A DNA stretch of 62,005 bases, filler included, from Jimgerdemannia flammicorona (Eukaryota): the NCBI GenBank assembly GCA_003990765.1. It is 2 parts of 2 records of this genome, joined end to end, with 100 filler letters (N's around TTAATTAATTAA, not from the genome) between each part and the next. Parts side by side here need not be neighbours in the genome. Positions count along the whole stretch, not along the records: positions 31,059 to 62,005 come from RBNJ01000417.1; 1 more part is not named here. The stretch is one strand, 5' to 3'. A program made the translations under genes and the position numbers. Below, piece after piece: positions 1-62,005 of the stretch (position 1 is its first letter; each line of letters opens with the position of its first letter). Below the pieces are notes generated by a model that ran no database searches, was not told where the DNA came from, and saw only the letters and a program-made list of their open reading frames with translations.

Positions 1-35
1 AAAAAAAAAAACAAAAAAAGTCAATAGATTTAATA

Positions 36-1079
36 GTGACTGCTAATAAGGAAATATGGGGCAAGGCTCTAGGTGAAAGTGAGTGGGATATACTTAGAAA
101 TGTTGTTAGAGTTTTGGAAGTAATTGGTAATTGCTCTGGCTCTATACTTGTTTTGTCTGCCTTCACACAATACAATACCTCACTACATATAACTGCCAGT
201 GTTTTGATAATTGTATGAAGGATATAGTCAAACAAACAACCCTGACAATAAGCTCTACAATACCAGTATACAACCTTCTGATTGACCAGCTAGAGAATAA
301 GCTTGAGAACAGGCTGGAGGGTTGTAGTGATTTATGATTAAGCCCAGATCAGAGAGATGCTGTAAAGATTTCTCTAAGTGAGCTCAGAAAATACTACTCT
401 AAAACAGATACTGCTGTATACTCAATTAGTATAGGTATGTCAGTATGTGGTCATTGTCTCTTCCAAAATAGAGAAACCCTTACAAAAACTCACTCTCTTT
501 TCTCTGAACAGTGCTGGACCCATGCTTAAAGCTATAATACTATAAAGATCAGGGCTGGGAGCAGCACTTCATTGAGAGAATCAAGTAGGCTGTAATTGAA
601 GTATACTGGAAAAACTATATACTACCACAAAGTTCCAGCTAAAGTCCAGACAAATATGCCAAGGGATCCCTCTTGTCCTATATTTACTTCAGCAGAAAGA
701 AGAAGAGGGAGCCATCAGTAGAAGAGCTGCCATCAATAGATAAACTTACCATTTATCTCACCAGCAACCATGTGATCCTGCTGAAGGGCACAGAGGTATT
801 CAACTGGTAGAAGATGGGTTGTCAGGCAGACATTGGGTCAATTTAATCCACTAATCTAACCACTGCTCTACCTATCAGGGCATGCAGCTGTATCAAACAG
901 ACTTCCCCAGTCTGTGTGATATGGCTTAGAACTACTTGGTGATTCCTGCCTCTAGTACTCCTATCAAGTGGATGTTCTCAGGTAGGGTAGACCTCATTGC
1001 TCCAAAGAGATATATACTAAATACTGAGACAATCCAGGTATATATATATCTGAAGTCTTGGTGGGGCTCAGGCTGCTAA
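36..1079 (+). pseudogene. hAT transposase C-terminal remnant including dimerization domain
   Basis: Manual translation gives LSELRKYYSKT, VLDPCLK and DFPSLCDMA*NYLVIPASSTPIKWMFSGRVDLIAPKRYILNTETIQVYIYLKSW. The last matches the hAT dimerization consensus FPxLxxMAxDYLxIPASSxxxERxFS...CLKSW. Multiple stops. Confidence 0.8.
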
Positions 1080-1230
1080 AATTTGGTAGGTCCTGGGGGT
1101 TCACAGATAAGTTGGTTGGCCTTGGGGAATATTTAATATCTTTTAAAAATAAAAGAAAAAAAAAACCTAAGGACTCAGTCTGGAGTTTGTGACCCAAGTA
1201 GAGCAGTGGTCAGTGGGGTTGGTGGTGGTA

Positions 1231-1775
1231 GAGGGAGCACACAAAATTTGTAGTCCTCTGCCAGTAGCAAGGGGCAGCCCCAAGCTATTAGTGCTCAGGT
1301 TGGTGGGTAGGTCAGTAGGTATAGGGTCAGCAGAGAGAGCATGTAAAATTTGTGGCCCTCTGTCAGCAGTAAGAGGCAGCCCCAAGCTGTAAGTGTCCAG
1401 GATGGGGGAGTTGGCAGAGCAGGGGGGTAGGTGGAGGGAGCACCCAAAATTTGTAACCCTCTACCAGCAGCAAGGGGCAGCCCCAAGCTATCAGTATCCA
1501 GGTCAGTGGGCAGGATTGGTTGGCAGAGTCAGTGGGCACAGGGTTGGCAGAGGGAGCATGCAAAATTTGCAGTCTTCTGCTAGTAGCAAGGGGTAGCCCT
1601 AAGCTATAAGTGTCTGGAACAGGCGAGACAGGTAGAGGAAGTATGCAAAATTTGTGGCACCAGCAGCATAGAGCTTCCCCCAGCAGCCTGTGTCTGGGCC
1701 AAGGGTCAGCAGAGTTGGCAGAGGGAGCATGCAAAAATTGCAGCCCTCCACCAGCAATATAGAGGCAGTTCCAAT
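1231..1775. repeat. Six degenerate ~57-bp subterminal repeats (GAGGGAGCAnnCAAAATTTG...GGGGCAGCCCCAAGCT) with variable linkers
   Basis: Copies begin near 1231, 1334, 1434, 1550, 1634 and 1721. Confidence 0.8.
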
Positions 1776-1800
1776 CCACCAAGGAGTCCAAGTCTGGGTC

Positions 1801-1900
1801 AGAGAGTGCTTCTGGTAGTTAGAGGGTGCTTCTGGCAGTCAGAGGGTGTTTCTAGTAGTTGGAGGGTATTTTCAGCAGTCAGAGGGTACTTCTGGTGGTC
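1801..1900. repeat. 20-bp tandem repeat x5 (AGAGGGTGCTTCTGGCAGTC-like)
   Basis: Five consecutive 20-bp units read directly. Confidence 0.85.
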
Positions 1901-2077
1901 AAAGTCTACCACAGATTCAGGTCCTGTCACCAGTTTGGGTCCCATGGGCACTCTGGCCCTATGCCACAGTGCCACACTGGTAGCACTATAGAGCAGGGCC
2001 AAGGGGCTGGTAGGGCTAAACTAGTGCTATAGAAGAGATGTCTGGCTATTAGCCCAATCTATACAAAATGACTGCTG

Positions 2078-2195
2078 AACCCTAATGAAAGATTATCTAA
2101 CCCTTATAAAAGATTATCTAACCCTCACAAAAGATTATTTAACCCTTATGAAAGATTGCCTAACTCTCATAAAAGATTGCCTAACCCTCACAAAA
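2078..2195. repeat. 21-bp tandem repeat x5-6 (AACCCTnAnnAAAGATTnnCT)
   Basis: Consecutive 21-bp units read directly. Confidence 0.8.
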
Positions 2196-3447
2196 ACTGC
2201 TCCACCCACTAGTCCCAGGCCTTAATGAGTCTGTTATCTATTGTGAGTGTAATGACTATTGTATCTAAGCTCTCCTCAAAGGTGACAGTACCATAGTAGT
2301 TATGTGGTTAGAATAGAATGGCTGTGTTGGCCACAAATAGGACTCTGAAATCATAGATAAGATTATACCAGACTCTACTGCTATCCTCCCAGGTTGGGCC
2401 CTTCCTTTCTAGGATATAGAATATTACTGGAGTGACATTGTTGTCTGTATGTATGGGTAGAGAAATGTTGTGCCTGATATATCCTGATGTGACATGAGTG
2501 TATGATTGGGTGAACCCTTGGCTCAGGACCTCATACTGTCAGACTGTGCTGGTGAATACCTACCCTTGGTCCAGCCCCAGGAGCCCCAGCTTGAAAATCT
2601 AATAAAATGGATGGCATCTGATCAGTTCTTTTTGTGTACAGGGGGTAGAAACCCCCTGGACTGCAGAAACCCTCTGGGCTGCAGCACCCAAAAAAAGTAA
2701 AGCTTCTTACCTCATATTACATACTAAATTGTGCCAAGAATATATATATAGCTATGCCAAGATCACCACTAAGCTGGCCTGCCATATATTCTACTAATCT
2801 GCTCAAAGAACCCCAGATCATAGCTGCCATCACCACATAGGTTGTATTGTGCTTGTGTGCAGTTTGCTCTTCAATAGTACTTCTAAAGTTCCAGTAGGGG
2901 TACAGAATCTTGTGCATCCCTGGAATTGTATCAAAAAGAGTATATCAGTAAAGAGTATGATTATCTGGAGAGGAGTAAAAAAAAAAAAGATGAGTGCAGA
3001 AGATTTCGGAACTCCAGAACCCAGTGTTACAGTATATCCAATTTCTGTCCAAACCCCCCCTCCTTGCTTTTTTCACCCCCTCTTTTCTGCTGCCTAGTAT
3101 TTGATGCAATTCTCACAAACCTTGTTGATGTGGCAGTGAAGCTTGTCACCATAGAGATTCCTTATCACTATTGTAACTACCTCTCTGCATTCGTTAATAA
3201 TGATATAGTTCTCTTCATCATTGGTTACTTCTACTGGCCAATGGACCTCTTGGTTGAGAATGATTGGCTCTGATTTGAATATAGACCTCCAAGCCTTGAT
3301 TATGATGTTGATACTGCTCATGCTGAACATCTTGCCCTTAAATTTCTCTATTTGATCAGATACCAGATGTGGTTAAACTCAGGTAACTTTGAACTCTCCT
3401 TTCCAATAGAACTGAGCCCTGATCTGAGGGGCTGAGATAAGTATGTG

Positions 3448-3552
3448 GATGGGTTGCATGCAGATGAGTTGTGTGTAGACAGATTGTATACAGATGGGTT
3501 GCATGCAGATGAGTTGCATACAGATGGGTTGCATGCAAATAGATTGTATATG
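3448..3552. repeat. 15-bp tandem repeat x7 (GATGGGTTGCATGCA-like)
   Basis: Consecutive units; they produce the ACNPS repeats in ORF 3348..3584. Confidence 0.75.
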
Positions 3553-4449
3553 GGTATCATGTGGGTGTTTTTAGGAGAGACCATATAAAAAAAATGAAGT
3601 TAAATAAAACACAGAGATGGGTATTTCAGAAAAAGAGTATAAGTGAGTGAGTTGCATATAATGAGTTACATGAGTTATATAAGATTGCTCATGAAGGCTT
3701 ACTTCTATTCCTTTTGAGACTTCTACCATGTGATACATTGACTCAATAGCTTAGCTACCAAAGGCATGCCCTACAATGTCTGTCAGCCTTTCTTCATCTT
3801 GACCAGATATTGTGAATAAAGTCAGCAGATCTCACCATAGAGCTGTAGATCCTAAGAAAAAGTACAAGGTAAATTGGGTCATACTGGGGGAAATTAAAAA
3901 AAGTAAAATATAAGTAAATAAGTGGCAGCAGAATAAGCAACCTATATCTACTATTAGCTGCTCCAAAAAGGCCACCATATATATAGCTATAAGATCTGTG
4001 AATTCTGAGATCCAAAGGGCTGCCATGAGTTGTTACCAGAATTTTCCCTCATCTCTACCATTACTATCACCATTGTCACTGCTATTGCCATTGCCACTAC
4101 CATCACCACTGCCATCATCTCTTTGGCTCTCAATGAGCAGCTTGTGTGCTGCTCATATGAGAAAGAATCTAATATTGTTAGTAGAGAGTGTATTTCTACC
4201 TCAAATACTCCCTCTTTTGACAATTATTGCAGGGTAAAATAATCAGTAGACTGGACCAATATATGATTAAGAGCTGCTGTTTTGTTTGCTCATGATGTGG
4301 TAGAAAAGAAAAAGAACAAAGAAAAAGAACAAAGAAAGAACAAAAGAAGAGAGGGAATAAAAAAAAGAATGATATTACCAAAGTGTGACAGAAAAAAAAA
4401 AAACAGAGCAAAAAATGAACAAAAGAAAGGGTGATGTCACTAAAGATTT

Positions 4450-4576
4450 CATGTGATCAATTCAGATAGATCAATCTGGATCAGATCATGAGACTAATCC
4501 AAGTTGATTTGAATCTATCACATGAAAAATCTGAATTGAATCTCATCCAGATCAATTCTATCCATTCAAAGCACTA
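4450..4576 (-). mobile_element. hAT-family terminus (decayed copy of the terminus at 61865-62005)
   Basis: The reverse complement TAGTGCTTTGAATGGATAGAATTGATCTGGATGAGATTCAATTCAG... aligns over ~110 bp with 61865 TAGTGCTCCGAACGAATGGAGTTGATCTGGATGAGATTCGATTCAG.... Confidence 0.85.
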
Positions 4577-4799
4577 CTGGGAGGTTTTGCAATTGTTCTC
4601 CAATTATATAATGGGCCTAAAGTTGATGGACCTGTAGCAATCATCTGGTCAGGATAAGCTCTTGATAAATCTGAATTCTTTGGAGAGTATTTCTATTGAC
4701 TTCTCAGAATTGGGGTAGGGGAACTGGCAGTAATTAAAATGAGCTAAGGATAAGAGTCTGAAGACAGTTGTCAATTCTCTGATTTATGGTGTGGGAAAA

Positions 4800-6525
4800 G
4801 ATATATCTTAAGGTGATTGATATATACTGGTGTTCTCAGGGTTCATCTATCTATACTTCTTAAATAGATGCTGGTTCCTCTGATGTTGTGCACAAGATAA
4901 AGTCCTTCCCACTTAGGCTCCAATTTGGTGACAAAGTTTGTTTCAATTATGCTTCTCCAGACTAGCACTTGATCTCCAATCTTGATCTTCTAATTTTTCT
5001 ATTTCTGGTCATAGTACTTCTTTTGTCTTTCTTGGGCTTTAGTAATCTGAACTCAGACTTGATTACATAATTACTCTGCCTTCTTGAGGAGATCTCCAAG
5101 ATTCTCAGAATCAGTAGTTCTGGTTTTCTTGACAAATATCATTTCAAATGGCTTTTGTTTGGTGGAGGCAGTAGGGGTATTCCAAATTTCCCATAGGATC
5201 TCAGGTAAGCAGAGGTCCCAATTAGTAGGATTGACTCAGGCAAGTTCTTTCTTGATAGTCTGGTTCATTTTTTCTATCATGCCATTGGTCTGGAAGTTGT
5301 ATGATGTAGTTCATTTGAGGTAGATCTTGTGAATTTAGGCATAACTTATGATTATGTTATTGATGAATTCTGTGCCTCAGTCAGAGATGAGTTCTTCTGG
5401 GGGTCCATATCTGAGTGTGAGTCCATGGAAAAGACCTACAATAGTCAAGACATCTGTGATTTTCATTGGGAAAGCCTCAGACCACTTGGTCAGATGTTCT
5501 ACAAATATAAGGATATATTTGTTTCTTAGTATAACTGGTAGGGGTCTGATTACATCTACTCTCCATCTCTGAAAGATGTTGTCTGATGGTATAATTGGTT
5601 GTAGTGGTGCTTAGTAGTTCTTTCTTTCTTAGTACTTCTGGCAGGTGTTACATTTTTTGAGTATGTCCTGGACTTATATTCTGAGGTTGGGCCAATATTG
5701 GTATATTGTTTGTAACTTCTCTTTTATATTTACCTGTCCTTAGTGAGCTTTCTGATATTCTTTTTGGATGAGATCTTCTTATGTCTTGATGGTCTGAGGA
5801 GCTTCCTTTAGAGTGTAGTTCCTCAGGACACCCTTCTCCTGATTTATTGAGACTGGTAGGAAAGTACATCAATATTGTTGTAAGCTTTCCCTGCTTTGTG
5901 GATGATGGTAATTTTGTAATTCTGAAGGATAAGAATCTAGCAGGCTAGGATTCTGGTAGGTTTCTTGCAGTTGAATAGTCATTTGAGGGCTACATAGTCT
6001 GTGATCAGAGTGGATCTTTTTCCAATGAGGTAATGCTTAAACAGAGTGACCACCCATATGACTGCAAGGTATTCTAGTTTAGTGCTACCATAGTTTATCT
6101 GCTGCTGATTGATAGCTTGGCTTATATAAGCTATTATATAGTGTTATTGGTCAGGTTCTTCTTAAGATAGAACTGCTCCTAGGCCATCTTTAGAAGTATC
6201 TGTGTATAAGATGAATAGCTTCTATAGATTGGAGTACACAAGGATTGGTACTGTGGTCATGCAATTCTTAAGTTCTTTGAAGACTTTCTCTTGTGATTCT
6301 GTCTATTTGTAGGGTACTCCTTTCTTGAGAAGGACTCAGATTGGGGCAGCAATCTGGACAAAGTCTTTGATAAATCTTCTATAGTAGGATACTAGCATCA
6401 GAAAAGATAGTGTTTCCTTCAGAGTCTTAAGTACTGGCCAATTGTTGATCTTCTCAGTTTTATTTAAGTCTGTATGGATTTCTTCTTTTGAAACTATGAA
6501 TCTAAGGAATTCATGCTATTTCATT
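4800..6525 (-). mobile_element. Ty3/gypsy pol fragment (RT C-terminus, RNase H, integrase), decayed
   Basis: Minus-strand translation gives SYYRRFIKDFVQIAAPI, LYTDTSKDGLGAVLS, NYGSTKLEYLAVIW and IGDQVLVW...KLEPKWEG. The integrase tail resembles that of the element at 50043-58252. Confidence 0.9.
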
Positions 6526-9500
6526 ACTAATCATTATACTATGTTCTCTTTAAAGGTTGGTCCACCACTATTTGTGGTGAAAAGAAGAGAACATGTAGCC
6601 AAAATATCTTACCAAAGCATCATTTATGGTGGAGAAGAGTGTGATAACACTAGTGTGTGCCCTTGAACTAAGGATTATATATGTCATTTATATTTTATAT
6701 ATAGTAGTAGTACATGATCATTCATGGTTACTGTAATGATCCATTTCATATGTGTTAGTATAGGTACTATATCTCTAGCTATTCACAAATACCAGAGAGT
6801 GTACTAATGGTGAAATGTACAAATAATTGTTATGCAATTATAGTGTGACTCATGCACTTCGCTATTGATGTTTTTGGCAAGTTTGGTATATTGTGAATAT
6901 ATGACCAATGGAAAATCGGTAGATTTATTTCTAATTTATCTATAAACTAAATGATTTTATATACTAAAGGTTTCAACTAACTAACTCTGCTACTGGTTAC
7001 ATTGCTGGTCTTGGTTGCTTTAAAGCCAACTAATGAGCCCCTTAAGCAAGGGTGAAACTATTTTTATATGTTCAGAGTAAAAAGGCCACCAGCTAATAGA
7101 GAATGATCAATTTAAACCTCACTCATAATCACTTTTGAGAAAGGGTTTTGTATTCTCAGATTAGTATTAAAATATACTTATGTTTGCCAAGGTGTTTCTT
7201 GTCAATGACAGTTATTAAAAACATTACAATTTTCAATTTAATTCATTTTATTTCTGAAAATAAATCAGTTCAAAGGATGAACTTTATGTGACCACACTCT
7301 ATAAAATCAGTTTGCATACCTGACTGAAGCTATTGTAGGTAAGAGTTCATAATTTCATTCTAGGGTCAGCAACAGTGTTCAAAACTTCATTATAGCATAC
7401 TCATATTAGTCAATATAGCTCATTACTCCAATAAATTATTGAGTAATGACAATGATGGTATATTCTCCCCCCCAATCTACCATACTCTTAAGAGACCACA
7501 TAATACTCATCTCATTATATTTCCATCTCTATTCTCATCCCTGCTCCCTCCATCCTTTCTTCTGAATTGGTGCTTCTCACAAAAGTCAACCTTCTCAGCA
7601 TTCTCACTCCAGGCCTGATTCAGATCACTATAGCAGATCTCCTCATAATGATCTAGAGATAAGTGACCAGTGATTATGAGGAAAGAAGAAGAAGTAGTAG
7701 TGAAGAGAGATAGCAGGTGCTATCTGTATAAATATTCCAGATGTGAGAAGAGATTTATATCATTAAAAATGTTCATTTTATACAGTTATATTGAAGAGCT
7801 GGGGGTATTTTTTTTTTTTTTTTTTTTTTAGAGAGTAGTTTATAGTATTTAATACTTCATAATAAAAATATATATTGTAACAAACCAAAACATACCACCC
7901 GAATTATAACTTAGCCAGATAATATGAATATATAACATAGCAATCAGATATAGCAACTATTGCTGTGTAAAACTATATAAATAGCCAGACTATCAGATAA
8001 GGTATATCTATGCAGGACCTGCACATCTGTGCTAGACCTACACACCTGTGCTAGATCTGCACACCTGTGCTAGACCTATATACCTATGCCAAACCTATAC
8101 ACCTGCTATAGATAGCAATCTATAATTAGCAATATAGTAATCAGATAGCAACTACAATATATAAAATACTCCAGAGACAAGAGTGAATAAACCTCAGTCT
8201 GAAATACAAATACTAAAGAAGTCTCTAAAGATTGAGCATTGGTCCCCTTTCTACTTCAGTCTACTTTCTGATATAAAGTCTTGATTTGCTTGCTAGATAA
8301 GTCTGAAGATTTACCACCAAGTTTAAGAAAGAACTTTGCTGCCTTTTGAAGAGAAATCCACCACTTAAGGAATAAGCTGATATGTTTTGGTTTGCTTGCC
8401 AGATAAGTCTGAAGAGTCTGAGTTACCCATATTCTCAGAGAACTCTTAAGGAACCTTGCCACAAGTCAGTCTCTTGATGTAACTTTGCAGTAATATATTC
8501 ATACAAATAAAGCCAGTCTTTGATATAACTTGCCAAGAATCTGAGTATTATTTCCAGAGAGTCTGCCAATTCAGAAAGAATTTGCAACATCCAAGTTATC
8601 TGAGTTACCTAAGTTATCCACAATATCTGAGTTATCTATGCTATCTAAGTTATTAGTTTGTTCTCAGTGAGCCCAATTCAGAGAACCTGCTACTAGTACA
8701 ATTCCCAGTGAGCTGATTTAGAAGAATCTGTGACATTCAAGAAGTCTGCTGATTTAGGAAAATCTATGCCAAATTGAGAAGAAGTCTACCAAGATTGTCA
8801 TACCAGAAATCACATACTTTTGAAGATTGCTATGCCATATACACAAATTGCCACTACCTCCAGAAAACTGTCCCAATAAAGAAATTGACATACAAATCAC
8901 TTGTAGATATCCAGTTTTGACTATTATACTACTAAATATCAAGAATATTTTATTGCTTTTAACAAAGTAACTGGGGACTCAAGCCAAACTACATCTATCT
9001 CCAACCTTGTAATTTGCCTCTATTGAGCCAGACATGTTACATTTGGAGACTCAACTGAGAAGATTTCAAAATTGATATGACTTTTCAGCTTACAAAAACC
9101 CACAGTCAAACTGAATACATTTGATATAACACCAATCTCTGCTACCATAGAAGAACCAATTATCACCAGTATTTGGACAGAAAGAGAAGTAATAACTTCA
9201 AGACTTGCCAACTATGCAGTATCAGAAGAATCCCAACCAGAAATCAGTATAGCTCAAAATCCTCAACCAGATCAACTAGACAATACAGACAGTCCTGTTA
9301 GAGACTTTAGAGAACTTATCTAAGAACTAGAAGATCTTATTATATAAGCTCAAAATTATGCAGCCAGATACTCCACAGCAGTCCCACCAATCTCACTCAT
9401 TGAACCTTTACCACCAACTCTTGCAGAACTAGAAGTAGCTCCTTCAAGAATACCCAGGCTCATCCCACTTTATCCAAGGTCCAGAACACCATCCTCAAGA

Positions 9501-11859
9501 TACCCAAGCACTCCTATCTCTAGTGATAGTTCAGAAAGCAAATCAGAGTCAGAATCCAAATCAGAATCCAAATCAGAATCCAGACCAGAACCAGAATTAG
9601 AAGAAAGTGAGATGAAATAGCCACCTCATTGCCAACCTTTGCAGGATATCCAGAGGAAGACCCTAGAGAATTCCTTGATGGAATTGAAGGAATTACAGCC
9701 CTGAGAAATCTCTCTAATGAAATAAAAATCATCATCTATAAGGCCCAGCTCAGAGAACCAGCCAGTGGAATTTTTTACTGAACAACAAATGACCCCCACT
9801 CAGAACTAGTAGGACAAATATAAGCAGCAGTATTCTATGAGCTGGAGTATGAAGCCATGGTCCACTGGCTCATCAAAAAATATGCAGGAAATGAAACCCA
9901 CCATAAGGCCCAAGAATCCATCATAGGGATGAAGATGAATCTTGGAGAATTACCCAGAGCCTTCTTTACAAGAATCCAGAAGAGAATGTATATAGCTAGG
10001 TTCAATGCTATCAACTAAGATAATATAGGTCCAATGACTTTCATAAATGGAATTCCCCTGAACATTGCTCAGCATGTCTGTACCCTAGGCATCAGAAGGT
10101 CCAAAGAGCAAATAGATGCAGCCTAAGGATTCTTTAATGTCAGACAAGGAACTACCTGGAGTGACCATGATAAGAAGAAGGATAAAGAAGACATTCTGGT
10201 CAAAGCTCTACAAAGACTCCTTTAAGGACAAAAAAGGTCTGAAGAAAGAAGACCAGCTAAAGAAGGAAAGAAGGACAAGAGTGAAATCCAAGACCTCAGC
10301 TCCAAGTTAGACTGATTGATTGGACAGATGAAAAACTTACCATATGTAAAAATCAGAGTTATCAAGATAACAGAGGATACTCTCTATAAAGGAACTAAGG
10401 TTATCCACTCAGAGATAACAGGAGCTATCAGTAAGAAGAAAGAAGATACTCTGTTCAAGACAGAGCCAAAGTCCAATGCTTCTACTGTAGACAATTCAGA
10501 CACTATACTACTGAATGTGATAACAAAAGAAGTGACCAAAGGGTCAGAACTACCAAATCAAAGGAACAAAACCCAGTACAAGAAGACTGAAGCCCATCCT
10601 ATTGAAGACTTTGAAGAAGAAAGCAACAGTAAAGACTACAGTAACCTGGACTGTATCTAGCCAAAGTTACTATTCAGAAAACAGCTTACTCAGTAGAAAA
10701 AAGGAAGAGACCTATATATAGAAAGGTCATCCAGGAATATCAGCAGAAGAATTATCCAAGAAGAAGACAAAGAACATGAAGAGGAGTAAGTAGAAACATC
10801 TTCCTGAACTCCCTCATCTTTTATCTCTAAGACAAATGAGTTACCACCAGAGGATGAAGAAATGAAACAAGAAGAACAGGAGCCTGCTGCTCTAAAGCCT
10901 AAGAAGAAGTACACCCTGAAGACTATGCCCAGAGACATCTACAATGAAGTCTGGCAGAAGATTCAAGAAGCCAAGATAGAGGTTCCCCTTCTGCAGTTTC
11001 TGTAACTGATACTAGCTGGAGTCTGAAACAAATTGCTGAGAACTACTAGATCCAGCACTGGCCAAGTTCTAATCCCACAATAAGAGCTAGCTTCCATACC
11101 TATCTAAGCTATAGAAAGATATGTCAGCACCTACATATATGGAGATATTGGAGGACAAAAGACAAAAATCCTCATAAATATAGAAATAGCTGTCTATTAT
11201 TACCAAATGATTCCTTGATCCCTCCAATGGCCCATTGATGGACCATCCAATCTCAGCATTATAGTGGCAGATGGAGCTCGAACTTAACCTCTTGAAGAAG
11301 TACAAAACATCACTATCTCTCTTGGACACATTCAGTTCTCCATCCCAAAAGCTATTGTCACCAAAGCTATCACCTATGATATGATCCTTGGCATTAACTT
11401 ATTGATATCAGTCAATAAGTACTCAAGTTTGACTACTGAGGCAAGAAGTATAGAGTTAAGGTGACTAGCTATAAGTAATCAAAGAAGAAGAAGAAGGTCA
11501 CTATCTCAGAAGAATATACCAGCAGTGAAGAATCTACCACAGAAGAGAAGGAAGAATCTGAAGATGGGAATGATCCCAGACTCAACCCCCAGATCAACCT
11601 AGTAGATGACAGGCCAGAAGACAATGTATGGGTCAAGAACACTGTCCCCATTACCATTGGAGCCATTGCAGGAGAAATAAAAGAATACTCTATCTGCCTC
11701 AAGAGATACAAGTGCTCTGAGCACTCCTCTAAGATCATTGGGACAAGGAATTCGCCTGGCACAGCCTGTCCTGATTGCAGAATGAAGAAGAAGAAATGCA
11801 GACATGTTCCAGAAATATCTGTAGCCAAAGCTGCAGAAGTACAAGCAATTTGGGATCAA

Positions 11860-13030
11860 CGCTCCTTTCTCTGCTACCTTACCAGTCACAAGGTTTGGTA
11901 GGCGACCTTCTGAGTCCCCTTTTCCCTACTATTACCCCCTCTACCTCAGGTTGGTTTGCTGTGCCTGCAGGGGCATGGTGGGAGGAGGGCAATGGTGATG
12001 AGTTGCCCCTTTATCGGTGTTGGATCAGTGCTTCCTCCACTTTTTTGCGGATTCTGGTGCCTTCAGCTGCATCTGGGGTGTACCCATTTTGGTGCGGCAC
12101 CTTCTTCCTTTTGCCATTGCCAACAAGAAGTTGTCTCGGTGTGTCTTGGGCTATGTAGGAAGTTGGCTGACCTTGGGCATCAAGTGCTCAGTGTAGGTTA
12201 CCTGCAGGTCCTCGGTGCCTGTAGTGGGGCCCTCTGGCTTTGGTGAGCTTCCCGGCAAGCACGGTTCTGGCATAGGTGACTGTTTTTCGGGTGTTGTTGG
12301 GATGGGAGGGGAGATGGCCATCACAGATAGGAGGAAGGGCAATAACGGTAGACCAGTAGGGTGCCAGGCTGGGGGCGGTCATCGGGGCTGGTGCAGGTGC
12401 TGCTTCGGTGGGGCCTTTTGATTGGTATGGTGTGGTTAGGTGGTAGATGTCACTATCGGCTTCTTTTGGCGGTCAGCAGGGTTGGGCCCCAGTCGTCAGG
12501 GGGGGTCGGGAGGCCCGAGGCTACCCATTTCAGGCGTCTTGGCTACACTCAACTGGAACTGGGAGCTGACATGGCAATGTGATCGAGGCCTGTAGGCTTG
12601 AGTAGTGGGGTATTGGGGGTTTCCTCCCGCCTCATGTGTAAGTCCTTTACTCACCTCGACTGAGAGAACCAGGCCCTACCCACCATGTTGTACTTTGATG
12701 AGGGTTTTTTCTTTGCCTGTCATCCTCTTTGGGGTGGTAGGGGCTATTCTATTCGGCTCGGGCATGGCCTTGTACATACATATGTTGAGTTCTCAGGTAT
12801 GCGCTTTCGGTCATTGGCATATGGTTGGGTTTCCCCTGGTAGTAGAGAGAGCATGGTGCACAGAATGAGGTGCGGGCCTACATCAGCCCTGCTGCACCTG
12901 GCATGGTTGAGCTGCTGGACAATAGCTAGCCTAGGTTAATGGGGTGGCAGTGCTTGGTGGGTAGTGGGGGAGGGTTTTGGCCTATATAGTCTAGGTTCTC
13001 TTCCAATAAAAATCCGCAGGACATGAGTCC

Positions 13031-13060
<30 letters not shown>
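11860..13060 (+). mobile_element. Poly(A)-tailed retroposed insertion (non-LTR/TPRT product) with 17-bp TSD
   Basis: TSD AAGCAATTTGGGATCAA at 11843-11859 and 13061-13077. AATAAA near 13005 and poly(A) at 13035-13060. The host gypsy frame is continuous when the insert is removed (..EVQAIWDQ|ESSEEEE..). Confidence 0.92.
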
Positions 13061-13064
<4 letters not shown>

Positions 13065-13969
13065 AATTTGGGATCAAGAATCATCTGAGGAAGAAGAAAC
13101 TCTTGAACAGAAGGTTCCTGAACAAGAAGTACCCAGTCTCTGAACTCATTCCCTGAGATAACTCTCACTGGACACTATCTGAAGATAATGACTTATGGAA
13201 TATCAAAGAAGGACTAAGCATAATCCCTATTGTTTCTAAGAAAGAAACTTACTAAGAGCGGGCTTTTTGGCTAAGAAGATGTCCACACCAAATGATCTTC
13301 TCCCCAAGACTACTGCTATTAGTGTCATCTACTCGACCAGTAAGAGAGACAGAGACCCCAAAGACCAGAACCCCCAACTACAGTTGTACAGTCAACTACT
13401 TTCTAAGAAGTTACCACCAGATTGCAAAGTCAATTTAGAGGACAAGGTCTCTTCACCTGAACAGAAGTATACCCCTTGTACACTCTTCTCCCAACTTATG
13501 ACCAAGATGAGTACCAATTCCTGAGACAACAAGAGATCAATAACTAGGAATAGCATTTCTAAGCAATGAGATATTGCAATCATAGAAGACACCCAGAGCC
13601 AAGACTGCAGACACCAGAAGATTCACCTCAGTCATGATGTTGCAATCCACACCTTGAAAAGAGGAGTTAACAGAGGCCAGATTTGAAAAAACCAGACCAA
13701 GAAGCCAGGAAGAAGGACTCTTAAGATCTATGATTTAGGAGAAGACATTCTAGCTCTCATCAGACATGCAACCTATCAAGGATGGATAGAGGATGCCACC
13801 AACTTCATAGAAGCCCTAGACCCTATAGGAAGAAGAGGAATCAACTTTCTCTGAGACCCCTCTACTGGAGCCAGATGGCCACACCTCAATCTCAGAGCCT
13901 GGAGGCTCTCTGCTAGTGGAGCCTCAGCCCAAGGACAGCCCAAACTCAGCAAGGATATTGCCCAGTATG

Positions 13970-14355
13970 CCCTGCTACATCCCAAGGCCAAACCCCTGAC
14001 CAAAGCCCACCCAGAAGCTATAGGATATAATCTTCACAGTCTGGAGGATGAATCTATCAAGCCTGGAAAAACATTCATGATCAGAACTGAACTAGCTATA
14101 TAGCCATCCCAAGGAGCTTACATCCAACTGACCTCGAGATCTGGACTTGCCAGACAAGGAATAATCATAGAAGAAGGAACCATTGACCCAGAATAAATAG
14201 GCAAAATCAAGGTCATCATATATAACAGTAGTATAGAATGGCACCAAATCATTAGAGGATAGAAGATTGCCCAAGCAGGTCAAGACTCCACAATTACAAG
14301 AAGTCTCTGAACTGACTGAAGGAACAAGACAAGCCAAAGGATTTAGAAGTTCAGA
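13970..14355 (+). pseudogene. dUTPase domain of gypsy element
   Basis: AIGYNL (motif 1), SRSGLA (motif 2), GTIDPE*IG (motif 3), KIAQ (motif 4) and RQAKGFRSS (motif 5), with stops and a frameshift. Confidence 0.85.
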
Positions 14356-17300
14356 TAAGAAGGAAGTATATCTCTTTCGAGTCAACCACCTCAAGAGGAA
14401 TATTTCCCAGCAAGTGTACTGTCAACTAGTCAAGCTGTACAAGAACCTCATCCTGGAGCCTGGAGAACAAACCACATTCGAAATCTTTGCACCACCTGAC
14501 CCCAGAAACCTCTTCTTTAAATCCAATAAAGATATCCCACACCTGGATATAGAAGGACATATATTTCCTAACAAGATGAACCCAGTATACTCCCAAGCAA
14601 CCAAACAAAGTTGGGAAACCATCATCTTGCCAAAAGGAACCATCATAGGACATCTGGTGCCTTTTCTCAACTGAACTCATAGAGAAGTTTATGAACTAAA
14701 CTTATCAGAAAATGACAAAAGGTCTCAGAAGAAAGGAAAGGCCCCTCTGCGATCCAGGAGATAGTAAAGCCTTCCACCAACATTAGAGAAGAATTGATAC
14801 CCAACAATGGTAACAACTAGTAGAACCCCTCAATAAATATCAAGATATCTTCACCACTGATTATGGCAACCTGCTATTCAACCCATCATATCACCACAGT
14901 ATAAATACAGGAAATGCAACACCCATCTAGCAGAAACCCTATAGAATACCCTATTACTTAAAGATATTTGAAAAGAAGCACATTCAAGAACTTTTGGACA
15001 ATGGAGTCATCTAACCCTCAACTAGCCCTTGGACCAGCCCTATACTTATTATACCAAAGAAAGGAGGATAGAGACTCTGTATAGACTATAGAAAACTCAA
15101 TTCAGTCACTGAAAAGAATATCTATCCTTTGTACAGAATTGATGACCTCTTGGATCAGTTATAAGATGTCAGATACTTCAGCAGTATGGACCTTTTTGCA
15201 AGATTCCACAAGATCTCCATGGACCCAAAAGACATTCAAAAGACAGCCTTTCTTGCTCTAGAAAAACTGTTTGAATACCTCCAAATATCCTTTAAACTTT
15301 GCAATATATCCCCCACCTTCTAGAGGATAACAAATTCACAATGGGTGACAATCTTTATTAATATTATATATTATACATTGTGATTGATGATAACAAAGAA
15401 CTTAATAATAGATATCAATATTGGTGATGTCATACATAAGCATAAGCCACAAATGTATCATAAAGGATGAGATTAAGTATGTGAGAAGGGAGATAAAAGT
15501 GGGTGAGAAATCTATTGAGTTTAATCAGTGTAAGGCAGAGAAGGCATTTGTTATACAGAGAGTGAGACAAGAGAGTGAGATAGCTGCAACTGAGAAAGAA
15601 GAGGTGGAGGGGGAGGAAGATGAGATGATACAATCAGCAAACTTGAACACAGTGATGATGATGACCATACCACTGACCCTACCCCCAATCTCTTTTGGTT
15701 CTATCTGAGATTCTTCTTTCCCCACCTCTGCTCTTGATACAACTATCCTTCCCACTATGACTCTTCACCTCCTTAACCTGATGTACCCTAGTTAGATGAG
15801 CCAGCACCCCAAAGACATATTGTCAGCCCACATATGGATACAGAACAAACAGGCAACCATTGTGTTCTTGCATGATTTGATGGGAGGTGGGATACATTAT
15901 GTGAGAGTTGAATTTTGTATTAGTAGGAAGTATGGAATACCTAAGATACTATCAGAAGTAGTGTGTGAGACCAGAGCATAAGCAGAAGAAACAGACCCTC
16001 TCTTTGTACAACTTCACAAACCTCCAGCTTTATTACAATCTTCTGATACCCTTTTGTGACCTCTGGCTCAAGAAGGTATGTTAGCATCTATGGGACCAAT
16101 ATATACTCATGGATTAAGATCTTATTAATCTCATCCCTGTCTTCCTTCCAGGATACAGGTCTCTGCAATACCTATACACAAGTAAATACCATGTACCTGA
16201 GCTTTCTCACTAGCCTGCTTGACCTGGCTATAGAGAAGAGCTCAGACAGAGTATATATATTCATACACTCCTTCACATGGCTTTGATTTTGATTGCCTAT
16301 CTCCTAATCCATTAATTGATGTTTTGTTATCCTTCATGCTTCAGATATCCTCCTGCTGCCAGAACTCTACCATGAGCCTGGATGGTACTCTTGATATACT
16401 ATATCCACTGGAAGCAAACTTAGATTCAGATATGATTGTGCTGGCAGGAAGGGCAAGGAGGGGCAAGTTTGCAAGTATGAGGAAGTAATATGAGCTTAAG
16501 ATATATGTATTTATACTGTGCCCTTTATGTGTCACCTCTCCCCACTTCTCCTCACCAACTATGTCTGCATATATACAGACCAAGCATACTGTCTTGCTGA
16601 TCTATACCCAACCACAATGAGATCCTAGCCATACTGCAAGTGAACTAGGTCATCATGTCAGGAGAGACTAGATGATGTATAATAAAGTGACTCAGTTCTA
16701 GTTTCATTCATATTGGTGAACTTTCAGAGAGGGCTCACATCCTCACACCACTCTCTTTTTTTTTTTTTTTCCTGCCCCATATAGCAGAAAGAGCATGTGG
16801 GTTCTGTAGAACATCACTAAGTTGCTACAGGTGAAACCACTATACTTGGTTGTTTATCTAATTCAAACTCATATTATGGATAATGTTTTAACTTGTCTAT
16901 TCATATTCCTGTCTCTTCCAGCCTCTGTCATTTCAATCACACACCATATCTCACTTGAGATAGATGATGTCACTATTGGCTCTCTTAGCAGCCTGGTTAG
17001 GTATCAGATCAGACTTGAGAGTCAGGTCAATGTGGAGAGCCTGCTGGTATTCTGTACCATAGTAGGTTTATATATGTGTGGTCAGTTACAGGTAGCATAA
17101 CTGGTTTTGGATATTGTCACTGATATCCTATATTACTCAGGGCATCCTCTGCTGTCTCAATACTGACCCTAATCTCACCCACATTATAATAGATAAGGTG
17201 TATGAGCGGATGCTGGAGTCAGACTTTTTGTTAATTATTCTGAGTGGACTGGTGGGCTTGTGGCCAAATCTAAAGTATGTACACTTGGTAATAAGATTAA

Positions 17301-19699
17301 GTAGAGAAAAGGAGGGGATCAGATTGCTTTCAATTATGTTATTTGGCAGACATTGTGTCATTGTGCTATGTTTTGTGCTACTTGATATGATTGGCATTAT
17401 ATTGAGAATCTATAACTCTCTCCTGTAGGGTAATCCTCATGTCTGCAATACTGGAGGCTCACTATTTCTCTGACTACTTTAGCAGCTACCCCATAATCAA
17501 AGTTCCCGGCTGCATATTTTCATTGAAGTCAGATTCCTGGAGGATGTGGCTGAGGAGATGAGTGGGTGTCATCAGTGAGGAGTTGTTTCTTTTGGATTAT
17601 TGCGAGAATTGCTTGAATGATATTGAGAGATTGACATATCTGTTTGAGTAGCCAATGATAGGATATGTGCTCAAAGAAGAGTCAGAGTATGCTGTCAGTG
17701 TTAAGAAGAATGAAATATAGTTAGTGTAATTAATTTCTGCACCCATGTTATATCATCAACATATTTTATGAAATTCTTCTGAACTAACATCTGCTTGTAC
17801 AATTTCTTTAAAATCAATCCTAAAGACAAAAGTACTGTCAAGATCACTGGCAAGCATAGCATGTGCAAATGGTTCAGCTGCAGTGAAAAAAGAACTCTAT
17901 GGACACCTACTACAACTCTGATCTCAAATCCCTCAATGCCCTGCCATCAACTCCACCTATGCTCTACATATGCTGTCTACTGTCAACAGCATAGATCCAA
18001 ATCAGTTCAATGATGATCTTCTCATCTTTCTTCTTTATTTCTCTGTGAGCAATATCCTAGCTACAGACACTATCCCTCCTATGGGTGCCATCCTCATCCT
18101 TCTCTTGGGTCTGCCCAGGATCTGCCAGCTATATGACCTACTCACTATTGCTGGTTCACTGATCTGAGATGCTATATACTCTATCTGTTACACTCAGCAC
18201 TTGTATCAGAGGAGCAAGAGGCTGCATTTGAAGTACCACCTATCAGGGTAAGAAAAGTGGTATTGGTAATGAATATTGCAAAATGATTTTGGATATTATG
18301 GTTATAGTAGGTAAGGAGAGGGTAAAGGTTATAAGATAGGTGGTAGACAATATTGTGACAGTTGCAATATGCTTTTGCATCCCTATGGCAATGCAGGTTT
18401 AACAAGAAACATAAAAGAATAAGCCTGGATAAGATGTTCATGTTGAGGGCAAGTGTGAAGCAATGGTGAGAGCATGTAGACAGTGTGCAGGAGAGATTAT
18501 ACTACTATCTTTTTATGAGATATCATTTTGAGAACTAAGTAAGTTCCTCCTAAGAATGGGGTTTGTTGTAAGTAATCTTAGTTCTTTTACTTATATCTCA
18601 TTATTATCCAGTTCTATATCTGTATCAACCCCACTCTTCTACTTAGCTTAGTGACTATCTCACCCCCAAGATGCTCTACCTCTCTCTCTTCAAGTTCTGT
18701 CTTAAGATTAAGATCTGCTACTTGGGCTTAATCCATGATGTATATACTCTCCAGTGTACTGGATCTACCACTCCTAATACCTGTAGTGTAGAATACAATT
18801 ATCTCCCTCATAGATTGATATCTGCCAAGTTACCCAGCTGGATGTCTACCTATCTAACCTTTCCTGTGATGTCCATATTGCCAAAATGATCCTCTCTATG
18901 AAGTTCTGGTATTTCTGAATAAATCAGATATCTTACTATCTTAATTGTGCTCTTCTTGCTTAGAATAGCAGTCTTTTACAATAATGAGAACTAGATCTAG
19001 CCAAAAATGTAGATAATAACTATTCCAAAGAAAAAAAATGTTGTAAAGTGGTATACATTAAGCAAGTTTTCACAGATACTCACCCAAAATAAATGAAAGG
19101 GATAGAGCAACCAAATAACAAAAGTTGGAGACATGAGACAAAGTGAAATTCTCAGGAAAAATCATATGATATAGCAATCTATTTCATTGTTTCTTATCTT
19201 TCTGGTAATGGTGGATCTTATTTATTAGCTGCTGGAAGTTACTGGTAATTGTTTTATTTACTACTATAGATACCAGTAATATTTTCTTTCAACTGGTTAG
19301 CCCATGGTAGTGTTCTTTTTTTCTTTTTAAATTCAGTGAGAATCCATGAGTTCATCCTCTTAGGATCCCCACAAAGAACCCCATACAATATTATCATAAT
19401 AAATAGAAAGGTGTTGGTGGTCAGTATTGAGCTGACTTGAAACATTTCAGACCATCAGCATCTTGGACTATCAATTTATTGAATTATACATTGTAACCTT
19501 TGAAGATATAAAAATACAACATATAGAATAAGCTATATATAGATATCACTAAACTTCAAAATGCATTAATAATTACTAACCATCTTTTGGTCTATATGAG
19601 CTAGCAAAGTTTTTACCCTTCAAACAATGAATGGCCTTTCTATTTCTCTTTCTCATGTTCGGATTTTCCACCATGTTTGGACTTCTTTTCCTCTTTCTC

Positions 19700-20600
19700 C
19701 TTCTGTGGAGGAGAGAAAGCAAAAAGTCACTGAACTTTGCCAAAACAGTAATGGAGGGCCCAGATATAAAGAAGAGGCTTCAATTATAATCCAGCCCAGA
19801 TAACATCTCTAGTTTCTAGAGTGATGTGTGGGGTTTCCACAAAAATTGAATTATGATCCTTGATGTAGCAGAATATAATGGATCACTCAGGGCTATTATT
19901 TGCTATGGAACAGAGGAAATTATTGTCAATAGAATGATTGAGAGAGACCAGACATCAGATTTGAAATAATGATGAGATAATTGTGTTTCTACAAAATGCT
20001 CCAGGGTCTTGAGTTCTGATGAGCCTTCCACTGGCCACAGTTTGTACTTATGATTTGTGATTTTGACTGCTCTCCTGAAGCTGGTCCAGCAATAACATAT
20101 ATCTTCTGAAGTGTGGGTGAATAGGTAATTTCTTGGACTTATATTTTGGTGAGTAATTCTATATTTATGTAGGTAAATGATACCATCCAATATTTGGCTG
20201 AATGCTGTGTAAACTATTTCTTCTTATTCATACTTATCTGTTTCCTTCATTTATTCCATCAGTTCATAGAGGTTACTATGATATCTTTCCATTATAATGC
20301 TTGAAAATTTCTTATCATTACTGTATAGAGGATGGAAACAATGTTCTTGTTCTTGATATGTCTTACAATATCAATTTCTTATTGAATTACTTCAATATCA
20401 TAGTTGTCTAGCTTTGATAAAATTTTTACAACACAGGTTTCACCATTTGAATGAACTCTCTCAAAGATATATCCAGATGCTTCTTTCCATATTTTATGTC
20501 CCAGTATCACACCTGGGAGAATAACTTCATTCAAAAGAAGCTGTTTCCATAAGGTGGTGATGGGATCAGGCTTGGGTGGTATGTTGAATTGTATGTTGTT
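19700..20600 (-). pseudogene. Protein kinase pseudogene
   Basis: CVVKIF (VAIK), SIIMERY, QILDGIIYLHKYRITHQNISPRNYL (HRDIKPxN) and KSDVWSLSIIL (DVWSxG). In-frame stops and CpG depletion. Confidence 0.8.
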
Positions 20601-21269
20601 GACAACAAGCTGCAGACAGATAGGAAATCAGTGAGGGAAAGGATGTCAGGAAACAGGATGAGGATTTTATATATCTGATGTAACTAATATAAGTAATGTA
20701 ACTGAGATAATTTATCCCCAGTTATTATAAAATTTCAATTAGTATTAGTATCATACATTGAGAATTGGTAAATATAATATATGCATATATGCAATGTGGT
20801 TTTGTGATATACACCACCCAGGCCACTGACACAGTAACAGTAAAGAAGTGTTTATGAATCTGTATAATGCTGGTTGAGTTTGGAGAATTCCTTATCTATA
20901 ATACATAACTAGAAATGGTTCTTCTCAGTATTTGCAATAACCTCTACACTTTATAGTATGATACCCATATTCTGATGACTTACACAGAATTTGGAATTAT
21001 GCCTAATTATATTTCAACTTAAAGAGAATTCAGAATAACACCCATATTATGACCCAGGATACTATATCAATATTCCTAACTGGTAAGATAACTGTATTCC
21101 AACTTAGACAAATTCTGTACAAAACATGTATTCTGTCTAACCCTATGTTTTAACTTAGAGTATGACATCTATATTCAGTCTATACATAGAATTTAGTAAC
21201 ACTAATACAGACCCAGCAAACCATTATGTTATTTGTTTCTATTTTTTTTTTTTTTTTTTTTTTTTACAA

Positions 21270-24200
21270 GATATTTATACTACTTCACTCTTTAATGATT
21301 TTAATCATTATTTTATTATATCTTGTTAAATAAATCAAAAAATTGCAAAGGTGATATTATAGAGAGATGTGGGAATAGAAATGAGAATGAAGCTCGAGAA
21401 TAAAGTAAGAAGAGCTCACCAAAGCCCTAATTAAGAGTACTTTTATGAAGTTACCTCCAGCTTTTCAGCATGTCTTTTGCAAGTCACTTCTAGCTTTTCA
21501 GTATGACTTATATATACTTTAGAAAATTTGTCAGAAGGTATTGGTCTTGAGTAGTACTATACAACCCAAACTGATCTGTGTACACATTTAACCTAATTCA
21601 GAATTATATATAATCTATCTTTAACCCAATCTGGAAATATATATCACCTATCTTTAACTTGACTCAGAATTATATGTCACTCATCTTTAATCCAATCTAA
21701 GAAAAAAACATGACCTGACTCTAATTTATATTTAATACAACTTAGATCTATCTTTAATCTATCTTTAAGCTATAAGATATAAAAATAAATATTATACATC
21801 TAAGATAAATATTTAGAATAAATAAATAGAAATATAGTTAAAATCAGAAATCAAAATAAAATTAAAAATAAATAAAGAAAAATAAACTTACTAATATGAA
21901 TAGATCTTACTCTTTATTACTATAAACTAACTGATTCTTCTCCTTCTTATATTCTGAACTATCTTCTATATCCTCTTTCATATATTTCTCATTATATCTA
22001 AACCACTTTTCTCTAAATTCTTCTCCTCAATATCCTCCTCTAGACCAATCTTCTCTACACTGATCTTCTTATATTTCTCTATACTGATCTTTATATATTC
22101 CTCTATACTGACCTCTCCATATTTCTCTATACTGATCTCTACATATTTCTCTACACTGATCCCCCTATATTTCTCTATACTAATCTCTATATATTCCTCC
22201 ATATCAATCTCTGCATATTCCTCTATATAAATCTTTCTATATTTCTCTACATCAATCTCCTCTATATCAATCTCTCTACCAGTACCAATACCTTTATTAG
22301 TACTGATATCTCTCATCTCTCTATCTCCTCTACCACTATCTTTCTCTTTCTTAATATTAATCAAATTTACCAGTCTGCTATCTATCAGTTATATATAAAG
22401 TAGTTTGTTATTCTTCACTAATACTTATTCAAATATGGCCAATAGTTCTTAGTATTTATCTATGATGATAATTTTATCTAGACAATCTCACTTATTCTAT
22501 ACTTTAATATTTATCTTAAAGCTAATATGATACGATAAATATTCTATAGTTTTTATATATTTTCTATTATTCTTATGATTTCTTTCCTTAGTTAGTTATC
22601 TTGTACTTTCTTCATATATATATTTATTGGCCATAGTGAGAGCATACCTAATATCTAAGTTGTATGGTCTTTTCTCTGTAAGGTTTGAAATATCTCAGAA
22701 TTTGGCTCAGTAATATTTCTAGATAATACTTGGGTAAACTCAATGGTAAAAATGGTAGTTGTTATAGGATTTGTACTCTGGCCCAGACTTAGAAGCTGAG
22801 AGATATATATATTTCAAATATTACTAGAAAAAAAAAATCAGATATTAATTAAAATAAAATAAAATAAAATAAAATAACTAACTTTTTTAAGCTATATTAT
22901 TCAGACTAATGGTAAGCTACTAGTGAACTGAGAGAGTGAGCTGTATGATAGCTAGCTAGCAGTTAGAAAGCTAAAGATATTAAGAAGCTAGAGACCAGAA
23001 AGCTGGGTAGCTTACTGAGGAGTAAGCTGGAGATTGGAAAGCTGAGAGTCAATAAGCTGAGAGTTGGTAAGCTTAGCAATCTGTATATTGGCAAGTTTAG
23101 CAGACTGTGTATTGGCAAGCTCATCAATAAGCAGGATATCTTTAGGATCTGAAACAGATACTAAGTTTTGAGATAGTAAGCTAAGAAGTAATAAGCTTAG
23201 AGTTAAAAAGTTAGAAGATCTTATAAATACTTATTGACTAGATAGTAATATCTATATATTCTCAACTAGTGATGAATTAAGTGAGATTAAGTAAAAGATG
23301 AGATAAAGTGAAAAATAAGATAAAGTAAAGAATAAGAGGTAATAATTTATAGAAAGTAAGCTTTCAATATACCAAATACTCAAAAGTTATAATAACTTTC
23401 AAAAGTTCTTTCAGAAGCTCTTTTGGAAGCTCTTTTAGAATCTCTTCAAAATCTCTTTTGAAACTTCTTTTAAAATCTCTATAAAGTATATATTATTTAC
23501 AATCTGAGAAATGAGAGTAAGAGATATAGAGAAATATGTAAGAATTGTATAAGAGAAGTAGAATATAGTGAGAAAAGCTCTAAATTGTAAGTGTAAGTAT
23601 AAGCATAAGTATAAGTGAGATTTGCAAGTATAAGCTAAAAGTTTACTTAGCTGGTTCAGTCTGCTTAGCTAATAGCTAATATTATATATAAATAGCTATG
23701 ATATTAGCTTATATATATATTATATTAGCTTATCAAACTGAGCTTATCTAGACTTATAAAGTCTGATTTACATATATTAAATCTTACTCAAATATTACTT
23801 ATAAATTTCACTTTAATCTTACTTATAAATTTTACTTAAATATTACTATAAACCTCACTACAAACCTTACTCAAACATTGCTATAAATCTCACTCAAATA
23901 TTATTACAAACCTCCCTTAATTGAGGTTTATACAGAATATATTAAATATATAGAATATACTAAATCATATAAAATATACTGAATCTCCAAAGTATATTTG
24001 CTATTTATAATTACATAATAAATATCAGTTTATTATCTATATATATTTATTCATTCATTCTCTATCTATCTTTAGATAATAAAATAAGTAACAAAGGAGT
24101 ACATATTTGCTAATATTAATTGATCTTTGACCATTGTATCTTATACTATTTCCAAGCTCACTCTCTGTTCTCAGCTTGTTATACTCTATCTTACTGCTCC

Positions 24201-26520
24201 CAGCTTACTGACTTCTGTTCCAGATCTTATAGTTTCTGACTTTCTAGTATCTGCTCTATCACTTATTACTCTTGTCTCTCAGTTTACTACTCCTCAGCTC
24301 ATTCTCTATCTCTCTAGCTTACTATTCTCCAACTCACTACTCCCTAGCTCACTACTTTCTAGCTTACCACTTTCTAGCTCTCAGCCTCTTACTCAGCTCT
24401 TAGTTTCTACTATTATTAAATACTTTTTGAAATATCTAAAGATTAAGAACAAAATTTAGGAGAAATTTTAAAACTATCAGATAATATATTAGAGAATATA
24501 TTAAATATCTCTACCAGTTCATCTTTTCTCAGTATAATTCATATTACAATAATATCTTTTAATACTTTTTATATAGTTTTTGGAGAAAAGAAACTAGTAA
24601 TATAATAATGTATAGAAGTTATAACAGATATATTGAGTTTGATAGACGGGATCTTTAAGTAACAATATGTTAAGAGGGATTATAGTATAGAGATGGGGTT
24701 TTTCAGTAGTGAGGAAGGATAAGATAGATCTAATAAAAGTTAGCTATCAGGTATAGATAGAGAAGAGCAGAGGCTGATGAGTTTTACTAATAAGATGAAG
24801 GCAGAGAGTTGGTCTGGAGATACTTAGGATATAAAGTCTAGAGAGAGAAAAAAGTAAGTGCTGAAAGGACTGATAGATCAATAATTAGTAGAGTGGATAT
24901 AGAGGCTAATGGGGCTGTTATAAAGAGTAGTAGTATAACTACTAATAGTGGTATAACAGTAGATCTAGCAAAAAAAATCAAATATAATTACTGATAAAGA
25001 GGCTAAATAGAGAGGATGCAAAGAGAAGAGAGATCTGATAGATAGTATAATGGGTTTAGTGGTAGCTCTATTACTTAAGAAATTGACCTTCAAATTTGCT
25101 ATCATATTATATTTCCAGGAGCTGGCAGTAATACTAAGATATTTCTAAGGCTGATTGTAAAAAAGATAACTTAGGTAGCTTAGTAAAATTCCTATAGAGG
25201 TTAGAGAAGATTGAGATATATAAGTTTTGAAGATAGAGCTATTGAAGGAGGTCTTGAGGACTGAGTTGGCAGTAAGTGAGATAATGGTACTAATAGCTTA
25301 ATATCTGAGATAAGACCTAAGGATGGTTTAGCTCCTAGTAAAAGAGATACTAATAGTAATATCAGTTGAGACAAGGAGAAAAGTGAAGGAGGTTATAATG
25401 AAGTTTAGTAATGTTATAGATATTAGATTTCAGATCTAAGAGGGAACCTTGTTTCAGACTAGAGATATAGATGTTTAGCTCTAGTTTACTGAAAGAGAGA
25501 CTACTGAAAAGACTTAGAACCAGCCTTTAGTACTAATATAGAGTACTTTTATCTATAATTAGTACTTTCAACAAATTGAATTGAATCAAATTAGACTCAA
25601 ATTCAATTTAATTCAAAAACTTCAAATCAAATTAAGACCCAATTCAATTTAATTTGAATTGAATCAAGATCTAATTCAATTTAATTCAAATTAAATTAAG
25701 GTCTAATTTGATTCAAATTTCAATCTGAATCTAAATTTTTAAAATTCAATAATTTGATAGAAAAACATCTAAATTTAATAATCTTTGTTATACTGGATTC
25801 ACCCTATTAAATTGAATTCAACAAGCTAAAATTCATCAAATTTGAATATGTTTTCATTAAGTTATTATATTTCAAAGTTTGATTTTCAATTTTGAATCAA
25901 ATTAGACCTCGATTTGATTCAAACAATTCAAATTGGATCCCAATTTGATTTGAACTCAATTCAATTTAAATCCAATTTAAATTAAAAAATCTTTAATTTA
26001 ATTTAATTTGAATCACCCTCAATTCAATTTGATTTGAATTGATTTGAGCACTATCTATAATGTTACAAGAGTAAAAGACAGTGAGAAAGAGAAGAAGGAT
26101 CTGCTGGAGGTACTAGAGAAACTCAGTAAGGCAATAGAGTATTGAGTAATAGTATAGAGAGTATATGTAGCTTCAATATATCTAGAGGTAATCAATAGAA
26201 AATATATTCATATGAAATAGATATTATGGAAAAAGACCCAGAGAAGGAAACAATAGTGGAATCTACTGATATAATTGAAAGAGAAGATACTGGCTAAATC
26301 TGAAGAGAGCTCAGATAGAGTATAGGTAAGTGATGAAGCTAAAGTTGAAGTAGAGAAAAAGGTAGAGGATATAGAGAAGAGTAGAAAGGTAAGTAATCAG
26401 AGGCTCTATGATGATGGTATATATACTTGAGGTCTGAGAAGAGGAGGAGGACTACATGGTGAGAACTGATGCTCCAGTAGAGAGGGCTGAAGAGGATATA
26501 GAACTGGGTAATTCCAGTGT
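21270..26520. repeat. Extremely AT-rich, highly decayed transposon/repeat block
   Basis: Almost no CpG and TpA-rich. Contains low-complexity 24-bp repeats (21978-22364) and a probable further hAT end (TAGTACT at 21552) followed by TTTAACCCAATC-like subterminal repeats. Confidence 0.6.
25560..26053. mobile_element. hAT-type MITE (494 bp) with 8-bp TSD
   Basis: Termini TAGTACT...AGCACTA. TSD TCTATAAT at 25552-25559 and 26054-26061. Internal TTGAATTGAATC/ATTCAATTTGATT repeats. Confidence 0.88.
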
Positions 26521-26673
26521 ATTATTTATATTGAGCAGGAGAAAATCTGCTATAGAATCGACCATCGGGCCGTGGGTTTGAGAGGAAACATTTGCAAAAC
26601 GGACAGACTCGTCGTTGTATTTGACAATATCCTAAGTCTGCATTGTACATGATCTTTTGCTTTGTGTTTTTCG

Positions 26674-26704
<31 letters not shown>

Positions 26705-27260
26705 ATCAACATTCGCAGCCAATTCATGTTTGCTACAAAACCCCTTCTCTTGATAAATCTCGACAAGACGCGATCCACCATCCCCAAAATCATGTCTGGA
26801 TGCTGCCATGCTCTCAGCATCTCCCTTGCAATGTTTCCATCAAACTCAATCGTCCCAATGTTCCCCTTGTATACGGCAGTAAACGCGACGGTCCAAGATC
26901 AACAGTGCGGTTAAACGGGATTCCCACGATGGCTAACATATGCAGCTCTTCATGTAAGCTCTCGTAACTAGAATCTATGGACAAGAGTTCGGATAAACTT
27001 GGGGACCGAAAGGGCTCTCTTGGTTCGACTCCTGAAATGGCAGACTTCTCACGTTTTCAGGGACTGGTTATTCAGTCATGAGTCGGTCATGGGAGTTATA
27101 TACAAGCCACCGTCGGTAACCGGATAACCGGGAGCGACAAACATATATCAACACGAAACCTATTCCCCCCCATTTTCATCTCGTTCGGACGAGCCCATCT
27201 TCTGATTTGATCCATTCGCTACTTGCATATATCGAATCCACCACAAGAGAAAACTCCCAA

Positions 27261-30200
27261 ATGAACGTCGACCCTTCGTCCTCTTCGGACGTCACCGCCG
27301 TCCTCACAGCAGCAGCAACCGCCGTCGCCGATGCCGCTGCCGCTGCGAACCCGACAGCAACAGCAGCGACCTCGAGATCTCTCCTCTCGCTCCTCCCCTC
27401 CTTCCTCTTCAACTCCGTCACATTCGCCACCATCACAATCCCAACTCTACTCTTCCGCGTCTTGACTTGGTCCTTCACTCTGCATCTTAATTTCACCTCC
27501 CTTCTTATCATTCTCGGCATTCTCGCTACTGGGACCTACATCCTTGTCCGCTACCGCGTCCTCACCATATACTCGCGCCTGACGCCCACTGAGGCAACTA
27601 AACCCGCCGCTACTTCCTTCGATCTTCACCCTGACCCCGCAGGCGACAGCGAGTATGCAAAGCCCGAGTTCAAAAATTACCCGGACGAATTTCTCTCGGC
27701 ATTCCTGAGCTCCATCAAAATCTTTGGTTACCTAGAGCAACCCGTCTTCCACGAACTTGCGCGGCACCTGCAGACAAAAAAACTACTCGAGGGTGACACT
27801 CTGTTCCGTAACCCCGAGCAAGAGCGTTCGTTCTATATTGTTGTCGATGGCCACGTTCAGGTCTTCGTAAAGCCCAACAGCCAGCATCGCGGCGATGCCG
27901 GCGACGAGGGCAACACCTTCGGCGACGGCGAGGATCAGGACGAGTTCAGCCAATATCAGCTGTTGAACGAGGTTGGTGCCGGAGGCACACTCTCAAGCCT
28001 GTTCACCATCCTCTCGCTGTTTACTGAGGACACCAAGGTGAAGGGTGAAGAAGATCGCTTGCCGCCCAAGCCCACGCGAAGGGGAAGCGGCGTCCATCTG
28101 GATCCGACTTCCACCGCGGGCGAGGGTGGTTCCGTGAGCCGGGACTCGTCGCAGGAAGGTTGGTCGGCTGTGTTCCCTCACCTCGACAATTCCGACAACG
28201 AGGCCACGATCGAGGGCACCCGCCGCCGAGCCGCCTTGCGTAAATCGGGCAGCCCTTTGGCCAACACCCAGCTGCACACCACGGGCGAGGACTCGGACGA
28301 CGAGGGCGAGGAGACTGCTGACCGACACGAGTATACTGACGAGCCCCGCCGCGTTCGAAAGAACTCGAACGGCACCACCTACACTGGCTACGCCAGCAGC
28401 GGGCGCGGGCGGCGCAATTCGACGGCCTCTCGCGTCTCCCAGGCCACGTACGCTACGAACTATCGCCCGACCTCCGTGCACCCCAATATCGTCGCCCGTG
28501 CTACCGTTGACACGACACTCGTCGTCATTCCTGCGGAGGCTTTCCATCGTTTGACCGAAAAGTTTCCCAAGTCCGCCGCGCACATCGTTCAGGTCATCCT
28601 GACGCGCTTCCAACGGGTCACCTTCCTCACCGGTCATCGGTACCTCGGGCTGACCAAGGAACTGTTGAGGATCGAGAAGACAGTGAACGAGTCCGCGAGT
28701 AACTATTGTCTACCCGCCGACTTCTTCAGGCCGGGTGAGATGGAGCGCTTACGCAAAAAGTTTGTGGGCGGTGGTAAGAAGTACGTCTCGGGGACCACGT
28801 CGGGCGTCGAGGGAGATAACGAAAGGGACGAGCTCAGTGACAATGGGTTGATGGCTCGTTCAGCGAGCTCGAATGGTCGTTTCGCGACTAGGACGAGCAA
28901 CCGTTCCTCTCTCTGGTTGGATCGTTTGGGCGGGTCTGAGGCTTCCGGCCATGTTACATCTCCGAGGCTCTCGCCTGGGCCTATCGAGATTCCCAATTTG
29001 GTGAGCCCAACCAACGCTACCTTCACACATCCCCTCGCCCCTAGCCCGCCACTTCCAACTTTGATGGTGGGTTCCCCGCCTACGAGCAAGTCGCATTTTC
29101 GTCGCGGCTCAGGCTCGGGACTTCAGCAGCCGGAATATGACGAGCAAGACGAGCGCCACCTGCGCAATTCTGTCATGGAATGTCTGTCACGGAGTATGGG
29201 CCTGCCATCTCCCTCGTCGCAACTCGCCGCCCAACCAACCCCCTTCACCTCCCGCTCCACCTCTTCCGCCAGATCCTCAAGCCCGCCGGCCTCGGGCCGC
29301 TATAACCCCTCCAATCTCGACCTCTTCTCGCATACCGGTTCGACCTCTTCACTGCTCGGCTCTACCGTCAACGACTACGACAACCTATCCAATACCTCTC
29401 ACGGCTCGGGCACTAACTCGCCCACGGCTAGCGCCACGGCCAGCGCTACCGGCGTCTTCGACTCCAAGGACGGCAACGACGTTAATATTCTCTTCTTCCC
29501 CAAGGGTTCCATCCTCGTCAAAGAGGGCCAGCGCAACGCGGGCCTCTTCTTCGTCATCGATGGCCTGCTCGACGTCAGCATGAAGCCCGCACAGGGCGAG
29601 GACTTGTCGCTCGGGTCCGCAGTCGCAAAGGCCGAGATGGACGAGGCAGCAAACCGCAAGCATCGTCGCACAGCCAGCAAGAAGGAGCAACCCCAACAAA
29701 AAGGAAGGTCGTCAGGGAAGGGGAAGCAAGAGGGAAGGGGAAAGGAGCGGTCGGACAAGTCCGACAAGCCATTGTTCATGATTAAGGCCGGCGGAATGGC
29801 GGGATATCTAGCGGCGTTGTCGGGATACCCGAGCTTTGTGAATATCCGCGCATCGACGGATACGTACGTCGGGTACCTGTCCAAGCAGAGTTTAGATAGG
29901 ATCATCGAGAAAAACCCGACTGTGATGATGACGCTGGCGAAGAGGATGATCGGGATATTGTCTCCTTTGAGTAGGTATTTTCTTTTTCTGATTTGTTTTT
30001 TTCATCATTCATATTATCCCCCCCCCAGCATATCCTGCCTTTTAGGCATTGATCGGGGCGAGCAAGATACTAAATGGTTACGTTTCATTTGGCTTGGATT
30101 TCATAAACACAGTTCTTCACATCGATTTTGCTTTGGAGTGGGTCCAAGTCGCGGCTGGCCAGATTTTGTACCGCGAAGGTGATCGGAGCGACTCGATCTA

Positions 30201-30920
30201 CATCGTTCTCAACGGTCGTCTCAGGACCATCACGGAAAAGAGCGGTGGTATTGAGATTTTGGCTGAATACGGTCAGGGAGAGAGCGTGGGCGAGCTGGAT
30301 GTGCTGAGTAAGACCGACAATTTTGCTAGTATGAAGGAGTCGATTTCATGCCATGTAATTGCATTCGAACGTAATCTCTGTTGATACGATATATTTATTT
30401 TACGATAGCCGACACACCTCGTCCATCCACCCTCCATGCTATCCGCGATAGCGAGCTCGCACGCATGCCCAAGACCCTCTTCAACACCCTCGCACTCCGT
30501 CACCCAGAGATCACGATGCAAATCTCGCGCATCATCGCCCTGCGCTCCCGGCAAATGATTTACACGACCCTCGGCCCCGGTCAGACCATCTCTTCGACCG
30601 CGCACACCACTTTCCCAGAACTCTACGGCAAGAACAACGTGAACCTCAAGACCATCGGCATTCTCCCCGTCACCGCCGGTGTTCCCGTCGCCGAGTTCGC
30701 TGAGAGGCTTCGCTCCGCCCTCGAGAACTCCGTCGGCGCGAGCACCGTCTTGCTGAACTCAGCAACCGTGACTGCCGTCACGGGTAAGCACGCATTTAGC
30801 CAGATGGGGAAGCTCAAGCTGACGAATTGGTTAGCTGAGCAGGAAGAGCGCGCCAAGATTGTGCTGTACCTAGCGGACAGTGGCGTGACCAGTCAGTGGA
30901 CAAGGACTTGTATTCGTCAG
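27261..30920 (+). CDS. NTE1: Lysophospholipase NTE1 (neuropathy target esterase homolog), 5' part; exons 27261-29970, 30113-30307, 30409-30920; 3' end (patatin domain) lost at contig end
   Basis: N-terminal TM segment, YPDEFLSAFLSSIKIFGYLEQPVFHELARHLQTKKL, IVQVILTRFQRVTF, ILHIDFALEWVQV and PRPSTLHAIRDSELAR (cNMP-binding domains). GT-AG introns keep the frame. Confidence 0.95.
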
Positions 30921-30958
30921 GTAAGTTGGCGGTGAACACTGTTTTTTTTTTTTTTTTT

Positions 30959-31058
30959 NNNNNNNNNNNNNNNNNNNNNNNNNNNNNNNNNNNNNNNNNN
31001 NNTTAATTAATTAANNNNNNNNNNNNNNNNNNNNNNNNNNNNNNNNNNNNNNNNNNNN
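30959..31058. other. Artificial contig-joining linker
   Basis: 44 N + TTAATTAATTAA (stops in all six frames) + 44 N = exactly 100 bp. Confidence 0.95.
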
Positions 31059-31439
31059 TTTTTTTGGCTAAATTTTGTCCTAACAGATGCGAAAGCTCAT
31101 TAGCCGGATTCTCACTATCTGTCGATTGGTGTAATAAGATTGTTTTTATAATTGATACATCTTGCTGAGCATTTTTAATCTAGCAAACTATTTGATACGA
31201 TTGCTAATCTGATATTTTTCATTGTATACGAAAGGTATTTTATTTAATAACTTTTGTAAGCAAAATATTTACAGACAATAAATTTCTATTGTTATTATTA
31301 TTATCACTATTTTGAGTATTTTTTACATTATAGTGAAGAGATAGATGTATCATAAATTGCGAAATGGACTATATTTAGAACATGTCAGATGGATTTGATA
31401 TATCGACACGTATATAGATATCGCACCAATACAGATTCG

Positions 31440-31710
31440 ACAAAATAATTATCCGCACGAGCCGCGCACATCGTTGAGTAGATATACAGCTCGCCGAGAT
31501 AAAGGCATCCGGCGAGATATCAAATGCCGACATCATCGTATCTCCCCGGTTGTCGTCGATGTGTACCTGTTGCTTTGTCTACCAACGTTTCTAGAGCCAT
31601 ATTTGCCAAGCGAGAATCATGAAAACATTAGCCCGCGTATACCGAATTCAGATTCATTCATATTGCGGGCATCGCGGAGGCTTAGTTTTTGGATTGCCTG
31701 CATCTTGTGA
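31440..31710 (-). pseudogene. Possible LRR (F-box/LRR-type) gene relic, duplicated at ~42130-42400
   Basis: Minus strand DVGI*YLAGCLYLGELYI here and VTDVGI*YLAGCPYL in the 42 kb copy resemble the cysteine-containing LRR motif xTDxGLxxLAxxCPxL. The two segments align at nucleotide level. Confidence 0.4.
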
Positions 31711-33089
31711 ATAATCACTTGAAAATTGTCGCTAAAACAAAGCGGTATGTTTCCTGAAAAGTCGGATCTATAGCGACGCTTTGGCAGTAAAGCTTTGAAA
31801 ATTAACCTGTTGGTTTTTAAAGATAATGGATCCTGGCTTCCGAATTCATGTAGTTCTCCGAATTCTTATCTTTCCGCTTGGGCAATTAATTTCCTAAGAT
31901 GACAAAGTTGCTTTTCGCTTGAGTAAATTCCTCTTATTCCGATAAGATGTCACAGGAATCGACGGGGTTTTTTCGTTGTAAGATTGCCACAGAACAGTTT
32001 GAACGCCGCCTGAAGCCCGGATCGACATCTACCATTAACCACAGGACGACGACAATTAACCTCGCTCGGTTGTTAATAGTCGTCGTTCTGCTGATAATCG
32101 TCCTTTAGCCTTTTTGTTCTGGCATCATCTTTGTGTACTGCTACACCCACGACTTGTGTAATTGCCCTTAACGATGGCTCAAAATTACAAAGTAAACGTA
32201 CATAAGTCACCACAAAACGACATCGCATATATAGCAGCGTACACATGTACTTTAATGTATGGTATCCAGGTAAAAGCTGTTTGACGTTAGTTGATTGTAC
32301 ACGATTTGCGCGACGGCAAGCGTGGCCCAGCCGTAGCGGCACTAATGGAATCCAATCGACCATCTCGGAATCATGTTGGGACGGCCGATGATCTAGGCGT
32401 ACTGGTCAAGGGCGGCAGTAGTACTGATATTCACATGTATGACACAAGTATGACACAAGTACTCAATGTATAGCACAGGTACTCAATGTACTGTACCAGT
32501 ACCAGTTGTGAATGCCTCTTTATTAGCGACGAGCAATCAAACGTATATACAGATAAAGCTCGGATCCAATAGAAGAGAGAGGGGCCGACGGTGGATGGCC
32601 GCGTTTGGTATTCCTTTGATTCCGAAGTGGAATCTTCTGCTTTTCTGTTTGTAACTGGTCCACGGACTCCTTGCTTACCTCAAGGTCTGGAGTTTTTCTC
32701 TCGCTTTTTCAAGCGGAACAAACACTATTGTAAGTCTGATGACTCGGCGATGGGCCCTATAACACAAGGTCACTATGATATGTATAAATGACAATATGTT
32801 ACCTCACTAGTGAGCTGCGACTGCATTGCTCCGTTTCCGAAGGCTGGTCGATTTTCATTGACCCCTTTTGTTACGAATGGTGAGCTTCGCCGTCTAGTAA
32901 GTGAATGTTGGGGGATGTTTGTAATGTCATGATCTTTCAGCCAACTTTATTGCTAAGTAATGTAGCAATAATATTACCATAACATCGGCCGAGCCGCAAT
33001 CTTGTCAGTATGCAAATTTCTTTACGAGACGTGTTCCTGAATATAAAATAAAATGTTGTGGGCAATATTTTCAAAAATATATTTTTTAC

Positions 33090-33560
33090 ATTGTGCAGAT
33101 TCGGCTGCAAGATCGATGTTTATGAGGTTTTGCAAAGACTCAATCGATCTTGTGAAATCTCCATCCCTTTCATTTTTTTATTTATTTAATTTATTTCTTT
33201 GGTGATAAACTGAAGCTACACGACGAATCCGTCACGGGATTTGTTAATATAGTGATAGCGTGATGACATGTTGACCTGGCCGTTCCAGTAATCGAAAATT
33301 CCACCTGACATAATCATTGAAATCCATTTCGTAAACGTGCTCCGAGGTGACCTCGAAATTCACGTTCCTGTTAGGAAATTCTCCGGACCGTATCGTGGAT
33401 CGGGTTTTCCGCCACATGGTGACCATCAAACAATCATATGCCCACGGAGCTCCCGAGCGGCCATGTTGAAACTCGTTTCCGAAAACGGTATCGTGCATAA
33501 TTAAGGCGTTTTTCTCGGGTAACGAGGAGGGAACGGGCATTGCTCAGAGCGTGAATGCGT
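33090..33560 (-). pseudogene. Unknown gene C (third component of the repeated unit); relics also at ~37760-38030 and ~43960-44560
   Basis: Shared motifs: D-x-[VI]F[GR]N[EG]F in all three units; NFEVTSEH..DFNDY and RDG[DN]FTRSIE in the 33 kb and 44 kb copies. A conserved CATTGCTCA..CGTGAATGCGTGAC block lies upstream in all three. Confidence 0.5.
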
Positions 33561-34372
33561 GACCGCTTTGTTCTAGCCACGCCTGGTTTCTTTTTGCACG
33601 GATGTCAACGGTGATAACCACCAGAGCATAATGGTCGTTGATTTTAGTTTACTTCAATTTCAATTATATCTTTTGATTAGCACTGACAACCCTCTTCTCA
33701 TCATTGGACATTGTATACACCATCCGCGTTCTCTCTGTCTCTCTGACGCCATCCACAACTTACATAGGCATGTGATCATGTGAACTGATAAGCAGATTCC
33801 AGTGTTTGTGTACTAAGTATTTAACGTAAATGGGGATCGAAAACAAATCCACAATAATGCAGACTGCCTTCCCCAACTATGGTGGGTAACAAACTCGGTT
33901 CTGGACGTGGGTCCCAGTTCTGACTTCGAGGGGGTAACAATCCGGTTGAAATTCTTAAACTCATCGGCGACAAGGCTGTCCAAACCAAAGAATGTCGGAG
34001 GCGGTGGGAAGGTATAGTTGAATAAGAGAATGAAGTTATTCAGTCCGTCATCAGTAGACGTGAAGCTGAGATTTGTTCAGATGCCATAGAAGTATGGTCG
34101 GCAACGTTGTAAGATATTTTTCACAGAATACATGCTTCATCTTGGCGGTGACTTCGGCACCGGAGCCTTTGTGATATAATTACAACCCATATATAAAATC
34201 TCCCTATCACTTAAATATAGAGCACATAGTGACAGATGGTAAAGCACATAACTTAAATTTTCCAACTTCAACATCGTAAAATCGTCACGTACAAGGCGGT
34301 CTTTGTTTTTACGATTCCACTACTAAGTAACCGTTCATATGCACGCGGATATACATTTTATCTCCCACATAA

Positions 34373-35061
34373 TTAAAATATGGACAAGCTATTTGTGGGT
34401 CTTGCGGAAAAAATGTTTTGTTTAAAATCTTGCTGAATATCTTGAATTTCGTCGTCTTCCAATTTGTCATCGAATCCGTTCAGTAGGAAATACGTAACAT
34501 TTTTGCATTCCGGCAAGCTCAGACGGCACCGCTCCAGCATTGTGCGCTTCGATGGAAAAGAGGCGTAGTTTCGCACAACGATCACGTATAGTGGAATACC
34601 TGCGAAAATGGGGGTTTCAGGTCGCAAAGAAGGGACTCTTGTTACTTAATAAACAATTCATAGGAGAAAATAATTACCGAAATCACCACCGGCTCGGGGC
34701 AGCCATTTCATAAGGAACTCGTCTGACTGGTGATCGAATCGTTCATGAGAATAATAAAAATATACAGCTATCGTTGGGCAACTCGGGAATTTCCACCACA
34801 GAGGTAACATTCTGTTATTGAGCTTATCCTTGGTAAAATATACATCTTGAGGTGTTTGAACAATATGTATTTCAGTTCGTAGACATAAAACTGGTGTAGT
34901 GTCAACCGAAGACCAATTTACTTACTATGTTTGGTAGGAGAGGTTATGCCAGGCGGATCGATTTTTTTCGCAATGCGCTCCAACTGTCTTATAACTAAAT
35001 TGTTGGGGCATTCTCCGTTGATGTCGATTGTCCAATATTTTGAGATGGTATTCCCTTCCAT
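34373..35061 (-). CDS. Unknown alpha/beta protein A1 (~176 aa); exons 35061-34926, 34845-34678, 34599-34373
   Basis: GT-AG splicing gives an open frame MEGNTISKYWTIDINGECPN...AVYFYYSHERFDHQSDEFLMKWLPR...PLYVIVVRN...RCRLSLP..NVTYFLLNG. Intron positions are conserved in three paralogs. The start codon is uncertain. Confidence 0.8.
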
Positions 35062-35440
35062 TGATAAAAAGGAATTCAAGACGCAACGCTCTCTTTTCTC
35101 AGGCTATACCCGACACAGCACCTGTTACGGATCGGGCCCGTGGGAAGAAAATCAATAGGGAGCACCGGGAAAAACAATGCCATTTAGAGTACACAATTAA
35201 AAATAAACACAAATTAGATATGGTTAAGATTCCTTCCCGAACTCATTTCGTCGCGATTGAAATAACAATAACGTCATGGTACATAAAGTGTATGTCAGCC
35301 TGACCATTTTGGATTGATAGTACTCTTTGTACGCCCACAGAACAGAACACACAAAACACATGATATATACGTGACCCACCTCGTCAACTTTTGGACATAT
35401 AATCTGAACCGCAAATTTGACAACGAAGTACAAGTGAAAG

Positions 35441-36449
35441 ATGGAGACGAATCACACTGACATCTTTCGCGAACAGCCTCCCACGGATGAGGAAATGGAA
35501 ACCTTCAAAAAATTTCTGAATAATTACAAGATTGGAGACATTAAATCAATAGTCAAGACGCGGCTCAAGAATCAATCCAGCGAGATCCGTATTCTTGTCG
35601 CTGGGGACGTTGGTTCAGGTCTGTATCTGCACCATGTCCACACATAAAACATGAACACTTTAGTAGGTGTGCCATATCTAACGTTTTCCGATGATCTTGT
35701 AATAGGGAAGTCTTCTTTCGTCAAGACTCTGCTGGAGCTTTGTGGTAACCAGAGAGATGCGAGGTTTTTGACGACAGGTGCGGGTGGAGCTTCTCTTAGG
35801 TCGGACACAGCCACCTTGAAATACTATCGACTGACTGAGACAACGGCGACCAAATACTTCATCTGCGACACGCCGGGATTTCCATCTGATCTAGACATTT
35901 CTATGAGGGCCTCTCACGTGAAACGATTCGTGGACGGGTATGGGCATTTGCAAAAATGTATTTGCTGCTCTCAAAAAGTTGTACCCACAAATTTTTGATC
36001 TAACACAGGGTTCATATCAACGGTATAGATACGTCCGCAAAGGTGAAGCTATTTCATACCCCTGCAATATGGTGGAATGGTTTTTCAGCAGAAGATACGC
36101 GGACAGTACAATGGATGCTGTCATATTCATTGCAAGGCCACCCTTGAACGTCAGCGAAGGCAAGTGTAGGTTGAATTCCGACAAACTCGCGTACCTGAAG
36201 AAAATGAGGCAGGCGCTCGAGATGACTCTCGGCTGTAGGCCATTCTTCTTTGTTATTACGGCAACCGACTTGTTGAAATGGACTCCGGAAGATACGGTCC
36301 AAGATATTTTCGAATCATTCGATGGCTGTTCATTCGTCGTGGGGAAGAGAGAAAAAGGAATGTGCATGCCATCCGTCGCTGCCTACACAGAGCTGATAAA
36401 AGGCATATTTGGAAGTATTGAGGAATATCGGCTGAATCATGAAACATAA
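35441..36449 (+). CDS. IFI44-like P-loop GTPase B1 (276 aa); exons 35441-35618, 35706-35937, 36029-36449
   Basis: Spliced G1 IRILVAGDVGSGKSSF, G3 FICDTPGF and G4-like FVITATD. Exon lengths total 831 nt and stay in frame; branch site CTAAC at ~36000. Confidence 0.88.
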
Positions 36450-36999
36450 TTATGTATTATGTACACAGTTACACAAGGAATAGAAGTGTTAATGATATAG
36501 TAACATGCGCGAATAAAACAAACAAAACACTACCTAGGCCACGAAGAAACTCGGCACATTGTTTGCATAAGTCTTGAACGTGTCTGACTGAGCACGTGGC
36601 CCTCTCCAACCGCTGCACATTGTAAATTACCATGACTGGCTTACTAATGCGCACCCTCTCACGATCGTCCACGGATGTCGCTCCAATTCTACTATGTCCA
36701 GCCGCACAATGGCCGCGCCACAGGTGAATATGCTGCATACTATATTAGCAACGACAAGGAGTTGTAAACACAACAATCACGTCTCGACGACCTGAATCTG
36801 CATGCAGCGCATAGCCGAATATATATTTAGAGAATATTGAATGACCGGTGCCCAATTGCGTGGCGTTTGATCGCAAACGGTGCGGCCATTAACTCGTCAT
36901 TTGTTAAAACAGATCCATCTGTGAGTGGTTCTGAGAGGTTCTGGTGAGTTTCCAGGACATTGCTAGGAGCTTGGCATTGTGAGAAGCAGAGCCCAGGGG

Positions 37000-37085
37000 T
37001 TAGAAGCCAGAAGAACTCAGAAGTTAAAAGCCAGAAGTAGCCACAAGCCAGAAGCCAGAAGCCAGAAGCCACAAGTCAGAAGTTC
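37000..37085. repeat. AGCCAGA 7-bp tandem repeats
   Basis: Read directly. Confidence 0.7.
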
Positions 37086-37459
37086 ATTTCTCATAGGTCA
37101 TATCTAGGACCATTTGTATATACTCCTAGTATGAATGTTTGATGTGATTTATTGAATATAGATTTCTAATCAATAATACTAATAGTAACCAAAATTCCAA
37201 CAAAATCGGGAACATCGCTCATTTGGGTGATGATATAATGCGTAACGCCATCTGGATCAATAGCGTCAGATATCAGGGACATCCCCGCCTGCACTGCTAT
37301 CCTCCAACACCTCCAACAATCAAACAATACGGATAAGCACGTAACGATGACAACGATTAAGTGCAGAATGACAATGATAGTACTCTGCATGGGTCAACCT
37401 AGAATACCAACCACTGCGAGGTACTGTCTCATTGGTGGGGTGAGAAATTCGTTGGTCAG

Positions 37460-37716
37460 TACGGCAGGGGGACAAGTCGATGTCGTGAAGCCGCCCGCGG
37501 CCGAGCATGGGGCAGATGCCAATGTCAATGACAACAACGTGCGGAATGAGACTTCTCTGCACAACGTGACGAAGGAAGGCCATGTTGACATTGTGAGGCT
37601 GCCCGTTGCCGAGCACGAGGCGGACCCGAGCGCCAAGAACAAGAATGGATTAACGACGCTTCACCTCGCTGTAGAATACGACGTCGAGATCGTGAGACTG
37701 CTCGTGGCCGAGTTCA
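37460..37716 (+). pseudogene. Ankyrin-repeat gene fragment (~3 repeats)
   Basis: GQVDVVK..EHGADANV, ETSLHNVTKEGHVDIVRL..EADPSAKNKNGLTTLHLAVEYDVEIVRLLV. Prolines interrupt the helices and the fragment ends abruptly at a G-run. Confidence 0.75.
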
Positions 37717-38658
37717 GGGGGGGAGGGGGAGGGGATGGCCCCAAGCTCCCCGGGCTACGCCCAGATGGCAGGTTGTGTATTTGTTCGAACCCATTTCCGA
37801 AAATGGCATCGTCGGCGCTTGAAACGGGTTTGAATTTGTATGGAATATTGGTCATTATTTTGGCAGTATCATGAATTCGTGTGCAGAACCAATGTGGGGA
37901 GTCTCAATGATGAAGGCCTCCGCATTATATGTTGACGACGACGGAGTGGCATGGCGTTCTTCGCGGGTAAAGAGTCAACAAAGAAGCGAGGGGACGGGCA
38001 TTGCTCAATTCGTGAATGCGTGACTATGTAGCATCAAGTTCCTTTTTTAATAAAAAAGATATTTTATATTGTGAGACATACTGCCGACAATCGTCTCATT
38101 GCACATTGCACAACACCGCGTTCTCTGATGCCATCCTTATCTTACAGGACATGTGACTGATGCGCAGCCTTCAGTGTTTGTGTTCTAAGTTTTTGATGTA
38201 AATGGGAATCGAAAACACGAATGCAGGCTGCCCTTCCAAGGTAGTTGACAATGAATAAAGACCGGGTACCCCGGTTACTGGGTTACTGGACATGGGTCCC
38301 AGTTCTGAACCTTATTGACAATGCCGTGGCTCAAGCTGATCGTAGGTGATAATCGTAATTTCATCGGCGACAAGACTGTTCAGGCCAAAGAATGTCAGAG
38401 GTGGTAGGATGGTATAATTGAATAAGAGAATGAAGTTATTTCGTCCATCATCAGTAGACGTGAAACTGAGATTTGTTCTGACAACATTTGTTCAAACCGG
38501 AAGTACGTTTGGCAACCTTGTAAATTCTCCACAGAATACATAGCGCCGCCATGTGGTAGTCATTATTGGACCAAACCACCCCGGGTACCATCGCGGGGCT
38601 AAATCTTTATATGCATGATATCTCCCTCATACAACGTGAACATAATGTCCTCTGCTAT

Positions 38659-39378
38659 TTATTTATCTTGTGAAGGAAATATTCTTTTAAGATCTTGCTC
38701 AATATCTTGTATTTCGTCTTCATCCAATTTGTCTTCGTACCCGTTCAGAAGGAAATATTTGACATTTTTGTATTCCGGCAGGCTCAGACGGCACCGCTTC
38801 AGCAACGAGCTCTTCGATGGAAATTTGACAAAATTTCGCACGACGATCACATATTGTTGGATAGCTGCGAAAATTTGTTTTTCAGATGTCGGCGAAGGAA
38901 TCCTTGTTGGTTTATAGTTCATTGGAGAAAGTACTTACTGAATTTCCCGAGTCGTGGCAACCATTTCTTAAGGAATTCATCTGACTGGTAATCGAATCGC
39001 TCATCAGAATAATGAAAATATACAACCACCCTTGATAATGATATTGTTTGTAATGGACTAAACGGACTTTCCCACCACCGACGATCGTCGAGCGTATTCT
39101 TAGCAAGATCACCTTGAGGTGTTTGAACAGACATGTGTTTTAGCTCGTAGACATAAAAAACGATGTATGGCGACCGAAGATCGAATTTGCTTACCATGGT
39201 AGATGTTAATATCGCCCGCAATGTTAATTTTGTCCGCAATGTTCTTGATCTGTTCTTTCACCGAGTCGTTGGGATATTCGCCGTTGATATCGATGGTCGA
39301 AGTAATGGAAGGGTCTCCATCAGTATGGAAGGACCAAGAGTTGGAAAAAAAATTTCTGGTGCCTGAAATCCAAGCCAT
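38659..39378 (-). CDS. Unknown alpha/beta protein A2 (~187 aa); exons 39378-39195, 39112-38939, 38864-38659
   Basis: Paralog of A1 (TIDINGEYPND, VVYFHYSDERFDYQSDEFLKKWLPR, YVIVVRNF, RCRLSLP, YFLLNG). The spliced frame is intact; an upstream in-frame start near 39519 is possible. Confidence 0.8.
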
Positions 39379-39876
39379 GTCGGTATAATATTCCCTATCA
39401 TTGATAGGAGAGAACCCAAGACGCGGTGCCCCTTTTCTCATACCTCGTCTGTCATGAACCAGGCCCGTGGGAAGAAATCCAGGATGAGTCAAAAAGTTGT
39501 TTTTGTTATTATTGACCATTTAGAGTATATTCCTGGCGTTCCATATAATTATAATCTTAAATTGTCCAAGAACTTGGTATCCTGATATTGAAACAACAAA
39601 CACAAACGCCGTGGTTCACGCTCCATTTGTCAACGTACTATGTGTCACAATAGATATATGCGATGACATTGAATTGTTTATTGTTAAGATTCCCTCGTCC
39701 GCGACACAACGTCATGGTAAATAAAACGTATGTCAGCTGACCATTTTGGATTGATAACATTCTTTGTACGCGCCCACATGATATCACAAAACTAAACATA
39801 CAAAACACATGACTCGTGACCAAAATTTGAATATCTAGACAGCCAAGGAAATTCGACATCGAAGCGCGAATGAAAG

Positions 39877-40873
39877 ATGAATAACTCGGGCATCTTTTAC
39901 AAGAAGCGTGCCACCGATGAGGAGATCGAAACCTTCAAAAAATTTCTGACCAATTACCAGGTTGGAGACATTAAGGTTGCTGACAAGACACAGCTCAAGA
40001 ATCAATCCAACACGATCCGTATTCTTGTCGTTGGGGATGTCGGTTCAGGTCTGTATCTGCACAATGTCCCCGAACGAAAATGAGTACTTTAGTGGGTGTG
40101 CTAGATCTAAAGTTTCCGATGATCATGTCAACAGGGAAGTCTTCTTTCATCAAGACTCTGCTGCGGTTTTGCGGTAACGAGAGAGAGTCGAAATTTGTGA
40201 AGACAGGCGAGGGTTCAACCGGTGCCTCGGACACAGTCACCATGAGACACCATCGACTGACTGATACAGCGACAACCAACTACTTCATCTGCGACACGCC
40301 GGGATTTCCGGAAACCACACTTAATCAAGATATCTCTATGATGACTTCTCACGTGAAACGATACGTGGACGGGTATGGGCATTTGTAAAACGTATTTGCT
40401 GCTCTCAAGAAGTTGTGCCGATAAATTTTAATCTAACACAGGATTCACATCGTCGGAATAGATACATCCGCAACGGTGAAACGGTTTCATATCTCTTCAG
40501 TTTGACGGACTGGTTTTTCGGCAAAAGATATGCGGATAGTACGATGGATGCCGTCATATTCATTGCACGGCCCCCCTTGGATGGCAAGTACAGGATGAAC
40601 GACAGACGACTCGTTCACCTGAAGAAAATGAGACAGGAGCTCGAGAAGACTCTCGGCAGCAGGCCCTTCTTCTTTGTTATCACGGCGACCGACTATATCG
40701 AAATGGCGAAGGAAGATACGGCCCAAGACATTCTCCAAGTATTTGATGGCAGTATATTCATCGTGGGGAAGGAAGAAGAAGGAAGGTGCATGCCATCCGT
40801 CGAAGTGTATACAGAGCTTATGAAAGGCGTATTTGGAAGTATTGAGGAATATCGGCTGGAACATCGGACCTAA
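39877..40873 (+). CDS. IFI44-like P-loop GTPase B2 (273 aa); exons 39877-40048, 40135-40372, 40462-40873
   Basis: GDVGSGKS, FICDTPGF and VITATD; same intron positions as B1; 822 nt in frame. Confidence 0.88.
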
Positions 40874-41559
40874 TTACGTATTATGTTACACAAAGAATAG
40901 AAGCGTCTCAAGTTCGAGGAATTAGTGTTAACGATAAAATAATATGTACGAATAAAATGAATAAACCCCTATCTAGGAATTAAGAAACTCGGCACATTGT
41001 TCGCATAAGTCGAACGGCTACACATTAAAAATTACCACGGCTGGTTTACCGATGCGCATATTGTAGAATCGTAATGGCGAAGAGCGGCACTTTATTGATA
41101 ATGTAAATAACGCGCTTTTACGCGTTACTGCAACTACATCGGCATTGACAAAGAGTTGTGGCAGGAATATGCTGGTAGTACGCTCAAGCACCGCAGTTGC
41201 GCCACGATCTGCATGCAGCGCATAGAAAAAAAAACGTATCTAAATCCATTAGTGAATGTTGAATGATCGGTACTCTAATTTTGCGTGACGTTTAGCCGGC
41301 CATTTGAGCATAATTGTTTCCATCTGAATTCGGGTTCGATGTGAACTGCATGACGATGCTCATTTTATTTTATTTTATTTTATTTTATTTTTGGCAGGCC
41401 AGCGCGTAGGTTTGTGCCAATAGATACATTACGGTTATGTACAGCTCCAGCGAAAACTCGCTGGCTGAATTCTCGGCGCATGTTGAACATAGTTATTGAA
41501 ATAAAAGATGATACTATAATCGATACATCTTGCATTCTATTTGATATGATCACTGATCT

Positions 41560-41974
41560 TAGTGTTCCGCAAAATGGACGACCAGAGCTGAACCCGAGAA
41601 TTTAATTTTAAAACCCGAGTTCAGACCCGACCCTTTATATGGTGAACATACATGCCAAGTTTCAATATATTTAGATATGGTTTCATAAAGATATAAGATA
41701 TTTTCAACTCAGGTCAGGTCAGGTCTACATTCTCTCAAAAAGTATTATAACTTTTTCAGAGAATGTAGACTCAACCTGACCTGAGTTGAAAATATCTTAT
41801 ATTTTTATGAAAACATCCAAATTTAATAAAACTTATCATATATGTTAACCATGTAAAGATGAAATACTGTTTGAATTTACAATAAATTGGTGGAGAAATT
41901 GGGTCCGGTCTGAACTCGAGTTTTAAAATTAAATTCTCGGGTTCAGCTCGGGTCGTCCATTTTGCGGAACACTA
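41560..41974. mobile_element. Young hAT-type MITE (415 bp), near-palindromic, 8-bp TSD
   Basis: TIR TAGTGTTCCGCAAAATGGACGACC...GGTCGTCCATTTTGCGGAACACTA (~70 bp). TSD ACTGATCT at 41552-41559 and 41975-41982. Internal inverted repeat at ~41683-41812. Confidence 0.95.
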
Positions 41975-42770
41975 ACTGATCTGGTGGTATGGTCTTTTTC
42001 AATAAGTGTGATATGTCAAATTATTTATTTAATTCAACGATGTATTATTAACTAATTTTATATGCAAAATATTTACCCGAACCAGATGCATATATATATC
42101 GCGCCAATGCAGATTAGACGAAGTATTTATCCACAAGAGGCGTGCACATTGTTGAGCCGGAAGTGTCGCCGAGATATGGACATCCAGCGAGATATCAAAT
42201 ACCAACATCGGTAACGGTCATCGCATCTCTCCGATTGTTGCCGATGCGTACCTGTTGTATTTGTCTGCCAACGTTTCCAGAGCCATGTTTGCCAAGCATG
42301 CATCACGACAACATGAATTCGCATATACAATTCCAATGTCTTCATAATGCAGGCATGGAAATAACTCACCGAGGGTTAGTTGTGGAAATACCCGCGTGAA
42401 TAAAACACTGCGACAAATGGTCTCCAGATAAATTTAACAATATCCGCTAGCCATCCGGCAATCGTATGAGTTTCAGATTTCGCGCTCACGCGTATCATAT
42501 AATGATGTTTGTTTGTCGTTAGTAAGCGCGTAATTCGGACCCAATAACTGTAATACAATGATCAATAGTTCGCGATCGCCGGATTGCTAGTTAGTTTAAC
42601 CGCTTGTGGCATAACACTGTGTTGGCTGTAGCGAATTGTATGTTGGCTGTAGCGAATTGTATGTATTACCAACATCCAACCGCATTATGGCGCATATGAC
42701 AATTTCGCCCGTTTGTTGTATTGACGCGCGCTCCGCGAAATTAAGATTTGATCACACATTCTTCCTTTCC

Positions 42771-43076
42771 CTGCGGCTTTGCGGTAACCAGAGAGAAGCG
42801 AGGATTGTGCCGGGATTTCCAGTATCCACACTTAATCAAGATATTTCTACGATGAACTATCACGTGAATCGATTCATGGGCATTTTCAATCGAATCAGAA
42901 AGCGTATTCGCTGCTCCCAAAAGGCCGTGCCTATCTAACACAGGGTTTAAGTTATCGGCATAGATACGTTCGCAAGGGTGAAGCCGTTTCATATCCCTGC
43001 AGTTCGTTACAATGGCATTTCGGCAGGAAACACGCGGAGAGTACGATGGATGCCTTTATATTTATTGCAATACCAC
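42771..43076 (+). pseudogene. Internal fragment of a fourth IFI44-like GTPase copy
   Basis: LRLCGNQREAR..PGFPVSTLNQDISTMNYHVNRF, a remnant of intron 2, and YVRKGEAVSYPC...ESTMDAFIFIA. The P-loop, part of exon 2 and the C-terminus are deleted. Confidence 0.85.
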
Positions 43077-45058
43077 TGTAATACACAGTTTGATAGAAAG
43101 AGGGCAAGATATCGGAGCGCGTGCAAATGCAAAAAAAAAAAATCAGAATGACGGCGTACCCACCATGCCGCAAAGGTTCAACAGATATTGTGCGATTTTT
43201 GCTAAAATGTGGTGCAGCTATAGATATGGCAAATGACCGCAGACTAATTGCAGTGATAATTACAATGCGCCATGCGGTCGAGATTGTATAGATGTTGATA
43301 AATGTTGTGGAGTTAGGGAGAATAAGCAAAGCAAGAAGCGATTAAGCAAGTCGTCAAAGATTGATGACGTAGACAAAGATTGGCTGCGCCACCACATATC
43401 GAGATGTAATAGAAAACTAGATTTTTCAACAATAAACATGCGATCAAATACGTGCTCGCCACAGCCAATGCAGTGTGTGGACCACGTATGGCTCAAGCGG
43501 TTAATCTAGCGAGCAATCCAACGAGTAATCCAACGAGCAATCCAACGGTCGAGGTTGTCCCAGAATTATAGGTCAATGTTGGAGCAGAATTATGCGGAGA
43601 TAGGATAACAAACAATAGTATACGATATGCGGGGGTGCGAGATGTAAAAATATGACACATGACTGTGTGTCAAGCAGGAGTCTATCTGGGGGCCGTTCAT
43701 TTTGTGTTTGATGGGCATTTCAACAACTAATACTCGAATAGGAATCCGCGAGTTTTCTCCATGCCCGCGTTGTTAAGACATTTGAATCTAGATTGGCATT
43801 TGTATAAGTGGGTTCACGTTATCATGGATCTACAACCTGTCGACGATATTACGATACGTGTTTTTGAGTATTCAACGGAAATGTCGCGGGTAACCTTCCA
43901 AAAATATGTTCCTTACATTGTAAAGGTTTGTCTGCAACTGGAAAATTCATAATTATCGTATGAACATCTAATAACAGTTTGCAAAGGCTCAATCGACCTT
44001 GTGAAGTTTCCATCCCTTTCTTTTTTTTTTTTGGGGGGGGGGGGAGGGTGCCGCGACATGCTATCTTGTTCCGGCACATCGATAAGCTGGAACTTGACGA
44101 CGAAAAACATGACGGACCAGGCACGGGATTTGGCAATATGGCGAAAGTGCAATGACTAATTCCACCCAGTAATCTAAGCGCATAATCATTGAAGTCGAAA
44201 GAAATCCAGTGCTCCGAGGTGACCTCAAAATTAAGATTCGATCAGACGTCAGAATCGTGGATTGGGTGTCCCAGCAACATGGTTACTAATAAACGATTAT
44301 ACGCCCGCGGAGCTCCTAGTCAGCAGGTTGGCTTTGTGCTCGAACTCGTTTCTGAAAACGTCATCGTCGGCAGATATAACAGGTTTGAACTTTTATGGAA
44401 TATTTGTTATTGGTTGAGAGGAGACAAGGAGGAGTGGTGATGACCATGGGCCCGGCATCATATGCCGACGACATGTAACGAGTCAACAAAGAAGCTAAGG
44501 GACGACATTGCTCAATACGTGAATGCGTGACCGCTTTGTCCTAGCCGCGCCCTGCACGGATGTAACCGTTATTCATTTGACACGAAAGTATATGGTGGCA
44601 TGCCATGACTTTTCAAGCACAGAAATCATTTGGAGCTTTCACTGTATGGCCAATTACATCAGAATTATTGAATGCGAGGTGAGAGACAATGCGTCATGGC
44701 ATTCGAGTATTTAATTGTAAGAAATTCTTCACAGAATACATGCGACGACTTCCATATACAGCATCAATCCTTCCTTCCTAATCACTCTTAATGCATTGAA
44801 TAAAGGTCCCTGGTGGCAGAGATGGTAATCTAAGCCAAACCTATACTCTACGACATCGCAAATTTTTTACGTATGACGTTGTCTACGTTTTTACAATTCC
44901 ACTCCTAATGTTTCCAATATCAGCCATTGTTGGCCTGTTAAGTAAAAAAACTGCCCCGCGGTTCATATGCACGCGGTTCAGTACCACCGCGAGGCTAGAT
45001 ATTTATTCATATGCACAATATCTCCCACATACAATGTGAACACGATGTCCTCTGCTAT

Positions 45059-45717
45059 TTATGTATATTTTGGAGAAATGTTTTTTTTAAAATCTTGCTC
45101 AATATATTGTATGTCGTCGTCTTCCAATTTGTCTCCGTGACCGTTCAGAAGGAAATACGTGACGTTGCGGCATTTCGGCAGGCTCAGACGGCACCGCTCC
45201 TGTAACGATGTCTTCGGTGGAAAAGCGACAAAGTTTCGCACGACAATAACATATAGTGGAACACCTGCGAAAATTTGTTTTTAAATGGCGAAGAAGGGAT
45301 TCTTGTTGCTTAATAAAACAATTCATAGGAGAACATACTTACGGAGTTCACCACCGGATCGGGGTAACATATCCTTAAGGAACTCATCTGACTTGTAATC
45401 CAGTCGCTCGTCGGAATAATAAAAATATACAGCTGCTGTCGGACAACCCGGAATTTCACGCCACAAAGGTAAGACCCTGCTACAGAGCTTTTCATCAGTA
45501 ATACCTACCCCTTGAGGTGTTTGAACAGATATATACATGTTTCAGTTCGTAGACATGATAACCGATGTATGTCGACCGAGGATCGAATTTGCTTACTCTG
45601 GTTTTCAGGAGAGGTGTTTTCCGCAATGCTACTCAACTGGCCTTTAACCAAGTCGTTGGGACAATCTCCGTTGATGTCGATGGTCAAAGGCCAAATTTTC
45701 GAGATGTAATTCAACAT
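45059..45717 (-). CDS. Unknown alpha/beta protein A3 (~164 aa); exons 45717-45597, 45510-45343, 45264-45059
   Basis: TIDINGDCPND, AVYFYYSDERLDYKSDEFL, PLYVIVVRNF, RCRLSLP and YFLLNG; 495 nt in frame. Confidence 0.8.
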
Positions 45718-46019
45718 TAGATTCTCTCTAATTGATAGGAAGGGCTTCAAGATGCAATGCTTTCTTTCTCAGGCCGCACCTGTTATGGACCGGGCCCGTG
45801 GGAAGAAAATCCGCGATGAGTCAAAAGGTTGACCGTTCCGGATATAATTGTCAAGAGTTTGATGTCTCGATAGTACCCCGAGATTGCAATAACAAACACA
45901 AACGCTCTCCATGTGTCAACGTACTGTGCGTCACCTATTGTTGACCGAGATTGAAGTCATGGTACTATTTTGTTGACAGCACTCTTTGTGCGCGCCCATG
46001 ACTTCACAACACCAAACAC

Positions 46020-46209
46020 AAGGTTTCGATCTCCTCATTGGTGGCAGGCTTCTTGTAAAAGATGTCCGAGTTATTCATCTTTCACTCGCGCTTCGATGTC
46101 GAATTTCCTTGGCATCATGTGGTTTGTATGTTGGTCATGTGGGCGCGTATACAAAGAGTGTTATCAATCCGAAATGGTCATCAGACATACGTTTTATTTA
46201 TATACCATG
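46020..46209 (-). other. Inverted duplicate of the B2 promoter and first ~19 codons
   Basis: The reverse complement of 46021-46112 is nearly identical to 39843-39934, and that of 46113-46209 matches the conserved promoter block at 39713-39811. Confidence 0.85.
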
Positions 46210-46273
46210 CATATATCTATTGTGACATGTCAACTGGACATAAAATTTGGACCAGATATTCGACAAGGAAAAG

Positions 46274-47290
46274 ATGAAGATAAATCGCGCTGACTTCTTT
46301 TACGACCAGCCTGCCACGGATGCCGAAATTGAAACTTTCAAAAAATTTCTGGACACGTACGAGGTTGGAGACATCAAAATCGTCGACAAGACAAAGTTCA
46401 AGAATAAATCCGACACGATCCGTATTCTTGTCGCTGGAGATGTCGGTTCAGGTCTGTATTTGTACCACGTCTGCGCACAAAATATGAACGCTTTGTTCGA
46501 TGTGCTAGATCTAAAAGTTTTCCGATGATCATATCGACAGGGAAGACTTCTTTTATCAAGACTTTGCTGCGGATTTGCGGTAACCAGAGGGAATCTAGGC
46601 TCATCTCCACTGGCTGGGGTCTATCTTCCAATGAAACTGACACAGTCACCTTAAAATACTATCGACTGACCGAGACAACGAGGGCCAACTACTTCATCTG
46701 CGACTCGCCGGGATTTCCGGTAACCACCATTTATCAAGACGTCTCTATGATGACCTCTCACGTGAAACGATTCGTGGACGGGTATGATTATTGCAGTCGA
46801 ATCATAAAACGCATTTACTGCTCTTAAAAGGCTGTGCCGATCTAACACAGGATTTAATCATCGGAATAGATACGTTCGCAAAGGTGAAACTATTTTATAT
46901 CCCTGTAGTTGGTTCCAAAGGCATTTTGGTATAAGATACGCGGATAGTACGATGGATGCTGTTATATTCATTGCAAGGCCACCCCTGGACATCGTCGGCC
47001 ACGAAATGTGCAAGTTGAATAACGAAAAACTCATGCACCTGAAGAGAGTGAGGCAGGAGCTCGAGAAAACTCTCGGCGACAGGCCCTTCTTCCTTGTCAT
47101 CACGGCGACCGACTCGATGGCTTGGGCAACGGAAGAGGTGTGCAGAGAAATTCTCGAAGTATTCGATGGCAGTGTATTCATCGTGGGAAAGGAAGAGGAA
47201 GGAATGTGCATGCCATCCGTCAAAGTTTACACAGAGCTTATTAGTAGTATATTCGCAAGTATTGAGGAATACCGACTGGATCATATTTGA
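46274..47290 (+). CDS. IFI44-like P-loop GTPase B3 (279 aa); exons 46274-46451, 46541-46781, 46870-47290
   Basis: GDVGSGKT, FICDSPGF and VITATD; 840 nt in frame. Confidence 0.88.
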
Positions 47291-48104
47291 TGTCATCACT
47301 TATTTATGTTATGCAAAGAACAGTAAACGCGCAATAGTGTAAATGATATAGCATATTCCATTTAACATTTGTGAATAAAACTTACTGAACAACAGCTGTC
47401 CCTACATAAACCACAAAGATGGTCGGAAAATGTCTTGAACATGTCTGACTGACCAACTGATTGCAGCTGCACATTGAAAATTACCATCGATGCGCACCTG
47501 TTCACAATCGTCCACGGGTGTAGCTCATTGCGCGGATGCACATATAAATCAGTTCCGCCAGCGATTGTCTCGTAGGCAAGATACTCCGCGGCCGTATAAT
47601 AAAAGCGTGTGCCAATTGTACGACACTATGGCTGCACCATATCACGAAAACATTTCGGCATTCTTACTCGCCTTCTTGCGCGTTCGTAGAATGTGCAGAA
47701 TCAGAATGCAGCCAGAATCAGAATGCAGCTTAGAATGCCAGCCCAGATTGTGCGAATGCGCGTTTCAGGATGCGTCGTTGGGAATGCTTACAGAATAACA
47801 ACAATATGTCTGTCTGTAGAATGCACTATACATTACTGCTATTCATACATGCCCTCCCTAAATTGTCACATATTGATTGCAATTATTGCAAGCCATGCAT
47901 AGCAAAGACAATAGTGTTTAGTGATGACAGGTATGAAGTTGTGGATATTTACAATTGTGAAAAGGGAGGATATATATATTTGCAGAGGAGGAATGCTCTA
48001 TCTAATGATGACTAAGTGCAGAATGGCAATGAACGACAACTAAGCACTGAACGGCGATGATTCCAAGCCTCCAATATTACCAGTTACAGCAAGACTGAAT
48101 TCAG

Positions 48105-48120
48105 TACCTATAAATAGAGA

Positions 48121-48145
<25 letters not shown>
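48105..48145 (+). mobile_element. Minimal retroposed insertion (15 nt + poly(A)) with 17-bp TSD
   Basis: AGCAAGACTGAATTCAG at 48088-48104 and 48146-48162 flanks TACCTATAAATAGAG plus an A-tract. Confidence 0.85.
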
Positions 48146-48151
<6 letters not shown>

Positions 48152-50042
48152 ACTGAATTCAGAAATCATCTGAGAAATAATGATGCAAAGAACTGAATTC
48201 AGAAATTATCTGAGCAATGATGATACTTAGTTAATTTGAAGTTATAAAATATAAAGCTGAGTCACAACAGTTGCAATTGATATTATAGAATATTATCAAT
48301 TAAGAACCAAGTAATATATAAATTAGATTTACTATATACTAAATTGAAGAACTATATATAACAAAGACTAAACAAGTATAAATATATTTACAAATATATA
48401 TAAATATATTCTTAATTATCTATAACTATATATATCTGCTTTAATATCTGGTAAATAATTATTAACCTAGCTATCAAATTCAAACTCTTAAGAAATATTT
48501 ATAGTCTGATATCCTACTACTTTATAGAAACCAGATGAACTGCTCTAAATATAATTAATAAAGTCTACTAAATTAGATAAATCCCAAGCTGCTTCTAAAT
48601 TAGATATCTATTAAAAGATCTAGTTAATTATTATTAGAACTCAAATATAATTAATATATCTTATTACTAAATATTTATCAATGAGAATTATTTGTAAATA
48701 TTAGTAGCTGTATTCTCTATCTTTATATTACTACTAGTAAAATAATCAGTACTTTCTTCTATATAAAAATTGAAGATATAAATTAAAAAATCTATAATAA
48801 GTATATAAATATATATATCAATAATATTCTACTTTTTAATTACTAAGAACAGACTTTATAGATATTACAACTTAGTTATATAATAAGAGATATATTTAAT
48901 ATTATTAATTTCAATAATAATGAAACTAAAGATAATAATCTATCTAATAACTAGTGTGATGGTTGATTTGAATTAGAAATATAAATTAGAAGAATAGATA
49001 TTTAATTACAGTATCTGAATTTAATTTCCAAATATAGTATAGCCTTATAAATAGCAGTCATTTTACAAATGTAGAAATTTTAACAAATGTTAGAATTTCA
49101 CAAATATCAAGATTTAATAGATATTAAATTCTGATAATTATTGAAAATTTACAGATGTTAAGAATCTATACTTGTAAAAAGTAACTTATAGGAAATATAG
49201 TTATAACTTAGCCACCTTATAGTTAGTAAACTTATATAAATATTCTCAGTATCTAGAGTAAATAAACCTTAGATCAAAATAGTTCAAAGTAAAAAAAAAG
49301 CAAGAGAACTAGTAAGTCTATAGATAGATATACTTCAAACTCACTTACTCCTATATTCTGAGAATTCTATAGAGTCAAAGAAGATTAAGTTTTCAAAATA
49401 TAGAAATCTGATATACTTCTGAGATTAGGTATTTACTACATTATAACTTGGTATTTATTAGCTAATAATTCAAGATGAATTCCTTACTTGCAAAATAAAT
49501 AATAAATAACTGCTATTATCTAAACAACCATATAAACTAAATAAAGATATTTAAATAAGATAGATATGAGACTATCAGTATTTTATAGATATATTTCAGA
49601 TAAATTAATTATTATCTTCATTAATAATTTTGAGTAATATACTACTATAAGGACCCTGATAGTAAGACAATAAGTAGTTTTTATATTCTTTAGTCTCTAA
49701 GGTCCAGCAAGAGTAATATTCACAGCTATAACTCATATAGAAGTAGATGATAATATTATGCTAGTAGTATAAAAGACCTGGCTACAAACTACTTACTATA
49801 TAAATAAGATCAAGTAAGCTCTAAAGAATTAGCTCAATATAATATATAAAGAAATGAATAAAGATATAAATATATTTTATATCAAGATTTAATATTAGAT
49901 AATCTTTACTAATTATACTAATACTATCTAAGACTAAGTAGTCAAAGTAACCTTTATGAAAGGAATCTATTCAGAAATAGCTATGGCTATCTACTCATTA
50001 TCAGTAGTTCTAGACCTACTATAGAAGGTTATCTATATATAG

Positions 50043-51588
50043 TGTAACGGTGACCCCAGAATGATGATATCAGTACAGAAGACAGCCCTTCCTTGCAAGC
50101 CACCAGATCAGAGCACAAAAAGATCATATGGTATACGAGATGAGCAATGATGACCAACTGTGAGTCATTGTGACCACAGTACAAGCATCTTGAAGAATAT
50201 AAAAGAAGGATCAAGAAACTGCAGTAGTAGCAACCAACAAGAACCACCAATCTAAAAATAGCTCAAAGACTTACCACAAATGAAATGCCTGCTGCCTGCC
50301 AAACCTCAAGGTCAAGGAATCACCAAGATATCTCAGTTGAGGAAAGGATGTTCCAAGATATCAGAAGAGCCATGAGAACCCACTCAAGAAGGACTCCTAG
50401 TGTCCACCTGGGTACTGCAGACCCTTATCACTTCATTCTCTACTGCCATGAAATAGAAACAAGGATCACTATTGCTACTGAATACCTCCAAATATGGCAG
50501 AAGTACGAAATAGGAAACCTCCTCTACCAGGAGTTTCCACAGGCTAGCACCCAAGAGCTACAAGATTCCACTCCCATAGATATATATGAAATGAGAACAG
50601 CTAAGAAGATCCATCAGATCTTCAGGCATACATCATGGTCAATCCCCAACTTAGAGTATGTCAGAGTCTCAGACTTCAGAGACCTATCATCCTACTGTAT
50701 CAATGCACTAGAAGCCAGGGTGGCTACAGAAGTCCAGTCCACTATCACCCTCAATAGCAAAGAAGTAGAAGACTTCTGGCATCCTATCCTTCAGGACAAC
50801 CCAGACCAATTCCTGCAAGGATTGATCTCAGTATTCCAAGACCCAAGCATCCAGGTTAGACCTCCCCAAGACCCCACATTTGTTCTCTATTTTGTGGAAG
50901 AGAATCTCATAGACTGGAGAGCTCCAGATCTCCTTGTTCCCGATTTTCCCACCACAGCCAAACATGATGATGTCATTGGTGATGATGTCATTCTGCATGA
51001 CATCAAAGTACGCGAAACGCATGACCTACATATATGACAAATTTGTGAATCTCATCTCCTTCAGTAATGATGATGATGATGAAGCCCCTATGATCCTAAA
51101 CTTTCTGCTCTAAGTTCTTTGTTACACTGGATAATGCCAGCACCAGTATTCTCATGTAATACTGGATAATGCCAGCACTGGTATTCTGAGGTGACACGAA
51201 ATTGTTCCAGCACCAGCATTTTGATGTGATACTAAATAATACCAGCATTCTGAATCTGTACAACCATTAGTACCAGCCCTGGAACTTAGTAGTTTTAGTT
51301 ATTGGAATTTATATTTAGCTTTATATCTTAGCAACCATTGAATTATATTTTGTATAAATACCCCTCTTATTTTCTCTGAAATAAAGTCAGTCAAGTTCAC
51401 TTACACACACTTTCTTGCAAGCCATCTAAGAGATAACAAGACAGTTAAAGATAAGAAGTTTGAGGACTATAAGACCTTGGGAAGGTACTCCAATAAGAAC
51501 TTGCTTATAACAAACTTGAGTTAGTCTAAGAGATACATCTTGAAGAGAATCTGGCATATTTGAAGGACTCAGCAACCACTATATGACA
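50043..51588 (+). repeat. 5' LTR (~1.55 kb)
   Basis: The first ~960 bp are repeated at 57292-58252. TATA GTATAAATACCCC at ~51352 and AATAAA at ~51380; followed by the PBS. Confidence 0.8.
50285..51037 (+). CDS. LTR-encoded unknown protein ORF-X (250 aa)
   Basis: Open ORF from ATG. Second copy in the 3' LTR (57534-58259, one stop) and a diverged homolog at 59084-59870 (-). Confidence 0.7.
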   Translation: MPAACQTSRSRNHQDISVEERMFQDIRRAMRTHSRRTPSVHLGTADPYHFILYCHEIETRITIATEYLQIWQKYEIGNLLYQEFPQASTQELQDSTPIDIYEMRTAKKIHQIFRHTSWSIPNLEYVRVSDFRDLSSYCINALEARVATEVQSTITLNSKEVEDFWHPILQDNPDQFLQGLISVFQDPSIQVRPPQDPTFVLYFVEENLIDWRAPDLLVPDFPTTAKHDDVIGDDVILHDIKVRETHDLHI

Positions 51589-53799
51589 ACTTGGTGCCTA
51601 TTGGCTGGTGATTCAAGACAAATCCCTCACTTTCAAGCTGAAAAATGAACAACCCCACAACAACTACTCTGACTACAAGAGTCACCCCTGCAAGAATTCA
51701 AGATAAGATGGAAATGTATCCCCCCACATTCTATAGATATACTACTAAAGAGTCAATCCTGACCTTCATTGAAGACTTTGAACAATTCACTACCATATGA
51801 GCCCTTGGTGTGGATGCTCAATTGGCCCTTCTATCAGTCAGCCTCAGAGGACCTGCTAGAGACAAGTTCAATGCAGCCACTATTGCTGATGCTGGTGCAG
51901 CCAAACTTACCAACATGAAGGTCTTCCTCAGAATAACATATTATACTGAAGAGATCAAACAAGCTCTCAAGGATCAACTTAATACTGTCTGCCAGGGACT
52001 TAGTGAAGATCCCAACTCATTCTATATCTGAATTTGCTACCAGATTGTCTTGGCTGGCTATGATGACTGCCTCAAGAAACAAATAGCAGATTCAACCTTC
52101 CTCAAAGGAGTTCACCCTAAAATTGCCCTAGCAATCTGGTCTACCTCAGCTGCACTGACCCTTGATCAGAAAGTGGTCTTTGCACAGAGATATTGGACCG
52201 CCAGACATCCTGCCAAACACTCAATGGAGAAAATAACTGGCATCAAGATGGAGCCATTAAAGCCAACTAGTATCTTACCTGCTACAGTCATAAACAGACA
52301 ACCAATTCCACCTACCCCTAAGACAGCCAAAGCTGATCCAGTGGAAGAACTCGCCAAGCAGTTTGCTGAGATGACTGCACACCTTAGTGATATTGTTAGA
52401 GAAGTCTGAAGTATCAACAGGAGACCAGTGCAGAGATTTGCAGCCACTACAGAAGAATGCAATATCACATGCTTCAGATGTGGAGAAGAAGGCCACTATA
52501 CAAAGAGTTGCATGACCAAAACAAGATGTAAAGCCCAACCAAGCAATGCTAGCAGAACCAGAGAACAAACCAATGCAGTAGTCATTGAGGAGATTGGTGA
52601 CACTGATGATGAAGAATACTATGAGGAGCTCGAATTCTACCCTGCTATCAAAGGTACCAGAACCCAGTCCAAGCCCTATGACAAGAAGAGCAACAGCAAG
52701 CCAGTTGGAAGACCAAAGAAGACCCCAGCTGTCACTATTCAAAGTAAGACCCAACCCGAGGAGATTGATCAAGACATGGAGTTAAACAAAGCTGTCTGCC
52801 AAATTATTGAAGGCACTACTCCAGTCTCAGGAGAAAGTGAAAGCAAGAAGGAATAGAAGCTGTGCAAGACCAAGATCCACCAGTATGATATCTACAAGGA
52901 CCTCAAGGAACAGAAGGTCAATGCCACTTTTGGACAGCTAGCTGAAGTCCCTGCCTTTAGACAGCAGTTGAGAGTAGGACTTGCAACTACCACCAAGAAT
53001 CAAGAGTACAAGATTGTAGAAGCTCACAATGCACAGAAAGAATCCAAGAACTCAGGTGAAGAATCCAAAGACCAGCGCAAGACATCAGCCTATACCTCAT
53101 GTCAGATTGAAGACTATATCTTTGATGCCATCATTGATATTGGTGCTGGAGGATACCTCATGAGCAAGAAGACAATTGACCACCTAGGTTAGAACATTGA
53201 AGAGTCCACCAAGATGGTCTATGTCACAGTAGACAGTATACAAGCTACCCCCCTTGGCAAAATCCGAGAAGTCCCCATCAAGATAGGAGGAGCCACCATC
53301 CCAGTAGATATGATTGTTACAAGCACCACCAACTATGACATCCTTATTGGCAACCAATGGCTTCACAAGGCCAAGGCCATTATTGACCTCAATGCCCAGA
53401 AGATGCAGATCAACTACAGAGGAAGAAAGATATGAGTCTCTATCAATGTCCACAAAGGAGTTCTACCAGATATGGAGGAAGGAGATGAAGAGGACACAGA
53501 GGTCTTCATGTACTCAGTGAACAAGAACAAGAATAAGAACAAGATACTCAAGCTTACAGATGAGCAGTGGTATAACAAGATCATCGATGGCTATACCCCT
53601 CAAGGAAGATGCCCCCATGGTACTAGAATATACTGCTCTGAACACCTGAATGACTGCTGGTCCTGTATCAGTGAAGTCAGGAAAATCTGCTAACAGAAAC
53701 ATGAGCAAGAAGCCGCTGAAGCAAAAAGGAAAGCCAAAGAAGATGATCAGCCCCCAGAGCTTCAAGCTGACAGTGATGATGAGGAGGAATAAGGATCAG

Positions 53800-54230
53800 A
53801 CATCACCCTCAAGATCAAGAAGTTTCACTCCAAAGCCAAGATCCCAGAATACAAGACTGAAGGAGCTATAGGAATGGACTTTGCCAGCATTCAAGATGCT
53901 ACCCTTGAACCACAGACCACTACCCTACTTGGTACTGGAATTGGAGTCAAGCTGCCAGAAAACCATGCCAGAATTATCAAGACCAGGAGCAGTCTGGCCA
54001 AAAGTGAAATCTCAGTTGAAGGAGGAGTAATTGACCCTGATTATACTGGTGAGATCTTCCTCATAGTCAGGAATCACAACCCCACCACCCCATTCAAAGT
54101 CAAGAAGTATGACAGAATTGGCCAGATGCTGATCTATGAAATTAAGAAGCCCAAGATCATTAAAGCCATCGAATTCATTAAGACTAAGAGAGGAGAACAA
54201 GGCTTTGAATCTACTGGAAGAGGAGCCTAT
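53800..54230 (+). pseudogene. dUTPase domain between protease and RT
   Basis: AIGMDF, KTRSSLA, GVIDPDYTGE, DRIGQ and RGEQGFESTG: all five dUTPase motifs. Confidence 0.92.
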
Positions 54231-57200
54231 GCTGCCACCAATATTACCAAACTTGAGTACAAGAAAGACAAGGACCAGAACAAGCACACATATACTATTG
54301 GAGAAACTTTCTCCTAGAGGAACAACTTCTCAAGATCCTGCACCAGAATGAAGAAGTACTTGTTACAGACTTTAGGGATATCCACAATCAAGAACCCAAG
54401 TACTACCATGAAGTTGATACCAGTGATACCAAGCCTATCTACCAGAAAGCCAGACCTATATCACCTGCCTACAGAGAGTGGCTGTGAGCAGAACTCAAGG
54501 AAATGGAAGAAGCCAGAATCATCAAGCAAGCTATCAGCCCCTGGGCCTCACCCATTGTCCTAGCCCTAAAGAAAGGAAGCAAGCCTGGAGAGTTTGCACC
54601 AAGACTCTGCATTGACTACAGGAAACTCAATGCCATCACCAAGAAGGATAGATAGCCCTTGCCAAATATTTAAGAAATCCTTATCACCCTTAGAAGTGAA
54701 GCCAAATACTACACCACCTTGGATCTGTTCTCAGGTTTTCATCAGATTGGTCTCACTTAAGATGCCAGTGAGAAATCAGCCTTCATCACACCTGATGCCA
54801 CCTATATCTATCTGCGAATGCCATTTGGAATGTGCAATGTCCCAGCAAGTTTCCAGTAAATGATGAACAGAGTCTTCAGTAATGAGATTGGAAAATGGTT
54901 CTTTATCTATGTTGATGATGTAATCATCTTCAGCAACACTATACAGGAACATGTCAATTATATACAACTAGCCCTCAAGAAGCTCAAGGAGCATGGCCTC
55001 TATATTAAGTCCAAGAAATATAAGTTTGCAGCTCAAGAAATTACCTACCTAGAACACCTCATCAACCAGACTGGAATCCACACAGACTCTATGAAGATTG
55101 AGGCTCTTGCAGCCTACCTGAGACCCAGAATAACCACAGAAGTCCATGCCTTCCTTAGACTGGCCAGCTACTATAGAAGATTCATCAAAGGATACTCCAA
55201 CATTGCAGTACCTATCTACAAGCTACTGAAGAAGGAGACCAAATTCGAATGGACCAAGGAGTACCAAGAAACCTTCAATGAACTCAAGACCAGGTTGACC
55301 CAAGCACTCATTCTCAGATGACCAGACTGGAATCTAGAATTCATCCTGCAGACAGACATAAGTGCTATAGAACTTGGAGCAGTCCTAGCTCAGAAGAAAG
55401 ATAGACATGAATATGTTATCTCTTATGCAAGCCAAGGTATCCATGGAGCAGAACAGAACTATGAGTTATGTAAGCTTGAATGCTTAGCAGTAGTTTGAGC
55501 AGTAGACAAGTTCCACTACTACCTAGCTGGGAAACACTTCACCATTCAAACAGATCATTCTGCTCTTGCCTGGCTATTCCACACTCTGAACCCTAAAGAA
55601 ATATATGCCAGATGGATCTACAGGCTGCAAGAGTATAACTATACTATCAAGCACTGCTCAGGAAAGACCAACACCAATGCCGATACACTCTCAAGGACAC
55701 CCTGAAACACCACCATCAAGACTATTCAACATGAATAAGGAGCTATACTATGGATTAATTAGCTACCTTGGGCAGTGAAAGATATCCAACCACCTTGAAC
55801 CCTGAACAATCACTATCATCAACTGGACTTAGAAACAGTTTTAATTAGACAACACTACACTCAGAAAAGGAGGAAAGCTAGTAATACCTGAACACAAGAA
55901 GTATCAAGTAATGAAGGAAGTACATGAGCAAGGACACTTAGGAGGAACCAATATACACGACAAGGCAAGAAGCACTATGTAGTGGCCCAAGATGGAAGAA
56001 AATCTGTGCCAATTTGTCAAAGGGTGTGACAAGTGCCAAAAACAGAAACAAGATCAGCAAGACCAGACACTCAGGTCATCAAGAATTGAGCCTATCCCCT
56101 TCCACTACATCACAATAGATATCATTGGACCACTACCAGTAACACTATCAGGAAACTGCTATATTATAGTTATTATAGACCTCTTCACCAAATGGATAGA
56201 GGCAGGAGCATTATAAGAAGCCAATGTCCTCTCTATAGCCAACTTTCTATACCAAGAAATTATCTGCCACTACAAGACACCAAAGCAAATCACAACAGAC
56301 TGTGGAACAGAATTTGTCAATGGATTCCATGAGATAATGTATCAGAAATACAAGATCCAGCACATCAAGACCACCATATACCACTCTCAAGGAAATGGAC
56401 AGACAGAGAGAACCAACAAGACTCTCAAGAACATCCTAGCGAAGATCTCAGAGACATATGAGAATTGGGATAACTATCTCCCAACTGCCCTCTCTGTCCT
56501 ATAAGATATATGGTCACAGAGCACACATTTTACCCCAAGAGAGCTGTTCTTCAGAGAAGAAGATTCTGATGAAACCTCAGCTACAAATCTAGACCTAACT
56601 TGGAGATAGGTTGATGCAGAAATCCAGAGACTATACCAAATCAGGAAGAAGGCTGAAGATTACATCACTAAGTCACAAGTGCTGATAAGGAAGAATGTGG
56701 AAAAGAATTACAAGGCCCTAGAACCCATCTGAATTGGAGAAAAGGTTCTACTGTATCGAAATATGGTAGAAGCCTCATGGTCGTGAAAACTGGAGCCCAA
56801 ATGGGAAGGATTCTTCTACATGCAAAACATCAAGGGAACTACCTTCTGGCTTAGAAAAATCTCAGAGACCATACTGCCTACTACAGTACATAGGAACAGA
56901 CTCAAGAAGTACTATAAACCTATACAAGAGAAGCAAAATGTAATGACTACCCATGAGGTTCTAGTCTGCGAATCATAACAGCATATCCTGTGACCAGCAG
57001 ACTATCTGTCTGGACCATTCTCTAAGGGATACGGCACTGGAAACTACTCATTCATGAGACTTTTGAAGTCAGAGGAGTTCGAACCATCAACTGATTGGTC
57101 AAGATCAGAATCAGGCCCTTGCTCTATATGAAGGAAACAACCCTTCACCATCACACCAAAATACAAAGTGAAGATACCAGTCTATAAACACCACTTTTCA

Positions 57201-57291
57201 ACCCCTTGCCAGAGGTTATGGGATCAGCAAATTTTTCAAGACTGGACCAATGAATAAGAATGCTCAGGAAGATCCTTATTCAGGAGGAAGA

Positions 57292-58252
57292 TGTAATGGT
57301 GACCCCAGAATGATAATATCAGTACAGGAGACAGCCTTTTCTTGTAAGCCACCAGATTGGAACACAAGAAGATCATACAGCATATGAGATGAGTAATGAT
57401 GACCAACTGTGAGTCATTGTGACCACAGTACAAGCATCTTGAAGAATATAAAAGAAGGATCAAGGAACTGCAGTAGCAGCAACCAACAAGAACCACTAAT
57501 CCCAAAATAGCTTAAAGACTTACCATAAATGAAATGCCAGCTGCCCACCAAACCTCAAGATCAAGGAACCATCAAGGCACCTCAGTTGAAGAAAGAATGT
57601 TCCAAGACATCAGAAGAGCCATGGGGACCCACTCAAGAAGGACTCCCAGTATCAACCTAAATACTGCAAATCTCTATCACTTTATCCTCTACTACTGTGA
57701 AATGGAAACAAGGATCACCATTGCTACCGAATGCCTCCAAATGTGGCAGGAGTATGAAATAAGAAACCTCCTCTGCTGGGAGTTCCCACAGGCCAGCACC
57801 CAAGAGCTACAAGATGTCACTCCCATGGATATATGTAAAATAAGGACAGCTAAGAAGATCCATCAGATCTTTAGGCATATACTATAGTTAATCCCCAACT
57901 TGGAGTATGTTAGAGTCTCAGACTTCAGAGACCTGTCATCTTGCTATATCAATGTACTAGAAGCCAGGGTGGCTACAGAAGCCCAGTCCACTATTACCCT
58001 CAATAGTGATGAAGTAGAAGACTTCTGGCATCCCATCTCTCAGGACAACCTAGACCAATTCCTGCAAGGATTGATCTCAGTATTCCAAGGCCCAAGCATC
58101 CAGGTTAGATCTCCCCAAGACCCCACATTTGTCCCCTATTTTGTGGAAAAGAACCTCATAGACTGGAGAGCTCCAGATCTCCTTATTCCTGATTTCCCCA
58201 CCATAGCTGAATGTGATGATATCATCGGTGATGATGTCATCCCACATGATAT
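57292..58252 (+). repeat. 3' LTR, truncated by chromovirus insertion; contains second ORF-X copy
   Basis: Begins TGTAATGGTGACCCCAGAATG directly after the PPT and aligns with 50043-~51002. Confidence 0.85.
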
Positions 58253-58254
58253 AT

Positions 58255-61200
58255 TATAATAACTCTCACTTCTATCCCTCTCTTATCCTTTGGATAATTA
58301 GGGAAGTGGACTATTACTTAGGGACTTAGTACACAATATGTACCAAGAAGCCTTCAGTTTGAGGAAGCGCTCACTTAAAGTAGTTGTAGCAGCAGTGCCT
58401 TATCTTTCAAAGGTCTTTCTGGTTTGCCTTCTATTTCAAAGGTCTTTCTCTTGTGCCCTATTTCAAGGGTCTTGTTCTTTGCTGTGCACAGACTGAATTT
58501 GCCTTGGAATTCAGGTTCAATGGATTTACTTAAGTCTTTGGAGATTTATATACCGGTCTCAGTTCTGGCAGAAGTTAGCTAGGCTTCTGGAGTTTAGTCA
58601 GAAACACTAGAGTCACTTAGATGTCATTACTAAGACTCAGGGGAATGTGTGTGTGTGGGGGGGGACTTGATTTTTGTATTAAGGACTGAACTAAAACTGC
58701 TTTATTTTGGATGGAAACTGGGGGGTATTTATACAAGTTGGTCCACAATTTCTGACTAAGTATGAGTGACTAATTTAGTAACTATAATGAGATTTGTGAT
58801 CGTGACCTTTGTTAGGTGATTTTTGGCAAAAACAACTTTGTGATCAGGACCTCAATTACTAAGCAATGATCAGCTGCTGTGGTAACTGTTGCTGTGGCGC
58901 CGATTATTGGGGATAAGCTAGATATCATTTTCTGCATTGTTTTACATCATTCGCATCGTTTGTCATTTGTAATTCATATGTCGCACTTCATTTGTATGAT
59001 GACATCATCGCTTGTCAGATCACGTGATCACTTATCATTTGTCGCGTCCCATCTGTTTGTCATTCTATTACATCCTTCCCCCCTTAGAAATCAATGTCCT
59101 CGTTGATTGAGAAATTGAGAACCAGGAGAGAGAAAGGTGGGGAATCTTCCTCAGGGGCAGGGGGGGTGGTGGTTGCTGATGGCTTGCTGTCTAGGATGGA
59201 GAAGTCAATGAGGTCTGCAAATGGTTCTTGCATTGGAATAGGTGCTGGTATAGGGGTTCTCCATCTGATGCAGTTGGGGCCATCCAAGTAGGGCTCTTGA
59301 TCTTCATGCCTGGGAATATCCATTTGGATAGGTGGTCCTTCAAAGAGGTCAGAGAGACCTTGGAGCCATTGGTCAGGGTTGTCATTCAGGAGGGGGCTCC
59401 AGTAGGGTTTGCAGTCAGTAGACTTGAGGGCAATCCAGGAGTTGGCTTCTTGGACGACCTTGACTTCTAGGGCATCGACCTTGGGGAAAGAGAGGTTCTG
59501 GAAGTCCTTCAGTTATATGTAGTTGAGGTTGGGGATCATGAAGGGTGCATGGCATATGATTTGATGGACCTTCTTGGCAAGTCTTTGCTCGTGTCTATCT
59601 AGGTGAGTCTAGTCAGAGACTTGGTCTGTAGGCAGGTCCTTTGCCTGTTGGAGGAGTTGATGGCCAATCTCGTATTCATGCCAGATTTCTAGGCGGCTGG
59701 TAGCAAGGTAGGCTCTTTCAACGACTTCATGGCAGTTGAGGACATAGTGTCCTAGGTCCTGGCTGGAGAGGTTAAGGGCCTCTGAGTGGTGGTTCCGTCC
59801 TTGGATGGCAACCTGGATGTATCCAAAGAGGTGGTCAACCTGGCTTGGAAGGGTCTGGCTTCTTGTCTTGTCTTTTCTTTGTAAGGAAAGGGGGATGAGA
59901 GTTGTGGAGTATTCTTGCCTTAGGTATTTATACTTATTCACCCATCTGATGTGACCTTCCTTTGGTCATGCTTTCTAGCAAAATGCATGACCTGTGCTGT
60001 AAGCAGAGCATGTGCTGGTCACATGAGGAAATCCTGATTTCAAAGATCTCGTCACCTATCTGTGGTTACATAGGGTTAACAGGTCTTGGTCTACTTTTTT
60101 TTTTATCTAGTTGGTACATTTGCAAGGACTGGCCATCCTTGTCTAGGGTGAGGGCTCCCATTATCGCGGCTGGGGGTTCGAACCTCTCGGAAATAGACTT
60201 TCTTGTAATCCGAGGTAATTCTTTAGTAACAATATCTGTCACGTGGATAGACTTAGACTGGTTTTGACATTGTCAGCTTTCCTAAGTTTCACATGAAGTG
60301 TCCATCATCATTCAGTGGAGATGACACAGATGGCATGAAATGGAGTTGTTCAAATGTGTTTTGCTATACAGTACTAGATTGTTCTTTCGTTCGGATATCT
60401 TCTTGTTGGTTATCCATAGTGTTCGTTTTTTCACAATATTCAGTATTATATGTTTCCAGATAAAAATATGTATTATCCTTCTGCTCGCTGTGTGCTCCTA
60501 TACTTAGAGCTGTAGTTCCTTCCTTTGCTGGGGGGTGAGTGTTTCCATATAGTCCTGGAGGGCTTCGTGTGCATTTTTCAGGGCTTCTTCTTTTTCCCAG
60601 GTGGCATCATGGATGGGGTAACCCTTCCACTTGATCAGGAAAAAGTGCTTGACTGTTTTGGGATATTTGCAGACCTTGAGGTCAAGTACTTCCTCAATTT
60701 CGAATTCCTCATGATCATTGATCCTAATTGGGGGTGGTGGTGGAACTGTATGCTCGGGGAATGAGTTCTCATGGTAGTCCACCAATTGGCTGATATGGAA
60801 TCCAGGGTGTACTCGAATATTGTGGAGAAGTTGCAACTTGTAGTTGAATTTGCTGATTTTTTCCACTATCTTATATGGTCCAATTCTTCTAGCATGGAGT
60901 TTCTTAGCTGGTTGTTGTACCAGGGTGTCTGGGTGGAGGTAGTCTGTTCTAAGCATGACCTTGTCACCAATATTGTAGGAGGCTTCTCTTCACTTCAAAT
61001 TCGCATACTTGGTCTGGTAGTCTTGTGCTTCTATGAGAGCATCTCTTGTCATTCGCATAAGGTCAGAAATGGTCTCGGCCAGATCTTGGGCTGCTGGGAC
61101 TGCTGATTTCGCAGTAGTACTAGGGGTCCTTGGGTATTGACCATGGTTCAGGAAGAATGGAGTCTTCTTTGTGGAGGTTTGCTGACTGTTGTTGTAGGCA

Positions 61201-61864
61201 AACTCGGCATAGGCTAGATACTTGTCCTAATCATTTTGCTTGTAACAGCAGAAGATACTAAGCATCTGTTTGAGGGTCCTGTTGGTTTGCTCGGTTTGAC
61301 CGTCAGTCTGAGGGTGGTAGGCAGTAGAGAACTTCAGCTTGGTTCTATGGAGGGAGAAAAATACCTTCCAGAAATTGCTTGTGAACTTGGCATCTCGGTC
61401 AGATACAATGGTACTAGGCATGCCATGTAGCCTGAATACTTGGTTAAGAAAGATCTCGGCAATCTCTGGTGCTGTAGCAGTGGTCTTGGTGGGTGCAAAA
61501 TGGGCTTGTTTACTTAGGCGGTCCATGAATACCATGATGGCATCCCATCCTGCCTTGGTCTTGGGGAGTTGGACAATGAAGTCCATCGCAATCTGGTCCC
61601 AATTGTGACTTGGGATAGGCAAGGGTTGCAGGAGTCCTGCTGGTAGCTTGTTACCACTTTTGAACCTTTGGCACATCTCACATGAGGCCACAAAGTCTTT
61701 GATATCCTTGGTCATCTTTGGCCAGTAGAACTCTCTTGAGAGGAGGTTGTAGGTCTTTTCAAAACCAAAGTATCCTGCTGCAGGAGTATCATGGAGTTCC
61801 TGCATGATTTTGAGTCGCAGAGTATCATTGTTGGGTACAACCACTCTGTCATGGTCCCTGTAGA
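58255..61864 (-). mobile_element. Chromovirus (Ty3/gypsy with chromodomain integrase), 3' part
   Basis: Integrase HDTPAAGYFG..CEMCQR..IAMDFIVQLP..SDRD..YHPQTDGQTE; GPY/F; chromodomain EEFEIEEVL..FLIKWKGYP..ATWE. PPT at 59073-59085 and 3' LTR 59072-58255 (TGTAATA...; TATA GTATAAATACCCC). Confidence 0.93.
59084..59870 (-). pseudogene. ORF-X homolog between pol and PPT of the chromovirus
   Basis: HYVLNCHEV..LEIWHEYEIGHQL..RLAKKVHQIICHAPFMIPNL aligns with ORF-X HFILYCHEI..LQIWQKYEIGNLL..RTAKKIHQIFRHTSWSIPNL. Contains a stop and a frameshift. Confidence 0.8.
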
Positions 61865-62005
61865 TAGTGCTCCGAACGAATGGAGTTGATCTGGATGAGA
61901 TTCGATTCAGATTCGTCATGTGATGGATTCGAATCAACTCGGATTGGTCTCGTGATCTGATCCGGATTGATCCGGATTGATCCGGATTGATCCATCCGGA
62001 TTGAT
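61865..62005 (+). mobile_element. Left terminus of a younger hAT element inserted in chromovirus pol
   Basis: Starts TAGTGCTC, carries GATCCGGATT subterminal repeats and retains CpGs. Integrase homology stops exactly here. Confidence 0.85.

Follow-up and report, generated by a model that had tools for sequence, protein, structure and literature searches.

A spliced, tandemly triplicated gene for a probable IFI44-type GTPase, with a co-duplicated head-to-head partner, in Jimgerdemannia flammicorona

The gene cluster

The window analysed here is a 62,005-nt stretch of the Jimgerdemannia flammicorona genome (GenBank assembly GCA_003990765.1), joined from parts of two records with filler between them, and all positions count along it. 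The species, a member of the Endogonales, is a root-associated, early-branching fungus. On contig C417 lies a cluster of three intact tandem GTPase paralogues (c1, c2 and c3; 64-67% identical) and one decayed fragment, and each intact copy faces a spliced minus-strand gene, 357-556 bp away, that has been duplicated along with it. The original prediction for this locus had the GTPase gene right but overlooked this partner, whose presence at each intact GTPase copy is newly found here. The features are as follows.

34373-35061, minus strand: partner gene p1, exons 35061-34926, 34845-34678 and 34599-34373; 176 aa; P0042
35062-35440, no strand: p1-c1 spacer, 379 bp between divergent start codons; candidate shared promoter, judging by the layout
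35441-36449, plus strand: GTPase gene c1, exons 35441-35618, 35706-35937 and 36029-36449; 831-nt frame with one terminal stop
35619-35705, plus strand: c1 intron 1, GT..AG, 87 nt; splits the P-loop
35938-36028, plus strand: c1 intron 2, GT..AG, 91 nt; splits the GYVRKG motif
38659-39519, minus strand: partner gene p2, exons to 39195, 39112-38939 and 38864-38659; P0041
39877-40873, plus strand: GTPase gene c2, exons 39877-40048, 40135-40372 and 40462-40873; 273 aa; parent of the retrocopy on G000:C29446
42723-43075, plus strand: fourth, decayed GTPase fragment, without P-loop; stop after the beta-4 strand
45059-45717, minus strand: partner gene p3, exons 45717-45597, 45510-45343 and 45264-45059; about 164 aa
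46274-47290, plus strand: GTPase gene c3, exons 46274-46451, 46541-46781 and 46870-47290; 279 aa; P0002

The c1 gene is real: its three exons encode a 276-aa protein (P0001) that is 100% identical to NCBI BC936DRAFT_142013, a hypothetical protein of this species. Intron 1 is spanned by IRILVAGDVGSGKSSF and skipped by contigs of public runs X1, X2 and X3, and intron 2 is spanned by HVKRFVDGYVRKG and skipped by contigs of X1 and X3; run X3 is recorded as RNA and looks to come from a close relative (2 mismatches to c1 in 162 letters and 12 in 348), and X1 and X2 are presumed to be RNA. These spliced contigs, together with an intronless retrocopy of the paralogue c2, fix the introns of the GTPase genes. 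Once the two introns are taken out, all the motifs claimed in the original prediction appear in the order given there, including the atypical G4 sequence TATD, which is seen in c1-c3. The claimed absence of a TLDc domain likewise stands, with zero Pfam TLD matches and a single G domain in the AF2 model; because the next upstream start codon, on the other strand, is only 379 bp off, there is no room for such a domain upstream of c1.

Among the three GTPase copies dN/dS is 0.45-0.63, a soft measure, since their synonymous sites differ by 28-33% and their aligned intron positions by 13-23%; constraint is better read from the frames, which stay intact with in-frame indels. No replacement separates the three copies over residues 159-176 (pN 0), and P0001 occurs as a single sequence on two contigs, with no allelic hypervariability. 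A search of the organism's own genome with exon 3 gave five matches from seven candidates, namely the three copies, the fragment and the retrocopy. This last, on G000:C29446, is an intronless copy of c2 that is 98.2% alike over 798 gapless nucleotides and ends in an A-run; it differs at 14 sites, 13 of them by C>T or G>A, with 10 in CpG context. It occupies positions 1-1070 of its contig on the minus strand with an open 269-codon frame (NCBI annotation P0034), and near its 3' end there is an insertion of about 110 nt with a short duplication on both sides.

The partner exons splice in frame in all three units, are 57-63% identical and show a dN/dS of 0.32-0.60. Both introns of p1 are skipped in X1 and X2 contigs, both of p2 are skipped in contigs, and for p3 the last intron is skipped in X2, the first being absent from the joints listed. 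In the exons matched, p1 is 96-99% alike to P0042 of a second assembly, for which NCBI has both p1 and p2, with locus tags that flank that of c1. The length of p2 is 234 aa as annotated or 187 aa from a later start at 39378, and the spacer between partner and GTPase measures 357-498 bp in unit 2 and 556 bp in unit 3. A genome search with P0042 matched only the cluster and one processed copy, which derives from p2 and lies within repeat DNA at about 1426-2021 of G000:C2660 (minus strand); it contains stop codons and a long A-run. That copy is without an 83-nt segment (window 38985-39067), the very one that an X1 contig skips, which suggests that an alternative splice form was retroposed.

As for what the partner encodes, no P-loop motif was found in any minus-strand frame, no Pfam family was matched, and no homologue outside the species appeared in the searches made. 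Its ESM-Atlas feature neighbours are all small-GTPase-clan clusters, with scores of 0.82-0.88 that, being below 0.9, are a lead only. They include the pseudo-GTPase CENP-M (0.85), which is of similar length and also has no P-loop motif but gives no sequence or fold match, the partner moreover seeming to start at strand 3. A weak model (pLDDT 52) has an order of strands and helices like that from beta3 to alpha5 of a G domain and begins with DING at the place of DxxG; fold searches with it gave no match, and HHalign found no profile similarity to the GTPase groups (probability at most 1.6%). The partner is possibly a GTPase-fold remnant without a P-loop.

The G domain and its probable kinship to IFI44

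The GTPase carries the marks of the TRAFAC class, with a G1 of the form GxxxxGK[ST], a G2 Thr, a G3 DxxG and a Ras-like alpha/beta fold. In P0001 the G1 is an intact GDVGSGKS, the G2 residue is Thr94 and the G3 reads DTPG followed by Phe where Ras has its catalytic Gln; Thr94 and DTPG-F are invariant or nearly so among nine relatives. The G4 consensus [NT]KxD is replaced by TATD in c1-c3 and by TAAD or TAVD in two relatives, the Asp being kept and the Lys lost. The AF2 model, built on a 9-row alignment (pLDDT 82, pTM 0.85), consists of one G domain, in which a helix (16-28) precedes strand 1, a hairpin occupies 176-185 and the last helix is long, and past the switch-II helix there is an IFI44-like G-Y-V-R-K-G turn. 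Neither a hydrophobic or membrane segment (Kyte-Doolittle maximum 1.0) nor a C-terminal CaaX box was found.

Structure comparison points towards the interferon-induced proteins IFI44 and IFI44L of animals. In the ESM-Atlas search nine of the ten rows are animal clusters, five of them named IFI44 or IFI44-like, with TM 0.69-0.73 over about 240 residues, whereas solved GIMAP, septin, IRG and Toc structures reach a TMq of at most 0.44 against the P0001 model; the two measures come from different models and aligners, and the Atlas comparison is a single source, with predicted models on both sides. Whole-domain HHalign gives a near tie between IFI44 (104.9) and tandem fungal AIG1-like GTPases (101.7), with a profile identity to IFI44 of about 17%. 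Single-profile scores likewise have no preference for IFI44, as the IFI44 HMM gives the five close proteins 23-34 bits and also gives some AIG1-like domains up to 38 bits and P0011 43 bits, while the AIG1-like HMM gives the same five 37-49 bits. Outside G1-G3, the IFI44 profile is the only one to align among the groups tested, weakly (E 0.003) and dependent on the addition of four JGI proteins to the query profile, the five close proteins alone scoring 14.8 in the C-half test, similar to controls; GIMAP and AIG1-like profiles show no more similarity there than shuffles do. These data bear on the alternative that the gene encodes a paraseptin-type (AIG1/septin/Toc-like) GTPase restricted to the Endogonales, with ancestral class features and language-model bias, not special kinship, behind its likeness to IFI44. 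We consider this unlikely, given an Atlas TM of about 0.7 across nearly the whole chain, far above the solved structures (with the proviso on models and aligners given above), and an alignment outside G1-G3 that IFI44 alone provides.

In trees that contained no IRG, septin, Toc or plant rows, the fungal GTPases join the IFI44 domains with support of 92/90, and the ten animal IFI44-like domains form their own clade (100/99) with the fungal proteins beside it, not inside; the three other placements are not rejected by AU tests (p 0.134, 0.212 and 0.078). Best matches in another GTPase clade, the outcome that the original prediction had set against itself, were not what the Atlas search, the half-domain profiles or the two trees gave. 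The IFI44 resemblance holds with moderate strength, and the predicted stand-alone fungal GTPase of this type is supported to that degree, not as an orthologue of animal IFI44: the Endogonales GTPase appears to be, with moderate confidence, a lineage sister to animal IFI44/IFI44L.

Other assignments were considered and rejected. The best Pfam match of P0001 is IIGP (E 4e-6, 26.6 bits against a cut-off of 24), confined to residues 17-76 and 60 of 375 profile positions; membership of the IRG family is set aside on this account and on the absent flanking helical domains and a TMq of 0.34. The best PDB sequence match is a septin, yet the Septin profile scores 18.8 bits against a cut-off of 26.2 (residues 48-136) and TMq is 0.32. 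For GIMAP/AIG1, no AIG1 (PF04548) row appeared at E <=10 for P0001 or P0002, and the GIMAP HHalign spans 25 columns. With these groups the fungal proteins share the TRAFAC fold, the hydrophobic nature of the residue following G3, weak sequence matches across G1-G3 and Foldseek E values of about 1e-5; apart from their low TMq, they differ in having no coiled coil, no membrane anchor and none of the helical domains of IRG proteins. IFI44/IFI44L proper is excluded by the absent TLDc and by the position outside the animal IFI44 domains.

With animal IFI44/IFI44L and invertebrate IFI44-like proteins the fungal GTPase shares the predicted fold over about 240 residues with a helix before strand 1, RIL-x-x-G in the P-loop strand, a hydrophobic residue following the G3 motif C-D-[TS]-x-G, and a G-[HNY]-[VI]-x-x-G turn (GHVREGY in catfish, GYIREGEY in Endogone). 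The fungal GTPase differs in its TATD, the ten animal IFI44-like domains all having [TS]KxD at G4, in an alpha-4 region that is shorter, in a beta-hairpin inserted behind strand 4, in its head-to-head partner, and in belonging to an organism with no interferon system. The fungus is not alone in lacking TLDc, because animal IFI44-like clusters of 281-317 aa exist; for oyster, IFI44L has been described as a combination of TLDc and MMR_HSR1 (PMC11682996), and human IFI44 is reported to be without a complete G4 (10.1101/2020.02.24.963900). No IFI44 or IFI44L structure was found in the PDB.

Distribution, origin and possible role

Searched with a 3-row profile, 1.84 billion representatives yielded 22 hits at E <=0.001. 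Five are close (P0001, the JGI proteins P0003 and P0005, P0004 of Endogone sp. and a 60-aa fragment); five are tandem IFI44-like animal proteins, of which P0023 alone is so named by its source and the other four are assigned by their 100/99 clade with it; two are GIMAP-type; five are tandem AIG1-like, three of them named from agarics; and the remaining five comprise two others of AIG1/septin-like type and three unplaced. A 6-row profile, with eight hits among 7,999 scored, added the retrocopy protein and three JGI proteins. In both profile searches Endogone and JGI contigs were the only sources of close relatives, and the searches made turned up no full-length relative from bacteria or viruses. 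The GTPases P0005 and P0035-P0037, which are 271-278 aa long and come from JGI contigs of about 1 kb, form a sister group that shares 23-26% identity with P0001 and shows no recognisable G4 motif.

As those 22 hits include no close relative named from other fungi and the nearest Atlas clusters are animal, a horizontal transfer of the gene into Endogonales from an animal or protist might be envisaged, but it is very improbable: the fungal proteins are sister to the ten animal domains, not nested in them, profile identity is low, the shallow query profile limits the reach of the search, and Atlas relatives in plants fit an old origin followed by loss. The data suggest that the IFI44-type family is older than animals. 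The PANTHER IFI44 family includes non-animal members, and since IFI44-like domains also occur in plant clusters of the Atlas search, the surprise of a fungal one is lessened. No paper on a fungal IFI44-like protein was found in the open literature among the matches listed, and subscription papers or supplements could hold one; what is new is the TLDc-free fungal variant within a thrice-repeated head-to-head gene pair. A precedent exists in fungal MxF, an ancient fungal branch, reported to be of unknown function, of a vertebrate interferon-induced GTPase family (PMC11789081); MxF is a multidomain protein of the dynamin superfamily, unrelated to the single G domain here. As in that precedent, a fungal sister lineage would mean that an IFI44-type G domain can stand alone outside animals.

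Overall, we regard the gene as probably encoding a soluble TRAFAC GTPase with an IFI44-type G domain, TLDc-free and sister to animal IFI44/IFI44L. The biology of septins, GIMAP, Toc34, IRG and GBP proteins provides the analogy for GTP binding and G-domain dimerisation. By it, the protein would bind GTP, perhaps weakly, with guanine binding loosened through the G4 change of Lys to Ala while the guanine-reading Asp is kept, and it may act as a cytosolic switch that, without the Ras Gln, is activated by G-domain dimerisation and not by a Ras-type GAP. The layout suggests that the pair is co-expressed off a short shared promoter, and because each GTPase copy was duplicated together with its divergent partner, the pair is probably the working unit. 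For the partner, the likeliest part, tentatively assigned, is that of a P-loop-less GTPase-fold remnant serving as regulator, adaptor or decoy.

A cell-autonomous defence or non-self response would be the likeliest role, one that we propose only tentatively, on account of the kinship to an infection-induced family expanded in animals, the narrow, patchy distribution and the birth-and-death turnover. The zebrafish, for instance, has 19 ifi44 genes (10.1101/693333), a lineage-specific expansion like that seen here. IFI44 and IFI44L are strongly interferon-induced, and the report cited above for G4 presents their mechanism as unexplored and their GTP site as predicted only; there, human IFI44 with G1 deleted kept its anti-RSV activity (10.1101/2020.02.24.963900), so that a common G domain need not mean a common antiviral mechanism. 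Somewhat less likely is an IFI44-type GTPase in a non-defence job, such as organelle- or V-ATPase-linked housekeeping or symbiosis signalling, with the partner a chance neighbour from segmental duplication. In its favour, allelic hypervariability is not seen, the duplicated block carries non-coding and ankyrin remnants too, and the invariant stretch 159-176 suggests a fixed partner surface; against this, a narrow distribution with tandem gain, decay and retroposition is not what housekeeping GTPases show, and the partner frames are intact in all three units with dN/dS below 1.

Returning to defence, its fullest form would be a two-gene cassette in which an IFI44-type GTPase predating the animal-fungal split is gated by a pseudo-GTPase, or accompanied by it as a decoy, from a bidirectional promoter, the whole being duplicated and diversified as a unit; we think this decidedly doubtful. 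If true, it would offer a minimal TLDc-free system for probing the biochemistry of the IFI44 G domain. The fungal GTPases are small soluble proteins suited to assay and structure, and the thrice-repeated partner is a concrete candidate regulator.

Sequence around the cluster

The unit-3 spacer contains, at 46020-46200, an inverted 181-bp copy (76%) of the c2 upstream region and start (39718-39935). An ankyrin-repeat frame (37239-37874, plus strand; Pfam Ank_2, E 4e-10) lies between units 1 and 2; its 3' part turns up again, as remnants, at 44323-44531. A third duplicated stretch, downstream of p1 and p2 (33740-34133 and 38122-38541), has minus-strand frames of 87 and 59 codons with zero Pfam matches, and at 41559-41975 there is a MITE-like element of about 420 bp whose long terminal inverted repeats are imperfect and enclose a palindrome. 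On the other contig, C416, an NTE1-type lysophospholipase gene (27120-30935, plus strand; cNMP-binding and NTE P-loop domains) is truncated by the N gap, at 30959. At 50231-61000 lie the remains of decayed LTR retroelements, among them pieces of dUTPase, reverse transcriptase and chromodomain. CpG observed/expected is about 1.1 in the cluster region and 0.06-0.16 in the repeat-rich flanks, where the low values point to methylation-driven decay.
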